Positions 1 through 64,000 of a stretch of DNA of 64,000 nucleotides are shown here, piece by piece. Location: contig JBCCIC010000001.1 in the NCBI GenBank assembly GCA_039028435.1, positions 204,240-268,239 on the forward strand, written 5' to 3'. The first letter of the stretch is position 1; every line of letters begins with the position of its first letter. The DNA comes from Actinomycetota bacterium. GTDB lineage: Bacteria > Actinomycetota > Acidimicrobiia > Acidimicrobiales > UBA10347. The position numbers and the translations under genes were made by a program. The notes under the pieces are model-generated. The model searched no databases. It was not told the origin of the DNA and worked only from the letters and a program-made list of their open reading frames with translations.

Positions 1-1219
1 CGTCGCGCACCAGGTTGATCCGACGGAACTCGGCCTGGTCCATCCCCAGGTCGTCGGCGGCCGCCTGGACCATCCGTTCCTGGAAGTACATGGCTTCGGT
101 CACCCGGAACGAGCAACGATACGCCACGCCGCCCGGCGCTTTGTTGGTATACACGCCCTGCGCGGTCAGGTGCGCGTTGGGGATGTCGTAGCAGGAGAAG
201 GCCGAGTGCATCAGGCCGATCTTGAACTTCGACGGCTGGGCGTCGGAGAAGAACGCACCGTGGTCGGAGTCGGTGTGCATCCGCACGCCGAGGATCTTGC
301 CGTCGTTGCGCAGGGCCATCTCGCCCTTGAGATACACATCGCGACCGAACCCAGTCGAGATCAGGTTGCCGCTCTTGTCCTCGATCCACTTGACCGGACG
401 CTCGAGCAGGATCGACGCCAGGATCGACGCCACGTAGCCCGGGTACACCGGCACCTTGTTGCCGAAGCCGCCACCCAGGTCGGGCGCAACGATGCGGATC
501 ATGTGCTCGGGAAGCTCGGCCACGAGCGACACGGCGGCGCGAATGATGTGCGGCGCCTGGGTCGTCATGTAGACCGTCAGCTTCGACGTCGATCGGTCGA
601 AGTCGGCGATCGACCCGCAGGCCTCGATCGGCGACGGATGCGAGCGCGGGTAGTGCATGTCGATCTTGGATACGACGTCGGCCTCGGCGAAGGCCTTGTC
701 GGTGCCCTCGCGATCACCGACGTCCCAGTCGAAGATGACGTTGGAATCCTGATTGACCTTGTCGTCGCGGATCAGCGGTGCGTCATCGGCCAGCGCTTGC
801 TCGACGTTGACGATCGGAGGCAGTGGCTCGTAGTCGACGACGATCGCTTCGCAGCCGTCCTTGGCGATGTACGGGTCGTCGGCGATGACACACGCAACCT
901 CTTGGCCTTGGAAGCGCACCTTGTCGGTCGCCAGGACCGCCTGGGTGTCATACGAGAGCGTTGGCATCCAGGCCAAGTTGCGGGCGGCCATCATCTCGCC
1001 GGTCAGCACCAGCCGCACACCGGGGATCGCCCAGGCCGCACTGACGTCGATGTTGCGGATGCGAGCGTGGGCGATCGGGCTGCGGAGGATCTCCATGTGG
1101 AGCATGCCGGGCAGCACGATGTCGTCGACATAGTTGCCCTTGCCCCGGATGAAGCGGTTGTCCTCGACCCGGCGACGACTCGCCCCGAGCCCACCGATCT
1201 TGATCTCGTCGAGACTCAT
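1..1219 (-). CDS. coxL: Aerobic CO dehydrogenase large (molybdopterin) subunit, form I; 3' end lies outside the window
   Basis: Not in the ORF track because it runs off the edge. My minus-strand translation from ATG 1219 (GAGGAA ends 3 nt upstream) gives MSLDEIKIGGLGASRRRVEDNRFIRGKGNYVDDIVLPGMLHMEILRSP..., a typical molybdo-hydroxylase large-subunit N-terminus. The loop VAYRCSFR (form I signature AYXCSFR) is encoded by 104-124. The gene lies downstream of coxM-coxS. Confidence 0.85.
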   Translation of the reverse strand, partial: MSLDEIKIGGLGASRRRVEDNRFIRGKGNYVDDIVLPGMLHMEILRSPIAHARIRNIDVSAAWAIPGVRLVLTGEMMAARNLAWMPTLSYDTQAVLATDKVRFQGQEVACVIADDPYIAKDGCEAIVVDYEPLPPIVNVEQALADDAPLIRDDKVNQDSNVIFDWDVGDREGTDKAFAEADVVSKIDMHYPRSHPSPIEACGSIADFDRSTSKLTVYMTTQAPHIIRAAVSLVAELPEHMIRIVAPDLGGGFGNKVPVYPGYVASILASILLERPVKWIEDKSGNLISTGFGRDVYLKGEMALRNDGKILGVRMHTDSDHGAFFSDAQPSKFKIGLMHSAFSCYDIPNAHLTAQGVYTNKAPGGVAYRCSFRVTEAMYFQERMVQAAADDLGMDQAEFRRINLVRD

Positions 1220-1361
1220 TGTTTCCTCGCAATCGCGGCGGTATTGCCTCGCCAGCTCTGCTGGCGGATCGGTGACGACGCCGGCAAGCTCGGCGCAGCC
1301 GAGCTTGGTAAGCGAACGCAGTGAGCGACGTCTGCGGATTGGTGACTGGCAAGCGTGCGCC

Positions 1362-1922
<561 letters not shown>

Positions 1923-1923
1923 G

Positions 1924-2796
1924 TCAGGCTGCCTTCTGCTGGGAGCGTTGGACGTTGGCGAGGATGCGCTTCACGAAGGTCTCGATCACGTGGCGCTTGT
2001 AGGTGGCGCTGCCTCGGTGGTCGCTACGGGGGTTCGCCACCCCCGATGCGAGGCGGGCGGCTTGGTCGATCGAGTCGTCGTCGAGCGAGCTACCAACCAG
2101 CGCCGCGGCGGCATCGGTGGCGTTGATCGTTGATGCGCCGACTCCGGTCAGGCCGATGCCGGCCTTGCCGACGCTCGAACCATTCATCTCCAGGGCGACG
2201 GCGACACCGGCGGTGGCGAAGTCGCCGACCCGGCGCTCGAGCTTGAGGTACCCGCCGGCGCGGGTGCCGCTGGCCGCAGGGATCACCGCTTCGATGGCGA
2301 TCTCGTTCTCGGCCAGCACGGTCTGGAACGGTCCGGCCACGAAATCGTTGACCGGGATCGTGCGCCGACCGTTCGGCCCTTCGGCCACGATCGAGCCGTC
2401 GAGGGCAACCATGCACGACGCCCAGTCCCCCTGAGGATCCGCGTGACAGACCGAGCCGACGAAGGTGCCCCGGGTTCGCACGATGGGGTCAGCGACGAGG
2501 GGAGCCGCCGATGCCAAGAGGGGTTGATCGCCGACGAGCGTGCTTGACTTCTCGAGCTGGGCATGCCGGCACAGCGCACCGATGTGATAGCTGCCGTCGG
2601 AATCGGCCCGGTGATAGTCCAGGCCGGGGATGTTGTTGATGTCGACCAACACCGCCGGCGAGGCGAAGCGGAGCTTCATCATCGGGATGAGGCTCTGCCC
2701 GCCGGCGAGGACCTTGGCGTCGTCGTTCGCCGAGAGCAGCGCGATGGCCTCGGCCACCGAGGTCGGTGCCTCGTACTGGAATCGTGAGGGGTACAT
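1924..2796 (-). CDS. coxM: CO dehydrogenase medium subunit, FAD-binding
   Basis: 290 aa with the FAD-binding molybdopterin-dehydrogenase motif [14 protein letters not shown]. The M-S-L gene order is typical of form I cox clusters. Confidence 0.85.
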
Positions 2797-2811
2797 GGGG
2801 CTCCTCTGCTC

Positions 2812-3045
2812 CTACTGACCTTCGGGATCGGGGACGGCGCGCGGCATCGAGTCCTCGTCGGGGTCGGGGCGCTTCTCCTGATGCGGCGGCCACGGCCCTT
2901 GCACCGGCTGGCTGGCGACCTTGAGGTGGTCGATCAGCTGCGGCCATGCCCACACGGTCGGGCTCGGCCCGTCCTTGGGTGTTTCGGCAATCAGTTCATA
3001 GAGGCGCGGATTGCCCGCGCTCTCCCCCGATGACTCGATCGGCAT
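2812..3045 (-). CDS. Small hypothetical protein upstream of coxM
   Basis: Internal ATG of ORF 2812..3093 (MPIESSGESAGNPRLYELIAETPKDGPSPTVWAWPQLIDHLK...). Codons are mostly G/C-ending and a GGGGGAG Shine-Dalgarno lies just upstream. No family recognised. Confidence 0.4.
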   Translation of the reverse strand: MPIESSGESAGNPRLYELIAETPKDGPSPTVWAWPQLIDHLKVASQPVQGPWPPHQEKRPDPDEDSMPRAVPDPEGQ

Positions 3046-3166
3046 GGCTCCCCCTGTGGCGTCTCCCCAGACGCGGTAGATGGGTTTTAGCACGAAAGCG
3101 GCAGGTCCTCGGTGCCGAACGAGCCTTTTGCGGGTTGGTGGCTTCTTGCGGCCTAGCGTCTGCCTG

Positions 3167-4297
3167 ATGGAGGATCTTCGCTCGGCACTCGAGGCCTGCG
3201 TTTCCGAGCCGGAGCGCGCTCGATCGCTTCCGCCGGCCGCCTACGTCGATCCCGATGTGTCGGCATGGGAGGAACAGGCCGTGTTCCGAGCAGGCTGGGT
3301 CGGGGTCGGTCGATCGGATCGCTGGGCGCCGGGCTCGATCGCACCGGTCTCGTTGGGGTCCGTCGGGTTGGTGGTCTCTCGAGACGCCGACGGCGCGCTG
3401 CATGCGATGGCGAACACGTGTCGCCATCGCGGCATGGAGATCGTGAGCGAAGCGGCGGAGTGCTCACGGTTCCGCTGCGGCTTCCACGGATGGACCTACG
3501 ACCTCGACGGCCGGTTGGTCGGTGCTCCGCAGATGCATGGTGCCAAGGGGTTCGATCGGGCTGACCATGGCTTGGTGACGTTTGCGTGCGAGGAGCGCTT
3601 CGGCTTCGTGTTCGTGTCGCTGGAGGAAGCACCGGGTTCGGTGGACGACGCGCTGGCGGACTTCGCTGACGTCCACGCACCCTGGCCGCTGGAGTCGCTC
3701 GTGACGACCCGGCGCCGCGAGTTCACCGTCGAGTGCAACTGGAAGGCGTTCGCCGAGGTCTTCAACGAGTATTACCACCTGCCCTACGTGCACCCGGACA
3801 GCATCGACGACTCCTACGACGAGCCCGACCCGGCCGAGCGGGTGGCCGGCGACTTCACGACCCAGTTCGGGCCGACGAGCAAGACGGCGAGTCTGCTGGA
3901 CGATGCGCGGTCGACCGCATTTCCGTTGATGCCCGGGCTGATCGGCCGGGAGGCTGCGGGGGTGCGATACACGTGGCTCTTCCCCACGCTCGTGACGGCG
4001 ATCGGCGTCGACTGCATGTGGATGTACGAGGTCTACCCCCACGGTCCGAACCGATGCCGCTGCGCGCAGGTCGTCGCGTTTCCGCCCGAGACCGTCGCGC
4101 TCTCGGACTTCGCCGAACGGGCCGAGGCGTATTACGAGCGGTTCGACGTCGCCATCGACGAGGACATCCCGGTGTTGGAGGCACAGCAGCGCGGCATGCG
4201 GTCACCGTTCGCCGCGCAGGGCCCGTTCTCGCATCTGGAACCGAGCGTGGCCATCTTCGCCAACTGGTACGCCGAGCGGATGCTGACGGTGAGCTAG
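3167..4297 (+). CDS. Rieske [2Fe-2S] non-heme-iron oxygenase, alpha-subunit type
   Basis: Rieske motif CRHRG...CGFHGW and mononuclear-iron motif NEYYHLPYVH. I chose the internal ATG (MEDLRSALEAC...) over the ORF-track start at 3080. Confidence 0.8.
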   Translation: MEDLRSALEACVSEPERARSLPPAAYVDPDVSAWEEQAVFRAGWVGVGRSDRWAPGSIAPVSLGSVGLVVSRDADGALHAMANTCRHRGMEIVSEAAECSRFRCGFHGWTYDLDGRLVGAPQMHGAKGFDRADHGLVTFACEERFGFVFVSLEEAPGSVDDALADFADVHAPWPLESLVTTRRREFTVECNWKAFAEVFNEYYHLPYVHPDSIDDSYDEPDPAERVAGDFTTQFGPTSKTASLLDDARSTAFPLMPGLIGREAAGVRYTWLFPTLVTAIGVDCMWMYEVYPHGPNRCRCAQVVAFPPETVALSDFAERAEAYYERFDVAIDEDIPVLEAQQRGMRSPFAAQGPFSHLEPSVAIFANWYAERMLTVS

Positions 4298-5016
4298 GCC
4301 GCGACCGACACCACGCTTCCGTCGCGCTGTACTGGCACTCGCCGCACCACCGGCGACGCCGCATAGTCGGACGGACCGCACAAGAAGGCCGACATCCCGC
4401 GATGCGGCCTCGGCGACGGCGAACTGCCGACCGGTCGATCGAATCGCAGGCCGAGCGAATCCCAGTGGCCCGTCGATTCGAGTACCTGGCACACGAAACC
4501 TGTGCAGGTCGTGCGCCACGCGCCGAGGGCAATGGCGGCTAGAGCGACGACGGGAAACGCCAACCTTGCAAGCGGGCGAACCGCGTAGTGGTCGACCGCG
4601 CGGACGTTTGCCCAGAGATAGGTGAGTCGACCGAGGCCCATCGAGTACCACATCCGCGTGTCGAGCCTGGTTCGGGCTTCGTCGACGATGGACTCGGCGC
4701 CGCGATCATCCACTGGCAGGACGAGGACCTCGATGTCCTCGAACGTCTCGAGGACCTCAACCATCGGCCGCGCCCGGACACCGGACAGGCCGACCTCGAT
4801 CACCGAAGGGCAGCCATCGACGAGCGCGTAGATGCCAACATGGCTGCTCGGGAGACCAAGCGCCTTGGCGACAGAATGACGCCGAGGAGGTCCGGGATAG
4901 GAGATCAAATCGCCTTCCCGGACCTCGCGCAGCGCCACGGGTGAGTTCCCGTGCGCCACCGTCAGCTCGCGTTGGAGGATCGCCCTGGGCAACCCCGGCC
5001 GGGGCAGCCAGGCCAT
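4294..5016 (-). CDS. Hypothetical protein, possibly a circularly permuted NlpC/P60 (papain-fold) family member
   Basis: GDLISYPG...SSHVGIYA (His-block) precedes a later TCTGFVCQVLE (Cys-block), which is the permuted order. The 51 codons upstream of Met-5016 have poor G/C third-position bias, so I prefer the shorter start. The stop shares CTAG with the convergent Rieske gene. Confidence 0.45.
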   Translation of the reverse strand: MAWLPRPGLPRAILQRELTVAHGNSPVALREVREGDLISYPGPPRRHSVAKALGLPSSHVGIYALVDGCPSVIEVGLSGVRARPMVEVLETFEDIEVLVLPVDDRGAESIVDEARTRLDTRMWYSMGLGRLTYLWANVRAVDHYAVRPLARLAFPVVALAAIALGAWRTTCTGFVCQVLESTGHWDSLGLRFDRPVGSSPSPRPHRGMSAFLCGPSDYAASPVVRRVPVQRDGSVVSVAA

Positions 5017-5333
5017 GCGCCGGGGCAGCCCGGCCAATCGCCACCATGGGGCGGCTCCGGGACGAGAGGTGTTGCGGTCATCGAGATGGTGTTCATCGAG
5101 TTTCCTTTCTTGCCAGACGGCAGCCGTGTGCCGCCGTTCACAACCATCTGCATCGGAGTCAGTACCCAAAAATAAGGAAAATCTAACCCAAAATAGGGAG
5201 GAATGACCAAGAGGGCCGGATCACGCAATCTGCGGAGAATCTGGACACGGCCACGAACTCGTCGACGACGTCCTGAGTCCACCGCGGATGGATCACTACG
5301 ATTCCTCCGACCGCAGACCGCGAGGGGAACGTG

Positions 5334-5723
5334 ATGAGTGAAGACCGCAGCATGATCGAGCGGGGTCTCGAGATTCGGCGCGAGGTGCTCGGCGACGACT
5401 ACGTCAACAAGGCGACGGCGTCGAAGACCGAGGTGCAGGCCAAGTTCCAAGACCTCGTCGCCGGCATGTGCTGGGGCGAGGTGTGGGGTCGCGAAGCGCT
5501 GAGCCGCCGCGAGCGGAGCCTGATGAACATCGTCATGCTCACCGCGCTGAACCGGCCGCACGAGGTTGCGCTGCACGTGCAGGGCGCACTCAACAACGGG
5601 CTGACGACTGCCGAGGTCGAAGAAGCGATCCTCCACACGATGCCCTACTGCGGCATCCCAGCGGCGATCGATGCGATGCGGACCGCCCGGCCGATTCTCG
5701 ACGCAGCCTCCGACGACACCTGA
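5334..5723 (+). CDS. Carboxymuconolactone decarboxylase (CMD/AhpD-like) family protein
   Basis: SRRERSLMNIVMLTALNRPHEVALHVQGALNNGLTTAEVEEAILHTMPYCGIPAA is typical of the CMD family. GAGGGGA lies 8 nt upstream of the ATG. Confidence 0.75.
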   Translation: MSEDRSMIERGLEIRREVLGDDYVNKATASKTEVQAKFQDLVAGMCWGEVWGREALSRRERSLMNIVMLTALNRPHEVALHVQGALNNGLTTAEVEEAILHTMPYCGIPAAIDAMRTARPILDAASDDT

Positions 5724-5751
5724 CCCCTACGGCGGCCCGCTGGACCGAGCC

Positions 5752-6663
5752 TCAACCAGCGTCGTCGAGCGTCGGTAGCTGCACGAGCAGTCGTTCCGCC
5801 GCGGCAACGAGGCTGGCAGCGGCTGGCCACACCGCGTGCAGCGTTCGTTCGATCACCAGGTCGTCGACGTCGACCCGCACAAGCGCACCGGACTGCTCGT
5901 AGAGCGCGACTGCCAGCGTGCTCAGCACAGCTGGCGCATCACCCTGCTCGACGACGGACCGCACCGCCGCCGTCGACCCCATCTCGACCGCCGTCTTCGG
6001 TGTGTCGACCCCGAGTTCGCGAAGCCGCTCCTCCAACGCAACCCTGGTACCCGAACCCGCTTCGCGCATGACCAGCGGCGTATCGGCGAAGGCCTCGAAC
6101 GAGACTCGGCGTCGGCGGGCCCAGGGATGTGACGGAGCGACCACGACAACCAGTTCGTCGGTTGCCACGGCCTGCGCCTCGAGCCCGTCCGCCACGATCG
6201 GCGTCTCCACGAAGCCGAGATCGCAGCCTTCGGACATCAGCCGCTCGACGACCGAGGCGCTGTTGAGGACCTCGAGGGCGACGGCATCGTCGGGGTGTTC
6301 GCTCCGGTACCGGGCGATCCAGCGAGGAAGTAGATATTCGGCGACCGTGTAGCTGGCGGCGATCCGGAGCGGTCCGCGGCCTGCCTCGCTCAACGCCGCG
6401 AGCGAGGTTGCGAAGTCCTCCGCCGAATGGATCAGCGCCTCGGCCCACTCGGCGACGAGCATGCCTTCGGTGGTCGGCGTCGATCCGGACGGACCGCGAT
6501 CGAGGAGACGGACACCGAGTTGGCGTTCGAGCACGCGCATGCGTTTCGAGACCGACGGCTGTGACACGCCTCGCGCGCGTGCAGCCCGACTCAGGCTGCC
6601 GAGCCGTACAACCTCGACCAGCAGATCGAGACTCTGCAGGTCGGGGAACGTCACCGGCAGCAT
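5752..6663 (-). CDS. LysR-family transcriptional regulator
   Basis: N-terminal HTH LQSLDLLVEVVRLGSLSRAARARGVSQPSVSKRMRVLERQLGVRLLDR followed by a LysR substrate-binding domain. The start could instead be 6702. Confidence 0.85.
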   Translation of the reverse strand: MLPVTFPDLQSLDLLVEVVRLGSLSRAARARGVSQPSVSKRMRVLERQLGVRLLDRGPSGSTPTTEGMLVAEWAEALIHSAEDFATSLAALSEAGRGPLRIAASYTVAEYLLPRWIARYRSEHPDDAVALEVLNSASVVERLMSEGCDLGFVETPIVADGLEAQAVATDELVVVVAPSHPWARRRRVSFEAFADTPLVMREAGSGTRVALEERLRELGVDTPKTAVEMGSTAAVRSVVEQGDAPAVLSTLAVALYEQSGALVRVDVDDLVIERTLHAVWPAAASLVAAAERLLVQLPTLDDAG

Positions 6664-6758
6664 GGGGCTCCTCGACGATGCGTGCGACTCCATGCAGGGC
6701 ATTCCACCCGGTTATGACCTTCGAACCACCTTCGGTCTACCCGTCGTCGGCGTCCCGG

Positions 6759-7814
6759 ATGACGATGACCACGATGCAGGTCTCCCATAGCCACTTGGTA
6801 AGTGAGGCTAACAACGCAGGCCGTCAACGGACCTCCGGGTCCGTGACAGGTCTGGGCCTTGCGTTGTCAGCAGCCACCCTCGCGACCGCTCTCGCGTCGA
6901 TCACCCCGATCTCCGCACTCGTCCTCGCACTGATCTCAGGCGCCATCGTCGGCAACGCGCTCGATACGGCACCCGCTTCGCGCCGCCACCTGGACACCCG
7001 CGTCCGGCCGGGCCTCGGCCTCGCCGGCAAGACGGTGCTTCGCATCGGCGTTGTCCTCCTCGGACTGCGTCTGTCGCTGCGGACGCTGCTCGACCTCGGC
7101 GCCGGCACGATCGCCATCGTCGTGGGGACGGTCGTGGTGACCTTCTTGGGCGTCCAGAACCTGGGACGTCGGCTCGGACTGAGCCGGGATCTCTCGCTCC
7201 TCGTGGCGACTGGGTTCTCGATCTGTGGCGCATCGGCCATCGCTGCGGTCAAGGAGTCCACCAGCGCACGGGACGAAGAGGTCGCCGCCTCGATCGGCCT
7301 CGTGACTGCCGCCGGCACGCTCTCGCTGATCTCGCTGCCGATCCTGGGCGAAGTCTTCGCGCTCCGAGACGAGCACGTCGCGATCTGGCTGGGTGCGGCC
7401 ATCCAGGATGTCGCTCAGGTGGTTGCTGCTGGCTCGACCCAGGGCGCCGAACTGCTCGCGATCGCGGTCGCGGTGAAGCTGACCCGGGTTGCCCTCCTCG
7501 CACCCATCGTCGCCGGGGTAAGTCTCCGTCGATCCGACACGTCGGGCGGGGCCAACGGGCCGATCCTCCCCTGGTTCGTGGTGGGCTTCGTGATGATGGT
7601 CGTCGTCCGCACGGCAATCCCTCTCGGTGACGATGTGCTTGCGCTCGCGCGCACGGTCGAGAAGTTCGTGTTGGCCGTTGCGATGGTCGGCCTCGGCTCG
7701 GGCGTACGAGTCCGGGCCATGCGATCGCTCGGCGCTCGACCGATCCTGCTGGGCGCTATGGCCTGGATGGTCGTTTCGGGGGCCAGCCTGACCGGACTCG
7801 TCCTGGTTGGCTAG
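6759..7814 (+). CDS. YeiH/UPF0324-family integral membrane protein (putative sulfate exporter family)
   Basis: Multi-pass membrane protein (…KTVLRIGVVLLGLRLSL…GFSICGASAIAA…AIQDVAQVVAAG…). It is divergent from a LysR gene, as in the yeiE/yeiH pair. The 5' part of ORF 6408.. overlaps the LysR gene and I discarded it. Confidence 0.7.
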   Translation: MTMTTMQVSHSHLVSEANNAGRQRTSGSVTGLGLALSAATLATALASITPISALVLALISGAIVGNALDTAPASRRHLDTRVRPGLGLAGKTVLRIGVVLLGLRLSLRTLLDLGAGTIAIVVGTVVVTFLGVQNLGRRLGLSRDLSLLVATGFSICGASAIAAVKESTSARDEEVAASIGLVTAAGTLSLISLPILGEVFALRDEHVAIWLGAAIQDVAQVVAAGSTQGAELLAIAVAVKLTRVALLAPIVAGVSLRRSDTSGGANGPILPWFVVGFVMMVVVRTAIPLGDDVLALARTVEKFVLAVAMVGLGSGVRVRAMRSLGARPILLGAMAWMVVSGASLTGLVLVG

Positions 7815-7889
7815 CGGCCATGGAAGGCGCCCTTGCAGGGGTGAGCAAGCTAGCTTGACAGCACCACCGGAGGACGTGCGAGGACGGAT

Positions 7890-8351
7890 GTGACCTCGGC
7901 CGAATCGCCGAAAGCCACCCAAGCGATCGATCCGGAACCGCGCGTGTCCGGCGGCGCATCGGTCGCTCGCAGCCCACTCGCTCGAGCCGGTTGGACGCTC
8001 CTCGGCCTTCTCGCTGTGGTCGTCGGCGGGATCGGCGTCGTCGTGCCGGGTCTGCCGACAACGGTCTTCTTCATCGTTGCGGCTTGGGCTTTCTCGAAGT
8101 CGAGCCCCCGCCTCGAAGCCTGGGTGCTGGGGCTGCCCAAGATCGGCCCGATGGTGCAGGACTACCGCGACGGCAAGGGCATGCCGCGTCGCGTGAAGAT
8201 CGTGGCGATTTCGATGGTGGTCGCCTTCTGCAGCTTGAGCATCTGGGCGGTGGATCAATGGTGGATGCGCCTGCTGATCGCGGCGCTCGCGTTGATCGGC
8301 ATCGCCGTCATCCTCCGCCAGCCGACCAAGCAAGACGAACCCGCGAGCTGA
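7890..8351 (+). CDS. DUF454/YbaN-family inner membrane protein
   Basis: GIGVVVPGLPTTVFFIVAAWAFSKSSPRLEAWV matches the characteristic YbaN core. GTG start. Confidence 0.65.
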   Translation: MTSAESPKATQAIDPEPRVSGGASVARSPLARAGWTLLGLLAVVVGGIGVVVPGLPTTVFFIVAAWAFSKSSPRLEAWVLGLPKIGPMVQDYRDGKGMPRRVKIVAISMVVAFCSLSIWAVDQWWMRLLIAALALIGIAVILRQPTKQDEPAS

Positions 8352-8429
8352 CCCAGGGAGCGCCCGCTGCGGGCCTCGGTGCTACCTTCGGGGCGAGCCT
8401 CTGGGGATCGGCTCGTACAAGGGGGAAGC

Positions 8430-9311
8430 ATGCCGGTGATGGTTCTGGCGTTCTACGGAGCGTTGGTGATCTGGGCAGGAATGCTGGCGATGGCGTTGCG
8501 CACGTCGACGTATCGCAACTTTCTGTGGTTCGGCATCGGCCTGATGGTGTTCCTGAACCTCGGCTACTTCATCCGAGGCCAGGGCGACGCGATCGCCTTC
8601 TTTGTCAGCCTGTACGACGTTCTGGACAATCTCGGCGTCTCAGCTGGCGAGGAGCTTCCCGCCGCGCTCGCGACGTGTCCGGACAACGCGTGCAGCCAGT
8701 GGGGCGACACCTACGACGCACACCCGGCGTGGGGCGTGGCGTTCCACGAGCGCTTCGCCGACGGGCCCAGCACCCGCAAGGGCCTGTTGTACGTCCACAT
8801 TGCCTTCAACTCGATTGCGCTGATCCTCGCCCACGTGCAACTCGCTCGCCCAGGAACGGGAGGCGCAGCGAATGCTGCCCGCCATCGAATGATCGGACGC
8901 ATCGGCTTCGGCGCGGTCACTCTCGGCACACTGGCGGCGGTGCTCCTGGCCGGCGAACACACGACCGTCGACGAATACGGCGGAGCGTGGGCGACGCTCG
9001 GCTTCTGGTTCATGTCGCTGTGCGTCTACGGCTGCGCGGTGCCGACCGTGTTGACGGCTCGACGTGGTGACATAGCGTCGCACCGGGTGTGGACGATTCG
9101 CTACCTCGGCGCGATGTGGGGCGCCTTCTGGCTGTTTCGCGTGATGCTGTTCGTCCTTGATCCCTTGCTGCGCAACATCGAGTCGGCGGCGATCCTGATC
9201 TGCATCTGGTTCTCGGCCCCGCTCGGGATTCTGATCGCCGAGCGCTTCCGCACGCGACGCCGAACGAAGATCGATGTTCGGCCGGAAGAACCGACCCCAG
9301 CGTCGGTCTAG
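8430..9311 (+). CDS. Hypothetical polytopic membrane protein
   Basis: About 8 hydrophobic segments. GGGGGAAGC precedes the ATG at 8430. No family recognised with confidence. Confidence 0.5.
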   Translation: MPVMVLAFYGALVIWAGMLAMALRTSTYRNFLWFGIGLMVFLNLGYFIRGQGDAIAFFVSLYDVLDNLGVSAGEELPAALATCPDNACSQWGDTYDAHPAWGVAFHERFADGPSTRKGLLYVHIAFNSIALILAHVQLARPGTGGAANAARHRMIGRIGFGAVTLGTLAAVLLAGEHTTVDEYGGAWATLGFWFMSLCVYGCAVPTVLTARRGDIASHRVWTIRYLGAMWGAFWLFRVMLFVLDPLLRNIESAAILICIWFSAPLGILIAERFRTRRRTKIDVRPEEPTPASV

Positions 9312-9808
9312 GACGATCCGCGGGAGGCCGGCGGCCACGGACCGACCCGACGGGCACCGAGTGAGCGAAACAGGTTCTCCGATGCGACGTTGCCGTCGGT
9401 GATCGCGGCGCCGACCTCGACCGCGCCGCGCTGCCCCACGACCGCGACTGCATGGGCAACGAGCGCGGTTCCGAGACGCCGACGCTTGTGGTTCGCGGCC
9501 ACCACGATCGGGTCGACGTAGAGCCGATCATCGACCTCGACGACGCAGCAGAACGCGATGGGTCGGCCGCCATCTCGGACGACCCAACGCAAGTCATCCG
9601 GTGCCGCAGCCATGTAGTGGTCGATCGCGCCACGGGCTTCGACCATCGTCTCGCCCTCGTCGTCAACCGTGCCGGCGTAGGCGTCGAGCATCAGTTCGGC
9701 CAATGCCTCGTGATCCTGCGGTTCGATTGCCTGGGCGTCGACCGCCTGGACTGACGCGACGAGCGGCAACGTCAGCCGGTACTCACTCCGGGTCCGCTCC
9801 TCCGCCAC
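9308..9808 (-). CDS. GNAT-family N-acetyltransferase
   Basis: The acetyl-CoA binding region VAANHKRRRLGTALVAHAVAVVGQRGA fits the Q/RxxGxG/A pattern. The start is uncertain: ORF start 9901 would overlap the upstream gene by 119 nt, so I chose an internal GTG. Confidence 0.6.
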   Translation of the reverse strand: MAEERTRSEYRLTLPLVASVQAVDAQAIEPQDHEALAELMLDAYAGTVDDEGETMVEARGAIDHYMAAAPDDLRWVVRDGGRPIAFCCVVEVDDRLYVDPIVVAANHKRRRLGTALVAHAVAVVGQRGAVEVGAAITDGNVASENLFRSLGARRVGPWPPASRGSS

Positions 9809-11111
9809 GCGCAAACGGTAGCCCGGCCAACCGGTCGATATCGCGGTCGATCGCGAGGCGTCCTTCGTCGCCCTCCTCGACGTAGAAACCGACCAGCCCA
9901 ACGACGTGCCCGGAACGATTGCGTACCGGGAACTTCGACGTGCGGATCACGAAGCTGGTGCCATCCGGGCGGGTCTGGGATTCGCGGCGATCGATGACCG
10001 CCTCGCCACGCGTCAGGACGGCGAGGTCGTCGTAGCGATAGTGAAGCGCCTCGTCGATTCGGTGGAGGTCGAGGTCGCGATGGTCGAGGACGTCCGTGCG
10101 ACTCGACGCACCGACCCGTCGCCAATGGCTCTCGCTGGACCAGACGATACGACCATCGCGGGCCTTGACGAACACCGGCATCGGGACCACGTCGAGGGTC
10201 TGCAGAAACAGCGAGCCCGAAGGGGACTCGTGGTCGATGATCTCACTGATGCAGTCGACGTCGGCTGGTAGCCGAAACAGCGTTTCCGTTGCCCCGTCGA
10301 TGGTCGTCGGATCGGCGTCCAGGCCGCCGAAGGGCGTCTTCGAAACGCCTTCTCGGACGAGGTCGATTGCCAGCTCGGGTTCGACCGCCGGCGAGAAGAG
10401 GAAGCCTTGACCGCGATCACAGCCGATGGCCTGCAGCATCTCGAGTTGTTCGGCGCGTTCGATGCCCTCGGCGACGACCTTGAGATGCAACGAGTGCGCC
10501 AGGTCGATCACCTTTTCGACGATGATGCGATCGGTGGTCAGCCGGTCGGCCTGGTCGAGGAAGCACCGATCGACCTTGAGCTGGGTGAGCGGCAGCCATC
10601 GCAGCGTATCGAGCGACGACCAGCCGGTGCCGAAGTCGTCTATGGCCAGACCCACGCCGAGCCGCGACAGCTCGGCGAGGTTCGCCGACGGCACCGACGT
10701 CGAGTCGATGAAGTTGCGTTCGGTGATTTCGAGCGTGAGTTGGCGCGCCTCAACGCCGGACGCCCGGAGCTGCTGGTCGAGGCGAGCGCCGAACGTCGGG
10801 TCGCCGAGGCTGGCCGCAGTCACATTCACGGTCACACCAACCGGATCGCCCGCGTCGTGGCAACGGGCGACGAAGCCCAGCGCCTTCTCGATCATCCGAT
10901 GCGTGAAGCGACGCGAGAGACACGGCTCGTCCTCGATGCGCGGGATGAAGTGACCAGGGCCGATCACCTCGCCCGGCGCTGTCCGCAACCGGGCGAGGCC
11001 CTCGAAGCTGCGCACCTCGAGTGTCCGCAAGCAGACAATCGGCTGGAACCAGAGTTCGAAGGCGTCACGGTGAAGCGCCGCCTCGATCTCGGCCAACGTC
11101 AGAGAGTGCAT
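9783..11111 (-). CDS. EAL-domain c-di-GMP phosphodiesterase with a C-terminal PAS domain
   Basis: EAL signatures WFQPIV...FEGLARL...EITE...DDFGTGWSSL...KVDRCF...AEGIE...QGFLFS are followed by a PAS-like segment (PVFVKARDGRIVWSS...FVIRTSKFPVRNRSGHVVGLVGF). Confidence 0.8.
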   Translation of the reverse strand: MHSLTLAEIEAALHRDAFELWFQPIVCLRTLEVRSFEGLARLRTAPGEVIGPGHFIPRIEDEPCLSRRFTHRMIEKALGFVARCHDAGDPVGVTVNVTAASLGDPTFGARLDQQLRASGVEARQLTLEITERNFIDSTSVPSANLAELSRLGVGLAIDDFGTGWSSLDTLRWLPLTQLKVDRCFLDQADRLTTDRIIVEKVIDLAHSLHLKVVAEGIERAEQLEMLQAIGCDRGQGFLFSPAVEPELAIDLVREGVSKTPFGGLDADPTTIDGATETLFRLPADVDCISEIIDHESPSGSLFLQTLDVVPMPVFVKARDGRIVWSSESHWRRVGASSRTDVLDHRDLDLHRIDEALHYRYDDLAVLTRGEAVIDRRESQTRPDGTSFVIRTSKFPVRNRSGHVVGLVGFYVEEGDEGRLAIDRDIDRLAGLPFARGGGADPE

Positions 11112-11286
11112 TCCATCGACCTTGTCGGAGAGTTGTGCCGCCGGGATCACGGAAATCTCAAGTGAGAGAGAAATTCCATCGGCGGAACCGTAGCACGACT
11201 GCACACGTGTGCAACGCTTCGAACCCGTCTCACCGCATCACCGCCCGTGTGCCGCCGGCGCGGTGATCGAGGCGGCCGTTGAGCGA

Positions 11287-11979
11287 TCACCGCCGCGTGA
11301 CGATCCAGCGTCGAAGCCAAAGCTTGCGTGCGCCGACAGCAGCGCCGACGATGCCGGCGAGCCATCCCGGCGCACCGAGGATCGTGGCGATCCACCCTGC
11401 ACCGGCGGTGGCCAACAGAACCGTGGTCGCGTGCCCGATGGCGGGTTCGAGTGCGAGTTGGCGGGTCGGGTGGCGGCGGAGGGCTCCGAGTGCCGAGACG
11501 ATTGTCACGGCCGCTGTCGCCAGCACGATGTCGCCCGCAACGGCCAGCACGACCGCGACGATCAGGCCGATTCCGATGTAGGTACGCACGGCCGCGGGAT
11601 GATGATCGGGGGCACAGTCGAAGCCGACTTCAGGTGGTGCAGCCGACACGATGTGGCGGCGGTTGTACGTGATCACCCAGTACATGGCTTCGAGCCCGGC
11701 ACGCACCGGCCGCGTACGGCCGATGCGTTCGAGCACGGGAACCGACTCGCCGACGACGCTCAAGATGCCGTCCATCCCGTAGCGCACCGTGCCCGTCGCC
11801 GGGTCGTGCAGCGGAATGAAGTGGCGAGCGCGATCGAGGTCCAGGTCGTCGAGCGTCGCGTCGTCGATGGTGCTGAACGCCGCACGATCCGCCCACCCGA
11901 GTCCGGTGAAGACTGCGGTGTAACCGCGACAGAGCGGGCAGCAATCGTCGTAGAGAAAGCGGGCTTCGGCGGTGGTCAT
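11287..11979 (-). CDS. DCC1-like thiol-disulfide oxidoreductase (DUF393) with a C-terminal membrane extension
   Basis: N-terminal FLYDDCCPLCRGY (CxxC) is typical of the DCC family. The C-terminal ~100 aa are hydrophobic. Confidence 0.65.
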   Translation of the reverse strand: MTTAEARFLYDDCCPLCRGYTAVFTGLGWADRAAFSTIDDATLDDLDLDRARHFIPLHDPATGTVRYGMDGILSVVGESVPVLERIGRTRPVRAGLEAMYWVITYNRRHIVSAAPPEVGFDCAPDHHPAAVRTYIGIGLIVAVVLAVAGDIVLATAAVTIVSALGALRRHPTRQLALEPAIGHATTVLLATAGAGWIATILGAPGWLAGIVGAAVGARKLWLRRWIVTRR

Positions 11980-12012
11980 CTCGGCCTCCTGTGGTCGTCT
12001 TCGAGAGACAGT

Positions 12013-12045
12013 TTGAGCGTATGCTCAACTTAAGCAATCGCTCAA
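12013..12045. promoter_or_regulatory. Operator-like inverted repeat TTGAGC-N4-GCTCAA plus a third GCTCAA half-site
   Basis: It lies in an A/T-richer patch between the divergent DCC-family and rhodanese genes. TTGAGCGTATGCTCAA is at 12013-12028 and a further GCTCAA is at 12040-12045. Confidence 0.35.
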
Positions 12046-12114
12046 ACAATGTCAACCCCCGGCGGCGTGGGCGACCGTTCGGCCCAGCCCGGTGTCGGCC
12101 CGTAGGGTGTCGGC

Positions 12115-12507
12115 ATGGGGATCATGGAGCAGGCCGAGCAGGCGTTGACCGAGGTCGAGCGCGTCTCTGCCGAGGAGGCGGTCGCCCGCCGGGGCGACGA
12201 CAAACTCGTGTTCGTCGATGTGCGCGATATCCGGGAGGTCGAACAGACCGACACCATCGAGGGTTCGGTGCACGCGCCACGAGGAATGATCGAGTTCTGG
12301 TTCGATCCGGGCAGCCCGTATCACCGGGAGATGTATGCCGACCCGGACACGACGTTCGTGCTGTTCTGCAACGGCGACCCGCGGTCCGCCCTGTCCGCCA
12401 AGGCGTTGCAGGACCTCGGCATTGGCAACGTGGCGCAACTCGCCGGCGGGATGCCCGCATGGCGCGAAGCCGGCGGACCGACCGTGGAGAAGAAGCGCCG
12501 AAGCTGA
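12115..12507 (+). CDS. Rhodanese-domain sulfurtransferase
   Basis: VFVDVRDIREVE...GSVHAPRG...FVLFCNGDPRSALSAKAL...GGMPAWREAG matches a rhodanese fold with an active-site Cys loop. Confidence 0.75.
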   Translation: MGIMEQAEQALTEVERVSAEEAVARRGDDKLVFVDVRDIREVEQTDTIEGSVHAPRGMIEFWFDPGSPYHREMYADPDTTFVLFCNGDPRSALSAKALQDLGIGNVAQLAGGMPAWREAGGPTVEKKRRS

Positions 12508-12511
12508 CGCG

Positions 12512-13186
12512 CTAGTCGCCCTCCGGACGGAACGGTCCGTACTGGGTGAATGCGTCGTCGAGCAGTCGGGCCGGGTCGCCTTCCCAGTCGAGCGCTTCGA
12601 CCTGTGAACGAGTTCGCCGGCCGGTGACACTGCGCAGGAAGTCAGTCGGCGTGGTCTGCAGATGGAGCGGCGCCGAGCCCTCGGTTGGCGCTGTCGCCTC
12701 GCCGTCGAGTGTGATCGTCAGCGCGATGTCGCAGGCTTTGGCCGCACGTTCCTGGAGCAGCGGCACGTATCGCTCGCAGCCGGCGAGCGTCGCTTCGATC
12801 GGTGGCGGGGAGACCGAGTCGATGGCCTCGGCGATGTCGTGGGTGTGTACGGCCAGATCCGCCGTCAGCCCGAGCGCGTAGACCTCGCGTCCCTCGAAGT
12901 AGTCGGCGATCCCGTCGGCGTTGTTCGCCCACTCGTCGCAGATCTCACCGAGCGTCATTCCGCGCCGCTCCCCCACCTGCCGAGCGGTCATTTCATCGGT
13001 GCCGAGCGGTGGCTGCACACCCGCGAGTAAGTCCGCGACCAGACCGGACACGTGCGCCACGACGTCAGACACGCTCCATCCCGGACAGGTCGGAACGGGC
13101 GCACCCGCCTCAACCTCATCGAGCACCCGCAGCTCCGCGATAAGCCGGTCACGAGCTGCGGCATAGAGGTCGGTCGGGTTGGACAT
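12512..13186 (-). CDS. Mycothiol-dependent maleylpyruvate-isomerase-like (MDMPI N-terminal / DinB-fold) protein
   Basis: PTCPGWSVSDVVAHVSG is typical of the actinobacterial MDMPI_N family. I chose the internal ATG (MSNPTDLYAAARD...) because the upstream 48 codons are Arg/Ser-rich and look non-coding. Confidence 0.65.
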   Translation of the reverse strand: MSNPTDLYAAARDRLIAELRVLDEVEAGAPVPTCPGWSVSDVVAHVSGLVADLLAGVQPPLGTDEMTARQVGERRGMTLGEICDEWANNADGIADYFEGREVYALGLTADLAVHTHDIAEAIDSVSPPPIEATLAGCERYVPLLQERAAKACDIALTITLDGEATAPTEGSAPLHLQTTPTDFLRSVTGRRTRSQVEALDWEGDPARLLDDAFTQYGPFRPEGD

Positions 13187-13274
13187 GCCTCGCACGGTAC
13201 GCGCCAACTCACCATCGGGGTCAGTCAGCAGACCTCGAACCGCCCGCCGACGCAGCGGTCGACTTCCACACCGA

Positions 13275-14675
13275 CTAGACGAAGACGCCGGTTGTCTCCA
13301 CAAGTACGCCCGTGAGAAGTGGGAAGACAATGGCCACTGTCTGCTCGACCCACGCGCTCGCCGACGATGTGAGTCCGAGCTTCACGCCCAATTCGTTGCG
13401 CCGAGCCACGCGCTCAAGCTCTTTCGGACCGATCGGCTGTCCGGGCCGAGAAACACGATCCCCGCCATCATCGGGTGCTTCGAGGAGCGCCCGGCTCCCG
13501 ATCCGCTCGGAATGCAGCAGCGCCGGGCCGGCGACCGCGGCGAGCAACAATGCAAAGAAGAAGCCGAGTATGACGGTGACAATGCCCACGTGTTCTTCCG
13601 TCACGCCGCCAAGCTCGGCAACCTCAAGGTTGAGCGTGATCGCGCCGTGAGTTGCCAGTCGCTTGACGTTCAACGCGACCATGACGGCAACGGCCACTGC
13701 GAAGATTGCCGACAACAGGACGACCGTCAGACGTGCCCGGAAGCGGACGTACCGGACACGAGCGTGCAGAACCACCCAGTGCGACCGCTTGTCCCGCAAC
13801 CCCTCGAGGTCGATGTTCATCGTCTCGAAGAGGATGCCAGCCGCGAGCCCGACCGCAATCGTCACCAGCACGATTGCGATGCAGAGGTGCAGTTCGCGAC
13901 CTTCCTCGCCTGCGGCCACAAAGGAAAGCAGCCCGACCAAAAGGGCGAACCCGATCGCCGGAGCGGCAATCGAGTCACCGACGAGATCAAGCTCATAGTC
14001 CGGGTCAAGCCGGCGGATCTCTCGAGTCGTCTCGTCTCCCAGCTGCTGCCGCAGCACTACGAACCGATTCGGTCGGTGCCGGATGGCCCAAAGTGCGCCG
14101 ATGGCAAGGGTTGAGATTGACCCGAGCGCAGCGATTGCCATGACACTGACGGTCGCCTCACCCAAGCGACTCCCGTCCCACAGCGTGCATTCGGCCCGCC
14201 TGCCCTCGTCCGCATTGGCTTCGATCACGACCTCACCCCGGGCATATTGAGGGATGCCTACGTGGTCGGAGCGAAAGCCTCGGTAGAGATCCTCTGCGGG
14301 CCCGCAGATGCCCGGAGTCTGGCTCGCTCCATCGTCGTCTCTCGATGAGGGGGCCTCCGTCGAGTCCTGATCGCTCAGCTTCGTATCGATGCGAGCAATG
14401 TCCTCGTTGCTGAGTACGCCGTCGTCGTACAGATCTGCAAACTGGCTACGAACGATGCCGTCGTTGACGAACGCTCCAAGAGCCATCAGCACAATTGCCA
14501 CGGCAGCGGCTACCACGGAGGTGATGATCACGTTGCTCGGCTCGAAGGCCCTTCGCAGTTCACTCGCTTTCAACTCAGCCTCGAGGACATTTGACCGTCC
14601 TGATGCCGGCGTTGGTTGCTCGTCTCGGACATCGACGCCCGTAGCTTCGTCGCCTGGATTGCTCTCCTCAGCCAT
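13275..14675 (-). CDS. Hypothetical multi-pass membrane protein with a ~130-aa extracytoplasmic loop
   Basis: About 466 aa with at least 6 hydrophobic helices. GGGGAG lies upstream of the ATG. No family recognised. G+C is slightly lower than in the neighbours, by eye. Confidence 0.5.
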   Translation of the reverse strand: MAEESNPGDEATGVDVRDEQPTPASGRSNVLEAELKASELRRAFEPSNVIITSVVAAAVAIVLMALGAFVNDGIVRSQFADLYDDGVLSNEDIARIDTKLSDQDSTEAPSSRDDDGASQTPGICGPAEDLYRGFRSDHVGIPQYARGEVVIEANADEGRRAECTLWDGSRLGEATVSVMAIAALGSISTLAIGALWAIRHRPNRFVVLRQQLGDETTREIRRLDPDYELDLVGDSIAAPAIGFALLVGLLSFVAAGEEGRELHLCIAIVLVTIAVGLAAGILFETMNIDLEGLRDKRSHWVVLHARVRYVRFRARLTVVLLSAIFAVAVAVMVALNVKRLATHGAITLNLEVAELGGVTEEHVGIVTVILGFFFALLLAAVAGPALLHSERIGSRALLEAPDDGGDRVSRPGQPIGPKELERVARRNELGVKLGLTSSASAWVEQTVAIVFPLLTGVLVETTGVFV

Positions 14676-14852
14676 TGTGCTCCCCACGGCCACAGTGACG
14701 GATCCACGGGCGGCGGGTCAGCGCGATGGTGCGCAGAACAACGATGCAGATTCGCCTGATGCGAAGCGGGCAACCGTTGCGCTTCGGTTTGCTCGATTCG
14801 GCGACAGCGCGACACGTTTTTGAGAGGTCAACCAGCTTCGTCGCTCAGGCCG

Positions 14853-15701
14853 TCACCGCGTCCGGTCCTCCCCGGCAGCGGACGAGACGGCTGCGGTCGA
14901 CCGGAACGCGCCGGGGGTCGTCCCGGACACTCGTTTGAACCAGCGTCCGAACTGACTTGCGTCGGCGAAGCCGAGGGCAACGGCAATGCTCGCCGCGCTG
15001 TCGCTCGTCTGGAGTAAGCGGCGGCGCGCCTCGGTCAGCGTCCGCTCGGCGATGAGATCCTTGGGGCTGTAGCCGAGGCGCTCCGCAGTGACGGCGCTGA
15101 GGTGCGCGGCACTCACGCCGAGCTGTTCAGCGTGGCTCCGGACCGAACGGCGATAGCCACCCTCGGCGTCGATCGATTCGAGGAAGGCATCGACCAGGTC
15201 GGCATCGCGCGACGTCGGATCCATCGCCGGAGCCCAGGTGCACAGCTGGACGACCAACGCGCTGACGTAGGCCGACGTCACGGTGCCGCCGGTGTCGTCT
15301 TCCTCGAATCGACGCTTGGCCGCGTAGGCCAACACGTCGATCGTCGACGCCTCGGAGTGCGGAATCGGGATCGGCCCGGCTCGCTCGAGATGGCGCACTT
15401 GGCGAGCGACTTCGTCGACCGAGCCCGACTTCAACCCGATGACCCACAGCGAGAGCGGACCGGTGACCAGCCATCGATGGAGCGCTCCCGCCGGCACGAC
15501 GAACGCGGCGGGAGCGTCGAACTCGATGCTGCGATCATCGACCTCGAGTACCCCGGACCCGTCGATGAGATACAGCTCCGGGTGGGGGTGCCGGTGCAGA
15601 TCGGTGACGATCGGCGGCGTTGTGTCCATGTCCGCCCACGTCGCGCTCCCAACGTAGATCGGCAGGAACGGGAACCCGTAGGACGGCACCTCGGTTGCCA
15701 C
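14853..15701 (-). CDS. AraC-family transcriptional regulator with an N-terminal cupin domain
   Basis: C-terminal double HTH: SVRSHAEQLGVSAAHLSAVTAERLGYSPKDLI...SIAVALGFADASQFGRWFKRVSGTTPGAFR. Confidence 0.85.
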   Translation of the reverse strand: MATEVPSYGFPFLPIYVGSATWADMDTTPPIVTDLHRHPHPELYLIDGSGVLEVDDRSIEFDAPAAFVVPAGALHRWLVTGPLSLWVIGLKSGSVDEVARQVRHLERAGPIPIPHSEASTIDVLAYAAKRRFEEDDTGGTVTSAYVSALVVQLCTWAPAMDPTSRDADLVDAFLESIDAEGGYRRSVRSHAEQLGVSAAHLSAVTAERLGYSPKDLIAERTLTEARRRLLQTSDSAASIAVALGFADASQFGRWFKRVSGTTPGAFRSTAAVSSAAGEDRTR

Positions 15702-15720
15702 GACAACCTTCTAGCAGAGG

Positions 15721-16593
15721 TCAGCGCGCCTCGACCCGCCGGAACCGCCGGGCTCCGGCGAGCATCATGCCGCCGCCGGCGAAGAGCGTTGCACCGACGA
15801 TGGCGAGCGCCGTCGAGGAGGAACCGGTGAACGCCAACTCATCGGGTGCACCTGGCGCGGGCTTGACGGACAGCGATGCGTAGCCACCGGCGATCGGGTA
15901 CGAACCGACGAAGTCTTGGTAGACGTCGCTCGCCGTGAAGTCGGCGTCGGTGGCGATGGCGGCGAACTTCTCCTGGCTCTCGTAGACCGTCATGCCGACG
16001 GCGAAGGGCTGCCCGGTCGCCGACACCCATTGGTACTCGGCGAGCCAGCCGTCCTGCTCGGCGAGTGCGGCGAGGTAGGCGTCGCGGGCGGTCTCGTAGG
16101 CGCCCTGGTCGAAGTCGTCGTAGGAGGACAGGTCACGCCAGGCGACCTCCAGGACCTGACCCGGCTCGGTCGCGATCCGGGTGATGTCGACGGGCGCTCC
16201 GTCAAGCGGCGTGAGCAGATCGAAGAACTCGCCTTCGAAGGTTGGGAAGTACGCCGAAGTGAGCGCTTCGTCGACCGACGATGCCGCGGTCTGGAACTCG
16301 GCGAGGGAGGTACCAGAGGTCATGCCGATGAAGACCGGCGGCTCCGGCTGGGAGAACGTCAGGAAGGAGATGAACGGCTCGAACTCGCGATCGGCGGTGA
16401 TGCCGGGCTGGGCTTCGAGGTCGGCGACGTACGCGTCACGCGTCGCTTCGAACGTCGCTTGGTCTGCCGTCACCTTGCGCACGACGAGCGCGGTGACCGG
16501 ACCATCGGCTTGGGCGTCAGCGCGGGGCCCGACGCCGATGACGAGCAAGGCGCCGAGCGCGAGGAGGACGATTTTGCGGAGGTGCTGGTGCAT
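15721..16593 (-). CDS. Secreted, probably sortase-anchored surface protein (LAFTG sorting signal)
   Basis: Signal peptide MHQHLRKIVLLALGALLVIGVGPRADA. The C-terminus has LAFTG (15823-15837), a hydrophobic stretch and then RRFRRVEAR. The mature part looks like two ABM/Dabb-like repeats. Confidence 0.65.
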   Translation of the reverse strand: MHQHLRKIVLLALGALLVIGVGPRADAQADGPVTALVVRKVTADQATFEATRDAYVADLEAQPGITADREFEPFISFLTFSQPEPPVFIGMTSGTSLAEFQTAASSVDEALTSAYFPTFEGEFFDLLTPLDGAPVDITRIATEPGQVLEVAWRDLSSYDDFDQGAYETARDAYLAALAEQDGWLAEYQWVSATGQPFAVGMTVYESQEKFAAIATDADFTASDVYQDFVGSYPIAGGYASLSVKPAPGAPDELAFTGSSSTALAIVGATLFAGGGMMLAGARRFRRVEAR

Positions 16594-16755
16594 GCACCAA
16601 CCGTGCACGTGGTCGGCCACCGGCACATGAGCGAGACCTCACGAAACGTGGACGATCGGACGAACGGGATCGTTGAATTCACCTGCGCATCGAGTCACGG
16701 CCAGGCTCCGACGCCGCTTGATCGACCGAGGCGACTTCGGTGCAACGACGTTTCG

Positions 16756-19700
16756 TCAGCCCGGATCCTCGACGCGGCCGGCTTCGATCTGCTCGTCGGT
16801 CGCATCGGGACCGGGCCAGCAGCGGTTGTCCTCGAGCAGGATTTCCCACGGGTCACACTCCGGGCCGTCACCGAAGTCCGCTGCGACGACCCCTGGCCCC
16901 ACGCACCAATCCGCTTCGACGAAGCCGGCGACGCATCGGGCGATGATCAGTGCGTCGACGATGTCGGCTCGACCGTCGTCGTTCACGTCGGCGCCGAGCG
17001 TGCTGATCGCATCGCTGCCCTGCTGCGCCCCGACGCCGCACAACAGCTCGCCCGGCCGGACGGCCACCTCGAACTGCGCCGTGACCATGGCGTCGACGAT
17101 GTCCACCTCCCCGCTGCAGTCGGCGTCACCCACGATGGTCGCGTCCACCACGTTCGGGGGCACGACGGGGCTGGCGACGAAGCCGATCGTCACGTCGCCC
17201 GCAACGTCCTGCACCACGTCGGTCGGAGCGACCTCGAACCCCGGTTGTGGATCGACCATTGCCGTGACGGAACACCCCTCGTACAACTCGAACGAGAAGC
17301 TCCCGCCGCCGGCGGCGACGAGGCCGGCGATCTCGACGATGCCCGGGTTGGCGATGAAACACGGCCTCGCCGCGCTGGCCCGAACTGACCAGTCGGCGTT
17401 CGGCGTCCCGTCGGCGACGTCGACGCTGATGGTGACGGTGCGCTCCGAGACCTCGAACGACCCGGCATCGCAGCCGATCGCCCCGGCTGGCGTGCGCGGC
17501 TCGCCTCGCTGGTCCGACGTCAGGGCGCCGTCATTGGACAGCGCAATCGGCACGTCGGTGCAGGTGCCGGCGCCGAACGCGGGCGAATCCACCGTGATGG
17601 CCCGAGTCTCGACACAGCCGAAGTCGATGGTGCTCGGTTGCCCGGCGGCACCGGCGACGAACCCGACCGCCTGTTCCGCACCGCACCCGTTGTCCGCCAA
17701 CGGCGCGAGCGTTGCATCGCCGCCGCCGAAGCACGACCCGACGTTCGCGCCTTCGTCATCGATCGCACCACACGCGCCGTTGACCACGCTCGAAACGACG
17801 TCGACATTTGCGGCCACCGAGTCGATCGCCGTCTGGCCGCCGTCAAGCGTCGAGTTGGCGATCGAGAGGCTGACCAGATCGGCAACCACCACGTTCGTGT
17901 CGTTGCTGAGCGTCGAATTCGTGATCACGGACCGAGCGGCGTTCGTTCCCACGCTGACACCGACCGGCGCACCCTCGATCGTCGACCCCCTGAGGAGGAG
18001 CGATGCGCCCGGACTCCCGAGCGTGGCACCGGCGACCGAGGCATCACGAATCGTCGTGTTCCGGATCACGACCCGCGACAGCGCCGAGCTCACGCCCGTG
18101 TGGACATTGCTGATCGTCGAGGAGTCGACGGTGACCTGCGCCTGGGGGAAGACCCGAACGCCGAAGTTGACGTCGTCGAAGAACGACCGCTCGATCAGCA
18201 CCGTGGTTCCCGAACCGAAGTCCTCCGCCCTGACGGCGGTGGTGGCTGCGCCGACGATGACCACTTCGGAGATGACCACGTCGCCTTCGTCGACCACGAT
18301 GCCCTCGTTCACATCGACGATCACGAGGTCCGTGATCGTCACCGGCCGCCGTGACTCGACGACGAGTCCGTCGATGCCCGCATCGCCGCTGAGCCGATGG
18401 CCATCGCCGTCGATCGTGAGTGCGAAGTCGGCGGCTGCCTGTGTGACGGTGGTCGGCGTCGCCACGAGCGCGATGTCGCCGGCGATGGTGATGGTGACGT
18501 CCGCAGCTGTCTCGGCCGCGTTGTAGCAGAAGATGGCCAGGTTCAAGTCGTCCTCGGTCGCCACCGTGGACGGTGCCTGTGCACAGTCGAATTCGTAGGC
18601 ACCCGCGTCGCAGCCGACCGCCCCCACCGGGGTTCGCGGGTCACCGCGCTGGTCCGTTGCCAGATCCTCGAGGACTTGCTCGCCGGCCTCGGTCAGACCA
18701 ACCGGCACCTGGCTGCACGTGCCGACTCCGAGGGCGGCCGAACCGGCGTCGATGGCCCGAGTCTCCACGCAGCCTGTGGTGATGGTGCTCGGCTCACCCG
18801 CAACGCCGGCGACGAAGCCCACCACCTGCTCGGTGACGCACCCGTTGTCCGCCAACGGGGCAAGCGTCGCATCGTCGCCGCCGAAGCATGAACCGACATT
18901 CGTACCATCGTCGCCCAGAGCGGCGCAGGTTCCATTCACCACGCTCGAGACGACGGTGACGTTCGCAGCCGGTGACACGATCGCCACGTCACCGCCTGCC
19001 AGCGACGAGTTGGCGATCGCCACCGAGCTCGGCTCGTCGACCGACACGTCGGTGTCGTTCTCCAGCGTCGAGTTCGTCACGACGATCAGTGCGCTTTCGC
19101 CGCGCACACCGACCGGCGCGCCGTCGATCGTCGAGGAGGCGACGACGACCGACGCACCGGGCGATCCAACCGCCACGCCGACCGACGCAGCGTCGCGGAC
19201 CGTCGAGTTCCTGATCTCGATCTCCGACTCGCTCGAGTCAACACCCGTCGTCGTGTTGACGATCGTCGAGGCGTCGACGAGGACCTCGGCTCCGAGCGCC
19301 CGAATGCCGACATCGGCGCCATCCACGAACGAGCGCTCGATGATCACCTGCCTCGCGCTGGCGTCAAAATTCTCGACGTCCAGAGCCGCGGCCTCGGCCC
19401 CGGTAACGACCACCTGCGAGATGGTGACCGCCGGCGAGATGATGACATCGCCGTCTTGAATCACGATGCCGCGCCGCACGTCGGAAACCACGAGATCCGT
19501 CACTGTCACCGGCACGCCCGACTGAATATCGAGTCCGTCGATGCCCGCGCCGCCGCTGAGGCGGTGACCCTGCCCGTCGATCGTCAGCTCGCTGCGGGCC
19601 GGATTCGTGGTGACAGCGATCGGTGTCTGGCCAAGTGCGATGTCGTTCGCCAGCGTGATCGTGTAGTCGCCTTCGGTCGTTGCGGCGTTGTAACAGAAGA

Positions 19701-21024
19701 TCGCCAGATTCAACTCGTCCTCGGTCGCCACCGTGAACGACAAGCGGTCGCAGTCGAAACCCTCGACTGCACCCGCGTCGCAACCGAGGGCGCCGGTCGG
19801 CGTGCGAGCAACACCGATCTGATCCAGCGTCAGGTCGCCGTTGCCGAACTGGTTCATGACCGGATCGAAGACCCGCACGCCCTCACAGTTGCCGCCGCCG
19901 AAGGCATCGCTCAGGCCGATCAGTTGATGCGTGTTGACACAGCCCCTGACGGGATTGCCATCGCCGTCGAGGCGAGCCTGATCGACGACACAGCCGTTGT
20001 CGGCCAGCGGGAGCAGCGGCACCGGTTCGCCGAAACAGCTTCCGACACTGGAGCCGATCTCGCTCTGGTCGAAGCTGCACGTGCCGTTCACCAGGGCCGA
20101 CTCGAGCTTGACGAAGCCGCTGGTTGCATCGACCGCTGCGGTGACATCCTCGACCGTCGAGTTGAACAGACTCACTTCCCCCGCCGACTGCAGTACGGCA
20201 GTCTCCGTGCCCGAGATCGTCGAATTCGACATGGTGACGGCACCCGGATCGAGACGGCTGTCGATGCCGACGGTGTTGTCGACAAAGGTCGACCCGACGA
20301 TGCGCACGCTCACGAGCGCCCCCGGCAGGTCATCGACCAGCACACCGGTCCCGTGGTCGGAGAGCGTGGTGTTGTCGACGACGGCGATCCCGTTGCGGAC
20401 GTCGATGCCGATCGAGGACCCGAGCCCGGCAACCGTCGAGCGAGCGATGTCGGTGGTGCCACTCGTCCGAATCCCGACCTCGGTGGCAACGATCGTCGAC
20501 AACGAGACGTCGAGCTCGGCGTCTTCGGACTCGGACTCGATCGCCGTTCCACCCGACACGATGTGGCTGTCGGTGATGAGCAGCTCACCGGTGTTCGAAA
20601 TGGCGACACTTCCCGCGGCACCTGCGCCGGTGATCTCGATCTCCTGCAGCACGACGATCGCATCAGCACCGACCGTGACGATCGGGACGACTTCGCTGCT
20701 CGTCATTGTGAACCCACCGGCACCTGAGATGGTCAGAGAGAAGCCGGACTCGGACTGGCTGATCGCCGGAAGACCCTCGGCCCCGAACGCAAGGTCTGCG
20801 GCGAGGTCGATGACGTAGTCGCCCGCATCGGCGGGGAGGGCCGCGTTGTAGCAGTCGACGGCTGCGTTGATCTCGGCGACGGTCGACACCGTCGTCCCCC
20901 CGTTCGCCACGAATGCCACACAACCCGCCTGCAACGCATCGGCGGGGCGAGCACCGCCGAGGAAGGCGAGGGAGAGGCCTGCCGCGACCAGCAGGACGAA
21001 CACGCAGGCGCGCCGATTGCTCAT
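16756..21024 (-). CDS. Giant secreted right-handed beta-helix repeat protein (three choice-of-anchor-Q-like modules) with a C-terminal dockerin-like domain
   Basis: 1422 aa with a signal peptide. There are three modules of roughly 380-390 aa. Each starts ...ATED(E/D)LNLAIFCYNAA...LTIDG.GHRLSG and ends LAPLADNGC...DQRG.PRTP.GA.GCDAG..E. The tail has two Ca-binding-loop-like segments, GDADCSGEVDIVDAMV and ADVNDDGRADIVDALI. Confidence 0.75.
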   Translation of the reverse strand: MSNRRACVFVLLVAAGLSLAFLGGARPADALQAGCVAFVANGGTTVSTVAEINAAVDCYNAALPADAGDYVIDLAADLAFGAEGLPAISQSESGFSLTISGAGGFTMTSSEVVPIVTVGADAIVVLQEIEITGAGAAGSVAISNTGELLITDSHIVSGGTAIESESEDAELDVSLSTIVATEVGIRTSGTTDIARSTVAGLGSSIGIDVRNGIAVVDNTTLSDHGTGVLVDDLPGALVSVRIVGSTFVDNTVGIDSRLDPGAVTMSNSTISGTETAVLQSAGEVSLFNSTVEDVTAAVDATSGFVKLESALVNGTCSFDQSEIGSSVGSCFGEPVPLLPLADNGCVVDQARLDGDGNPVRGCVNTHQLIGLSDAFGGGNCEGVRVFDPVMNQFGNGDLTLDQIGVARTPTGALGCDAGAVEGFDCDRLSFTVATEDELNLAIFCYNAATTEGDYTITLANDIALGQTPIAVTTNPARSELTIDGQGHRLSGGAGIDGLDIQSGVPVTVTDLVVSDVRRGIVIQDGDVIISPAVTISQVVVTGAEAAALDVENFDASARQVIIERSFVDGADVGIRALGAEVLVDASTIVNTTTGVDSSESEIEIRNSTVRDAASVGVAVGSPGASVVVASSTIDGAPVGVRGESALIVVTNSTLENDTDVSVDEPSSVAIANSSLAGGDVAIVSPAANVTVVSSVVNGTCAALGDDGTNVGSCFGGDDATLAPLADNGCVTEQVVGFVAGVAGEPSTITTGCVETRAIDAGSAALGVGTCSQVPVGLTEAGEQVLEDLATDQRGDPRTPVGAVGCDAGAYEFDCAQAPSTVATEDDLNLAIFCYNAAETAADVTITIAGDIALVATPTTVTQAAADFALTIDGDGHRLSGDAGIDGLVVESRRPVTITDLVIVDVNEGIVVDEGDVVISEVVIVGAATTAVRAEDFGSGTTVLIERSFFDDVNFGVRVFPQAQVTVDSSTISNVHTGVSSALSRVVIRNTTIRDASVAGATLGSPGASLLLRGSTIEGAPVGVSVGTNAARSVITNSTLSNDTNVVVADLVSLSIANSTLDGGQTAIDSVAANVDVVSSVVNGACGAIDDEGANVGSCFGGGDATLAPLADNGCGAEQAVGFVAGAAGQPSTIDFGCVETRAITVDSPAFGAGTCTDVPIALSNDGALTSDQRGEPRTPAGAIGCDAGSFEVSERTVTISVDVADGTPNADWSVRASAARPCFIANPGIVEIAGLVAAGGGSFSFELYEGCSVTAMVDPQPGFEVAPTDVVQDVAGDVTIGFVASPVVPPNVVDATIVGDADCSGEVDIVDAMVTAQFEVAVRPGELLCGVGAQQGSDAISTLGADVNDDGRADIVDALIIARCVAGFVEADWCVGPGVVAADFGDGPECDPWEILLEDNRCWPGPDATDEQIEAGRVEDPG

Positions 21025-21182
21025 GACGTCCCCGATCCCGCTACGACCCCCACCGAACGCTCTCCCGTCGTCGTGTTCCGCGGACGGACTCTAGATCACG
21101 TATGCGGGCCGGGTGACATGGCGCCGCGGGGCGCGAAACGACCCAGCTGGCGTCGAGGCTCAGCGCGCTGGACCCGACAGTT

Positions 21183-21221
21183 CGATGCGCAGGCCGGAGA
21201 TCGCCCGGCTGATCACGAGCC
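21183..21221 (-). pseudogene. Relic of an acyl-CoA dehydrogenase 3' end (13 codons, LVISRAISGLRIE)
   Basis: 21182-21220 matches 23651-23689, the true ACAD 3' end, at 34 of 39 nt. All 5 differences are synonymous in the ACAD frame. Confidence 0.6.
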
Positions 21222-21296
21222 GCGGCCCAAGCGACCACCAAATTGCGACTGTCCGGTTCGATATGCGATAGTCACTGAGGCGACAAAAGAGGCGAA

Positions 21297-23354
21297 ATGG
21301 TGGAAATCGACAAGCTTCGGGAATCCCTTACTCATCAGCTTGACCAAGCCATCGGCTGGTTCGAGGGATCTGACCGCAATCGCGAAACGACCGATGGTGA
21401 CGCAGCGGAGCAGCTGGCGCTCCTCAAGGCACGCGCAACATCGGTACTCCTGCGAATCGCTCTGCTAGGCGCATTCTCCTCGGGGAAGAGCTTCCTCGCC
21501 AACGGACTTCAGGGCTTCCTGCAGTACAAGGAGATTGAGGATGACGGGGAGATTCAGCCCAAGTTCATCGGGATTCTCCCGTCGCTTCCAGTCAGTACAA
21601 CGGCCGTCCCCACCACGCTTCAACCGGTCCACGAAGGCGCCGCGAAGAAGGACGACGACCTCGACTCCCCTCTCAGAGTGCGACTAATGGGCAACGAACG
21701 CTGGACCGAGGTTGGCGTCTCTTCGCCGGGCCGGATTCGCGCTTACACCACCTCGCACCCGAACTACATCGGTGAGCGAAAGTCGAAGCACGTCGAGCGT
21801 GAGGTTGCCGAGGCCGAGATTGACCTCCACGAGCCTGCGCTTCGCGCGCTCATCTACGACCTCCCGGGAACGAACTCCCCGAATCCCACCCACGACGCGA
21901 TCGTTCGACGGCGAGTGCAAGATGCTGACTGTTTCGTGTATGTCACCATGGCGACGTCAAGTCTTTCCGAATCGGACCTCGAGCTGATCCGATTCATGTT
22001 TGAGCATCACCGCGAGACCTCAAAGCCGGTGATCTGGGTAGTGACCGGAATCGACCTTGCCAACCAGCTCGGCCCCGATGATGAACCCGCGTGGAAGACC
22101 ACACTTGCCGAGAACAACCACTACCTGCGGGAGAACTTTGAGCAGGCTGTGAGCGACGCAAGTGGTACGACGTTCGTTGGTAGTGGCTTTGCAGGAGTCT
22201 CGCCGGCACTGGAGGCGCGAGCGCAGGCTGCGGAGGATCCAGCCCGCTCGGAACGGCTGCTTGCGCGCAGCGGAATGCGCGAACTCCGCTCGCGTATCGA
22301 GGAACTGATTGAAGGCGAGAGTGGGAGAGGGCACCTTCACCGAATCGCTCTGGAGGCGCTCGCCGTAGTCCACGGCCATCATGGTCGCCTGGAAGCCGAG
22401 CTGAACTCCCAGCGCATTCCGCACGAGCAGCTGGAGTCGGAGATCGCTCAGACGAAGTCTGAGATCTCAGCAACCAGGAAGCAAGGAGCGGACCTCCGGG
22501 CGATCCTGGAAGACCATCTGGGAGATGCCATCCGGCGGACCGCAGCACCGTTCGACAAAGGCACCGGGCTCAAAGGTCACCTCAAGACCGAACTCGCCTC
22601 AGTCATCGACACCACGAACTTCCTCAAGGAAGACGAGATCAACCGGTACGAACTCAAGCTGCAAGAGGCGACGAGCGCTTGGCTCAAGCGGAAGGGGAAT
22701 CCCGGCCAGCTGTGGGAGCGGGAGGTTCGCGACTTCCGACGAACCGCGAATCGCGAGCTCAGCGCGCGGGTCGGCGACGCGACGGTCGGCCGCAAGTCGG
22801 CGCGAATCAACCTCAATGACCTGGATCAGCTACTGCAGATTGCCGAGGCCGCTCCCCCCGACCCGCAAACGGCCGAGCGCCTCCTGAAGTTCGCCAAGGA
22901 CGTTTCACCCTATGCCTCGGCAGGGCTAGCGGCAGCTGGGGTAACCACGGCTGTGGCTGCGCCCGTTGCAGCAATGGCTCTGTTGCCAGCAGCGGCGGCG
23001 GTCGGCATCGCAAGCATCTTCACGTTCCGGCGGAATCGCACCGACAAGATCACAGCGCAGGAAGCTCTGCGCCGGGTCGAGCGAGAACGGCTCTCAGATA
23101 TTGCTGAGCATGTCGCCCAATGGTTCATGGCTCAAGCGAGTGCAAACGGATTTGCGATCGTCGATGCGGCAGACGACAGGATGCAGGCACGGATCGCAGA
23201 TCTAGACAGTCATCGCAGGAAGCTCGTTTCGCGCTCGAAGCGCCCTGAACAACGCGAATCCAAAGCACATGTGGACTACCTCGAGGACCGCCACAGCGCC
23301 GGTCAGGACATCATCGATGCCCTTGCCGATATTGCACACGTGACCGAGAGCTAG
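21297..23354 (+). CDS. Dynamin-like GTPase (bacterial DLP), solitary copy
   Basis: 685 aa with G1 GAFSSGKS, G3 DLPG and a G4-like TGID. It has a long helical stalk and a hydrophobic paddle, AGLAAAGVTTAVAAPVAAMALLPAAAAVGIASIF. Eight of the first 20 codons end in A/T, against 0 of 20 for the DLP at 30203. Confidence 0.75.
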   Translation: MVEIDKLRESLTHQLDQAIGWFEGSDRNRETTDGDAAEQLALLKARATSVLLRIALLGAFSSGKSFLANGLQGFLQYKEIEDDGEIQPKFIGILPSLPVSTTAVPTTLQPVHEGAAKKDDDLDSPLRVRLMGNERWTEVGVSSPGRIRAYTTSHPNYIGERKSKHVEREVAEAEIDLHEPALRALIYDLPGTNSPNPTHDAIVRRRVQDADCFVYVTMATSSLSESDLELIRFMFEHHRETSKPVIWVVTGIDLANQLGPDDEPAWKTTLAENNHYLRENFEQAVSDASGTTFVGSGFAGVSPALEARAQAAEDPARSERLLARSGMRELRSRIEELIEGESGRGHLHRIALEALAVVHGHHGRLEAELNSQRIPHEQLESEIAQTKSEISATRKQGADLRAILEDHLGDAIRRTAAPFDKGTGLKGHLKTELASVIDTTNFLKEDEINRYELKLQEATSAWLKRKGNPGQLWEREVRDFRRTANRELSARVGDATVGRKSARINLNDLDQLLQIAEAAPPDPQTAERLLKFAKDVSPYASAGLAAAGVTTAVAAPVAAMALLPAAAAVGIASIFTFRRNRTDKITAQEALRRVERERLSDIAEHVAQWFMAQASANGFAIVDAADDRMQARIADLDSHRRKLVSRSKRPEQRESKAHVDYLEDRHSAGQDIIDALADIAHVTES

Positions 23355-23646
23355 CGCCTCGACCGTTCGTCCGCCGCAGCTCGCGAGAGAGGAACCACAC
23401 GCGTTCAACTTTCTGCGAGCAAGGCTCGATCGAGGCCATGGAAGATCGGGCAAGGCGCGTGCCGATCCCGGGGCCGACCGGATCGTCTCGCCGAGCGGGA
23501 TCCGCTGATCCTTGGTGGCGGCCAGCGGCCCTTTGACCCCGAACCGGTCGGTGCACCAGCGTCCGGCGGTCTCAGGATGATCGGTCGCGAATCCGGTAGG
23601 ACAGAACGCCACCAGACGCGGGGCACGTCGGTCTTCGTGCGGCGAG

Positions 23647-24861
23647 CTACTCGATCCTGAGCCCGGAGATGGCCCGGCTGATCACGAGCTGCTGGATCTG
23701 CTCGGTGCCTTCGAAGATGTCGTGGATCTTGGCGTCGCGGTGCCAGCGCTCGACCGGGTACTCGCGGGTGTAGCCGTATCCGCCGAGGATCTGGATCGCC
23801 CGCTCGGTGACCCAGGTCGCCACACGGCCGGCCTTCATCTTGGCCATCGAGCCTTCGGCGTTCTTGAACTGACGCTGCTTGCCGAGCCACGCGGCCCGCC
23901 AGATCATGCCGCGGGTCGCCTCGATCTCGGTCGCCATGTCGGCGAGCATGAAGGCGATCCCCTGGTTCATGATGATCGGCTTGCCGAACGCCTCGCGCTC
24001 CTTGGCGTAGTCGAGCGAGTACTCGAACGCCGCCCGAGCGATACCGAGCGCCTGTGCGCCGACGGCCGGACGAGTCGCCTCGAACGTCTGCATCGCCGCC
24101 TGGGCGTTGCCCTTCTCGCCTCGGCGCACGCGGGCCAGGCGCTCGTCGAGCTTCTCCTTGCCGCCGAGCAGGCAGCGGCCCGGAACACGTACGTCGTCGA
24201 GCACGACCTCGGCGGTGTGCGACGCACGGATGCCGTGCTTCTTGTACTTCTGCCCCTGGCTCAGACCCTTCGTCCCCGGCGGCACGACAAAGCTGGCGTG
24301 CCCCTTCGACCCCAGCTCGGGATCGACGACGGCGACGACCACGTGGATGTTGGCGATGCCGCCGTTGGTGATCCACGCCTTGGTGCCGTTGAGCACCCAC
24401 TCGTCGTTGGCCTCGTCGTAGACGGCGGAGGTGCGGTAGCCGCCGACGTCAGAACCGGCGTCGGGCTCCGACGCACAGAACGCACCGATCTGGATGTCCG
24501 ACGCATCGCCGTAGCACTGCGGCACCCACTCCATCACTTGCTCGCCGGTGCCGGACGATGCGATGCCGGCGGCGGCCAGACCCGAACCCATGAGCGCCAT
24601 GCCAATACCGGCGTCGCCCCAGAACATCTCCTCGAGCGCCACGACCATCGACAGTCCGGTCGGGTCGTTCATCATGAGCTCGGCCATGATCTCCCAGCCG
24701 TACAGGCCGATCTGTGCGGCCTCCTCGACGACCGGCCACGGGAACTCCTCGCGCTCGTCCCACTCCTCGGCGTTGGGTCGCATGACGTCTTCGGCGAAGC
24801 CGTGCACCCACTTCTGGAGCGTGAGCTGGTCCTCGTTGAGGGCGAGATTGAAGTCCGACAT
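23647..24861 (-). CDS. Acyl-CoA dehydrogenase
   Basis: 404 aa with typical ACAD blocks (GAFCASEPDAGSD, WITNGG, ...IFEGTEQIQQLVISRAISG). Confidence 0.9.
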   Translation of the reverse strand: MSDFNLALNEDQLTLQKWVHGFAEDVMRPNAEEWDEREEFPWPVVEEAAQIGLYGWEIMAELMMNDPTGLSMVVALEEMFWGDAGIGMALMGSGLAAAGIASSGTGEQVMEWVPQCYGDASDIQIGAFCASEPDAGSDVGGYRTSAVYDEANDEWVLNGTKAWITNGGIANIHVVVAVVDPELGSKGHASFVVPPGTKGLSQGQKYKKHGIRASHTAEVVLDDVRVPGRCLLGGKEKLDERLARVRRGEKGNAQAAMQTFEATRPAVGAQALGIARAAFEYSLDYAKEREAFGKPIIMNQGIAFMLADMATEIEATRGMIWRAAWLGKQRQFKNAEGSMAKMKAGRVATWVTERAIQILGGYGYTREYPVERWHRDAKIHDIFEGTEQIQQLVISRAISGLRIE

Positions 24862-24918
24862 CGTTGTCCTCGTTCCGTTCTACGGGGGACGTCGCTGCAG
24901 CTGAGATCACCATCGGCC

Positions 24919-24958
24919 AATAACGACGATTATTCAACCGACGATAACGGAAATTATC
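24919..24958. promoter_or_regulatory. Two 16-bp palindromes (AATAACGACGATTATT, GATAACGGAAATTATC) upstream of the ACAD gene
   Basis: An A/T-rich patch 58-97 nt upstream of the ACAD start. Both sites fit rATAACG-N3/4-ATTATy, with centres 24 bp apart. They look like TetR/FadR-type operators. Confidence 0.35.
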
Positions 24959-25020
24959 CGCAGTCGGAAGATCGAGAAAGATGAAACTTTTCGACGACTT
25001 CGCGAGTCTCCGGCGCCCGC

Positions 25021-25479
25021 TCAGGCCATCCAGCGGTCCATGGCGGGGAAGCGGCCGGGCGCCGTGAGCTGCTTCCACTCCAGCATCGGCACCCCCAGAT
25101 TGCCGCCTTCGGTGAAATGGTCCCGCAGCCATTCGGCGTCGCCGAGGTAGCCGTCGGAGTGGAACACGACGGCGGGGTCGAGCTCGAGTTCGACGGAAGC
25201 CGCGTAGGACCAGGCAATCGCGCCCATCTCGAAGCCGCCATCGGGACCGAAGTTGTCGTCGAGGTCGGCCCGCTCCAAGTCTGACAAGAGCGCGAGATGC
25301 CCGGCCTCGTGCAGCAGGTCACCCGGATACCGAAGACGTGCCGGGTCGTATGCGAGCACGCCTCCCCCGCCGGTCACCCCGGGCAGCACGGTGTCGTCGA
25401 CGAGTTCCCGCTCGACGACCTCGAAGCCGACATCTCGGAGGAAGCCGACGATCTGCGCGACCAGCGAGTCGTGGTCCAC
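25021..25479 (-). CDS. Hypothetical 152-aa protein with an HExxH motif
   Basis: YPGDLLHEAGHLALL. The GTG start directly abuts the stop of the upstream SDR gene (25479/25480). No family recognised. Confidence 0.5.
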   Translation of the reverse strand: MDHDSLVAQIVGFLRDVGFEVVERELVDDTVLPGVTGGGGVLAYDPARLRYPGDLLHEAGHLALLSDLERADLDDNFGPDGGFEMGAIAWSYAASVELELDPAVVFHSDGYLGDAEWLRDHFTEGGNLGVPMLEWKQLTAPGRFPAMDRWMA

Positions 25480-26382
25480 TCAGACCCCGGGATCGACGCC
25501 GGCCAGCTCGACGGAGATGTCCCAGAGCCGCTCGGCGATCTCCGGGTCACGGGCTTGGCCTCGGATCCGTGCGCGACCCGAAGGCCCGGCGGTCTCTCCT
25601 CGCCTGGTCGGGCCGAAGTATTCGCCGCCCTTTGCGCCCGGGTCGGTGGCCGCCTGCAAGGTCGTCCACGCACCCTCGGCCGCCGAGTTGAACAGCGGCC
25701 GGATGACCGGCAACAGGAGCCGGCCGATCTGCATGTCCCGGGCGATGTCGGTCGCCGCGAGGCCCGGATGACAGGCAACAGCGATCGCCTCGGCATCGGC
25801 CGCCCGCAACCGTCGATCCAGCTCGAGCATGTGCAACAGGTTGGCCAGCTTCGACTGCGAGTATCGAGCCTGGCTGCGGAACTTGTCCTCGGCCTGCAGG
25901 TCCTCGAAAAAGATCTGTCCCTGCGTGTGCGCCAGGCTCGCCGTGATCACGATCCGGGCATCTTTCCGGTCGCGCAACGCCGGCAGAAGCAGTCCGGTGA
26001 GGGCGAACGTGCCCAGATGGTTGATGGCGAACTGCGACTCGAAGCCGTCGACCGTGACCACCCGCTCGCGAGCGACGAGGCCGGCGTTGTTGACCAGCAC
26101 GTCGAGCGACTCGTCGGCCAACACCTGATCGGCGCAGCGCCGCACCGACGACAGGTCGGCCTGATCGAGCTCGACGAACGCGATGTCGACGCCGGGATGC
26201 GCGTCCTCGACCTGCCGCATCGCGGCCAGCGCCCGCTCCTCGGAGCGGCAGCCGAACAACACCCGGCCGCCACGTGCGGCCAGCACCTTGGCCGCCTCGT
26301 AGCCCAGCCCGGTGTTCGCCCCGGTCACGAGAAAGCAACGCCCCTCCTGCGAACCGACATCCTCAGCCCTGAATCCACCCAT
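25480..26382 (-). CDS. Short-chain dehydrogenase/reductase (classical SDR, retinol-dehydrogenase-like)
   Basis: TGANTGLGYEAA (TGxxxGxG), NNAG and YSQSK (YxxxK). I chose the internal ATG (MGGFRAEDV...) because the 5' 123 codons of ORF 25480..26751 run through a non-triplet tandem repeat. Confidence 0.85.
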   Translation of the reverse strand: MGGFRAEDVGSQEGRCFLVTGANTGLGYEAAKVLAARGGRVLFGCRSEERALAAMRQVEDAHPGVDIAFVELDQADLSSVRRCADQVLADESLDVLVNNAGLVARERVVTVDGFESQFAINHLGTFALTGLLLPALRDRKDARIVITASLAHTQGQIFFEDLQAEDKFRSQARYSQSKLANLLHMLELDRRLRAADAEAIAVACHPGLAATDIARDMQIGRLLLPVIRPLFNSAAEGAWTTLQAATDPGAKGGEYFGPTRRGETAGPSGRARIRGQARDPEIAERLWDISVELAGVDPGV

Positions 26383-26412
26383 GGCCAGAGTCTCGCAGAA
26401 GGTCGGCCTGAC

Positions 26413-26723
26413 CAGGCGCCCGGGAGGACCGCCGAGCCGCTCACTTGAACCCAGCGTTTCCGAGGAACGAGGAAAGGCAGACTCATGGAAGGTGCCCGCC
26501 GGGGAGGACCGCCAGGTCCGAGGGTTGAACCCAGCGTTTCCGAGGAACGAGGCAGGCGGACTCATGGAAGGTGCCCGCCTGGGAGGACCGCCGAGCCGCT
26601 CACTTGGAACCAGCGTTTCCGAGGAACGAGGAAAGGCGGACTCGTGGAAGGTGCCCGCCGGGGCGGACCGCCAGGTCCGAGGGTTGGAACCAGCGTTTCC
26701 GAGGAACGAGGAAAGGCGGACTT
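26413..26723. repeat. Tandem repeat, about 3.9 copies of a 79-80 bp unit (alternating A/B variants)
   Basis: GGG(A/C)GGACCGCC starts at 26422, 26502, 26581 and 26661. Units 1 and 3 carry GAGCCGCTCACTT; units 2 and 4 carry AGGTCCGAGGGTT. Unit 1 matches unit 3 at 76 of 80 nt. The array is intergenic, between the divergent SDR gene and the acidic-protein operon. Confidence 0.9.
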
Positions 26724-26727
26724 CGCC

Positions 26728-26760
26728 GGGTGCGGGACGAAGGGGAACCATCCCGCACCC
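26728..26760. other. Perfect 10-bp-stem hairpin directly after the tandem repeat
   Basis: GGGTGCGGGA (26728-26737), a 13-nt loop, then TCCCGCACCC (26751-26760). No U-tract follows on either strand. Confidence 0.6.
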
Positions 26761-26999
26761 AGATCTGGAAGTCGTGGCGCCCCCGAGACGCCACGTGCTT
26801 TGCCTTTGCGATCACCATCATGGCGGCGCCATGTTTCGGGCATGTGAGCGGCGGGTTGCCATCGTGTTCGAGTGTTCCGACACCCGCCGCTCGCCCAGCA
26901 CCACTGCGACCGACGGCACATCCGCTGTGTGAGCTACCCCACACAAGCAGCCGAGCACGGGTGGTAGCTTCGCCTCGCCATGGGTATGGGAGGCAAGAC

Positions 27000-29900
27000 A
27001 TGAGCGATGCAGGTAGCGATGTGGGACCGGACGACTACCGGGGCCAGGACATCGACCCCGAGCAGTTCTCGATCGGGGATCACCTGGTCTATGACCGCGA
27101 GGCAGGCCTTTGGTATGACACCGAGGCTGGCACCCTGCACGAGAGCCGCACGTCGCCGCCGCTCGATCCCGACGACTACGAGGACGGCGTCGCCCTCAGC
27201 GACGACAGCCCGATCCTGGCGTTGTTCGACTTCGTGTTCCATCGAGGGGACGAACGCACCGCCGGCGAGGGAACCGATCCCCACTTCGACCTGGAAACCG
27301 GTCGCCTGGTCGACGCCGACGGCAACCTGCTCGCGGTCACCGAAGAACAGCAGGAGCAGCTCGTCTCCAGTGCCAACCAACAGGTCTTCACCGAACTCGG
27401 CATCGAGTCCGACGGGCACCAGTCAGTCGTCTTCGACCCGATCACCGGAAGATGGTACGACCAAGACGGCGCCCTCCTCGACGACGCGCCCAGCCCGACC
27501 ATTCAGATCGATGACGCCAACGCGTTCGCCGCCGCCAACGCCATTCTCGGCAACCACACCGGAGTGGATGGCGCGGAACAGGACCAGTTCCGCAGCTTCG
27601 GGGAAACCCTCGACTCGTTCGGCGACGCGGCACCCGACGGCCTGGTGTTCGACCTTCGAACCAACGCGTTCCACGCGGCCAACGTCGAGTCCGAGGAGTT
27701 TGAGCAAGCGGTCCAGGACCGTGTCGATGAGATCGGCCACCAGTTCGATGACGCGGAGCAAGCCCGCGAAGCGGCCACGCTCTCGGTGCTCGAAGAGACC
27801 CAGATCGGCGGCGGTTTCGCCAACCTCGAGGGCCATACGGTCAAGATCGAGATCGAAGATCCTCTGAATGACGACGTGCAGGTGCGCGAGGTCGACGTGA
27901 TCTTCAACACCGAGACCGGCGCCTTCTATCAGGAGCTCGGCGGCGAGCGTGTTTCGGAGACCATCCGGTTCACCGCCGGCAGCGAACTCGGCCAGCGCGT
28001 AGAGCAGCTCGGCCTCACCGACGGCACCGCAGACGGCGGCGCACTGACCGGCAACGACGAGTTCCACCTGGATCCTGACACCGGCGTCGCCCGGTTCGGC
28101 GATCAAGTTGCCGGTACGTTCGGCTCGCTCGACGACTCGGACCTGATCCGCCTCGACGCCGGCGGCTCGCTCGACAGTGCGGGGGACGAGGGTCAGGGAA
28201 TCCTCGCCGAGAATGTCCGGTATTTCGACCCCGAAACCGGTCGGGTCCTCGACTACCACGGCAATCCACTCCCGGAAACCGACGCCAACGCCGTCGTCTT
28301 CATCTCGCACGACAAGTTCAACGAACTCTTCCCCGACGCGAACGACGAGCTGGAGAGCCGCGAAGGGTACGTCGTCGACCTCCGCACCGGAGAACTGCGC
28401 CGTGACGAGGTCGAGCTCGCCGACGGCACGACCGTCACCCTGAGCGAGATCAGTACCCGCGACCTCGCGACCGATCCACGGCTGCGCCGTGACGGCGACG
28501 AAGTCGAGGCCGCGATGGAGGCCGCGAACGGCGGTGACGGTGGCCTGCTCGTGACCGATCGTGTCGTGGTCGACGAGTCGGCCGGCGTGGCCTTCAACGC
28601 CACCACCGGTGCGTTCTACGACGCCGAGACCGGCCAACAACTCGACGAACCGGTCGACCTCTCACCCGACAGCGCGATCCTCACCGAGCTCGCCGGTCAG
28701 CCACTACGACGCGCGCTCGACCTCGAAGGTGCTGGCAAACTTCAGATCGACCCGCAGTCACTTTCATTGACGGCGGGCGAAGGCGAGCACCTGCGCCTCG
28801 TGACGTCATTTGGCGACGGCACCGTCGTCACGACCCCTAGCGGCTCCTTCGACGAGGCGAGTGGACAGTTCTTCGACCATCACGGCAACCTCGACAACAA
28901 CCAGGACCGCTATGTCACGGTCGCCGAGCTGCTCGAGCAGGCGGAGCGAGACGGCAACGAGGCCCATGTACTCCAACAGCTCGGGGTCCTGGTCGACGAA
29001 CGCGGTGAACTCGACGTCGACCGGGCGACCTTGCCCGACGGCACCCCGGTGAGCGCCCTGGTGGTCGACCGTGCGTCGTTCGGCAGCGACGACGGCGTGC
29101 AGATCACGACGATCAATCCCGAGGAATGGGGCGTCGAGTACCGCAACTCCCCCGACGGGACCAGAGAGGTGATCTACATCGATCGAGCTACCGGTGAGCA
29201 GTACTCGCCGGATGAGTTCCAGCAGCAGGTCGAAGCGGACCTCATTGGTGAGGAGGCCTCGCCGCAGGACCCCGAGCCCGAGCAGCCGGCCGCCCCGCAA
29301 CCGCCGACGGCGGATGAGCAGCCCGAACCCGAACAACCCGCCGCCGAACAACCGGCACCCGAAACCGAACAACCCGAAACCGAACAACCGGCACCCGAAA
29401 CCGAACAACCAGCCGCCGAACAACCTGCACCCGAAGCCGAACAACCAGCCGCCGAACAACCTGCACCCGAAACCGAACAACCAGCCGCCGAACAACCTGC
29501 ACCCGAAACCGAACAACCCGAAACCGAACAACCAGCCGCCGAACAACCAGCCGCCGAGCCAACCGACTACTTCTCCGACGCCGTGCCCGCTACCGACAGC
29601 GATGGTGGCAGCGCCGGCTACTTCGACGACGGCGGTTCGACCTACTACGGCGAAGACAACAACGAGGGCTACTTCGACGACGGCGGTTCGACCTTCTACG
29701 GCGAAGACAACAACGAGGGCTACTTCGACGACGGCGGTTCGACCTACTTCGGCGAAGACAGCAACGAGGGCTACTTCTCCGACGCCGTGCCAGCTACCGA
29801 CCAAGCTGCCGGGTACGCCCCGGTCCCCGAGGCGCCCGCACCCGCGGCTTCTGCGACCCCGATACCCGAAGCCCCAGCCCCGACCGAGACTCCTGCGGCA

Positions 29901-30206
29901 GCCTCGGCGGCAGCGGAGGAAGCCGCGTTCGGTGCCGGAGCCCAGGCTGCGCCTGCGCCCGCGACCGACTTCGGTACCGGCGCTGATACGACCCAGCCCG
30001 TGCCGGCGGCAACGGTCGTCCACACCGAGACCTCGGGCATCCCGGTCGAGCAGCCCGCACCCGAACCGTTGCCGGTCGAGCCGGTGCCGATGGTCGAGGA
30101 GCCCGCGCTTCCGGTACTCGAAGAGCCCACACCGGTGCCTGACCTCGTCCCCGACGAACCGGTGCCGATGGATGATCCCGGCGACATGGGCGCCGCCGAA
30201 GGGTGA
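27000..30206 (+). CDS. Extremely acidic 1068-aa repeat protein with no signal peptide (first gene of the DLP operon)
   Basis: ATG at 27000 preceded by GGGAGG. There are about 10 copies of a (D/E)xx(T/S)Gxx(Y/F/L)Dxx(G) motif, for example PITGRWYDQDGALL and PETGRVLDYHGNPL. These are followed by (EQPAAEQPAPET)n, three copies of GYFDDGGSTYYGEDNNE, and a P/A/E-rich tail. The stop overlaps the next start (GTGA). Confidence 0.7.
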   Translation: MSDAGSDVGPDDYRGQDIDPEQFSIGDHLVYDREAGLWYDTEAGTLHESRTSPPLDPDDYEDGVALSDDSPILALFDFVFHRGDERTAGEGTDPHFDLETGRLVDADGNLLAVTEEQQEQLVSSANQQVFTELGIESDGHQSVVFDPITGRWYDQDGALLDDAPSPTIQIDDANAFAAANAILGNHTGVDGAEQDQFRSFGETLDSFGDAAPDGLVFDLRTNAFHAANVESEEFEQAVQDRVDEIGHQFDDAEQAREAATLSVLEETQIGGGFANLEGHTVKIEIEDPLNDDVQVREVDVIFNTETGAFYQELGGERVSETIRFTAGSELGQRVEQLGLTDGTADGGALTGNDEFHLDPDTGVARFGDQVAGTFGSLDDSDLIRLDAGGSLDSAGDEGQGILAENVRYFDPETGRVLDYHGNPLPETDANAVVFISHDKFNELFPDANDELESREGYVVDLRTGELRRDEVELADGTTVTLSEISTRDLATDPRLRRDGDEVEAAMEAANGGDGGLLVTDRVVVDESAGVAFNATTGAFYDAETGQQLDEPVDLSPDSAILTELAGQPLRRALDLEGAGKLQIDPQSLSLTAGEGEHLRLVTSFGDGTVVTTPSGSFDEASGQFFDHHGNLDNNQDRYVTVAELLEQAERDGNEAHVLQQLGVLVDERGELDVDRATLPDGTPVSALVVDRASFGSDDGVQITTINPEEWGVEYRNSPDGTREVIYIDRATGEQYSPDEFQQQVEADLIGEEASPQDPEPEQPAAPQPPTADEQPEPEQPAAEQPAPETEQPETEQPAPETEQPAAEQPAPEAEQPAAEQPAPETEQPAAEQPAPETEQPETEQPAAEQPAAEPTDYFSDAVPATDSDGGSAGYFDDGGSTYYGEDNNEGYFDDGGSTFYGEDNNEGYFDDGGSTYFGEDSNEGYFSDAVPATDQAAGYAPVPEAPAPAASATPIPEAPAPTETPAAASAAAEEAAFGAGAQAAPAPATDFGTGADTTQPVPAATVVHTETSGIPVEQPAPEPLPVEPVPMVEEPALPVLEEPTPVPDLVPDEPVPMDDPGDMGAAEG
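29616..29768 (+). repeat. Three copies of a 51-bp in-frame tandem repeat (GYFDDGGST(Y/F)(Y/F)GED(N/S)NE) inside the acidic protein gene
   Basis: Copies start at 29616, 29667 and 29718. An adjacent 36-bp ETEQPAAEQPAP array lies at about 29397-29505. Confidence 0.85.
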
Positions 30207-32065
30207 CGGACCAGGCCGCCGTCGACGCGTTCCGCGAGCGCGTCGTCTCCCTGCTCGACACCGGGCGGGCGGCCTGTCGCGGCTACGACCGCGAGGACCT
30301 GATCGCTGGCCTCGACGACGTCAACACCTCGGTCCTCGATCCGGCCACTCGGGTAGTGATCTGTGGCGAGTTCAAAAAGGCCAAGAGCTCGCTGGTCAAC
30401 TCGCTGCTCAAGACCGAGATCTGTCCCGTCGACGACGACATCGCCACCGCGGTGCCGACCAGCGTGGCGCGCGGCGAGACGCGGTTCGAAGCGGTCAGCC
30501 TCCCGAGCGGCGCGGCGTCGGAAGGCGCGGCCGGCGACGAGCCGATGCGCCGAGAGCTCCAGGGGCCGCATGTGCGCAGCGCGATCCTCGATCCGTTCTC
30601 ACTCGACCCACCGGCCGACCTGATCGAGGCAACGCTGCCGAGTGGCCTCCCGGACCTCGTGCTGATCGACACCCCCGGAACCGGCGGCCTCGGATCGGTG
30701 CAAGCGAAGGCCACGCTGGCGACGCTCCCCACGGCGCAGTCCGCGGTCTTCGTCAGCGACGCGTCGCAGGAGTACACCGAAGCGGAGCTGTCGTTCCTGC
30801 AGCGCTGCATCGAGCTGTGCCCCCAGGTGATCTGCGTGATGACGAAGATCGACCTCCACCCGCACTGGCGCACGATCCTTCAAGCCAACACCGAACACCT
30901 GGCCTCACTGGGCATCGAACTGGCGATCATGCCGGTGTCGTCACTCCTGTTCGGTGAAGGCCACCGCCACAAACTCAGCTCGATGATCGAGGAGTCGGGC
31001 ATACCGGCGTTGCTCACCCGGCTCGGGCGCGAGGTCGCCGCCGTCGAAGCTCGGCGGGTCTTTCGCGAGGCCCTCGAGGAGCTGCACCGGGTACTGCAAC
31101 TTCTGCGGGCCCCGTTCGACGCCGAGCGCACCGCGCTCACCGACCCGACGGATCGCGATCGCGCCCTTGCGGAGCTCGAAGCGGCCCAGGAACACGCGGC
31201 CTCGCTCCGGTCGGCCACGGCTCGCTGGCAGGTCATGCTCAACGATGGTGTGAGCGACCTCATGTCCGACGTCGACCACGACTTCCGCAACCGCATGCGC
31301 GACATCGGCGCCGAAGCGAACGCCGTGATCGACGAGGGAGCGCCGCTCGAGATCTGGTCCGAGTTCGCGCCCTGGTTCGAACAGCGGGTGGCCGACGAGA
31401 TCCTGCTCAACTTCGAACTGCTCTCCCAACGCGCCGAAGCCCTCAACGCCGAGGTCGGAGCGCTGTTCGCCGACGAAGGCGGAACCGTCACCGCGGAACT
31501 CGGCGTGTTCGACCCCACGCTCGCCATGGCGCGGGTCAGCGATCTGGACAATCCCGAGTTCTCGACTTCGTCGCGGTTCTCGAACACCATCGCCGGTTTG
31601 CGCGGCGGCCACTCCGGCATGTTCATGTTCCAGACGATCTCGGGCCTGGCGCTCGGTGCCGCGGCGATCACACCGGTCGGCGCGCCGATCGCGGCCGTGA
31701 CCGCGGTCGTTGCGCTCATCAGCGGGCGCAGCGCCGTCAAACAGGGCGCCGAACGCGAAGTCGCACAGCACCGAACGGCGGCCAAGGCTGCAATCCGTTC
31801 CTACACCGACGAGGTCACCTTCCGGATGGGCAAGGAGTTGCAGGCCACCATGCGAGCCGCCCAACGGATGATCCGCGACCACTACACCGTCCGGGCCGAG
31901 GAGCTCCACACCACCGGTGCACGGGCCATCGAGGCCGCCACCGCCGCGGCTCGATCCGCCGACCCCGCCGCAAACGCCGCCCGCGTCGCCGACATCGACG
32001 CCGAGCTCGGTCGTATCGGCGCTGCCGAAGTCGCAATCGCCACGCTCGACGAAGAGCTGCGATGA
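30203..32065 (+). CDS. Dynamin-like GTPase, IniA-like by size and position, with a degenerate Walker A
   Basis: 620 aa with G1 GEFKKAKS (Ala where GK[ST] normally has Gly), G3 DTPG and G4 TKID. Hydrophobic paddle: FMFQTISGLALGAAAITPVGAPIAAVTAVVALISG. The GTG start overlaps the upstream stop. Confidence 0.75.
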   Translation: MTDQAAVDAFRERVVSLLDTGRAACRGYDREDLIAGLDDVNTSVLDPATRVVICGEFKKAKSSLVNSLLKTEICPVDDDIATAVPTSVARGETRFEAVSLPSGAASEGAAGDEPMRRELQGPHVRSAILDPFSLDPPADLIEATLPSGLPDLVLIDTPGTGGLGSVQAKATLATLPTAQSAVFVSDASQEYTEAELSFLQRCIELCPQVICVMTKIDLHPHWRTILQANTEHLASLGIELAIMPVSSLLFGEGHRHKLSSMIEESGIPALLTRLGREVAAVEARRVFREALEELHRVLQLLRAPFDAERTALTDPTDRDRALAELEAAQEHAASLRSATARWQVMLNDGVSDLMSDVDHDFRNRMRDIGAEANAVIDEGAPLEIWSEFAPWFEQRVADEILLNFELLSQRAEALNAEVGALFADEGGTVTAELGVFDPTLAMARVSDLDNPEFSTSSRFSNTIAGLRGGHSGMFMFQTISGLALGAAAITPVGAPIAAVTAVVALISGRSAVKQGAEREVAQHRTAAKAAIRSYTDEVTFRMGKELQATMRAAQRMIRDHYTVRAEELHTTGARAIEAATAAARSADPAANAARVADIDAELGRIGAAEVAIATLDEELR

Positions 32066-32072
32066 GGCGGCG

Positions 32073-33563
32073 ATGAGCCTGATCGACGAGACCCGTTCGG
32101 TGTTGACCGAGGCGCGCGACGCCCTCGCCGGCTCCCCGGCCGGGACCGAGATCGAGGTGTTGCTCGACCGACTCAACGGGCCACTTCGCGTGGCGATCGC
32201 CGGCCGCGTCAAGGCCGGCAAGTCGACCTTGCTCAACGCGTTGGTCGGGAGCCACCTGGCGCCTACCGACGCACGGGAGTGCACCCGGATCGTCACCTGG
32301 TATCGCAATGGCCAGACGTACGGCGCCACCGCACTGTTGCGAACCGGCGCGTCGGAATCGTTGGCGTTCGAGTTCGCCGACGACGAGTTCGCCGTCTCGC
32401 TCGGCGATCTGGCGATCGATGACATCCACGCCCTGCATGTGTTCTGGCCGTCGCGCGAACTCGAGGCGACCACCCTCATCGACACGCCGGGGGTCGGGTC
32501 GATGACCCCCGACGCCGCCGCCCGATCCCACGAGTTCCTCGGCGGCGGAGGCCAGGAAGCCGAGGCCGACGCGGTGCTGTACCTGATGAAGCACCTTCAC
32601 GGCACCGACCTCGACCTGCTGAGCGCATTCCACGACGAAGAGGTCTCGCACCCCAACCCCGTCAACGCGATCGGTGTGCTGTCGCGCGCCGACGAGGTCG
32701 GCTCGGGCCGCGCCGACGCCATGGACTCCGCGGCAACCGTCGCCGCCCGCATCGCCAACGAACCGCCGGTCCGACGACTCGTGTCGACGGTCGTGCCCGT
32801 CTGTGGACTCCTCGCCGAGACGGCGGCCACGCTGCGGGAGAGGGAGTACCGCCTGCTCGCCGCGGTAGCCGCGCTTCCGACCGACGAGCGTCGGATCGGG
32901 CTGCTGTCCGCCGACCGTTTCCGAACCCTCGACGGTGTGCCCGGCCTCGAACCCGCCGACCGGGAGTCGCTGCTCGGCCGCTTCGCCATGTTCGGTCTGC
33001 GCGCCTCGATCGCGGCGATCGGGGGTGGCGCCGCGCCCAGTTCGACCGACCTCGCACGCCTGTTGACCAGACTCAGCGGTATCGAGAACGTCCGTCGACT
33101 ACTCGACACCGTCTTCGCCGAACGCGGCGACGTACTCAAGGCCCGATCGGCACTCGTGTCGCTCGGCGCCGCCCTCGATCGGGCGGGCAATCATCCAGCG
33201 GTCGCCGACCTCGAGCGGCGGCTCGAACAGGTGCTTGCGTCGGCCCACGAGATCGCCGAGCTGCGAGCCCTTGGCACGCTCCGGCTGGACGCCGTGCCCG
33301 CCGAGGGCGACATCCTCGCCGAGGCCGAACGGCTCGTCGGCGGAAGCGGCCGCGCGCCGGCGCGACGTCTGGGCATGCTTGACACCTCGCAGCACGACCA
33401 GCTCCTGGCCGAAGCCCAGCGCAAACTCGGCGAATGGCAGCGCCGGGCCGAGCACCCGCTCAGCGGAGCCGACCTGGTATCACTGTGTCGCGTGGTGATC
33501 CGTTCCTGCGAAGGCATGATTTCCTCGCTGCTCTCCGAGCCAGCATCACCGACGACCTTCTGA
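32073..33563 (+). CDS. Dynamin-like GTPase, IniC-like by size and position
   Basis: 496 aa with G1 GRVKAGKS, G3 DTPG and a G4-like SRAD. The ATG lies 7 nt after the upstream stop. The 5' part of ORF 31917.. overlaps the previous gene and I discarded it. Confidence 0.75.
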   Translation: MSLIDETRSVLTEARDALAGSPAGTEIEVLLDRLNGPLRVAIAGRVKAGKSTLLNALVGSHLAPTDARECTRIVTWYRNGQTYGATALLRTGASESLAFEFADDEFAVSLGDLAIDDIHALHVFWPSRELEATTLIDTPGVGSMTPDAAARSHEFLGGGGQEAEADAVLYLMKHLHGTDLDLLSAFHDEEVSHPNPVNAIGVLSRADEVGSGRADAMDSAATVAARIANEPPVRRLVSTVVPVCGLLAETAATLREREYRLLAAVAALPTDERRIGLLSADRFRTLDGVPGLEPADRESLLGRFAMFGLRASIAAIGGGAAPSSTDLARLLTRLSGIENVRRLLDTVFAERGDVLKARSALVSLGAALDRAGNHPAVADLERRLEQVLASAHEIAELRALGTLRLDAVPAEGDILAEAERLVGGSGRAPARRLGMLDTSQHDQLLAEAQRKLGEWQRRAEHPLSGADLVSLCRVVIRSCEGMISSLLSEPASPTTF

Positions 33564-33573
33564 CAAGGCAGCT

Positions 33574-35340
33574 GTGTCCTACACCCTCGGCATCGACCTC
33601 GGCACGACCTACACCGCCGCTGCGGTCGTGCGCGATGGGCGTGCAGTGACCATCCCGCTCGGTAATCACGGCGCATCGATTCCGTCGGTGGTGTTCGTGC
33701 AAGAGGACGGCAACGTCCTGATCGGCGAGGCGGCGGTTCGCCGGGGCAGCACGGCTCCCGAGCGGATGGCCCGCGAGTTCAAGCGCCGTATCGGTGACAC
33801 CCAGCCGCTGTTCATCGGTGGCGCGCCGTATTCGCCGGAGCAGCTTGCCGCGCGCCTGCTTCGGGCAGTCTTCGACGAGGTGACCAACCGCAACGGCTCG
33901 CCGCCTGACCGCATCGCGGTGACCCATCCGGCGAACTGGGGTGGCTACAAGACCGACCTGCTTCGCCAGGCCATCCAGATGGCCGACATTCGGGTGCCGT
34001 TCGACCTGATCACCGAGCCCGAAGCCGCCGCGGTGTTCTACGCCGAGCAGGACGCCCAGTTGGCGCCCGGCGAGACGATCGCAATCTACGACCTCGGCGG
34101 GGGCACCTTCGACGCCGCAGTGCTGGCTGCAGGACCGAATGGATTCCAGGTGCTGGGTGAGCCGTCGGGCATCGAGCGCTTCGGCGGCATCGATCTTGAC
34201 GCGGCGGTCTTCCATCACGTGATGGGTTCGCTCGATCCGTCGGTAGCCGAGCTGTCGGCGACCGACGAGGCCGCCACGATCGCGCTCCAGCGCCTGCGCG
34301 AGGAATGCACGATGGCGCGCGAGCTCCTGTCGGCCGACACGAGCGTCACGATTCCGGTACTTCTGCCGGGAGCGAACACGAGCGTTCGACTCACCCGCGG
34401 CGAGCTCGAGTCGATGGCCCGGCCGGGCCTCGAGGAGACGGTGCGAGCGCTGGAGCGGACGCTGGCTTCGGCCTCGCTCACTGCCGATCGATTGCGGGCA
34501 GTGGTTCTGATCGGTGGCACGTCGCGCATGCCCTTGGCGACCCAGCTCTTGAGTGCGTCGCTGCAGCGACCGATCGAGCTGACGTCGGATCCCTCCCACG
34601 CCGTCTCCCTCGGTGCGGCACTCGCTGCGTCGCGAGGCCAGACCGGGGCCTCGGCGCCACCGGCCGCTGCGGCGCCACCGGCCCCACCTGCGCCTGCTGC
34701 CCCACCGGCTCCGGCCGCGGACCTGTCGCATCTGCCTCCTCCTCCACCGGCCCCAGCACCGCAACCCGCCGTCGTGGCAGACCTGCCGCCGCCTCCTGCG
34801 CAACCAGCGCCTCCGGTCACTCCGGCTGCTCCGCCCGCCCCGGCAGCACCGGCCGCGCAGATGCCGATCGCGGCACCACCGACCCCGGAGAACCTGCCAC
34901 CGCCGCCGGGCAGTCGGCAATCGCTTCCTCCACAACCAGCGCCCGCGCCACATCCCGACGCCCCGGCGCCCGACGGCACGACCCGCATCTCGATCCCACC
35001 TCCGGTCGCGCAACACCCGGCACCGACGCCTCCGTCGCAGCCGGCACCTCCGCCGCAGCCGGCGCCCGCACCCGACCCCGACGCCGAAGCGCCCCAGGGC
35101 ACGACCCGCATGTCGATCCCGCCCCCGGTCGCACCCCACCCCGACGCCGAAGCGCCCCAGGGCACGACCCGCATGTCGATCCCGCCCCCGGTCGCACCGC
35201 CAGCCACACCGCCGGCGAGCCCGGCGCAGTCGGCGCCGCAGGTCAAACCGCTGAACCCCGACCCGAAGCTTCGGGAGAGCGAGCCGACCATGCTGGTCCG
35301 CCTACCGCTGCCCGACGACGAGGACGACGAAACGCCTTAG
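33574..35340 (+). CDS. Hsp70-family ATPase with the nucleotide-binding domain only, plus a ~235-aa proline-rich tail
   Basis: GIDLGTTYTAAAV, IYDLGGGTFDAAVL, VVLIGGTSRMPL and DPSHAVSLGAALAA form a complete actin-fold NBD. No beta-sandwich substrate-binding domain follows. Instead the tail is P/A-rich, with three PDA.AP.GTTR(M/I)SIPPPVA motifs and an acidic end DDEDDETP. Confidence 0.75.
   Translation: MSYTLGIDLGTTYTAAAVVRDGRAVTIPLGNHGASIPSVVFVQEDGNVLIGEAAVRRGSTAPERMAREFKRRIGDTQPLFIGGAPYSPEQLAARLLRAVFDEVTNRNGSPPDRIAVTHPANWGGYKTDLLRQAIQMADIRVPFDLITEPEAAAVFYAEQDAQLAPGETIAIYDLGGGTFDAAVLAAGPNGFQVLGEPSGIERFGGIDLDAAVFHHVMGSLDPSVAELSATDEAATIALQRLREECTMARELLSADTSVTIPVLLPGANTSVRLTRGELESMARPGLEETVRALERTLASASLTADRLRAVVLIGGTSRMPLATQLLSASLQRPIELTSDPSHAVSLGAALAASRGQTGASAPPAAAAPPAPPAPAAPPAPAADLSHLPPPPPAPAPQPAVVADLPPPPAQPAPPVTPAAPPAPAAPAAQMPIAAPPTPENLPPPPGSRQSLPPQPAPAPHPDAPAPDGTTRISIPPPVAQHPAPTPPSQPAPPPQPAPAPDPDAEAPQGTTRMSIPPPVAPHPDAEAPQGTTRMSIPPPVAPPATPPASPAQSAPQVKPLNPDPKLRESEPTMLVRLPLPDDEDDETP
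35076..35201 (+). repeat. Two copies of a 63-bp in-frame tandem duplication in the Hsp70-like tail
   Basis: Copies start at 35076 and 35139 and their first 58 nt are identical. A degenerate third copy lies at about 34951-35010. Confidence 0.85.
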
Positions 35341-36740
35341 CCCGGACTGCGCCGCGCTTCCAACGCCTCGGTCGCGACCACCCGATCGTCGAACGGCGTC
35401 GATTCACCGGCCTGAGTCAGCGTGCGCTCGTGACCCTTCCCGAGTAGCAACACGACGTCACCTGCTTCGGCCACCTCGATCGCCCGCGTGATGGCGAGGC
35501 GACGGTCGGGCTCCTCGACGACTTCGGCGGAACCAACCTCGACGCCACGCGCGACCTCGGAGGTGATCCGCGCCGGGTCCTCGCTACGAGGATTGTCCGA
35601 GGTGACGTAGACGAGGTCCGCGTCGGACGCAGCTGCGCCCATATCCGTCCGCTTCGTTCGATCGCGATCGCCGCCCGCACCGACGACGACGATCACCCGT
35701 CCCCCGGCGGTAGCTCGTCCCGCTCGCACCGCGGCACCTATCCCCTGGGGTGTGTGGGCGAAGTCGACGTAGACCGTCGGCTCATCCTTCCCGGTGGGTA
35801 CCCGTTCGAGCCGCCCGGGCGGCATGATCGCGGACGCCAGGCCGGCGACGATGTCTTCGGTCCTCACACCAAGCACCCGCGCGCAGGCGGCCGCAACGAG
35901 CGCGTTCGACACGTTGTGCCTGCCCGTGACCGGAAGTTCGATCGAGGTGGCGGCTGCCCTGAGACCAAGACCGATGGCCGAGAACCGGCATCGGTCGCCG
36001 TGGAGTTCGATATCGGTGGCTCGCAGATCGGCGTCGCCATCCGGGTCGCACGAGACAGTCGTGCGACCGTCGTGGTCCAGCCGCTCGGCAAGGCGTCTTC
36101 CCCAAGATCCGTCGACCACCACCACGCCGTGTTCCGACCGCTCGTCGAACAAGGTCGCCTTGGTCTCGAAGTAGTTCTCCATCGATCCGTGCACATCGAG
36201 ATGCTCGTGCGCCAGGTTGGTGAAGGCGGTGACGGCGAAACGGCACGCGTCGGCGTGATGGCCGTGCAGCGAGGTCGACGTGACCTCGATCGACAGGGCA
36301 TCGACATCGAGGTCCACGAGCTCGCCGAGCAATCGATGCAGGTCGGCGGCCATCGCCGCGCCGGCTTGGTCGACCGTCAGCGGACGTCCGTCAAGGCGGA
36401 CGCCGATCGTGCCGGCGACCGCCGACCGGCGACCGGCAGCACGGAGGATCGAGTCGACCAACCATGTGACCGTGGTCTTGCCATCGGTGCCGGTGACGCC
36501 GACGACATCGATCGACTCCGAGGGGTCGCCGTGCACGTGAGCCGCCAGCTTCGGGACACGAAGCGCCATGTCGGTGAAGACCAGCTGCGGCAACGGCATC
36601 CGCTCCATGGGAACCGTCGTTGCGATCGCACCGGCGCCGCGTCGAACCGCCAACTGGAACTGGTGCTCGAACGACATGTCGCCACGCCGCCGCGGCACGA
36701 ACAGGTCGCCCGGCCGCACGAACTCGGCATTGACCTGCAC
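35337..36740 (-). CDS. murE: Mur ligase, MurE-like (UDP-MurNAc-tripeptide synthetase family), outside any visible dcw cluster
   Basis: VRPGDLFV, GVTGTDGKTT, the Mur ligase middle domain and a C-terminal LLLGKGHE...PFDD. Homology-like sequence continues upstream of the GTG at 36740 without an ATG, GTG or TTG. The stop overlaps the convergent Hsp70-like stop (TTAG). Confidence 0.7.
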   Translation of the reverse strand: MQVNAEFVRPGDLFVPRRRGDMSFEHQFQLAVRRGAGAIATTVPMERMPLPQLVFTDMALRVPKLAAHVHGDPSESIDVVGVTGTDGKTTVTWLVDSILRAAGRRSAVAGTIGVRLDGRPLTVDQAGAAMAADLHRLLGELVDLDVDALSIEVTSTSLHGHHADACRFAVTAFTNLAHEHLDVHGSMENYFETKATLFDERSEHGVVVVDGSWGRRLAERLDHDGRTTVSCDPDGDADLRATDIELHGDRCRFSAIGLGLRAAATSIELPVTGRHNVSNALVAAACARVLGVRTEDIVAGLASAIMPPGRLERVPTGKDEPTVYVDFAHTPQGIGAAVRAGRATAGGRVIVVVGAGGDRDRTKRTDMGAAASDADLVYVTSDNPRSEDPARITSEVARGVEVGSAEVVEEPDRRLAITRAIEVAEAGDVVLLLGKGHERTLTQAGESTPFDDRVVATEALEARRSPG

Positions 36741-36859
36741 ATCGCGGATGAATCGACGTCGGGCCTCGTCGCGGTCGATCCCCGAGAGTTCGCCTCGGCA
36801 AACCGCGGCCAGCCCAGCCAGCGTGGCACCCCGCGAGCGAGGTGGGTGGTCCGGCTTCG

Positions 36860-37714
36860 TCAGAGCAGGCCTGCGGTGAAGTTGCTCATGTCCTCGGCCA
36901 GGTTCTCGCTGCGGAAGAACAAGAACGCCGGTACGAACATGCGGTCCACGCCCATCGACTCGAGCTCCTCGACTGCGGCCCGCGGGTCCGAAGTCAGCTG
37001 CGCGGCACCCGCGGTGACCTCGATGTCGGCCGCATCGCGACCCTCGTCGGCCGCGGTCTGGCGCATGATGTCGATCAACTCGGCCAGATCGCCTGTGCCG
37101 GGGAAGAAGCCGTCGCCGATCCGACCGGCCCGCTTGGCCGCCGCGGCGGAGTGTCCGCCGACATGGATCGGCACGGTGGTGCCATGCGGCTTGGGGTTCG
37201 ACGACACGCCGTCGTAGTGGACGAACTCGCCGTCGTAGGAAACGTCATCGTGTGCCCAGAGCGCCCGCATGACGTCCATGTACTCATCGGTGCGCTTGCC
37301 GCGACGCTCCCACGGAATGCCGAGGGCGTCGAACTCCTCGCGCAGCCACCCGACGCCGATGCCGAGCATCACGCGACCCTCGGTCAACGCGTCGACGGTG
37401 GCGACTTCCTTGGCCAACACGGCCGGGTTGCGTTGCGGGAGGATGAGGATCCCGGTGCCGAGCTTGAGCTCACTCGTGGTCGCACCGATGAACGACAGCC
37501 ACGCCATCGGATCGGGGATCGGGCTGTCACCGCTTCCGGGCATCTTGCCGGTGGGCGAATACGGATACGTCGACTCATAGCCCTCGGGATAGAGCACGTG
37601 CTCGACCGTCCACACCGACTCGAAGCCCGCCGCCTCGGCCGCCGGTCCGAGCGCCCGTGCCCCCGGTCCGGACGCGAACGGTCCCGTATTGGCGAATCCC
37701 AACGCAAGTTTCAT
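36860..37714 (-). CDS. Luciferase-like monooxygenase (LLM) family oxidoreductase, probably F420-dependent
   Basis: MKLALGFANTGPF...ESVWTVEHV...GTGILILPQRNPAVLAKEVATVDALTEGRVMLGIGVGW. I chose the internal ATG because the upstream ORF part is Arg-rich. Confidence 0.75.
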   Translation of the reverse strand: MKLALGFANTGPFASGPGARALGPAAEAAGFESVWTVEHVLYPEGYESTYPYSPTGKMPGSGDSPIPDPMAWLSFIGATTSELKLGTGILILPQRNPAVLAKEVATVDALTEGRVMLGIGVGWLREEFDALGIPWERRGKRTDEYMDVMRALWAHDDVSYDGEFVHYDGVSSNPKPHGTTVPIHVGGHSAAAAKRAGRIGDGFFPGTGDLAELIDIMRQTAADEGRDAADIEVTAGAAQLTSDPRAAVEELESMGVDRMFVPAFLFFRSENLAEDMSNFTAGLL

Positions 37715-37758
37715 GCCGGTGACGCTAGTGCGTCGCCACGCAGCACGAGGCCGTCGGG

Positions 37759-38055
37759 CTACGCGCAGTTGAAGCGGAGGCCCAGGCTGTTCGGGTTTTG
37801 GCCCGCGGGACCGAACACCGTCAGACGATCGACGTTGGCGTTCAAACCAGGGATCAGGTTCCGATGGCGTTGTTGAGCCCCGGGTTGATGGGCAAGCCAC
37901 CAGCGCTGTACGAGCAACAGCCATTCGCCGACACGCCGGACACGCCGGCATTGCTCCCGCAGCCCTCGGACGCTACCCGCGCTGAACCGACGGCCGGTAG
38001 CCGAGCTATGCGACGTGAGCCCCATCGCCTGACCGATCGTCACGGCCAGTTTCAT
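37759..38055 (-). pseudogene. Possible frameshifted paralogue of the small secreted protein at 38102..38584
   Basis: The C-terminus ...LTVFGPAGQNPNSLGLRFNCA resembles ...GGTTVFKFTCT of the neighbour. The middle reads sensibly only in another frame (VASEGCGSNAGVSGVSANGCCSYSAGGLPINPGLNNAIG), so at least two frame changes are needed. Confidence 0.3.
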
Positions 38056-38101
38056 GCCGTCGAGGCCCTTTGGCGCCGCAGAAACGACACCGAAGCGACA
38101 A

Positions 38102-38584
38102 TCAGGTGCAGGTGAACTTGAAAACCGTCGTGCCGCCCGGATTCTGCAGGAGCCTCACCGCGGAACAGCCGACGAACCCGGGAACCGCCTTGGGCAGACT
38201 GTAGTTGATGCCCTGATCAGCGCCGCCATTGCGGCAGACGAGTGACGCAGCACCGCCGTCAGCGGCATTCCAGGCAACATCGCCGCCGCCGTTGAGCGTG
38301 GGGGTTATGGCTGCGATGATCGGTGAGCTCGCCCCGCCGGTGTTCGCACTGATCTGAATGTTGCCGGCACCGCCGTTGAACGCGGCGCTGAATGTTCCGG
38401 TCCCCATGACAGAAACCGACGCGTTGAACGGTCCACCGCTGCCAGCCGCGGCGTAGTTCGGACGTAGCGACAGGCCCTCGATCTTGGGGGCAGACCACAC
38501 CACACCGGCGATGGCGGCACCCGCGGCCGTCTTCTTGATCATGTCCCGGCGATTCACCGTCTCCGGCTCATCCACGTGCGTCAT
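38102..38584 (-). CDS. Small Tat-exported Gly/Asn/Ala-rich protein
   Basis: Twin-arginine signal NRRDMIKKTAAGAAIAGVVWSAP. The mature part is about 125 aa with no recognised family. Confidence 0.6.
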   Translation of the reverse strand: MTHVDEPETVNRRDMIKKTAAGAAIAGVVWSAPKIEGLSLRPNYAAAGSGGPFNASVSVMGTGTFSAAFNGGAGNIQISANTGGASSPIIAAITPTLNGGGDVAWNAADGGAASLVCRNGGADQGINYSLPKAVPGFVGCSAVRLLQNPGGTTVFKFTCT

Positions 38585-38786
38585 CAGCCCAACTCCCTCA
38601 GCGCTCCCGCAGCCCAGAAACCCTACCAGCTTTGAGACTCGGGGTCGACACCCGAATGGTCACCGGAACCATCGGCCCAGAAGCCCCGGTTCGCTGTCCA
38701 ACCCGAGCCACTGCCAACGCCATCGCACCTGTCCTCCCTGCGAGAACGCGACTACGTTCGTGCGTCGACCCGACCGAGGAGTGCCC

Positions 38787-40295
38787 GTGTACACCCTGCG
38801 CGATCCGCTGAAGCGAGCCGAAGCCCTCTTCCCCGACCGCACTGCGGTCGTGTGCGAGGACACGCGGCGCAGCTATGTCGAACTCGCCGGCCGCATTCGT
38901 CAGGTCGCCGGACTGCTCGAGTCCATGACCGAACCGGGCGATCGGGTGGCGCTGTGGGCGGCCAACAGCGATCGCTATCTTGAGCTGTTCATCGGCGTCC
39001 CCTGCGCGAACCGGGCGATCGTGCCCCACAACACCCGATGGGCCGAACCCGAGCTCGTGTACGCCACCGAAGACGCGGGCGCCAAGATCCTGATCTGCGA
39101 TCGCGACCCGGGCGGGCTGGCGAACAGTGTCGAGCGCGTGATCCGTCTCGACACCGGCGAATACGACGCCCTGCTCGCCGAAGCGCCCGAGGCCGAACCG
39201 ACCATTGCGCCGGACACGTTGGCCGGGCTCTTCTACACCGGCGGCACGACCGGCGCGTCGAAGGGCGTCATGCTCACCCATCAGAATCTGATGGCCAACG
39301 CCGTGCACACCCAGCTCGCCCAGCCGATGCTGGAGGACGACGTCTACCTCACCATGGCGCCCATGTTCCATGCCGCGGGCATCTACTGCGCCATGTCACT
39401 GATGTGGGTGGGCGGCATCAACGTGATCCTGCCTGCATTCGTGCCGGGCAACGTCCTCGACGTGATCGAGGGACACCGCATCACGTGCGCGATCGCCGTG
39501 CCGTCGATGTTGGCGGCGATGATCGAGGCGCAACGGCCGAGCCCGCGCGACGTCTCTTCGCTTCGCTGGATCTCCCACGGCGCCTCGCCCATTGCGCTCG
39601 AAACGCTCAAGTCGGCCGACGAGCTGTTCGGCTGCGAGCTCATCCACTTGTATGGCGCAACCGAGCTCTCGCCGCTCGCGACCATCTTCCGCCACGAGGA
39701 CCGGTTCCTCGGAGACCCGAAGCGTGCCAAGTCGTGCGGCACCGCTCCCCCGGGCGTGAACCTCGAGATCCGTGACAAGGACGGTGCACGCTTGCCGGCG
39801 GGCCAGCCCGGCGAGGTCACGGTGCAGGGACCCAACGTCATGCTCGGCTACTGGAACAAGCCCGAGCAGACCGCCGACGTGCTCACCGATGACGGCTGGT
39901 ACTCGACGGGCGACGTCGGCTACCTCGACGACGAGGGCTACCTCTATCTGGTCGACCGCAGCAAGGACATGATCGTGTCCGGCGGCGAGAACGTGTATTG
40001 CACCGAGGTCGAAGACGCGATCTATACGCACCCCGGGGTGCTCGAGGCCACGGTCTTCGGCATCCCCGACGAGCAATGGGGCGAGGCCGTGCACGCTGTG
40101 GTGGTGCCGCGCGAGGGCGTGGAGATCGACGAAGCGACCGTGATCGAGCATTGCCGCACCCAGATCGGCGGTTACAAGGTGCCCAAGTCGGTGAGCTTTC
40201 AGAGCGACGAGCTGCCCAAGTCCGGCCCGGGCAAGGTCCTCAAGCGCGACCTGCGCGCACCCTTCTGGGAAGGCAAGGAACGCCAGATCAACTAG
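38787..40295 (+). CDS. AMP-dependent acyl-CoA synthetase/ligase (FadD-like)
   Basis: LFYTGGTTGASKGVMLTH (AMP-binding box), YGATE, TGDVGYLDDEGYLYLVDRSKD and KVPK. GTG start after GAGGAG. The 5' 101 codons of the ORF track entry were discarded. Confidence 0.85.
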   Translation: MYTLRDPLKRAEALFPDRTAVVCEDTRRSYVELAGRIRQVAGLLESMTEPGDRVALWAANSDRYLELFIGVPCANRAIVPHNTRWAEPELVYATEDAGAKILICDRDPGGLANSVERVIRLDTGEYDALLAEAPEAEPTIAPDTLAGLFYTGGTTGASKGVMLTHQNLMANAVHTQLAQPMLEDDVYLTMAPMFHAAGIYCAMSLMWVGGINVILPAFVPGNVLDVIEGHRITCAIAVPSMLAAMIEAQRPSPRDVSSLRWISHGASPIALETLKSADELFGCELIHLYGATELSPLATIFRHEDRFLGDPKRAKSCGTAPPGVNLEIRDKDGARLPAGQPGEVTVQGPNVMLGYWNKPEQTADVLTDDGWYSTGDVGYLDDEGYLYLVDRSKDMIVSGGENVYCTEVEDAIYTHPGVLEATVFGIPDEQWGEAVHAVVVPREGVEIDEATVIEHCRTQIGGYKVPKSVSFQSDELPKSGPGKVLKRDLRAPFWEGKERQIN

Positions 40296-40297
40296 CC

Positions 40298-40383
40298 GGG
40301 GTCAGACTGGTTCAGACTTTCGGGGTCAGACCCCTTCAAGGTTGACCCCTTCAAGGTTGGGGTCGGACTGGTTCAGACTTGCC
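40298..40383. repeat. Composite intergenic repeat block (units a-b-b'-a') containing the palindrome GGGGTCAGACCCC
   Basis: a = GGGGTCAGACTGGTTCAGACTT (40298-40319, repeated at 40359-40380 with 1 mismatch). b = GGGGTCAGACCCCTTCAAGGTT (40322-40343). The block starts 2 nt after the FadD stop. Inverted copies lie at 43593-43661. Confidence 0.85.
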
Positions 40384-40421
40384 GATATCGAACCAGGTTT
40401 GATGTCACGACAGGAGGGCCC

Positions 40422-41426
40422 ATGTCGACGGTTGCGATGACGGTGGAGGAGATCCGCCGGCTGGCGTTCGACTGCTTGGTCGCGGCCGGCGCTGACGATG
40501 CCAATGCCTCGGCGGTCGCTGCGACGCTGGCGGCGGCCGAGCGCGACGGTGCTGTGTCGCACGGGTTGTTCCGACTTCCGGGTCACCTGATTTCGCTCAA
40601 GAGCGGGAAGGTCAACGGAGCAGCCCGACCCAAAGAGGAGACGCTGACCGCCGCGGCGATCCGCCTCGACGGTGACCGCGGGTTCGCGCCGTTGGCGTTC
40701 GATCACGGCCTGCCGCTGCTTGCCGATGCCGCCGATGAGCTCGGCGTGGGCGTGCTGCTGATCCGCAACAGCTTCCACTTCTACGCGCTGTGGCCCGAGG
40801 TCGAGGCCCTGGCCGAACGGAACCTGGTGGGCCTCGCCTGCACCGTCCATACACCGATGGTCGCCCCGTTCGGGGCCAAGCGAGCCTTCTTCTCGACGAA
40901 CCCGATCTCCTTTGCCTGGCCGCGCGCGGGCGGCGATCCCTATGTCTTCGACATGGCGACCGCGGCCAAGGCACGGGGCGACATCGGCGTGGCCGCCCGG
41001 GATGGCGAACCCCTCGAGCCGGGCGTCGGGCTCGATGCCGAGGGCAATCCCACCACCGACGCCAACGCCGTCCACGACGGCGGCGTGATCCTGCCGTTCG
41101 GTGGCTACAAGGGTTCGGCCATCGCCACGATGATCGAGCTGCTTGCCGCCGGCCTCGTCGGCGACTACTTCTCCTACGAGGCCATCGAGGCGGACAACCG
41201 CGACGGCGGGCCCGCGATCGGCGGTCAGTTCGTCATGGCACTCTCCCCCGAGGTTTTGGCCGGCGAGGGGTGGCAGGACCACGCCGAAGGATTCCTCGGT
41301 GAGCTCGAAGGGATGGAAGGTGTGCGGCTTCCCGGAAGGCGCCGATTCGCCAACCGGCGCGACGAGGGCACTCGCCAGGTCAACGCCGAACTCGTCGCAT
41401 CGCTCCGGGCCGAGCTCACGGACTGA
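40422..41426 (+). CDS. Ldh_2-family (malate/L-lactate/ureidoglycolate-type, DpkA-like) NAD(P)H oxidoreductase
   Basis: 334 aa: AERDGAVSHGLFRLPGH..., NPISFAWP..., DMATAAKARGDI..., PFGGYKGSAIATMIELLA. AGGAGG Shine-Dalgarno. Confidence 0.75.
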   Translation: MSTVAMTVEEIRRLAFDCLVAAGADDANASAVAATLAAAERDGAVSHGLFRLPGHLISLKSGKVNGAARPKEETLTAAAIRLDGDRGFAPLAFDHGLPLLADAADELGVGVLLIRNSFHFYALWPEVEALAERNLVGLACTVHTPMVAPFGAKRAFFSTNPISFAWPRAGGDPYVFDMATAAKARGDIGVAARDGEPLEPGVGLDAEGNPTTDANAVHDGGVILPFGGYKGSAIATMIELLAAGLVGDYFSYEAIEADNRDGGPAIGGQFVMALSPEVLAGEGWQDHAEGFLGELEGMEGVRLPGRRRFANRRDEGTRQVNAELVASLRAELTD

Positions 41427-41479
41427 TCCGCGGCCCGCACCGCCCCTACGGATGAGGATTGGGTCGGTAGTCTCACCGC

Positions 41480-43600
41480 ATGACCAACGGCATTCGGCGG
41501 CTTCTTCTCATCTTCGCGATCGCGCTCATCGCGGCAGCCTGCAACTCCTCCAGCAGCATCGATTCCACGACCGAGGCAGCCGACGAGCCGTCCGAGGCCG
41601 AGACGGAGGCCGAGCCGACAGCGACCCCCGAGCCAGAACCGACCGCAACACCCGAACCGGCGGCTACGGCGACTCCCGAGCCGGAACCGGCCGCTGACGA
41701 CTCCGAGGCCGAAGCGCCGGCCAACGACGTCGACGACTCTGACGCCGACGATGACGACGACCAGCTCGATCCCAATGCGCTCGCCATCCAAGGCGAGATG
41801 ATCGACTGGGTCGACTGCGGGCGGCTCCTCCAGTGCGGCACGGTCGAGGTCCCGATCGACTACAACGATCCGTCGCTCGGCACCATCGACGTCGCCGTGA
41901 ACGTCCGCCGTTCGGAGAACCTCGACGAGCGCATCGGCTACCTGTTCGTGAACCCCGGCGGCCCGGGCGGCCCCGGTACCGATCTCGTGGTCGCGGCCGA
42001 CTTCACCTTCCAGCCCGAACTGCTCGACGCGTTCGACATCATCGGGTTCGATCCACGCGGCACCGGCGGAACCGCACCGACGTTCGCCTGCGGCGTCGGC
42101 ACGGAGCAGTTCCGGGTCCTGCTCGGCATCGAGGAGTACCCGGACACGCCTGAGGAGATCGAGGTCGGCAACGACGCGGCGCAGCTGTGCGTCGAGTCGA
42201 TGGGGCCCCTCGCGACTCGCATGGGCACCCAGGACGTCGTCCGCGACATGGACGAGATCCGCAAGGCGCTCGGCGCCGACCAGATCTCGTACCTGGGCTT
42301 CTCCTACGGGTCGACGATCGGCGGCTGGTATGCGTCGGAGTTCCCCGACAACGTGTACTCGATGGTCGTCGACGGGGCCGGCAACCCGCTGGCCGATTCT
42401 GACGATCTGGAGTCGGCGATCGAGGTCGCCCGCGACACGATCGAGCCGATCCACGCCCAGTTCGAGGCGGCGCTCGCGACCTGTGACAGCGACGCGTGTC
42501 CGATCTGGAACGACGGTGATCCCGAGGGCTACTGGTACGAGGTTGCGCCCAAGATGCAGCTCGTCGCCGACGCCAAGGAGGGCAACGGCCAGGCGATGGT
42601 GCTCGGCCTCGTCGGCCACCTGTACAGCCAGTCGCTCTGGCCGCAGCTCCACCAGTCGATCTTCGACCTCGGCGCGAACGATGATCCGAGCGGCTTCATC
42701 GATGCGATCGACAATGCCGGTTCGGTCGACGAGGCGAGTGTGACCGCCCACATCAACTGCCTCGACAGCTGGGCGCTCTTCCCTGACGAGACGCTTGACG
42801 AGGTCGTCGCCGAGTCCAAGGTGCTCGACGACGACATCGAAGCGGCCATCGAGCCCGACTACCCACTGCTGTTCGCGTTCGAGATCCCCGAGCAAGCGAG
42901 CGCCTGCCTGCACTATGCGTCGATCGGCGCACCGGCGTACGAGGGAACCTATGACGGCGGCGACGTTCCGATCCTCGTCGTCGGCAACACCTCGGACCCC
43001 ATCACGCCGTTCGTGCAGTCGGAGCAGTTTGCCAACGACGTGCTGACCGACGGCCGACTCCTTCGGGTCGAGCATCCGCAGCACGTCGTGTACCCGGGCA
43101 ACCCGTGTGTGGTCGAGTTCGTGCACGCCGCGTTGATCGACCAGGACTTCCCCGATGACGACCCGATCTGTCCGGCGACCGAACAGGCAGGCCTCGCCTC
43201 CGAGGTCGAGCTGGTCGACCTCGAGCTGCCGAACGGTGCCATGACGGTCATCCCCGACGGCTGGCTCGAACTCGGGCCCGGGATCTTCGCTCCGAGTGCC
43301 GATCCGTTGGATCCGGTCGTCGTGGTGTTCCAGCCGACCCAGGGTGACCCGGAGGGTGCATTCGACTTCCTCGTCACGCAGCTCCCGGCTGTTCCTGAGC
43401 TGGTGGTGCAAGACGCCGAGATCGGCGGAGCCCTCTGGGACTTCTACAGCCTCGACGTCCCGATCGAGGAGCTGACGGTCCGGCTGGGTGTCCGCAAGGG
43501 CCCCGACGGGGTGATCATCATCGCCCAGGCGTTCACCGAGGACATCGAACAACTCACCGAGCTGGTCCTCAACCCCATCGTTGAGGCCTACCAACCCTGA
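41480..43600 (+). CDS. Secreted lipoprotein, alpha/beta hydrolase of the tripeptidyl-aminopeptidase (TAP) type, with an acidic linker and a C-terminal extension
   Basis: Lipobox LIAAAC, acidic T/P/E linker, nucleophile elbow GFSYGSTIG and TAP C-terminal block PILVVGNTSDPITPF. The stop codon lies inside the right-hand repeat block. Confidence 0.75.
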   Translation: MTNGIRRLLLIFAIALIAAACNSSSSIDSTTEAADEPSEAETEAEPTATPEPEPTATPEPAATATPEPEPAADDSEAEAPANDVDDSDADDDDDQLDPNALAIQGEMIDWVDCGRLLQCGTVEVPIDYNDPSLGTIDVAVNVRRSENLDERIGYLFVNPGGPGGPGTDLVVAADFTFQPELLDAFDIIGFDPRGTGGTAPTFACGVGTEQFRVLLGIEEYPDTPEEIEVGNDAAQLCVESMGPLATRMGTQDVVRDMDEIRKALGADQISYLGFSYGSTIGGWYASEFPDNVYSMVVDGAGNPLADSDDLESAIEVARDTIEPIHAQFEAALATCDSDACPIWNDGDPEGYWYEVAPKMQLVADAKEGNGQAMVLGLVGHLYSQSLWPQLHQSIFDLGANDDPSGFIDAIDNAGSVDEASVTAHINCLDSWALFPDETLDEVVAESKVLDDDIEAAIEPDYPLLFAFEIPEQASACLHYASIGAPAYEGTYDGGDVPILVVGNTSDPITPFVQSEQFANDVLTDGRLLRVEHPQHVVYPGNPCVVEFVHAALIDQDFPDDDPICPATEQAGLASEVELVDLELPNGAMTVIPDGWLELGPGIFAPSADPLDPVVVVFQPTQGDPEGAFDFLVTQLPAVPELVVQDAEIGGALWDFYSLDVPIEELTVRLGVRKGPDGVIIIAQAFTEDIEQLTELVLNPIVEAYQP

Positions 43601-43661
43601 AGGGGTCTGACCCCAAAGTCTGAACCAGTCTGACCCCCACCTTGAAGGGGTCTGACCCCCC
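43593..43661. repeat. Inverted copy of the 40298-40383 repeat family (rc-b, rc-a, rc-b)
   Basis: AACCCTGAAGGGGTCTGACCCC / AAAGTCTGAACCAGTCTGACCCCC / ACCTTGAAGGGGTCTGACCCCCC. The reverse complement matches the a+b units on the left almost base for base. Confidence 0.85.
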
Positions 43662-43749
43662 GCTGGGCGGTCGCGGCTCGGTCCTTACGAAGTGGACAAC
43701 TGTCGGACGCCGACGGGACCTGCCTGCGGTGCTGTCGTAGGGTCGTGCC

Positions 43750-44397
43750 ATGGGCCGGGCTGTCGCCATCGTCATCCTCATCACCGCGATCGTCGCCATC
43801 GGCTGGGTGGCGTTCAGCAGTGACGACGTCGAAACTGCAGCGGACACACCCACGCCCACTCCCGAGGCCGAACCCGCCGCGTCCGCCGAGCCCGCACCGA
43901 CACCAGCGCCGTTCCCGGAGCCCGAGAACTACGGCCCACGCATGGATCTCGTCAACATCGACGGCTGGCTCCAGACCGACGCGACCTCGATCGACGATTT
44001 CGACGGTCAGGTGCTGCTCGTCGAGATGTGGACCTTCGGCTGCCACAACTGCAAGGCCCGCATCCCCTACAACCAGAGCTACTACGAGGAGTTCGGCGAC
44101 GAGAACTTCGAGATCCTCGGCGTCCACGCTCCCGAGTTCAGCTACGAAGCCGAGGTCCCGGCGATCGAAGCCGCCCTCGAACGCCTCGGCGTGCCTTGGC
44201 CACAGGCCCTCGACACCGACAAGAAGAACTTCCGCGCCTGGCAGCCGGGCACGACCAATTTCTGGCCACGCACCTACGTGATCGACCAGAACGGCGACAT
44301 TCGCTACGACCACATCGGCGAGGGCAAGTACGAGGAGCTGCGGGAGACGATCCGCTACCTGATCGAGAACCCGCCGCCGCCCACGGCCGAGACCTGA
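43750..44397 (+). CDS. Membrane-anchored thioredoxin-fold thiol:disulfide oxidoreductase (TlpA/ResA-like)
   Basis: N-terminal TM helix, WTFGCHNCK (CxxC) and YVIDQNGDIRY. Confidence 0.75.
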   Translation: MGRAVAIVILITAIVAIGWVAFSSDDVETAADTPTPTPEAEPAASAEPAPTPAPFPEPENYGPRMDLVNIDGWLQTDATSIDDFDGQVLLVEMWTFGCHNCKARIPYNQSYYEEFGDENFEILGVHAPEFSYEAEVPAIEAALERLGVPWPQALDTDKKNFRAWQPGTTNFWPRTYVIDQNGDIRYDHIGEGKYEELRETIRYLIENPPPPTAET

Positions 44398-44422
44398 TCC
44401 GACCGTCGCCGGTCGAACCGCG

Positions 44423-45010
44423 ATGGGAACCTTCGCCGAAGGCATCGAGAGCATCCGCCTGGCCTGCAGTTTGGTCCTGCTGATCCCTGCCCTCGGCATC
44501 GTGTTGTTCGGGCGCCGACGTCGGGTGCTCGTGCCGACGTGGATCGCGACGATGACGCTGGTCGCATGGCTTCGATTCGTCGGGTGGTGGGAGCTCGAAC
44601 CATCCGGCTTCCTCCACGTGCTTGCCGGCATCGTCCTGCTCGGCCTCGCCATCGCCGCTTGGCAGCGCGATGACACCGCGACCGATGTCGCGACGACGGC
44701 GCTTGCGGCAACGATCGCCGCCTGGACTTGGGTGCCGTGCGTCGGGCGCCACCTCGGCGAGATCCTCAATGCCGCCCGCGCCGAACCGTGGCGTCAGCTA
44801 CCTCCGACCGTCGCGTTCATGGTCGGGCTGTCGATTCCGCTGGTGGTGCTGGCCGCGCTCGACGTCGCAGCACCACAACTCGGCGAGCGGCTCGACCACC
44901 GATTCGTGCGAATCGGTGGGCTGGCGATCGTGGCGGTCGTGGGCGGGCTTGTGTCGGTCACCCTCTTCGACGATCTCGCCGGCGAACTCGCCCGCCGGAG
45001 CTCGTTCTAG
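44423..45010 (+). CDS. CcdA/DsbD-like membrane thiol-disulfide electron transporter (tentative)
   Basis: Six hydrophobic helices, with Cys in TM1 (RLACSLV) and WVPCVG in a later helix. It follows a TlpA-like gene, as in ccdA-resA arrangements. Confidence 0.5.
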   Translation: MGTFAEGIESIRLACSLVLLIPALGIVLFGRRRRVLVPTWIATMTLVAWLRFVGWWELEPSGFLHVLAGIVLLGLAIAAWQRDDTATDVATTALAATIAAWTWVPCVGRHLGEILNAARAEPWRQLPPTVAFMVGLSIPLVVLAALDVAAPQLGERLDHRFVRIGGLAIVAVVGGLVSVTLFDDLAGELARRSSF

Positions 45011-45064
45011 TCACGGAGACCGGCGGTCGCGCCGATCCGCGGCTGCTCGAAAGAAGGCTGCCGG

Positions 45065-45111
45065 GCTGCGGGTCTTTCATATCTCCCCCTGGTGCATGAA
45101 AGACCCGCAGC
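45065..45111. terminator. Perfect 16-bp-stem hairpin between convergent genes
   Basis: GCTGCGGGTCTTTCAT (45065-45080), a 15-nt loop, then ATGAAAGACCCGCAGC (45096-45111). It lies 55 nt after the CcdA-like stop. There is no clear U-tract. Confidence 0.5.
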
Positions 45112-45260
45112 ACGCTCTCCTGTCCCCCCGGCAGGAGCGATGCCCGAGCAGCTGCGGAGCAGTACAGCCGCGGAAATGGGATACGTCAAGAGGAAGTTTT
45201 CGTCGTGAGTCGAACATCCCAGTTGCGGGATGGAGTTGGCGAGATCGCATCGCCTCCACG

Positions 45261-45752
45261 TCACTCCGGGGCGGGCATGACCTTCGCGAGGTCCTGGACG
45301 ACCTCCGCTCGCGGGTGCGCCGCAAGAGTCACCGGTGGAACCAGGAGCTTGCGGTCGCGACTCCCGCCGCCGATGATCAACCGCTCGCGCTCCATGACCC
45401 GTGCATCGATCCACAGCGGCATCTCGCCGGACACGCCGAAAGGCGTGACGCCGCCGATCATCATTCCGGTCAGCTCGATTGTCTGATCGGCCGAGGCGAA
45501 CGAACACTTGCGGGTGCCGAGCTTCTTGCGCACAACCTTGTTGACGTCGAGCCGGCTGTCCGCCAGCACCAGGCACATCGCAAACACGGGCGGGTCGCTC
45601 TTGCCGACGACGACGATGGCGTTGGCGCTGTCCTCGGCCGAATAGCCGTACGCCTCGCAAAAGGCGGCGGTGTCGGCAAGATCGGGATCACAATCGACCA
45701 ACTCGTAGTCGACGCCCAACCGCTCGAGCTCCTCGATGACGGAATCACTCAT
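45261..45752 (-). CDS. YbaK/EbsC-family aminoacyl-tRNA deacylase domain protein
   Basis: 163 aa: ...SANAIVVVGK...LTGMMIGGVTPFG...PLWIDARV...IIGGGSRDRKL. Confidence 0.7.
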   Translation of the reverse strand: MSDSVIEELERLGVDYELVDCDPDLADTAAFCEAYGYSAEDSANAIVVVGKSDPPVFAMCLVLADSRLDVNKVVRKKLGTRKCSFASADQTIELTGMMIGGVTPFGVSGEMPLWIDARVMERERLIIGGGSRDRKLLVPPVTLAAHPRAEVVQDLAKVMPAPE

Positions 45753-45793
45753 GCTGCGAGGCTAGGGGTCGCGTCGAGGCGCATACTGAAGCC

Positions 45794-46483
45794 ATGTCGA
45801 CCGAAGCAGCCTCCGGGGAGTCGTACGACGAGTTCGTCGACCCGGTCGACGGTCAGCGCTGGTTGATCGACGGTGCGTTTCTCTCCTCGAACTGGACCTG
45901 TATCTGGGACCGAGGTTGTGCGGGCCTGCACCTCGATCCCGCTCCCGACGCACAGCTCGGCTGCTGTTCCGTCGGCGCGCAGCTGCACGATGGCGACGAG
46001 GCGATGCGCATCGGTGCCCTCGGCATGACCCTCGATCCCGAGCGCTTCCAAAACGCAGCCACTGCCGACGAGGGTGGCATTTACAAGGACGAGACCCGCT
46101 CGCATACCCGCGTCGTCGACGGCGCATGCATCTTCCTCAACCGACCGGGATTCGCCGGTGGAGAGGGGTGCGCACTGCATCTCGCAGCGCTCGACGACGG
46201 CGAACCACCGATGGACTACAAGCCGACGATCTGCTGGCAGGCACCGTTCCAGGTCGACACCCTGCCGGACGGCGCCCGACGACTGCGCCCCTGGACGCGA
46301 GAGGACTGGCACGGTGGTGCTGCCGACATGGGTTGGTGTTGCCCTGAGCGCACGCCCGCTCCAGGCCTGGCGACGGCATACGTCGATTCGACCAGCGTCG
46401 CGGACCGGCTTGGCGATGAGCTCCGGGGGATCGTCGGCCCGGAAATCGCCGTCGAGCTGCGGGCCCGCTACGGCAGCGGTTGA
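45794..46483 (+). CDS. Conserved-looking Cys-rich hypothetical protein
   Basis: 229 aa with at least 10 Cys (WTCIWDRGCAG, GCCSVG, GACIFLN, GCALH, TICW, WCCPE) and good codon bias. Family not recognised. Confidence 0.5.
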   Translation: MSTEAASGESYDEFVDPVDGQRWLIDGAFLSSNWTCIWDRGCAGLHLDPAPDAQLGCCSVGAQLHDGDEAMRIGALGMTLDPERFQNAATADEGGIYKDETRSHTRVVDGACIFLNRPGFAGGEGCALHLAALDDGEPPMDYKPTICWQAPFQVDTLPDGARRLRPWTREDWHGGAADMGWCCPERTPAPGLATAYVDSTSVADRLGDELRGIVGPEIAVELRARYGSG

Positions 46484-46487
46484 CGCA

Positions 46488-47711
46488 TCAGGCCGAGGGC
46501 CGAAGAGTTGCCGATCGGATCGTCTCCGGGCTCGACGAGTCGCCGATGACGGCAACCAGCCAAGTGACGGCGACGCCCAGCAGCATGGCCAACGCGACCG
46601 CGGTACCTCCCAGACCGACCCCGCCGCCGACGATGCCAACCACCGCGGCACCGACGATACGACCGGCTCCCTGGGCGATCGCCATGCCGGCCAGGAACGG
46701 GCCCGCCGCGTCGGTCGGCGCCAGGTCGCTTCCGAGGGTCAGCATCGTTCCCGACGCCAAGCCGTTGCCGATGCCCATCACCACTCCGGCAAGGGCGACC
46801 GCACCGGGTGAGCCGGCGACGCTCAGCTGGATCAGCCCCACGATCACCAGTCCGAACGCCGGAACCATCGCATGAAGTCGGCCGAACCGGTCCATCACCA
46901 GTCCCGCGACGGGGAACAACACCAGATCCGCAGCGGTCGAGATGGTCACCAACGCACCGACCTCTGTCGCCGACATGCCCAGTTGGTCGGCGATGAGTGG
47001 AAGGACGATGAACCGGCCCTCACGAGCCGTCATGACCAGCAGCGGCACCGGCGTGGCGAGGGCCAGTCGCCGCCAGTGACGTCGTAGTGCGCCGGCCATC
47101 CCGAGCGACTCCCGCTCGCCCTCGGTGACCTCCGGAAGCAGCTCGAGCGGGCCCCGATCCGACGCAAACGTCGGTCCGAATCCGAGTACGCCGATCAAGG
47201 CCGCGACGAAGAACGTCGACCGGAAGCCGATCAGGTCGACGAGCGCACCACCGAGCAATGGACCGATCAACAACGCGACCCGGTACGACCCGCCGACGAA
47301 CGAGAGCGCTCGCCCCCGTTGGCCGCTCGCGATGCGTCGAGTGATGAACGTCTGACGCGAGAGGCGCAGCGTTGCCGAGGCCATCCCAAACGCGATTCGA
47401 AGCACCAGGAGCAACCAGACGACGTCGGTGAGCCCGGTGAGCGCGGTCGCCACCGCAAGGACAGCGAAGGCCACGAACATCGCCGCACGCTCACCGAAGC
47501 GGCCGAGCAGCTCCCCCGCCGGCGCGCTGCCCGCCATCGATCCAATGCCGACGCCGGCCAGCACCAGCGAGACCTCGCCGAGGCTCAACCCTGAATCGTC
47601 GAGGTAGAGCGGCAGCACCGGGATGAGCATCCCGGTGCCGATCGTGCCGAGGATGATCGGGAGATAGGCGGGCACCACGAGCAAGCGCAGTGTCTCCGCA
47701 GTCGATCGCAC
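46488..47711 (-). CDS. MFS transporter
   Basis: 407 aa, about 12 TM helices, with an MFS loop motif (ITRRIASGQRGRALS). Confidence 0.8.
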   Translation of the reverse strand: MRSTAETLRLLVVPAYLPIILGTIGTGMLIPVLPLYLDDSGLSLGEVSLVLAGVGIGSMAGSAPAGELLGRFGERAAMFVAFAVLAVATALTGLTDVVWLLLVLRIAFGMASATLRLSRQTFITRRIASGQRGRALSFVGGSYRVALLIGPLLGGALVDLIGFRSTFFVAALIGVLGFGPTFASDRGPLELLPEVTEGERESLGMAGALRRHWRRLALATPVPLLVMTAREGRFIVLPLIADQLGMSATEVGALVTISTAADLVLFPVAGLVMDRFGRLHAMVPAFGLVIVGLIQLSVAGSPGAVALAGVVMGIGNGLASGTMLTLGSDLAPTDAAGPFLAGMAIAQGAGRIVGAAVVGIVGGGVGLGGTAVALAMLLGVAVTWLVAVIGDSSSPETIRSATLRPSA

Positions 47712-47720
47712 CGTTCGACG

Positions 47721-48971
47721 CTACCCAGGTCCCCGTCGGCCCGAATCACCGTTGCTGGGCTCGATCGTGCCCGTGTAGCGCGCCCGCGGCCGGAAGCGCA
47801 GCGGCGCCTCGTCGTACTCCTCGATGGCATGAGCCAGCCAGCCCGCGGTTCGAGCGACCGCGAAGATCGTCTCGCCGGCATCGGGTGTCATCCCGGCAAG
47901 CCAGGTGAGCGCGCCGACAGCAAGGTCGATGTTCGGCAAGAGCTCGCGACGCTCGGAGACGACGTCGCGCACCCGAAAGATGTGTTGGAGTCGCGGGTCG
48001 TCGCGCCAGGCCTCGATGACGGCGGCCATCAACGCGGTATAGCGAGGATCCTGCACGCGGTAGACGGAGTGCCCGAAGCCGGGGACCCGCTCGCCGGCGC
48101 GTAGCACGGCGCCGATCGCCTTTGCGGCGTCGCCGGTGCGCTCGACGTCTTCGATCAAGCGATGCACGCCGGCGCTCGCCGCTCCGTGCATCGGGCCTCC
48201 CAACGCGCCGAGCCCCGCGCTCACGACCGAGTACGGATCGGCACGGACCGACGCGGCGATGCGAGCGGCGAAGGTCGAGGCCGCCATCCCGTGATCGACC
48301 ATGAGCGCAAGTGCGACGTCGAGTACTCGGCGTTGGTCCACGGTTGAACGCCGCCGGGTGAGATGGCTCCACAGGACGTCCGGGAGTGGCCGGGCCCGAC
48401 CTCGGGACGAGGCGGGCGCGCCGGCGAGCCCATGGACCATCGTGGTGATCATGCGACGCCCGGCCGCCCGCACGCCGCCGGGCGAAAGATCGTGACGAAG
48501 CGGGTCGGTCGCTGAGGTCAGCGCAACGATGACGCGCAGTGCATCGAGGCCATCGAGGTCGGTCCCCCATGACTCGCCGAGATCCTCGACCAGCAGTTCG
48601 CGGGTGGACGGCCATGATTCGCCGTCCGGTGCATCCCAGAGGTGTTCGACGACCTCAACGAAGCCCATACCGCTCTGCACCAGATCGACGAGCGGGATGC
48701 CGCGGACCAGCAGGCCTTGGTCATCGACCCGGGTGATCGCCGTCGCGATCACCGTTCGCAGCTCGCCCTCGGTGCGGTCCCGGCGGCCCCGCCGCAGCGC
48801 ATCGAGCTCGGCGGGATCGAAGAGGCTCGATCGACCGTCCATGGCCACCGTGCGATGAAGCAGGCCGCGGCTCACATACGCATAGAGGGTCGCCGGCTTG
48901 ACGCCGAGTCGGGCGGCGGCATCCCGGGTGGACAGCAGTCCCTGGTCGATCGGGACCCCGCCGTCGCTCAT
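47721..48971 (-). CDS. Citrate-synthase-family protein with an N-terminal excisionase/MerR-type HTH
   Basis: The N-terminus LSTRDAAARLGVKPATLYAYVSRGLL is followed by a citrate synthase fold. The equivalents of the catalytic His/His/Asp blocks are present (GGPMHGAAS, GFGHSVYRVQDPR, PNIDLAVG). Confidence 0.7.
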   Translation of the reverse strand: MSDGGVPIDQGLLSTRDAAARLGVKPATLYAYVSRGLLHRTVAMDGRSSLFDPAELDALRRGRRDRTEGELRTVIATAITRVDDQGLLVRGIPLVDLVQSGMGFVEVVEHLWDAPDGESWPSTRELLVEDLGESWGTDLDGLDALRVIVALTSATDPLRHDLSPGGVRAAGRRMITTMVHGLAGAPASSRGRARPLPDVLWSHLTRRRSTVDQRRVLDVALALMVDHGMAASTFAARIAASVRADPYSVVSAGLGALGGPMHGAASAGVHRLIEDVERTGDAAKAIGAVLRAGERVPGFGHSVYRVQDPRYTALMAAVIEAWRDDPRLQHIFRVRDVVSERRELLPNIDLAVGALTWLAGMTPDAGETIFAVARTAGWLAHAIEEYDEAPLRFRPRARYTGTIEPSNGDSGRRGPG

Positions 48972-50095
48972 GTGAAGCGGGGAATGACCTCGGACGCAAA
49001 GAGGTCCAGGCTCCGCAGGTTCACATCGCGGTCGTGGATGCCTTGCGGGATCAGCAGGAACAGCTCATGCGGGTTGAAGCGCTGTTGGGCGGCGTCGATC
49101 TTGGCCGAGATCGTGTCGGGTGTGCCGATCAGCAGCTCGGGAAGCGGGTTGCCGAACGGAATCGACCAGCGGTTCCAGAACCACTCGTAGTCGACCATCA
49201 GCTCCTCGGCTTCGGCATCGGTCTCGGTGCAGATCATGATCCCGCCCCACGCGGCTTCGTCGCCTGCAGGGATCTCGATGCCGGCCTCCGCGGCCGTTTC
49301 GGCCGACTTCTTCCACACCACATCACAAAAGTCGAGATCGCCGGCCATCACGATCGGACGGCCGCCTCGCTGCGCCCAGAACTGCGTGGTCCGGACCGAC
49401 GCGCTGAAGCCGCCATAGATCCGGGGGTGCGGATCCTGCAACGGCCTCGGTGCGATGCCTACCTCGGTGATGTTCATGTCCGCATCGACGCCTTGACCGA
49501 AGTCGGTGTACACGCTGTGCGGATGTGGGTTGCGAAAGTCCTCGGGCGGGAACTGCCAGTACTTGCCCTGGTAGGAGAACATCGGCTCGCGCAGCGCCGT
49601 CAGGACAATGTCGACGAACTCGGTGAAGTACTCCCGGTTCATCTCGTCGACCGGGGTGTTCTTGTTCCACGGACCGACCGCATTCAGATCGGGCCGGATC
49701 TTGAAGTTCTCTACCCACCGGTGCTGGTACCCGCGCACGAGCCCCACGGCGAACCGTCCCTGGTGCATGTGGTCGAGGGTGGCGATGTTCTCGGCGGTGC
49801 GTAGCGGGTTGTGCGTCGTCGACACGAAGCCGCACGTGATCGTCCGCATCCGCTTCGTGTGACGACCGATCCACATGGACATGAGGTTCGGGTCGTTCGA
49901 GATCTCGAAGCCTTCGACCTGCAGGTGGTGCTCCGGGTGGCCCATCCCGGCGTAGCCGGCTTGGTCGCAGAAGGTCACATACTCCGCGATCTCGTCGAGC
50001 ATGCGCTGATAGAGCCGACCGTCGAGGCCCGCACTGCCGGCCTCGAGCTCCTCGCGGCGTCCGATCGTGCAGTACATGAAGAGGTTGAAGTCCAT
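48968..50095 (-). CDS. Luciferase-like monooxygenase (LLM) family flavin-dependent oxidoreductase
   Basis: MDFNLFMYCTIGRR...GMGHPEHHLQVEGFE...VGLVRGYQHRW. The ATGA-type 4-nt overlap with the downstream gene suggests co-translation. Confidence 0.7.
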   Translation of the reverse strand: MDFNLFMYCTIGRREELEAGSAGLDGRLYQRMLDEIAEYVTFCDQAGYAGMGHPEHHLQVEGFEISNDPNLMSMWIGRHTKRMRTITCGFVSTTHNPLRTAENIATLDHMHQGRFAVGLVRGYQHRWVENFKIRPDLNAVGPWNKNTPVDEMNREYFTEFVDIVLTALREPMFSYQGKYWQFPPEDFRNPHPHSVYTDFGQGVDADMNITEVGIAPRPLQDPHPRIYGGFSASVRTTQFWAQRGGRPIVMAGDLDFCDVVWKKSAETAAEAGIEIPAGDEAAWGGIMICTETDAEAEELMVDYEWFWNRWSIPFGNPLPELLIGTPDTISAKIDAAQQRFNPHELFLLIPQGIHDRDVNLRSLDLFASEVIPRFT

Positions 50096-50171
50096 CGCAT
50101 CCCCCAAGAGCGTTCGGAACTCCAGCGTAGGAAGCTCGATCGCAGCGGTTCGCATCGTCGGAGCGCGGTGG

Positions 50172-50201
50172 CGTTGAGTGAATCAACGTTGACTTGATCA
50201 A
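50172..50201. promoter_or_regulatory. Two adjacent TTGA-N5-TCAA palindromes in a divergent promoter region
   Basis: CGTTGAGTGAATCAACG (50172-50188) and TTGACTTGATCAA (50189-50201). They lie in an A/T-rich patch between the LLM operon (minus strand) and citrate synthase (plus strand). Confidence 0.4.
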
Positions 50202-50238
50202 TATTGTCAACATACCCGCCATCGGGCAACGTAAGTCC

Positions 50239-51363
50239 ATGAATCTCATCGCTCCTCCAGGGCTCAAAGGCCTCGTCGTCGCCGACACCGAGATCGGTTC
50301 GGTACGTGGCGACGAAGGCTTCTTCCACTACCGCAATCGCAATGCGGTCGACGTAGCCCGCCACTCCACCTTTGAGGCTGCCGTGTCGCTGCTGCTCGAC
50401 GGCGCGCTGCCCGACGCCGCCGCGGAGAGCGCGATGCGCTCGGAACTCGCCGCTGCCCGCGCCATCGACGCAACACAGATCGAGGCGCTGGTAACCGTCT
50501 TCGAGCGGTGTGATACGCCCCTCGCGGCGTTGCGCGCGGCCTATGCGCTGTTGATCGACGACACACCCAGCCTCGACCTCGCAGCACCCGAGCGGCGCGC
50601 TCGGGTGATCCGAGCGATCGGGGTCACGCCGACCGTGCTCGCCGCCTTTCACCGCACGACCGAGGGCCTCCCGATCCTGGCCGCCGACCCGGGACTTGGT
50701 CATGCCGCCGACTACGTCCGACTCGTCACGGGTGCGACCCCGGCGCCACGGTTGGCACGCGCCGTCGAGACGTATCTGCTGCTCACCGCCGACCATGGGT
50801 TCAACGCCTCGACGTTCACCGCCCGGGTGATCACCAGTACCGGGGCCGGCCTGAGCAGCGTCTACTGCGGTGCGGTCGGGGCGTTGTCGGGGCCGCTGCA
50901 CGGCGGCGCGCCCAGTCGGGTGCTGGACATGATCCATGCGATCGGCAACCCAGCGAACACCGAGTCATGGGCTCGGGCCGAACTCGAAGCCGGCAACAAA
51001 CTGATGGGCTTCGGCCACGCCGTGTATCGGGCCGACGACCCGCGTTCGCTCCTGCTGCGAGAGATTGCCATCGGCCTGGGCGGGGACCTCGTCGCACAGG
51101 CCCAAGAGATCGAGGAGCGCATGTTGCGCTTCCTCGCGGCGTGGAAGCCGGAGGCCACGATCGTCACCAACGTCGAGTTCTATGCGGCGGTCGTCCTCCA
51201 TCTGGCCGGGCTCTCACAAGACATGTTCACACCCACCTTTACGACGAGCCGAGTGGTCGGTTGGGGCGCGCATGCGCTGGAGCAAGCCGCCAACAACAAG
51301 ATCATGCGCCCCGCGGCGCGCTACGTCGGCCCCGAGATCGAGACCGCGAGCAGCGTCGCCTAG
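50239..51363 (+). CDS. Citrate synthase / 2-methylcitrate synthase family enzyme
   Basis: GLKGVVVADTEIGSVRG, SGPLHGGAPSRV, GFGHAVYRADDPR and NVEFYAAV. Confidence 0.8.
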   Translation: MNLIAPPGLKGLVVADTEIGSVRGDEGFFHYRNRNAVDVARHSTFEAAVSLLLDGALPDAAAESAMRSELAAARAIDATQIEALVTVFERCDTPLAALRAAYALLIDDTPSLDLAAPERRARVIRAIGVTPTVLAAFHRTTEGLPILAADPGLGHAADYVRLVTGATPAPRLARAVETYLLLTADHGFNASTFTARVITSTGAGLSSVYCGAVGALSGPLHGGAPSRVLDMIHAIGNPANTESWARAELEAGNKLMGFGHAVYRADDPRSLLLREIAIGLGGDLVAQAQEIEERMLRFLAAWKPEATIVTNVEFYAAVVLHLAGLSQDMFTPTFTTSRVVGWGAHALEQAANNKIMRPAARYVGPEIETASSVA

Positions 51364-51731
51364 TCCGAGTGCAGCCGTCGGGCGAAGCTGAGTTCGTGAC
51401 CGTCCGGGTCACGGATGTGGAAGTACCGCTCGCCCCACGGGGCATCCGAAGGCGCGAACTCCGGTGCGTGGCCTGCCGCGATGGCGGTGTCATGAACAGC
51501 ATCAGGTGAGTCGACATGAAAGATCACGCGTCCCCATCCGACGCCCGGCTCGACACCCGTGTGCTGGAGGTTCACGAAGTTCGATCCGATCTTGAGCGAT
51601 GTGAAAGTCGAATCGGGGCCGCCGTAGGCGATCTCGAAGCCGAGGTCGGTGTAGAAGCCGACCGACGTCGTCATGTCGGTGATCACCACGGTGATCGCAT
51701 TGATCTCGGTCGCCACGGTCGGCTCATTCAC
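51360..51731 (-). CDS. VOC (glyoxalase/bleomycin-resistance) family protein
   Basis: ITVVITDMTTSVGFYTDLGFE...HVDSPDAVH...PWGERYFHIRDPDGHELSF. The GTG start overlaps the cupin stop by 8 nt. Confidence 0.7.
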   Translation of the reverse strand: MNEPTVATEINAITVVITDMTTSVGFYTDLGFEIAYGGPDSTFTSLKIGSNFVNLQHTGVEPGVGWGRVIFHVDSPDAVHDTAIAAGHAPEFAPSDAPWGERYFHIRDPDGHELSFARRLHSD

Positions 51732-52077
51732 CGAGGTGGATGAACAGGCACGTCCGCTGCTCGCCACCGACGTTGCGGCTGATGTGGCCCTGGCCGGTCG
51801 TGTCCTCGGCGAGGAGGATCGAGCCGGGCCCGAGCACCCGTGACTCGCCGGATCCGACCTCGATCTCCACCGAGCCAGTCAGGTTCACGACCAGTTGACG
51901 ACGCGGCGCACAGTGGAAGTCGAGCAGGTAGTCGCCGCCCACCTCGCGGAACTGCACCTTGGTCGCCGACCACGGGTCGGACAACATGCCCATCATCTCG
52001 TAGTCACGCATGTCGACCGCGACGTCCTCGAAGTGCGAGTGGCCGTCCTCGCCGGTGTAGATCCGAGTCACCTGCAT
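51724..52077 (-). CDS. Cupin-domain protein
   Basis: 117 aa with a small beta-barrel pattern (HCAPRRQLVVNLTGSVEIEVGSG...GHISRNVG). Confidence 0.55.
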   Translation of the reverse strand: MQVTRIYTGEDGHSHFEDVAVDMRDYEMMGMLSDPWSATKVQFREVGGDYLLDFHCAPRRQLVVNLTGSVEIEVGSGESRVLGPGSILLAEDTTGQGHISRNVGGEQRTCLFIHLGE

Positions 52078-52107
52078 GCGGCGACACTACCGCCGCGGCC
52101 GCGCCGC

Positions 52108-53396
52108 TCAGGAGTCGAGCGCCTCGGCGCGGGCACGGGCCAGGCGTTGGCTCACACCCTGCGGCAGCGCGTCGTTGTTGGTCAGCGCAATCAGCACATC
52201 GCCGGAATCGGGATCGATGATGGCGTTGGACAGAAACCCCGCATTCCCACCGTTGTGTCCGAGCCACGGGCCCCCGGCGTGCGGCTGCGCAAGGATGCCA
52301 AGCCCATAGCCGAAGCCTTCGAGGGCCTGGCCGCTCGGGCCAGTCGTCATCGCTTGCAGGAGCTCGGGCGAAAGGAGCCGTCCGCCGAGCAACGCACGGA
52401 GGAACGTGGCCAACTCTGGTGCCGTCGACACGAGCGATCCGTCTGACCACCCGGTGTGCACTCGGCGGTAGTCGATGTCGGGTTCGCCCTCGAAGTCGGC
52501 GAGCCCCGACCATGGGGCGGCCAGACCTTCGGGGTCTGGCACCTCGGCGACCGCGTAGCGGGTGATTTCGAGCCCGAGCGGTTCGTTGATCCGTGCGATC
52601 AGCGACTGATTCAGGGAGCGACCCTCGACCGATTCGATGAGCGCACCAAGCAAGAAGTAGCCGGTGTTCGAGTACGCAAACTGATCCGGTGTCGTGCCGA
52701 AGATGCGACTCGCCAACTCGAGCACCTCGTCGACACCGAGCTCGGTCGGTTCCGCGGACCCCATCATCATCGAGAGGAACGCCGGGTTGTTCGTGTAGTT
52801 CGCAATGCCGGAAGTGTGCGAAAGCGCTTGGCGGACGGTGGCGTCGCCGATCAGTGGAAGTTCGCCGAGGTAGGCCGACAGCGGCGCGTCCAGATCGACG
52901 GCTCCCTCCTCGACCAGCTGCAGAACGATCGTCGCCGTGAACATCTTCGACACCGAACCGACCCGCATCGGCGTGTCCGGCGCCAAGAGACGCCCCTGTT
53001 GTCCGCAGCGCCGAAGGCGACGCCGATGTCCTCACCGTTCGCACTGACAAGCACGATCAGACCGCCTGGCCGTGCACCCACCGCGCTCTCGACGATGTCC
53101 TCGACCTCCTCACGCAGTGCTACCGGATCGACCTCAGCCACGTCAGACGCGGGCGACGCCGTGACCGCTGGGGTGGACGTGGGCTCAGGCTCTGGCGTCG
53201 CAGGCGCCGTGGGCTCGGCGGTCGGTGTTGGATCCTGCGCGGCGGTCGGAGTTCGGGTCACGGCCGCAGTTGCGTTCCCGGCTTCGGCGATCTCCGCGGG
53301 ACCGGCCGACTGACACGAAGTTGCCACCGCCGCGATCGCAACAGCCAAGGCCGACCAACGACTGCGTCGCCGCCGTCCTGGTCCGCCGAGACCCAT
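52108..53396 (-). pseudogene. Serine hydrolase of the beta-lactamase/transpeptidase family (lipoprotein), interrupted by a 1-nt frameshift
   Basis: The N-terminal part (lipobox VATSC, ...LIVLVSANGEDIGVAFGAADNRG) is in ORF 52851..53543. The catalytic part (LLAPDTPMRVGSVSKMFTA...) is in ORF 52108..52986. The frames meet at the C4/G4 run at 52993-52996. Confidence 0.6.
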
Positions 53397-53415
53397 GTGC
53401 ACCAGACTGCCACAC

Positions 53416-54198
53416 ATGATCGATCTCTCGGGCAAGGTTGCCCTCGTGACAGGCGCAAGCCGCGGCATCGGCGAGTCCATCGCCCGGACCCTCGACGCAG
53501 CGGGAGCGCAGGTGCTGCTGAACAGTCGCCGCGAGGCCGACATCGCCGCGGTCGCGGCCGACCTCGCGAACGACCCTCGCGTCTATCCGACCGACCTCGG
53601 AGTGGCCGGTGCGGGCACGGAGCTGGCCGAGCAGGTCGTGACCGATCACGGCGGTGTCGACATCCTCGTCAACAATGCCGGCATCGCCATGCGACGCACC
53701 CCGGACCAACTCACCGAGGCCGACGTCGACCAGGTCTTCAACATCAATGTGCGCGGCCTGCTCATGCTGACGGTCGGACTCGGCGACGCCTTCATCAAAC
53801 GAGGTGGCGGCTCGGTCATCAACATCTCCTCGGTCGCCGGACTTGCCGGGCCGATGGGGCGCGTCGCGTATGCGGGCACCAAGGGCGCCGTCGACGCCAT
53901 GAGCCGAGCCCTGGCCGCCGACTGGGGGCGCCACGGAATCCGGGTCAACTCGATCGCACCGGGCCTGATCGTGACCGACATCTGGCGCGAAAGCCTCGAC
54001 ACGATCGACGGGCTACGCGAGAACCTGCAGAGCGGCATTTCGATGCGGCGCTGGGGGGAGGGCGACGACATCGCGGGTGCGGTCTTGTGGCTGGCATCGG
54101 ATCTGTCCAGCTACGTGACCGGCGAGACGATCGCCGTCGACGGCGGCCTCGCCAGAGTGCGAGGCGGCGGAACGGCACCCGAAACCGAACGCCGCTGA
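53416..54198 (+). CDS. SDR-family oxidoreductase (FabG-like)
   Basis: MIDLSGKVALVTGASRGIGESIA, NNAG and YAGTKGAV (YxxxK). Confidence 0.85.
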   Translation: MIDLSGKVALVTGASRGIGESIARTLDAAGAQVLLNSRREADIAAVAADLANDPRVYPTDLGVAGAGTELAEQVVTDHGGVDILVNNAGIAMRRTPDQLTEADVDQVFNINVRGLLMLTVGLGDAFIKRGGGSVINISSVAGLAGPMGRVAYAGTKGAVDAMSRALAADWGRHGIRVNSIAPGLIVTDIWRESLDTIDGLRENLQSGISMRRWGEGDDIAGAVLWLASDLSSYVTGETIAVDGGLARVRGGGTAPETERR

Positions 54199-54213
54199 AC
54201 CCGCCAGCCCGCT

Positions 54214-54322
54214 CGCTTCTCACCGACTCAGTGCCCGGTTTCCGCTTCTCACCGACTCAGTGCCCGGAATCCGTGATCGGAGTCGGTGAGAAGCCAAAGG
54301 CGGACCTGGAGTCGGTGAGAAA
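54214..54322. repeat. Nested inverted repeats: two direct CGCTTCTCACCGACTCAGTGCCCGG, then two GGAGTCGGTGAGAA(G/A)
   Basis: Direct copies lie at 54214-54238 and 54243-54267. Complementary arms lie at 54279-54293 and 54308-54322. The block sits between the SDR stop (54198) and the typA start (54412). Confidence 0.8.
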
Positions 54323-54411
54323 CCCGCCGGACGGCCGATTGAGACCGATACCACACGGGGCATTCCGACCGATCCGGAGGGTTCCGTGGTCGAACCGAGC
54401 ATCCTTGTTCG

Positions 54412-56268
54412 GTGAATTCCCCCGCCGGGACGGCCTCCCGCGACAACATCCGCAACGTGGCGATCATCGCCCACGTCGACCACGGCAAGACAACCCTGGT
54501 CGACGGCATGTTGCATCAGGCCGGCGCCTTCGGCGCTCATCAAGATGTCGACGAGCGCGTGATGGACTCGATGGACCTCGAGCGCGAGAAAGGCATCACC
54601 ATCCTCGCCAAGAACACGGCGATTCGCTGGGGTGACCTGAAGATCAACGTCGTCGACACCCCCGGCCACGCCGACTTCGGGGGCGAAGTCGAGCGAGCGC
54701 TCACCATGGTCGACGGCGTGCTGCTCCTCGTCGATGCCAGCGAGGGCCCGCTTCCCCAAACCCGATTCGTGCTGCGCAAGGCACTGGCGGCCGATCTGCC
54801 GGTCGTCCTCGTGATCAACAAGATCGACCGCCCAGACGCTCGCGTGGCCGAGGTCGTCACCGAGGTCGAAGACTTGTTCCTCGACGTCGACGCCGACGAG
54901 CACCAGATCGACTTCCCGATCGTCTACGCCATCGCCCGCGAGGGCACCGCCACCCTCGAGCTCGACGAACCGGGCTCCGATCTCACGCCCCTCTTGGAGA
55001 CGATCGCCGAACACGTTCCGGCGCCGAGCTTCGACCCCGAGCACCCGCTGCAAGCGTGGGTGACGAACCTCGACGCATCGCCCTATGTCGGACGCCTCGC
55101 CATCTGTCGGGTGGTCAACGGGAGCCTTCGAAAGGGTCAGACCGTCGCCTGGTGCAAGGCCGACGGTTCGGTGGCCAACGCCAAGGTCACCGAGCTCTAC
55201 ATGACCGAGAGCCACGAGCGAGTCGAGTGTGACGAGGCGAGTGCGGGCGACCTGGTCGCCGTGGCAGGTCTCCCGGACATCACGATCGGCGAGACGCTGA
55301 GCGACGTCGAAGACCCGCGGCCCATGCCGGTCATCAGCGTCGACGAGCCCAGCCTGTCGATGACGATCGGCATCAATACCTCGCCCCTCGCCGGCAAGAG
55401 CGGCGACAAGATGACCGCCCGCCAGGTCAAGGATCGCCTCGACCGAGAGCTGGTCGGCAATGTGTCGCTCCGCGTGCTGGACCTGAATCGCCCCGATGCG
55501 TGGGAGGTCCAAGGACGAGGCGAACTGCAGCTGGCCGTTCTGGTCGAGATGATGCGCCGCGAGGGTTTCGAGCTCACCGTCGGCAAGCCTCAGGTCGTCA
55601 CCCGAGAGATCGACGGCACCCTCCACGAGCCGGTCGAGGTCGTCACGATCGACATTCCCGAGGAGTTCGTCGGCGCGATCACCCAGCTGATCAGCCCGCG
55701 CAAGGGTCTGCTGCAGGAGATGGTCAACCACGGAACCGGCTGGGTGCGCCTCGACTACCGAGTCCCCGCTCGAGGACTCATCGGTTTCCGCACCGACTTC
55801 CTGACCGAGACCCGGGGAACAGGACTGCTCCATCACGTGTTCGATGGTTGGGTGCCGTGGCAGGGCGAGATCCAAGCCCGCAACCGCGGCAGCCTCGTGG
55901 CCGATCGCCTCGGCGTGGCCACCAGCAATGCGATCATGAACCTGCAAGAACGAGGCACGTTCTTCGTCGACGTCGGCGACGACGTCTACGAAGGGATGAT
56001 CGTGGGCGAGACCCCCAAGGCCGGCGACATGGACATCAACATCTGCAAGGAGAAGAAGCACACCAACGTTCGCGCCGCCGCGGCCGACGAGCTGGTGCGC
56101 CTCACCCCACCGAAGAAGATGTCGCTGGAACAGTCGCTCGAGTTCATCGGTGACGACGAGGCGATCGAGGTCACGCCCGACAAGATCCGGCTGCGCAAGG
56201 TCGCCCTCGACGCGACCACGCGGCTGCGCGCCGCCAAGAATCTCAAACGCTCGCGCGAATCGGTATGA
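54412..56268 (+). CDS. typA: Translational GTPase TypA/BipA
   Basis: [30 protein letters not shown] and NKIDR, with EF-G-like domains. 618 aa. Confidence 0.9.
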
Positions 56269-58172
56269 CCGAGCAGGACACCGCCCGCGATCCGTCTCGA
56301 TCGTTCGACGACCTCGGGGTGTCCGCAGCCGTCGTGTCCGCGCTCGCTGACCAGAACATCGACGCGCCCTTCCCCATTCAGGAAGCCGTGATCGAGGCTG
56401 CCCTCGCCGGTCGCGACCTCTGTGGCAAGGCGCCGACCGGGTCGGGCAAGACACTGGCATTCGGCGTGCCGGCAATCGACCTGGCCGACATCGGCGGCCC
56501 CTGGCATCCCAAAGTGCTGATCCTGTCCCCGACCCGCGAGCTGGCAACCCAGATCAAGGAAGAGCTTGCACCGCTGGCCAAGGCCCGCTCGCGAACGATC
56601 GGCACGGTCTTCGGCGGCACGAACATCGAGCGCGACATCCGCCTGCTCAAACGCGGCGTCGACATCCTTGTGGCGTGCCCGGGCCGCCTCGAGGACCTGA
56701 TCGCAAGGCGCTGCTGTGAGCTGCGCGATGTACGCATCGCGGTCGTCGATGAGGCCGACCGCATGGCCGACATGGGCTTCCTGCCGAGCGTCAAGCGGAT
56801 CCTCGACGCGACGCCCGACGATCGCCAGACCCTGCTCTTCTCGGCCACGCTCGACGGCGACGTCGATGCCCTGATCGAGCGCTACCAGGACGACCCGATC
56901 ACCTACGAGGTCGAGGAAACCGTCGAGGAACTCGGCGATGTCGAGCACTCGTGGTACCTGCAGCAGCCATCAGCCCGGATCGACGAGGCGGCCGAGCTGC
57001 TTCGCCGCTACGAGTCGTCGATCGTGTTCTGCCGCACCCGGCGCGGCTGCGACCGCGTGACCCGCCTGCTCACCGATCGGCAGATCCGCGCCGTGGCGAT
57101 CCACGGTGATCGCAGTCAGGCCCAGCGCGAACGCGCGCTCGCCGACTTCACGACCGGGCGAGCCAACGTGTTGGTCGCCACCGACGTCGCCGCCCGCGGC
57201 ATCCACGTCGACGACGTCTCACTCGTGGTGCACTACGACCCAGCGAACTCGGACAAGGACTACATCCACCGGTCCGGGCGGACCGGCCGTGCCGGCAAGG
57301 ACGGGCGGGTCATCTCCTTGGTCGTCGAAGACAAGAAGAAGATCGCCAGGGAGCTGCAACGAGACTTGGGGCTGACGCCCGGCTTCGAAACGCTTGATCT
57401 CTCGGCCATGCCCGCAGTCGTGGAGCGTCTGCCCGTGCCGCCCCGCGAGGAGCGCCAGCAGAAGCCGAAGACAAAGACGAACGGCGAGGCGCGCAAGGGA
57501 ACCGACCGATCGCGCGACGAACCAGGCAACCGAGAGCAGCGCGGCAGCGATGCACCCAACCGCAAGCCGCGCGACCGCAACGCGCGCGGCCGAGGCGGGC
57601 AGAATCGAGATGGGCGTGGCGACCGAGATCGGAATCCACGCAACCGAAACGATCGCGACCGCAAGCATCCGGGTGAGCGTCGCGCTGGCACCGGACCGTC
57701 GGCGCGCAACCGTGGCCGCCGGTCGAACAACGACTGGTACCCGCCCGGTTGGGACGAAGACCGGGCGTCGTCGGGTCGCCGTGGTGGCCGCACACGGGAC
57801 GAACGCGACGACGCATACGAGCGCGACGGCGACCGCCAGGGTCAGGGCAAGCGCTCCGACCGGGGCGGTCGCTCACGAGATGGCAACCGCCAGGGTGAGG
57901 GCAAGCGCTCCAACCAAGGCTCGGGCCAGGGACGTCGCTCCGGCCAGGGTTCTCGCTCCGGCCAGGGTTCTCGCTCCGGCCAGGGTTCTCGCTCCGGCCA
58001 GGGTTCTCGCTCCGGCCAAGGCTCGCGATCGGGCGACCAGCGGTCACGCGACGACGAGCGTCCGACGGGCGGACGCAACACGGCGAAGAAGAAAAGCCGG
58101 TCCGCCAAGGGCCGCCACGCCGACCGCAACAGCACCAAGAACAAGGGTCGCCGGCGCGGACCACGCCGCTGA
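56265..58172 (+). CDS. DEAD-box RNA helicase with a ~230-aa Arg/Gly/Ser/Asp-rich C-terminal tail
   Basis: [27 protein letters not shown] and [14 protein letters not shown] overlap with typA. Confidence 0.9.
57924..58031 (+). repeat. 18-bp in-frame tandem repeat (GQGSRS)n: 4 perfect copies plus 2 flanking imperfect copies
   Basis: GGCCAGGGTTCTCGCTCC occurs at 57942, 57960, 57978 and 57996. Degenerate copies lie at 57924 and 58014. Confidence 0.9.
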
Positions 58173-58204
58173 CGCTTCGCTCTTCTTCTGGAGCTGAAGC
58201 TTGC

Positions 58205-60415
58205 CTATGCCGCCGCCTCTCGGTGGACGAAGCGACGCACGCCCCCGTTGGGCTGGTGCGTGCGCAGGAACTCGTCGCCCGGGATCGGACGACTCATGTA
58301 GTAGCCCTGGGCAAGGTCACAGCCGATCTCCCGCAGCCGATCCCAGGCCTCGGCGGTCTCCACACCTTCGGCCACGCTGCGGTGTCCGAGCACCGACGCC
58401 AGATCGACCACGGCCTTGACGATGATGAGATCCTCCGGATCGGTGACCATGCCCATCACGAACGAGCGGTCGATCTTGAGTTCTTGCACCGGCAGTTTCC
58501 GAAGCCGGCTGAGCGACGAATACCCCACGCCGAAGTCGTCGATCGACAGGTCGATCCCCAGTCTCGTCAGGCTTTCGAAGACCGGCCCATGCACGGACAG
58601 GTCTTCGAGAATGTCCGACTCGGTGATTTCGAAGGTCAGGCGCCTCGGTGGCACACCGGCGTCGCGGAGCATGCGGCTGACGCGCTCCGCAAGACCCCGA
58701 TCGAAGAAGCTCATCGCACTCAGGTTGACGGCGACGTCGATCGGTGCACCCTCTCGGTCCGTCTGCGCAGCGAAGTGGATTCCTTGACGAATGACCTCGT
58801 CGGTGAACGCCTGGTAGTCACCCGAAACCGACAGGACAGGCAGGAATCGGTCCGGCGTGAGCAGGCCGAGTTCAGGGTGCCGCCACCGGGCGAGACCCTC
58901 TGCGGCGACGACCCGCTCGGTGTTCAGGTCGATCTTCGGCTGGAACCAGAGCTCGATCTGGCCGTTCTCGATGGCGCTTGCGAGCTCCTGAGACAAAGCA
59001 AGCTGTTCACCGACGCGTGCACCGCGGCTCTCCGAGAACTGGACGACTCGTTCCTGCGCATCTTTCGCGCGATACATCGCCGTGTCGGCGCGCATCATGA
59101 CCACATCGCTGGATTGTCCGTCGAACGGGGCGACTGCGACCCCGACCGACGCGGACACCGACAAGGTGAGCCGCTCGATCATCACGAGTTCCTCGATGGC
59201 CTCGACGATCTCGAGAGCCCGCTGCGCGGCCCGGTGCGCTTCGGGGCCGGCGAGGAGGAACGCGAACTCGTCACCGCCCAGCCGGGACGCCGAGTCGACG
59301 AAGTCGAGCTGTTCGAACCGACGGGCGAGCATCGAAAGCACCTGGTCGCCGATGCGGTGACCCAGCACGTCGTTGAGCTCTTTGAATCGGTTGAGGTCCA
59401 CCAGCAGAACGGCGACGGGATCCTGCTCGCTGCACTGGTCGAGGCGTTCCGCGAGTTGGGTGATGAAGACGTTGCGTGTCACCAGCCCGGTCAGGTCGTC
59501 ATGCTCGGCCTGATGGCGAATCAACCGGGTGGCCAGCGCAAGCTCGGTGATCTCCATCGCCACGCCTTGGATGAAGCCGGTCGATTCGCTCACCCGAAGC
59601 CGGTGCCGGAACGGAACACTGCCGCCCGACTCGTGGCGGAGGTCGAAGACCGCAAAGACGCCGTCGCCTTCGGGCTCGATCCGAGCGGCGCTCAGCGCAT
59701 CCATGAATCGGCTGCGGTCGACGACGAGTTCGTCGGAGTGCATTCCCACGACGTCTTCGGCGCGGCGACCGAGCGTGCGCATCGTGTTTCCGGTGATCGA
59801 AACGAGGCGACCGGTCGCCGGGTCGAGCTCCCAGAAGAACAGACCAGCCGTCTCGACGAGGGTGTCGTATCGGCGATCGGTTTCGGCGCGCTCCAGCCGC
59901 CACTGCGCGTGATAGCGCTCGACTGCGGGAGCGAGTATCACGAAGGCCGCGATCGGCAGGTACCAGTAGTCGATGCCCCGGCTGATGCCGACGGCTGCGA
60001 GCAGCACCGCTGCCAACGCCACAAGGACCATCGCACCGAGACGGCTCTCGACGGGAACCGTACCGATGGCCAGCGCGACGAGCACCACAACCCCGGCCAT
60101 CCACAGCACCGGGATGATGCTGGTGATGACGGCGACGATGACCATGATCATCACGTTGGGCACGCGGTTCTGTCCGGCGCGACCCACCCGGCGATCGACC
60201 GCGTGGGTCACGATCAGGTTGACCATGATCAGCCCGGCGACGACCGTGCGCTCGAGCATCGATGCCTCGAACGGCAGGATCAGTGTGAGCACCGCCAGCA
60301 ACACGTTCGCGACCGCGCGCACGATCGGGAAGTTCGTACCCGATTCCATGTGCACGCGCCGAGCCATTTGCTCCCGCGTCGTCGGGTCACCATCGCGCCG
60401 AATCTCAGACCACAC
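58205..60415 (-). CDS. Membrane-anchored PAS-GGDEF-EAL c-di-GMP signalling protein
   Basis: About 5 N-terminal TM helices, a PAS-like segment, GGDEF (RLGGDEFAFLL) and EAL blocks (EGLARW, EITES, DDFGVGYSSL, KIDRSF, AEGVE, QGYYMS). The start may be an internal Met. Confidence 0.85.
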   Translation of the reverse strand: MWSEIRRDGDPTTREQMARRVHMESGTNFPIVRAVANVLLAVLTLILPFEASMLERTVVAGLIMVNLIVTHAVDRRVGRAGQNRVPNVMIMVIVAVITSIIPVLWMAGVVVLVALAIGTVPVESRLGAMVLVALAAVLLAAVGISRGIDYWYLPIAAFVILAPAVERYHAQWRLERAETDRRYDTLVETAGLFFWELDPATGRLVSITGNTMRTLGRRAEDVVGMHSDELVVDRSRFMDALSAARIEPEGDGVFAVFDLRHESGGSVPFRHRLRVSESTGFIQGVAMEITELALATRLIRHQAEHDDLTGLVTRNVFITQLAERLDQCSEQDPVAVLLVDLNRFKELNDVLGHRIGDQVLSMLARRFEQLDFVDSASRLGGDEFAFLLAGPEAHRAAQRALEIVEAIEELVMIERLTLSVSASVGVAVAPFDGQSSDVVMMRADTAMYRAKDAQERVVQFSESRGARVGEQLALSQELASAIENGQIELWFQPKIDLNTERVVAAEGLARWRHPELGLLTPDRFLPVLSVSGDYQAFTDEVIRQGIHFAAQTDREGAPIDVAVNLSAMSFFDRGLAERVSRMLRDAGVPPRRLTFEITESDILEDLSVHGPVFESLTRLGIDLSIDDFGVGYSSLSRLRKLPVQELKIDRSFVMGMVTDPEDLIIVKAVVDLASVLGHRSVAEGVETAEAWDRLREIGCDLAQGYYMSRPIPGDEFLRTHQPNGGVRRFVHREAAA

Positions 60416-60575
60416 CGCTGTCAGTATCGGCCACCCGTCGCGAAATATGAGGCAATGGTCTCAGAAATTCCTCCGTCGGGGTAACGGCAGAGCCGGCGTC
60501 AGACGAAGCACGCCGACCGGCGGACATCGAATGGTCCCGATGACCCATGAGTCCGACGCGCCACCCGCCGACGGG

Positions 60576-60894
60576 CTATTCGATCACTTCGAACTCCTTG
60601 ATCTCGACTGTGAGCGCTATGTCCCACCTTGCCCATGCGCGCTGCGCGTCCCGCTTGACGGGTCAGGCCGCGGGCCTCCTCGCGTGCCTCGGTGGGGGTC
60701 GACTCCTGACGACCAGGCGACACCGACGACGCGATGGTGACGCCGAGCATCTCCGCCGCGAACTGATCCTTCTTCGCCGCGAGCATGAGCTTCTGAACGA
60801 ATCGGTGGCCGCCACCGTCGACGAAGAACGTCGGCGACTTGTCATGGCACTGCGGCAGCGCCCCCTCCACGAACTTGCCGGAGTCGGCTATCAA
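60576..60894 (-). pseudogene. Short minus-strand coding remnant (…SPTFFVDGGGHRF…), apparently frameshifted
   Basis: G/C third-position bias is strong in the minus frame from TTG 60894 to about 60660. It then continues in another frame (VKRDAQRAWARWDIALTVEIKEFEVIE, stop at 60576-60578). SPTFFVDG is reminiscent of the cis-Pro loop region of DsbA-like proteins, but the N-terminus is missing. Confidence 0.3.
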
Positions 60895-61049
60895 CTCGAA
60901 CGCGCTTCGCTGGCCCTGATCCGCGGCGACGGGCTCGCGGCATCACGCATCCTCGATGCCGCATCAGCCGACCTGATCATCCAACTCGAAGAGATGCGAG
61001 CCAGCAGATCCAACCTCGCAGCCCCCGATGCAGCGGACGGCGATCGGTC

Positions 61050-61424
61050 ATGACGGCACCGGTATCGGTGGTGCTGGCCGACGACTCGACGACGATTCGA
61101 TCGATGCTCGGCTCGCTGCTCGAGGAAGACCCCGACATCGACCTCGCCGGCCTCGCCTCGGATGGGCCGCAAGCGGTCGAGATGGCGCTGAGCCGTCGCC
61201 CCGATGTGGTGATTCTCGACGTGCAGATGCCCGGCCTCGACGGGCTTCGGGCGACCCGTCGCATCCTCGCCGAATGGCCGGAGGCACGGGTGATCCTGCA
61301 CACGGCCTACCCCGACGATGGTCTCGCCTCCGAGGCCTGCCAAGCCGGCGCCGCCGGCTATCTGACCAAGGATCAGCGACCGTCGGCGCTGATCGCGACC
61401 GTATTGAAAGTGGCCCAATCATGA
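61050..61424 (+). CDS. Stand-alone response-regulator receiver (REC) domain protein
   Basis: 124 aa: VVLADDS..., VVILDVQMPGLDGL (phospho-acceptor Asp) and GYLTKD. There is no output domain. Confidence 0.85.
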   Translation: MTAPVSVVLADDSTTIRSMLGSLLEEDPDIDLAGLASDGPQAVEMALSRRPDVVILDVQMPGLDGLRATRRILAEWPEARVILHTAYPDDGLASEACQAGAAGYLTKDQRPSALIATVLKVAQS

Positions 61425-61768
61425 GTCAAGTGATCGATCGTTCCGTGCTCGACGAGATGGCGGAGATGATGGGCGGTATGACCGAGATCGTCGATGACAT
61501 CGTCGGCACGTATCTCGTCGAGACACCGCCTCTCGTTTCGACGATCGCCGGCGACAGCACCATCGAAGACGTCCGCATCGCGGCGCACACGCTCAAATCG
61601 TCGAGCCGCGCCGTCGGTGCGATGCTCCTCGGCGATCTCGCCGAGGAGATCGAGGGAGCCGCACGCGACGGCTCCCTCGACGGTGTCGCAGGCGCCCGCG
61701 GCGCCGTGCAGACCAGCTTCGACCAGGCCGCCGAACTCCTCGGCGACTGGCAGGCGATTCCCGCCTGA
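61421..61768 (+). CDS. Stand-alone histidine phosphotransfer (Hpt) domain protein
   Basis: 115 aa with AAHTLKSSSRAVGA (HxxKS/G motif) in a four-helix-bundle-like sequence. ATGA overlap with the REC gene. Confidence 0.7.
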   Translation: MSQVIDRSVLDEMAEMMGGMTEIVDDIVGTYLVETPPLVSTIAGDSTIEDVRIAAHTLKSSSRAVGAMLLGDLAEEIEGAARDGSLDGVAGARGAVQTSFDQAAELLGDWQAIPA

Positions 61769-61774
61769 CGAGCC

Positions 61775-63127
61775 TCAGCTCAACAGGTCGGTGACGGTGT
61801 CGAGGTACAGCCCGGTCGTCAGCCCGATCGACTCGACGTCGATGCGCTCATTGTTGCCGTGGAACCTGCTCCCGTACTCGGCTGCGCTGACCTCAGGACT
61901 CAGCAGACCAGCGCCGTACGCCACGGCGCCGAGACTGCGGTGTACGCGTGCATCGGTGAACCCGACCGTCAAGCCCGGCGACAACTCGCTCTGTGGAAAC
62001 GCGTTGGATACCGCACGCTGGAGTGAGTCCCACAGCGGGGTGTTCACCGGGCTCATCGATGACATGTCGTTCATCAGTGGACTGATTTCGACCTCGTCGG
62101 CCAGGTCGCCGATCGCATCGGTCAGGTACTCGCGAACATGCTCCGGGGTCTCGCCCGGCATGGTGCGGACATCGATGTCGATGTCGACCACATCGGGAAT
62201 CGTGTTGGTCTTCGTCGGGCTCACCAGCACGTTCGGGCTCATCGTCATGTGGCAGCACGAATGGAGATGGGTCGCCGCGCCTCGAGGCATGTTCGCGATC
62301 GCGTCGTCGACCTTGGCCGGGTCGAGAAGCGCGGCGGCGAGTTCATCCTCGACGCCGTGCACCGTGCGCAGGTCCTCGACCTGTTGGCGCCAGAGTTCGT
62401 GGAATCGCGGCGGGGTCCGGTACTCGCCAACCCGCTGCACGATCGCCGCCGCCTTGATCAGCGCATTGTCCGCCTCGTAGGGACGCGAGCCGTGGCCCGG
62501 AGTCCCTCGCACGCGGAGGCGACGCCAGGCGACTCCCTTCTCCCCCACCATCACGCCGACGGTCGGGCGCGTCGACGAACCGCCGTGCAGACCGCCGTTC
62601 TCCGTGAGCACGTAGTCGGAGCGGATGACGTCGGGATGGTTGTCGGCCATCCACTGCGCCCCGTATTTCGATCCGGATTCCTCGTCGGCGACGGCGAAGA
62701 AGATCAGGTCACCAGCCGGGCGGAAGCCGGAATCGGCAAGGTGGCGGAACGTCACGGCCATGGACGACGTGAGCCCGAGCATGTCGATCGCACCGCGCCC
62801 CCAGACCTCGCCATCGATGAGCTCACCGCCGAATGGGTCACGGTCCCAGCCGTCGGGATTCACCGGAACAACGTCGGTGTGGCCGTTGAGGCAGAGGCTC
62901 GGCGCATTGGGATCACGCCCTTCGATCCGGGCGACGAGCGACACCCGACCCGGAGCGGACTCGTAGCGCTGAACGTCGAGCCCACCTCCCTCGATGTAGT
63001 TCTGCAGCAGGTCGGCGTTGCGCACTTCGTAGCCCGAATCCTCGGTGCCCTCGTTGACGCACGCATTGCGGATCATGTGCTGCAACAGGTCGATCGTGGC
63101 GTTCGTCAGCGCAGGGGTACTCGGCAT
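61775..63127 (-). CDS. M20-family metallopeptidase (ArgE/DapE/CPG2-like)
   Basis: LNGHTDVVPV, GRGAIDMLG, FAVADEESG and a dimerisation-domain-length insert. 450 aa. Confidence 0.8.
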   Translation of the reverse strand: MPSTPALTNATIDLLQHMIRNACVNEGTEDSGYEVRNADLLQNYIEGGGLDVQRYESAPGRVSLVARIEGRDPNAPSLCLNGHTDVVPVNPDGWDRDPFGGELIDGEVWGRGAIDMLGLTSSMAVTFRHLADSGFRPAGDLIFFAVADEESGSKYGAQWMADNHPDVIRSDYVLTENGGLHGGSSTRPTVGVMVGEKGVAWRRLRVRGTPGHGSRPYEADNALIKAAAIVQRVGEYRTPPRFHELWRQQVEDLRTVHGVEDELAAALLDPAKVDDAIANMPRGAATHLHSCCHMTMSPNVLVSPTKTNTIPDVVDIDIDVRTMPGETPEHVREYLTDAIGDLADEVEISPLMNDMSSMSPVNTPLWDSLQRAVSNAFPQSELSPGLTVGFTDARVHRSLGAVAYGAGLLSPEVSAAEYGSRFHGNNERIDVESIGLTTGLYLDTVTDLLS

Positions 63128-63230
63128 GGGAAAGCCTCCTCGCCCGAGATCCTAGGACAGCCCGCCCGACACTCGGCCGACGATCCCGCCGGCGCGGAGC
63201 CCCGAGGGCTCAGCCTCGTAGGCTGCGCCG

Positions 63231-64000
63231 ATGACCACCCGTCCTTGGATGAGCGAGTCCGCCCGCAATCGGGAGTCGGCCATTGTCGAGACGGTCGCCG
63301 ATGCCTCGACCGATGACGTGCGACGATCGATCGACCAGCTCGTCGCCGACAACCGCGAGATCCACGAACGTCGCTCGCTCAACCTCAACCCGGCGACGAA
63401 CGTCATGAACCCTCGCGCCGAGGCCGTGCTGGCCGCCGGACTCGGATCGCGACCATCGCTCGGCCACCCGGGCGCGAAGTACGAGGTCGGCCTGGAGGCC
63501 ATCGAGGAGCTCGAGGTGATCACCGCCGAGTTGGCCGGTCGGGTCTTCGGCAGTGCGTTCAATGAGATTCGGGTGTTCAGCGGCGCGATGGCGAACCTCA
63601 CGACCTTCATGGCCTGCGCCAAGCCCGGCGACGCCATCATCGTGCCACCGCCGTCGATCGGCGGGCACGTGACCCACAACACCGCCGGCGCGGCCGGACT
63701 GTATGGCCTGGACATCCACGAGGCCCCGATAGACCCCGATCGCTACACGCTCGATGTCGAAGGCGTCGCCCAACTGGCCGAACGGGTGCGCCCGAAGCTC
63801 ATCACCGTCGGTGCCAGCCTGAACCTGCTTCCACACCCGGTCGCCGAGCTCCGCACCATCGCCGACCAGGTCGGCGCGCACCTGTTGTTCGATGCGGCCC
63901 ATGCCTGCGGGATGATCGCCGGCGGCGAGTGGCCGAACCCGCTGGTCGAGGGCGCCCACGTGATGACGATGAGCACCTACAAGAGCCTCGGCGGACCCGC
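63231..64000 (+). CDS. glyA: Serine hydroxymethyltransferase-family enzyme; 3' end lies outside the window
   Basis: Not in the ORF track because it is open-ended. My translation from ATG 63231: MTTRPWMSESARNRES...LNLNPATNVMNPRAEAVL...FSGAMANLTTF...GGHVTHN...TMSTYKSLGGP. Confidence 0.75.
   Translation, partial: MTTRPWMSESARNRESAIVETVADASTDDVRRSIDQLVADNREIHERRSLNLNPATNVMNPRAEAVLAAGLGSRPSLGHPGAKYEVGLEAIEELEVITAELAGRVFGSAFNEIRVFSGAMANLTTFMACAKPGDAIIVPPPSIGGHVTHNTAGAAGLYGLDIHEAPIDPDRYTLDVEGVAQLAERVRPKLITVGASLNLLPHPVAELRTIADQVGAHLLFDAAHACGMIAGGEWPNPLVEGAHVMTMSTYKSLGGP

Follow-up and report, generated by a model that had tools for sequence, protein, structure and literature searches.

How did a solitary gene for a dynamin-like GTPase (DLP) come to lie between two copies of the end of an acyl-CoA dehydrogenase (ACAD) gene? 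This arrangement occurs in a 64-kb stretch of DNA from an Actinomycetota bacterium (hereafter the window, meaning the whole stretch analysed), for which an earlier reading of the sequence, referred to here as the original prediction, had proposed horizontal acquisition of the DLP gene by insertion into the ACAD 3' end. If acquired in this way, the islet would represent a clean example of accessory-gene gain in a poorly studied, mostly uncultured actinobacterial lineage.

The ACAD gene and its duplicated end

The target gene (23647..24861, minus strand) encodes an intact ACAD of 404 aa with the Pfam ACAD N, M, and C domains. We found that residues 1-404 align full length with Acidimicrobiia orthologues at 75-90% identity and that the C-terminus is the same as in these orthologues; the target gene is thus full length, and the right-hand copy of the repeat is its real end, as had been proposed. 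All ACAD orthologues readable to the end possess the conserved C-terminal peptide (mostly ...SG[LM]RIE) with a stop codon directly after it, the one exception being a frameshifted copy. To the left, the islet is neighbored by a beta-helix gene (16756-21024), and the right-hand neighbour gene is located at 25021-25479.

The true ACAD 3' end (23647..23692, minus strand), consisting of the last 14 codons and TAG, forms the attL-like near junction of the islet. At the attR-like far junction lies an orphan copy of the last 13-14 ACAD codons (21181..21223, minus strand), which reads RLVISRAISGLRIE and is devoid of a stop codon; LVISRAISGLRIE is encoded by both copies on the minus strand. The direct repeat originally reported, matching at 34/39 nt between 21182-21220 and 23651-23689, was confirmed and extends to 42 nt with 36 identical positions (21182-21223 versus 23651-23692). 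The second-best match to this 42-mer in the window reaches 25/42, and the maximum obtained in 200 shuffles was 28/42. Over the 13 shared codons (21181-21219 and 23650-23688) the copies differ in five codons, all of them synonymously, as predicted; the count of five nucleotide differences did not hold, as there are six, the CGC/AGG pair comprising two, and GAA/GAG falls one base beyond the 39-nt repeat in which it had been placed. We also found the left copy to be an orphan relic in the sense first suggested. Its homology edges are abrupt on both sides, no ACAD similarity is present outside the 42 nt, and its peptide is followed by LSGPAR* and not by an immediate stop codon. At the nucleotide level, the orphan is 87-97% identical to ACAD 3' ends of other Acidimicrobiia.

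The two copies are also distinguished by their codons. The terminal codons of the intact ACAD copy are atypical for the host and include the sole AGG codon of the gene (AGG accounts for 3.4% of host Arg codons), and the orphan retains host-typical CGC, GGC, and CTG codons at the same positions. As far as codon usage can tell, this fits an element-supplied replacement end, i.e., the near junction (23647-23692) was probably supplied by the element, which would make the orphan the copy of host origin. The synonymous-only divergence had been interpreted as a trace of selection on both copies. This interpretation seems sound because the C-terminal peptide is conserved in the orthologues readable to the end, and any copy that evolved as part of a functional ACAD gene would diverge by synonymous changes alone.

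Content and composition of the islet

As anticipated, the repeat copies enclose only one gene, encoding the DLP of 685 aa (21297..23354, plus strand; Dynamin_N, PF00350, E=3e-11), and a further 292 bp (23355-23646). A spacer of 73 nt (21224..21296) separates the orphan from the DLP start codon. It includes a GAGG motif for ribosome binding ahead of the ATG and is presumably where the DLP promoter lies; it has no match to the sigma-70 consensus and resembles neither ACAD nor the ends of other elements.

The A/T-richness attributed to the DLP gene was upheld by sliding-window G+C and codon-usage analyses. Its G+C content is 0.613 versus 0.673 ± 0.017 for 38 host genes, and its GC3 is 0.704 versus 0.834 ± 0.034 (z = -3.9), the lowest of all genes in the window; the GC3 of ACAD is 0.92. 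The DLP stretch likewise has the lowest G+C among 620 sliding windows of its own length across the 64 kb. Among its first 20 codons, 8 end in A or T, against 0/20 in the DLP gene at 30203.

The 292-bp stretch, which runs from the DLP stop to the ACAD stop (23355..23646), takes the position of the integrase in related elements and has no recognisable gene left. The decayed-looking short ORF predicted here (23202-23612, minus strand) turned out to have no recognisable homologue: together with its upstream extension it gave no Pfam or PHROGs match, even at permissive thresholds, and a phmmer search with the ORF of the 292-bp stretch against 1.84 billion representatives returned only two marginal, uninformative matches. 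No match to the integrases of related elements was obtained in the islet by tblastn. The claim that no integrase remains holds across the whole 64-kb window, islet included: we detected neither an integrase or relaxase nor a recognisable remnant of one. Scanning of the islet region and the window for Rfam families, tRNA genes, and terminator- or promoter-like sites also yielded none.

The ACAD 3' end in other Acidimicrobiia

We compared the locus with about 110 orthologous ACAD loci from other Acidimicrobiia. In roughly 30 of them the ACAD end is occupied, i.e., a tyrosine integrase follows the stop codon, an orphan end is present at the far side, or both. The integrase (PF00589) is encoded 100-150 nt past the ACAD stop on the same strand, and its homologues (44-100% identity) occur at this position in 22 loci. 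Orphan ACAD ends were found 0.9-9 kb downstream of the intact ACAD, in the same orientation, in 12 loci (L035, L058, L066, L069, L070, L073, L080, L138, L145, L147, L151, and L155). Locus L058 has three of them in tandem, which shows tandem accretion. Elements at L005 and L055 additionally encode a TrwC relaxase-helicase, and small islets with one or few cargo genes and no integrase are present at L035 (1.5 kb), L066, L073, L138, and L151 (0.9 kb). The cargo of the sister elements is variable and includes AbiE, an Abi_2/PD-T4-5 protein, and Pnkp. The single beta-lactamase-like cargo of L035 was considered as a derivative of that of L005, and this was rejected, the two being only 30% identical. 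Because integrases, orphan ends, relaxases, and islets are found at other loci, the ACAD 3' end is, on comparative genomic grounds, a recurrent attachment site for integrase-carrying elements. These occupied ends strongly support the proposed insertion into the ACAD 3' end with delivery of a replacement end. The conserved site also provides a handle for a systematic search of islands and their cargo in Acidimicrobiia metagenome-assembled genomes.

Beyond the 42-nt repeat, the DNA of the islet is not similar to that of any element sampled at the ACAD site. Comparison of its flanks with the sequence downstream of ACAD in 148 other loci gave nothing above the shuffled null; an 8-nt flank match to L012, considered as a sign of the native repeat copy, was judged to be due to chance. 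The extent of the repeat is also particular to this islet: it spans positions -42 to -1 relative to the ACAD end, a boundary not seen at any other locus compared, and in other elements it mostly extends from -79 to the stop codon or beyond. The boundary types distinguished at this site, with the islet included, are -95, -86, -79, -57, and -42.

An empty site was not found since the collections contain no close relative. A scan of genome contigs with ACAD yielded 80 loci, none sharing either neighbour gene. In metagenomes, a scan for the beta-helix gene N-terminus was negative, and one for the 48 aa of ACAD most specific to the lineage gave identities of 85% or less. When the exact ACAD and beta-helix proteins were looked up, there was either no hit or a hit to the same organism only. 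The best ACAD match (90% at the amino acid level) has no shared neighbours. No close homologues of the beta-helix gene or of the 25021-25479 gene were found in the collections, and homologues of the latter do not exceed 57% identity and come from numerous phyla.

Origin of the islet

We consider it likely that the 2.5-kb segment at 21181-23692 is a decayed remnant, resembling a cis-mobilizable element (CIME), of a site-specific integrative element that occupied the ACAD 3' end, with the DLP gene as its cargo. The element would have inserted in the ACAD 3' end through an attachment site that mimicked the last ACAD codons. Because of this mimicry, recombination would have rebuilt an intact gene end (23647-23692) beside the element and left the second copy (21181-21223) at the far junction. 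Integrase and relaxase genes, as present in related elements, would subsequently have been lost by deletion, leaving one intact cargo gene of foreign composition and 292 bp of unrecognisable sequence. The segment resembles a CIME in that integration and transfer genes are absent and both repeats are present, but the far copy is short and without a stop codon and may have lost its function as an att site. Derivation from an ICE or an integrative and mobilizable element (IME) by deletion may be suggested by the IMEs with integrase and TrwC relaxase that hold the same site elsewhere, but the islet retains no homology to these IMEs. Several observations speak against an integrative remnant: the orphan does not have the stop codon expected of a simply displaced host end, the repeat is shorter than in most other elements, no islet DNA is shared beyond the 42 nt, no trace of an integrase or relaxase was found in the islet or the 64-kb window, and the flanks were unmatched in the 148 loci.

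The unusual repeat boundaries could alternatively mean that the islet never had an integrase and is a minimal satellite, composed of att sites and one cargo gene and moved in trans by an integrase encoded elsewhere in the genome that recognised a shorter, 42-bp core in the ACAD end. The repeat (-42 to -1) is indeed unlike that of the integrase-bearing elements, which mostly starts at -79, other tiny islets without an integrase (L035 and L151) occupy the same site, and no integrase remnant is detectable between the copies. Yet the -42 boundary recurs at no other locus, the 64-kb window is devoid of an integrase, the orphan, without its stop codon, has the look of an eroded sequence and not of a working att site, and no such repeats flank the DLP homologues found elsewhere. 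We regard a satellite origin as improbable.

It is very unlikely that the orphan is the last trace of a decayed tandem ACAD paralogue, with the DLP as an ordinary resident gene in between. Tandem ACAD duplicates do occur in this group, as L110 carries two full-length ACAD copies 6.4 kb apart; here, however, the homology ends abruptly at both edges of the 42 nt with no degraded ACAD sequence further upstream or elsewhere outside them. Moreover, a decaying pseudogene would not hold 13 codons with synonymous-only changes, the DLP gene is of foreign composition without close relatives, and the ACAD end is proven as a hotspot of integration.

That the repeat arose by chance, or that assembly fused the DNA of two organisms at the conserved ACAD segment, seems hardly credible: although the ACAD 3' end is 87-97% conserved (nt) across the order and could mislead assemblers of mixed communities, and although a contig from a separate Logan assembly (SRR22824298) itself ends inside this conserved segment, the 36/42 match far exceeds the shuffled maximum, identical runs within the repeat are at most 18 nt and thus below typical assembly k-mer sizes, and the unitig-based Logan contig, which may rest on the same reads, runs unbroken from the beta-helix gene across orphan, DLP, and spacer into the ACAD end with 100% identity over 15653-23713, spanning both junctions.

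The dynamin-like GTPase

The islet DLP possesses the G1 and G3 motifs of a dynamin-type GTPase and a predicted fold matching solved BDLPs, with helical neck/trunk bundles. The P-loop GAFSSGKS (GxxxxGKS) and the DLPG motif are invariant in an alignment of 31 homologues. For the AlphaFold model (pLDDT 79), the closest folds in the PDB are those of IniA, BDLP, Campylobacter DLP1/2, LeoA, and mitofusin, with Foldseek E-values of 1e-14 to IniA and 3e-14 to BDLP. A hydrophobic stretch at ~540-578, a possible membrane-binding paddle or segment, falls inside a low-confidence part of the model (residues 514-584). The closest homologue, found in a search among 5.8 billion proteins, is 38% identical, and identity with the host DLP at 30203 amounts to only 24%; the islet protein and the host DLP pair are not paralogues.

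We determined that the homologues form a rare, single-gene family scattered through Actinomycetota. The gene stands singly in the window and in all eight homologue contexts examined. Homologues often lie beside transposases or defence genes, and the neighbours of some include transposases, a resolvase, bGSDM/CHAT, and ApeA-like HEPN genes. The notion of a self-contained mobile DLP cassette was not sustained, as homologues in six loci have no flanking direct repeats comparable to those of this islet. Going by the modelled fold and the gene neighbourhoods, the DLP is most likely a membrane-binding, GTP-driven remodelling or repair protein, possibly one that shields the envelope during phage attack or other stress; the neighbourhoods hint weakly at a role in defence. 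A rare single-gene family of dynamin-like GTPases on mobile DNA is a candidate for protection against phage or membrane stress by one DLP alone.

Relation to known systems

The integration mechanism itself is textbook; as an instance of horizontal gene acquisition, the islet is clear but of an ordinary kind. Its closest parallels include ICESt1/ICESt3 and the CIMEs at the fda 3' end of Streptococcus thermophilus, a group whose evolution proceeds through deletion and tandem accretion; both the CIME concept and accretion are described in a review (PMC5704250). Like the islet, these elements show site-specific integration into a housekeeping protein-coding gene, at its 3' end and with the gene kept intact, flanking direct repeats made of the target gene end, and decayed derivatives that keep their att sites when integrase and transfer genes are gone; their tandem arrays resemble the three orphan ends in L058. 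In contrast, the islet targets an acyl-CoA dehydrogenase gene in Acidimicrobiia, its far repeat is truncated and ends without a stop codon, the window contains no functional partner element, and its mobility is putative. With IMEs, the likeness lies in the sister elements at the ACAD site, which encode the PF00589 integrase by the att site and, at L005 and L055, a TrwC-type relaxase-helicase; the islet differs in having neither gene and no DNA in common with these sister elements beyond the repeat.

Islands targeting tRNA genes and actinomycete elements of the pSAM2/SLP1 type are organized as target gene, integrase, cargo, and a direct repeat of the target 3' end. The layout at the ACAD site is the same, with the element replacing the displaced end. 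Unlike in those islands and elements, the target of the islet is a protein-coding gene, and therefore its repeat copies differ only at synonymous sites.

As for the cargo, the anti-phage system Eleos (LeoA/LeoBC) consists of two dynamin-like genes (Millman et al., bioRxiv 10.1101/2022.05.11.491447). Its proteins, Bacillus subtilis DynA, and the islet DLP are all BDLP-class GTPases. The islet DLP gives weak full-length matches to the PADLOC models LeoBC (47.6 bits) and LeoA (45.4 bits), which the host DLPs match too. It also resembles Eleos in its mobile or island-like location and in the bGSDM/CHAT or ApeA-like HEPN genes next to some homologues. However, the islet DLP and its homologues are single genes and not sets of 2-3 adjacent dynamin-like genes, and the NCBIfam LeoA score of 19.4 bits compares with a cut-off of 325. 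It is conceivable, though rather doubtful, that the solitary ~685-aa DLP family constitutes a stand-alone module for defence or envelope protection, i.e., a one-gene counterpart of Eleos spread as mobile-element cargo, and that integrative mobilizable elements deliver such accessory and defence genes to the ACAD 3' end order-wide in Acidimicrobiia, which would make this gene end a hotspot not described before. The best structural matches of the model, IniA and Nostoc BDLP (PDB 6J72 and 2J69), share with it the predicted GTPase domain and long helical neck/trunk bundles, at a sequence identity of 12-15%. IniA is encoded together with IniC in the iniBAC operon, whereas the islet DLP stands alone.

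The duplicated ACAD 3' end

We found the acyl-CoA dehydrogenase (ACAD) gene at 23647-24861 (minus strand) to be intact, encoding 404 aa with all three ACAD Pfam domains; the right-hand repeat is its genuine end, as had been proposed. The last 13-14 codons recur as an orphan copy at 21181-21223 (minus strand), 2.47 kb downstream in the ACAD sense. Both copies encode LVISRAISGLRIE and are identical at 36/42 nt over their full extent, which bears out and extends the 34/39-nt direct repeat of the original prediction. The runner-up match to the 42-mer in the 64 kb reaches 25/42, the maximum among shuffled controls (n = 200) is 28/42, and the window contains no third copy. Homology of the orphan to ACAD is sharply bounded at each side: upstream it reads ...VAIWWSLGPR where ACAD has ...FEGTEQIQQ, and downstream its frame continues, without a stop at the ACAD stop position, into LSGPAR* (GAA CTG TCG GGT CCA GCG CGC TGA, 21181-21160, minus strand).

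The orphan and the true end differ at 6 nt in five codons, rather than at the 5 nt first counted, and, as claimed, synonymously throughout. Since all six differences are synonymous, the copies would have diverged while each belonged to a working ACAD, in agreement with the earlier reading, and one copy would therefore have arrived with an element. Neutral decay of the orphan is an unlikely source of this pattern, as six substitutions would all be synonymous with a probability of, by our own very rough estimate, 0.27^6. AGG, which accounts for 3.4% of host Arg codons, occurs once in ACAD, in the true end, and that end also has GGG; the orphan uses CGC, GGC and CTG, all typical of the host. Codon usage thus weakly but consistently suggests that the imported copy is the end now attached to ACAD.

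The ACAD 3' end as an integration site

Among orthologues readable to their end, ACAD closes on a conserved peptide (mostly ...SG[LM]RIE) followed at once by the stop codon, the one exception being a frameshifted copy. Orphan ACAD 3' ends are present in 12 ACAD neighbourhoods from other Acidimicrobiia (L035, L058 with three in tandem, L066, L069, L070, L073, L080, L138, L145, L147, L151 and L155); they lie 0.9-9 kb past the intact gene, whose orientation they share. The stop codon ends all 14 of these orphans; the window orphan is the sole one without it. The first gene past the ACAD stop encodes a PF00589 tyrosine integrase in L069 and L058. Of about 110 loci with at least 1 kb downstream of ACAD, 22 have a homologue of this integrase (44-100% identity) located 100-150 nt beyond the stop and on the ACAD strand. 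TrwC relaxase-helicases are encoded in L005 and L055, which argues that the elements are integrative mobilizable or conjugative (IMEs or ICEs). Their cargo differs from locus to locus and comprises, among others, AbiEi/AbiEii, an Abi_2 protein (PADLOC PD-T4-5), Pnkp, an M78 peptidase, beta-lactamase-like proteins, a LysR/dioxygenase/M24 peptidase set and a 1244-aa glycine-rich protein. Some inserts are tiny and integrase-less (L035, 1.5 kb with one gene; L151, 0.9 kb; L073, 2.3 kb; L066, 3 kb). The same pattern, decay of ICEs/IMEs to cis-mobilizable elements with tandem accretion at the 3' end of the target gene, has been described (PMC5704250). The ACAD 3' end is a newly recognised hotspot; its mechanism is conventional.

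In L058 (11212-20254), orphan ends at 14680-14818, 17211-17349 and 20116-20254, each including the same 60-nt downstream hairpin, follow one integrase; the locus comprises three elements accreted in tandem at one site. L145 has a distinct tyrosine integrase (449 aa, PF00589) at 10138-11487, which occupies the far end of the insert and adjoins the orphan, not the intact ACAD; this suggests another family of elements, arranged the other way round. Directly before the orphan, within 30 nt, L058, L066, L069, L070 and L073 share a conserved motif at the element end, roughly GTCACCAGCTGGACA...CGG.AG, to which integrase may bind as an arm-type site; the window equivalent (21224-21253) resembles it only weakly. 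The metagenomic contig L110 carries two full-length ACADs (3225-4442 and 9622-10851) 6.4 kb apart, each ~75% identical to that of the window; either the gene was duplicated there or an element carries a complete ACAD.

As for the host, its ACAD assigns it to Acidimicrobiia, with the best matches in Ilumatobacter and uncultured Acidimicrobiales (88-90% aa identity). Neither ACAD neighbour gene is shared by any of the 166 fetched loci, and further searches found no closer relative.

The islet as a probable decayed element

The islet (21181-23692) has the layout of the sister elements: intact ACAD, usual integrase position, cargo and orphan ACAD end. Between the repeats lie, as originally described, only a 685-aa ORF and 292 bp without a recognisable gene (23355-23646). 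Pfam and PHROGs gave no match to the short ORF noted earlier (23202-23612, minus strand) or to its extension upstream in frame; similarity to the sister-element integrases is likewise absent, and a search against 1.84 billion representatives returned two marginal matches only; we treat the 292-bp stretch as non-coding or decayed past recognition. Integrase and mobilisation genes are absent, which confirms the claim that no integrase is left. An element would have brought in its own ACAD end and subsequently lost these genes. Horizontal insertion of the segment into the ACAD 3' end, the core of the original prediction, is supported by the integrases and orphans at the same site elsewhere, and the islet is quite probably a decayed integrative island with an unusual solitary dynamin-like protein (DLP) gene as cargo.

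Counted from the last sense codon, the repeat covers only -42 to -1; those of other elements mostly span -79 to the stop or beyond, with others starting at -95, -86 or -57. Outside the repeat, no shared DNA links the islet to the sampled sister elements, and neither flank resembles the sequence downstream of ACAD in other loci. The orphan may have been trimmed at both sides by later deletions; alternatively, the element may represent another family, one whose att site is shorter, or a second recombination event may have taken place at the far att site. Misassembly is an unlikely origin of the junctions: both lie within a contig of a separate Logan unitig assembly (SRR22824298) that agrees with the window at 100% identity from 15653 to 23713.

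The islet DLP

The cargo gene (21297-23354, plus strand) encodes a 685-aa dynamin-like GTPase with a Dynamin_N domain; across 31 aligned homologues, neither the P-loop (GAFSSGKS) nor the G3 motif (DLPG) varies. Its AlphaFold model (mean pLDDT 79) is matched by Foldseek to IniA, Nostoc BDLP, Campylobacter DLP1/2, LeoA and mitofusins (E 1e-14 to 1e-9). A hydrophobic stretch at ~540-578 falls within a low-confidence part of the model, the region where the membrane paddle of BDLPs is located. The gene is compositionally foreign, and indeed A/T-richer than its surroundings as first noticed: G+C is 0.613 vs 0.673 ± 0.017 in 38 host genes, GC3 is 0.704 vs 0.834 ± 0.034 (z = -3.9), and the stretch is the lowest among 620 sliding windows of equal length. 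Identity with the resident DLP at 30203 is only 24%, across the GTPase domain. The nearest relative in a search of 5.8 billion proteins is 38% identical, and the remaining ones (28-37%) come from Streptomyces, Catenulispora, Pseudonocardiaceae and metagenomes.

The DLP gene is single, never paired, in 8/8 homologue neighbourhoods examined. DDE transposases adjoin the homologues in L081 and L171, the latter neighbourhood also containing an IS with 63-nt inverted repeats, and a resolvase is the neighbour in L167. Other neighbours are bGSDM and a CHAT protease (L086) and an ApeA-like HEPN protein (L081); the remaining contexts are unremarkable, e.g., Streptomyces metabolic genes. The DLP could plausibly act in membrane protection or phage defence. 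The PADLOC LeoA and LeoBC models match the islet DLP weakly, as they do the host's resident DLPs, and the protein falls far below the NCBIfam LeoA cut-off. Membership of Eleos was rejected because that system requires two adjacent DLPs (bioRxiv 10.1101/2022.05.11.491447), whereas the islet gene is solitary.

Resident genes near the islet

Upstream of ACAD, a 152-aa gene at 25021-25479 (minus strand) encodes a member of a widespread, uncharacterised small protein family with no Pfam domain; its >1000 homologues, all at ≤57% identity, are scattered among Acidimicrobiia, Bacteroidota, Verrucomicrobiota and Gammaproteobacteria. An intergenic tandem array at 26417-26722 (80-nt unit, 3.8 copies, 84% matches; 159-nt double unit, 93%), with no Rfam match, lies upstream of an acidic 1211-aa ORF and the resident DLP operon. 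The four genes of the resident cluster (26571-35340) all have host-like codon usage. One encodes a long and very acidic protein with repeats, (PEQPAAEQPAPETEQ)n and (GYFDDGGSTYYGEDNNE)x3, at 29317-29784; two adjacent genes encode dynamin-like GTPases (30203-32065 and about 32062-33563), and the fourth specifies an Hsp70/HscA-like ATPase (33574-35340).

Follow-up and report, generated by a model that had tools for sequence, protein, structure and literature searches.

The mycobacterial iniBAC operon (Rv0341-Rv0343), which is accompanied by iniB* (Rv0340) and IniR, encodes an acidic or low-complexity protein followed by IniA and IniC. Damage to the cell envelope induces the locus; IniA binds membranes and carries out GTP-dependent fission, it physically interacts with IniC, and vesicle release requires both proteins (PMC6715688, PMC10240201, PMC5760070). 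The size of iniB varies widely (3000 bp in M. marinum), and Boot et al. (2017) devoted one sentence to a dnaK-like gene that, in the ini locus of M. smegmatis, lies downstream of iniR; M. tuberculosis and M. marinum lack this gene by the description in the same paper (PMC5760070).

Other bacterial dynamin-like proteins (DLPs) that are paired, with adjacent genes and a paddle in one partner as in the locus described here, are Campylobacter DLP1/DLP2, Streptomyces DynA/DynB and ETEC LeoABC/Eleos, and heterotypic assembly is expected of such pairs (PMC6104087). For none of these systems has a partner of the Hsp70-like or IniB type been described. Outside bacteria, Hsp70 is tied to membrane-remodelling polymers, namely Hsc70/auxilin with clathrin and dynamin and HSP70B with VIPP1, and these eukaryotic and plastid proteins use a substrate-binding domain and J-proteins.

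Organisation of the gene cluster

Four co-directional genes (g1-g4) occupy positions 27000-35340 on the + strand of the window, the 64-kb stretch of DNA that was analysed (Table 1). The initial annotation described four same-strand ORFs with coupled junctions, and this was borne out: the GTG start of g2 and the TGA stop of g1 share GTGA at 30203-30206, and gaps of 7 nt and 10 nt separate g2 from g3 and g3 from g4, respectively. No terminator-like sites were found on the + strand within the cluster. Here, the acidic protein, IniA, IniC and the Hsp70-like ATPase form one predicted translationally coupled unit, and the spacing of the genes points to a single transcript.

Table 1. Coordinates of the cluster, its sequence features and the adjoining gene.
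Feature	Position	Strand	Details or basis
Shine-Dalgarno-like GGGAGG	26988..26993	+	6 nt 5' of g1 ATG; sequence read
g1, 1068 aa, very acidic, iniB position	27000..30206	+	Translation, pI, GC3
g1 N-terminal 750 aa	27000..29249	+	~7 copies of [FV][DN]xxTGxx[YFL]D, hairpin-like, helices between
g1 Pro/Glu-rich tandem repeat, EQPAPETEQPAA units	29317..29557	+	TRF period 36/72, 86-91% matches
g1 repeat GYFDDGGSTYYGEDNNE, 51 nt x 3.3 copies	29616..29784	+	TRF, 94% matches
g1 C-terminal tail	29928..30203	+	AFGAGA and DFGTGA; acidic end ...DEPVPMDDPGDMGAAEG
g2, IniA-type dynamin-like GTPase, 620 aa, start GTG	30203..32065	+	PDB 6J72, Dynamin_N
g2 hydrophobic membrane-binding (paddle) segment, aa ~470-510	31610..31732	+	
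g3, IniC-type dynamin-like GTPase, 496 aa	32073..33563	+	Dynamin_N, MMR_HSR1, M. vanbaalenii IniC
g4, Hsp70-like, 588 aa	33574..35340	+	Pfam HSP70, NBD portion
g4 Hsp70-type nucleotide-binding domain (NBD), aa 1-353	33574..34632	+	Catalytic motifs intact
g4 tail, aa 354-588, 235 aa	34633..35340	+	36% Pro, three GTTR(I/M)SIPPPVA units
murE-type ligase, convergent	35337..36740	-	NCBIfam TIGR01085, 381 bits; boundary of cluster, no component

The dynamin pair

Pfam searches agreed with the families assigned earlier to genes 2, 3 and 4, with Dynamin_N in g2 (E = 1.8e-13) and g3 (E = 2.9e-10), which also matched MMR_HSR1, and HSP70 in g4. The dynamin-type G motifs quoted for genes 2 and 3 are present, and the GTPase motifs are invariant in alignment A1. 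Over its full length, g2 matched the IniA structure PDB 6J72 (E = 1.4e-87, query 14-600 against residues 4-580 of the chain), and M. vanbaalenii IniA was 35% identical to g2 across 563 aa, while M. vanbaalenii IniC was 40% identical to g3 across 473 aa (E = 1.6e-81). Moreover, the best matches of Mycolicibacterium IniA and IniC in the window were g2 and g3, respectively, which together with the structural match upholds the proposal of an IniAC-type DLP pair in an iniBAC-like layout. Judged by sequence, g2 and g3 are related to IniA and IniC at the level expected of orthologues; the similarity of g3 to CjDLP and BDLP was marginal (E = 1e-5 to 1e-6). The paddle predicted for gene 2 was recovered as a hydropathy peak of 2.1 at aa 488-506 (Kyte-Doolittle, 19-residue mean), and the paddle segment aligns with the IniA region that holds the lipid-binding loop 480-492 (PMC6715688).

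The Hsp70-like protein

Gene 4 had been described as carrying the complete Hsp70 NBD blocks without a substrate-binding domain, and our searches agree. The Pfam HSP70 match (E = 3.5e-49) covered the NBD part only (profile positions 105-372 of 599), DnaK NBD structures matched g4 at query positions 1-351 (E = 1e-39), and motif comparison indicated that D8, K70, E171, D194 and D201 are retained; neither a substrate-binding domain nor a transmembrane (TM) helix was found in g4. The term "NBD-only" was incorrect, as the NBD is followed by a 235-aa proline-rich tail that carries a 63-nt tandem repeat. The resemblance to eukaryotic and plastid Hsp70s, in which an Hsp70-type ATPase is likewise tied to membrane remodelling, would be a functional analogy at most, and g4, unlike Hsc70 and HSP70B, lacks a substrate-binding domain, and no gene for a J-protein or GrpE lies next to it.

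Conservation of the neighbourhood

We surveyed 80 IniA-like loci from other Actinomycetota (Acidimicrobiia, Pseudonocardiaceae, Micromonosporaceae, Jiangellaceae, Kineosporiaceae, Nitriliruptorales and Egibacteraceae), 43 of which were fully flanked, and counted Hsp70-like genes within 10 kb. An IniC (g3) homologue lay immediately 3' of the IniA homologue in all 80 loci. An Hsp70-like NBD gene was present in 46/80 loci and in 29 of the 43 fully flanked ones, and was not found within 10 kb in the other 14. The NBDs in the surveyed loci showed 50-59% identity and stood in several gene orders (downstream on the same strand, upstream in divergent orientation, or coupled directly to iniC). Locus L007, the nearest relative, repeated the order in the window (acidic ORF, IniA, IniC, Hsp70-like protein, convergent murE). 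In the window and in L007, L053, L075 and L084, a gap of 10-57 nt separates iniC from the Hsp70-like gene that follows it, implying co-translation or co-transcription, and in 38 of the 40 loci with both an Hsp70-like gene and a small IniB*-type gene the two stood head-to-head (median spacing 168 nt), which suggests shared regulation. Among metagenomic Hsp70-like loci with both flanks, 6/9 contained a DLP pair; paralogues away from DLPs occurred in L005 and several metagenome loci. The genomic association of the g4 family with ini loci extends across Actinomycetota, and the Hsp70-like gene appears as a common ini-locus companion in at least three classes rather than as a one-off. This neighbourhood suggests a link between the Hsp70-like protein and the DLPs. 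The initial annotation, which had the DLP pair recruited into a larger module with an extra partner, overstated the case, since the Hsp70-like gene is frequent at ini loci.

The non-mycobacterial ini-linked relatives form an unnamed family ("Hsp70 family protein") with NBDs 50-75% identical to that of g4, and they share with g4 the missing substrate-binding domain, the Pro-rich linker and the adjacency to iniA-iniC. However, in all 42 complete homologues a TM helix is present together with an extracytoplasmic part (BON, FGE-sulfatase-like, Cys-rich or S/T/P-rich), whereas g4 ends in a soluble repeat tail; the relatives are also usually head-to-head with IniB*, and g4 is not. In Mycolicibacterium (M. 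vanbaalenii, M. fortuitum) and on an M. smegmatis-type contig, two Hsp70-like genes surround iniB*-iniB-iniA-iniC, one directly after iniC on the same strand, as in the window, and the other adjoining iniB*. These copies, which are only 31-33% identical to g4, combine a TM helix with a Thr/Pro-rich outer tail. In contrast to the catalytically intact g4, their ATPase motifs are degenerate and the catalytic residues are lost, so that ATP turnover cannot be essential everywhere.

The acidic protein in the iniB slot

The earlier description of a 1068-aa, very acidic, repeat-rich gene 1 was accurate (pI 4.05, D+E 22%, tandem repeats), and g1 is probably a real coding sequence because its GC1/2/3 (0.75/0.45/0.79) resembles that of the other genes. 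Searches of Pfam, NCBIfam and PADLOC assigned g1 to no family. Its aa 1-750 gave a weak sub-threshold match to OCRE and had no homologue among 1.84 billion representatives, and an AF2 single-sequence model of this part contained scattered hairpins only (pLDDT 42). On these searches g1 is an orphan, with a C-terminus resembled only by a partial upstream ORF of L007, which carries a YFGDPGS repeat similar to the 51-nt repeat of g1.

On the giant acidic protein, too, the initial annotation went too far: g1 occupies the IniB slot and has short motifs in common with IniB-type proteins. In nearly all surveyed loci, the gene directly upstream of iniA encodes an acidic protein (pI ~4.1); this protein matched IniB_NTERM (NF038175) above the cut-off in L054 (48 bits) and below it in the other six tested loci (E = 1.7e-9 to 8e-4). 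FGxG occurs in 15/15 IniB* and 13/15 IniB homologues, and twice in g1 (0.007 expected); the acidic end of g1 resembles the ends of IniB homologues in L027, L037 and L086. Position, composition and short motifs thus suggest kinship to IniB, although no IniB N-terminal domain was found in g1 by the NCBIfam profile or by comparison with Mycolicibacterium proteins. Compared with mycobacterial iniBAC, the window's operon includes the Hsp70-like gene and couples four genes translationally, and the 64-kb window contains no iniB* homologue. It holds no IniR-type regulator either, so regulation may differ.

Proposed function and alternatives

The synteny survey and the mycobacterial loci show ini neighbours, which makes the layout a variant of a known locus and not the "undescribed system" proposed initially; what stands of that proposal is that the role of the Hsp70-like partner is undescribed, although Boot et al. 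had mentioned a dnaK-like gene (PMC5760070). The cluster is probably a lineage-specific form of the actinobacterial iniB-iniA-iniC locus, responsive to envelope stress and remodelling membranes. IniA, which bears the paddle, and IniC would assemble into a heteromeric GTPase machine at the cytoplasmic membrane, with acidic, disordered, FGxG-bearing IniB-type proteins, g1 included, as cofactors or cargo. The Hsp70-type NBD lacks a substrate clamp, and a single helix normally anchors it to the membrane, with a variable domain on the outer side. It may serve as an ATP-switched adaptor or regulator that connects envelope state to the assembly or turnover of the DLP/IniB complex, and would not be a chaperone of the classical kind. 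In this organism, the adaptor would have turned soluble and a giant acidic protein replaced the IniB N-domain protein. The Hsp70-like gene is a widespread, almost unstudied ini-locus companion. What sets the window apart is that its Hsp70-like protein lacks a membrane anchor and its locus an IniB-domain protein.

A role in division or septation, as for Streptomyces DynA/DynB, which stabilise FtsZ rings, appears unlikely. On this reading, g4 would serve the divisome as an actin/FtsA-like membrane scaffold. In its favour, DynAB, a DLP pair of actinobacteria, acts in division (bioRxiv 10.1101/2025.06.23.661029, PMC8748795), relatives of g4 carry the JGI annotation "actin-like ATPase involved in cell morphogenesis", FtsA and MreB profiles give weak matches, and a murE-type ligase adjoins the cluster. 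However, Hsp70 scores far higher on g4 (168 bits) than MreB (46 bits) or FtsA, the window's murE lies outside any dcw cluster, the orthology of g2/g3 to IniA/IniC is strong, and the relatives are accompanied by IniB-type proteins, which define ini loci. An independent function of the Hsp70-like gene (e.g. envelope sensor or chaperone-like), which would make it just a frequent neighbour of the dynamin pair without a mechanistic tie, is in our view quite improbable. The fully flanked ini loci without it, the paralogues that adjoin unrelated genes and its place, in most loci, in a separate transcription unit divergent from IniB* would fit such independence, but its adjacency to ini survives rearrangement from Acidimicrobiia to Mycolicibacterium, and both the short spacing after iniC and the head-to-head pairing with IniB* argue for a tie.

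Dynamin-type anti-phage defence in the style of Eleos/LeoABC or B. subtilis DynA, in which the DLP pair seals or remodels the membrane during infection and the Hsp70-like and acidic proteins act as sensors, is highly unlikely. Defence loci often hold acidic repeat proteins and variable sensor domains, which counts for this explanation. So do weak PADLOC matches, in which g2 hit LeoBC (E = 5.6e-11) and g3 hit LeoA (E = 1.9e-9), and the ability of paired or fused bacterial DLPs to confer phage protection (PMC12998192). However, the PADLOC matches spanned parts of the profiles only, the best matches of g2 and g3 by far were IniA and IniC, and neither g1 nor g4 matched a PADLOC defence model. Neither an integrase or transposase nor other defence genes turned up near the cluster, the locus has the same neighbours over three classes, and its chromosomal context is that of L007.

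Elsewhere in the window, the third DLP noted earlier upstream is real (21297-23354; Dynamin_N, E = 3.2e-11), though it is set apart from the g1-g4 cluster by opposite-strand metabolic genes.

A four-gene cluster with an IniA/IniC-type dynamin pair

The positions of the four plus-strand ORFs (g1 to g4; see table) agreed with those of the initial annotation, and the junctions that it had described were all seen, namely a GTGA overlap of 4 nt between g1 and g2, a 7-nt gap between g2 and g3 and a 10-nt gap between g3 and g4. Three of the four cluster proteins correspond to NCBI entries MEM7091564-66 (from an Actinomycetota metagenome-assembled genome, MAG), all four ORFs showed the GC3-rich codon pattern typical of real genes, and the sequence GGGAGG lies 6 nt 5' of the g1 ATG. 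No interrupting terminator-like site was found on the plus strand of the cluster; a promoter scan found no sigma-70-like promoter, a result that is uninformative because the host is a high-GC actinobacterium.

The assignment of g2 and g3 to the dynamin family was borne out by the profile search that had been named as a check on it, as Pfam Dynamin_N matched both proteins. Compared to the crystallised IniA of M. smegmatis (6J72), g2 aligned over its whole length (query 14-600 on chain 4-580; E 1.4e-87). When Mycolicibacterium vanbaalenii proteins were queried against the window, IniA matched g2 with 35% identity over 563 aa, while IniC matched g3 with 40% over 473 aa (E 1.6e-81) and g2 with only E 1.8e-12. 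The earlier reading of an IniAC-type dynamin-like protein (DLP) pair is therefore correct, with g2 as the IniA match and g3 as the IniC match. The GTPase motifs G1, G3 and G4 of g2 (GEFKKAKS, DTPG and TKID) are all invariant in A1, our alignment of IniA-like proteins, and its hydrophobic segment (aa 488-506) aligns with the lipid-binding region or loop of IniA (~480-490; PMC6715688). We consider it highly probable that the cluster is an ini-type locus, akin to mycobacterial iniB-iniA-iniC.

Coordinates of the cluster genes, their neighbours and selected features of related loci
Locus	Feature	Coordinates	Strand	Size or description
Window	g1	27000-30206	+	1068 aa
Window	g2	30203-32065	+	620 aa
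Window	g3	32073-33563	+	496 aa
Window	g4	33574-35340	+	588 aa
Window	murE-type ligase gene, then luciferase-like monooxygenase gene	35337-37951	-	
Window	Third, solitary DLP	21297-23354	+	685 aa
Window	Beta-helix repeat protein	16756-21024	-	1422 aa
Window	ORFs of no Pfam family	38102-38584, 38598-39371, 39396-40151, 40326-41282, 43588-44769, 45749-46651	-	Provisional frames
L007 (nearest relative)	murE-type and luciferase-like pair	5564-7969		3' of ini-type cluster
L001 (Salinispora)	GerE/LuxR-type regulator adjoining Hsp70-like gene	11902-14286		
L003 (Actinoplanes)	GerE/LuxR-type regulator adjoining Hsp70-like gene	12326-13360		
L005 (Jiangellaceae MAG DASUTB01)	Second Hsp70-like paralogue	8400-11401		Away from any dynamin
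L037	Outer-domain example	12424-14691		BON
L053	Outer-domain example	3917-7267		FGE-sulfatase-like
P0085/P0096	Outer-domain example	C-termini		~130-aa Cys-containing domain of no family
L168	Flanking Hsp70-like pair	6071-7912, 13400-15193		
L169 (M. fortuitum)	Flanking Hsp70-like pair	5986-7773, 14050-15945		
L170 (M. smegmatis-type)	Flanking Hsp70-like pair	6022-7809, 14358-16208		
L169 (M. fortuitum)	Two small genes between iniA and iniC	11865-12454	-	
L170 (M. smegmatis-type)	Two small genes between iniA and iniC	11895-12639	-	DUF3618 and Phage_holin_3_6

Hsp70-like genes beside IniA/IniC pairs in related loci

A1 was used to retrieve 80 loci from species-representative genomes (Acidimicrobiia, Pseudonocardiaceae, Micromonosporaceae, Jiangellaceae, Kineosporiaceae, Nitriliruptorales and Egibacteraceae), and neighbours were sought by tblastn. 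As in g2 and g3, an IniC homologue directly followed the IniA homologue in 80 of 80 loci, and a homologue of the g4 nucleotide-binding domain (NBD) lay beside the DLP pair in 46 of the 80, with 50-59% identity in the tblastn survey and a range of 50-75% in the comparison with the ini-linked family. In the fully flanked subset (n = 43; at least 5 kb upstream and at least 4 kb downstream), the Hsp70-like gene was present in 29 loci, 17 with the gene downstream on the same strand and 12 with it upstream and divergent; the annotated genomes of Salinispora tropica and Actinoplanes had the same layout. The exact order of the window recurred in its nearest relative, a 14.7-kb metagenomic contig (L007) carrying an acidic ORF (4-nt overlap with iniA), iniA, iniC, the Hsp70-like gene and a convergent murE. 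In the reverse direction, metagenomes were scanned with the N-terminal half of the NBD, the part specific to the family, as the seed; the DLP pair accompanied 6 of 9 Hsp70-like loci flanked on both sides and 10 of 23 that had a single long flank.

Hsp70-like paralogues away from DLPs also exist, for example in L005, which comes from the same Jiangellaceae MAG as the ini-linked L081. This second paralogue is preceded by two unnamed genes of 186 and 289 aa, the latter overlapping its start by 4 nt, and the set may represent different partners for the same NBD family. In Salinispora and Actinoplanes, GerE/LuxR-type regulators adjoin the Hsp70-like gene, which recalls the position of IniR beside the mycobacterial Hsp70-like copy; the window has no such regulator.

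g4 and the ini-linked Hsp70-like family

The match of g4 to Pfam HSP70 (E 3.5e-49) was confined to the NBD and ended at profile position 372 of 599. The initial annotation was right that g4 has an Hsp70 NBD and no substrate-binding domain, but not in calling it NBD-only, since residues 354-588 form a tail that is 36% proline and contains three GTTR(I/M)SIPPPVA units. Relative to a provisional E. coli DnaK reference sequence, the equivalents of D8, K70, E171, D194 and D201 are kept in g4, and every catalytic motif is kept in g4 and its non-mycobacterial relatives. An interdomain linker, beta-sandwich substrate-binding domain or helical lid of the DnaK/HscA kind was not found in g4, and a substrate-binding domain was likewise absent from all of its relatives. 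The g4 protein shares the NBD and catalytic residues of canonical Hsp70 chaperones but neither their substrate-binding part nor scores that reach the NCBIfam cut-offs (HscA, 163.5 bits vs 708; DnaK, 158.7 vs 648).

The relatives consist of the NBD, a Pro-rich linker, one transmembrane (TM) helix ~90 residues past the NBD and ~160 residues outside, a plan seen in 86 of 108 database homologues and in all 42 complete ini-linked ORFs. Although g4 shares the NBD and the iniA-iniC adjacency with this membrane family, it has neither a TM helix (maximum hydropathy 1.2, in the NBD) nor an extracytoplasmic part, and was the sole TM-less member seen. A frameshift hiding the helix was rejected because neither other frame codes for one. 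The outside part differs by lineage, being BON in an Ilumatobacter locus, FGE-sulfatase-like in Nitriliruptorales, Cys-containing in Micromonosporaceae, or S/T/P-rich; this variety suggests that one cytoplasmic NBD may receive envelope signals of different kinds.

IniB-type proteins and the iniB slot

The slot occupied by g1 is filled in nearly all related loci by acidic proteins (250-640 aa, pI ~4.1), which reduced ORF clustering missed because of low-complexity masking and which were recovered by position and composition. Our Pfam copy matched none of the IniB-like proteins, so NCBIfam NF038175 and HMMs of our own were used instead; precomputed annotations give PF27122 IniB for the mycobacterial ones. 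The iniA-upstream protein of L054, one of the surveyed loci, matched IniB_NTERM above the cut-off (48 bits), six others that were tested matched below it (E 1.7e-9 to 8e-4), and G/D/N-rich repeats were also present. Judged by sequence, these proteins of related loci are true IniB homologues.

In most loci, an opposite-strand ORF that gene callers leave unnamed lies between iniC and the Hsp70-like gene; it has a conserved ~75-aa N-terminal domain and then a D/E-rich tail. An HMM of this domain matched 55 of 87 loci, and NCBIfam ties it to IniB_NTERM and the Rv0340 family, by which link the ORF is the iniB* of Boot et al. (2017). Of the 40 loci that have both the Hsp70-like gene and iniB*, 38 show the two head-to-head (median distance 168 nt), a pairing kept on either side of iniAC. 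The module common to these loci therefore comprises IniB (upstream of iniA), IniA, IniC and IniB*, plus the Hsp70-like gene in two thirds of loci.

The low-complexity g1 sits directly upstream of the iniA-type g2 on the same strand, and no family model (Pfam, NCBIfam or PADLOC) matched it. For the IniB N-terminal domain (NF038175 in NCBIfam, PF27122 in Pfam), NCBIfam gave no match to g1, also when the first 200 aa were searched at E <= 1, our two N-domain HMMs found nothing in any frame of the window, and there was no IniB, IniB* or IniR homologue anywhere in the 64 kb. We treated g1 as an orphan because HMMER, run in full with aa 1-750 on 1.84e9 representatives (1.84 billion proteins), returned g1 itself and nothing else, and tblastn against 160 related loci gave no match. 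A single-sequence AF2 model of aa 1-750 was too poor for a fold search (pLDDT 42, pTM 0.25). This N-terminal part has ~7 hairpin-like [FV][DN]xxTGxx[YFL]D motifs, and the low-complexity C-terminal third comprises a PE-rich repeat, three GYFDDGGSTYYGEDNNE units and a Pro/Ala-rich tail, which the partial upstream ORF of L007 resembles. The tail contains two FGxG motifs (AFGAGA and DFGTGA; 0.007 expected). FGxG in an acidic tail, a feature defined in this analysis and not a published criterion, occurs once in each of 15 of 15 IniB* proteins, and 13 of 15 IniB homologues have it too, frequencies far higher than expected from shuffling; the acidic end of g1 (…PVPMDDPGDMGAAEG) is like the ends of several IniB homologues. 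Having IniB-type tail motifs and no IniB N-terminal domain, g1 is, by these sequence features, an IniB-slot protein and not an IniB family member.

Mycobacterial ini loci

M. vanbaalenii, M. fortuitum and an M. smegmatis-type contig share the order iniR(-), Hsp70-like(-), iniB*(+), iniB-like(+), iniA, iniC, Hsp70-like(+). Both Hsp70-like genes passed the Pfam HSP70 threshold when scanned; in the precomputed annotation, five of the six in L168-L170 lack a Pfam family. Their products have a TM helix, a Thr/Pro-rich tail and 31-33% identity to g4, and have lost D8, K70, E171 and D201 relative to the same provisional DnaK reference, the degenerate ATPase motifs including D8 to S, K70 to V/E and E171 to D. 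The two small genes between iniA and iniC are absent from M. vanbaalenii.

On the M. tuberculosis H37Rv map, the ini region presumably has no Hsp70-like gene. In agreement with this, the wording of Boot et al. (PMC5760070) implies that M. tuberculosis, M. bovis and M. marinum lack such a gene. One sentence in that paper was the sole mention of an Hsp70-like gene at the ini locus found in the literature, where we found no study linking such a protein to IniA/IniC, DynA/DynB (DynAB) or bacterial dynamins.

Rival readings and a possible role for the Hsp70-like protein

A rival reading is that the cluster is a dynamin-type phage defence system (Eleos/LeoABC), for which PADLOC provided partial matches of g2 to LeoBC (over 259-568, E 5.6e-11) and of g3 to LeoA (over 35-78, E 1.9e-9). 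These matches are weak, however, and conservation of the cluster is vertical and core-like, no defence-island context was seen, and PADLOC gave g1 and g4 no defence family. The DLP pair could possibly have a DynAB-like role in division, against which stands the location of murE outside a dcw cluster. Another rival explanation, that the Hsp70-like gene is a mere neighbour with no functional tie, is countered by an adjacency that survives rearrangements. As for the candidate undescribed system that had been proposed, the cluster is real and its family assignment right, but it is a known locus in variant form; the notable part is the phylum-wide, essentially unstudied Hsp70-like partner and the IniB*/FGxG pattern, rather than the window alone.

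It was previously shown that IniA binds and cuts membrane, that IniA and IniC interact and are both required for vesicle release, and that the ini locus responds to envelope stress (PMC6715688, PMC10240201, PMC5760070). By analogy, g2 and g3 would form an IniA/IniC-like membrane machine. In its usual form, the clampless Hsp70-type NBD is anchored beneath the membrane, has an outer domain that varies and is putatively co-regulated with IniB*. On the most economical reading, which we offer tentatively, it could be an adaptor or regulator, switched by ATP, that links the state of the envelope to how the DLP/IniB complex is assembled or turned over. The soluble state of g4 and the giant acidic protein in place of IniB would be derived. 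It is conceivable, if doubtful, that IniA/IniC and FGxG-IniB have, across Actinomycetota, an ancient core partner in a clampless Hsp70-type ATPase, which usually spans the membrane, carries a variable sensor on the outside and directly sets where and when the dynamins assemble. If true, this would be a prokaryotic Hsp70-dynamin partnership missed by the M. tuberculosis-centred literature because M. tuberculosis lost the gene, and the window would show a soluble, predicted catalytically intact form that is operon-fused with a new giant acidic cofactor.

In mycobacteria, cell-envelope stress and drug tolerance are classically marked by iniBAC, whose dynamins drive the release of vesicles. The conserved Hsp70-type ATPase and two kinds of FGxG-sharing IniB-domain protein are testable candidates for the missing ini regulators, the genes occur in the tractable M. 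smegmatis, and g4, soluble with apparently intact catalytic motifs, would be a handy protein for biochemistry. For annotation, thousands of "Hsp70 family protein" and "hypothetical protein" calls beside dynamin pairs become readable as parts of ini-type modules.

Neighbouring genes

The end of g4 is overlapped by the convergent murE-type gene, a lone ligase gene that was rejected as the mark of a dcw division cluster as it stands outside any such cluster. A luciferase-like gene, such as the one that follows it, is also present at a distance of a few kb from ini in the mycobacterial L168, L169 and L170. Minus-strand ORFs of 160-390 aa in 38102-41282 and 43588-46651, with provisional frames, matched no Pfam family. 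The third DLP (Dynamin_N E 3.2e-11) had weak PADLOC matches to LeoBC and LeoA across most of its length and is separated from the ini-type cluster by opposite-strand acyl-CoA dehydrogenase and SDR genes. Secretion or a surface location is probable for the 1422-aa protein, in which right-handed beta-helix repeats are combined with a choice-of-anchor Q domain and a segment resembling a dockerin.
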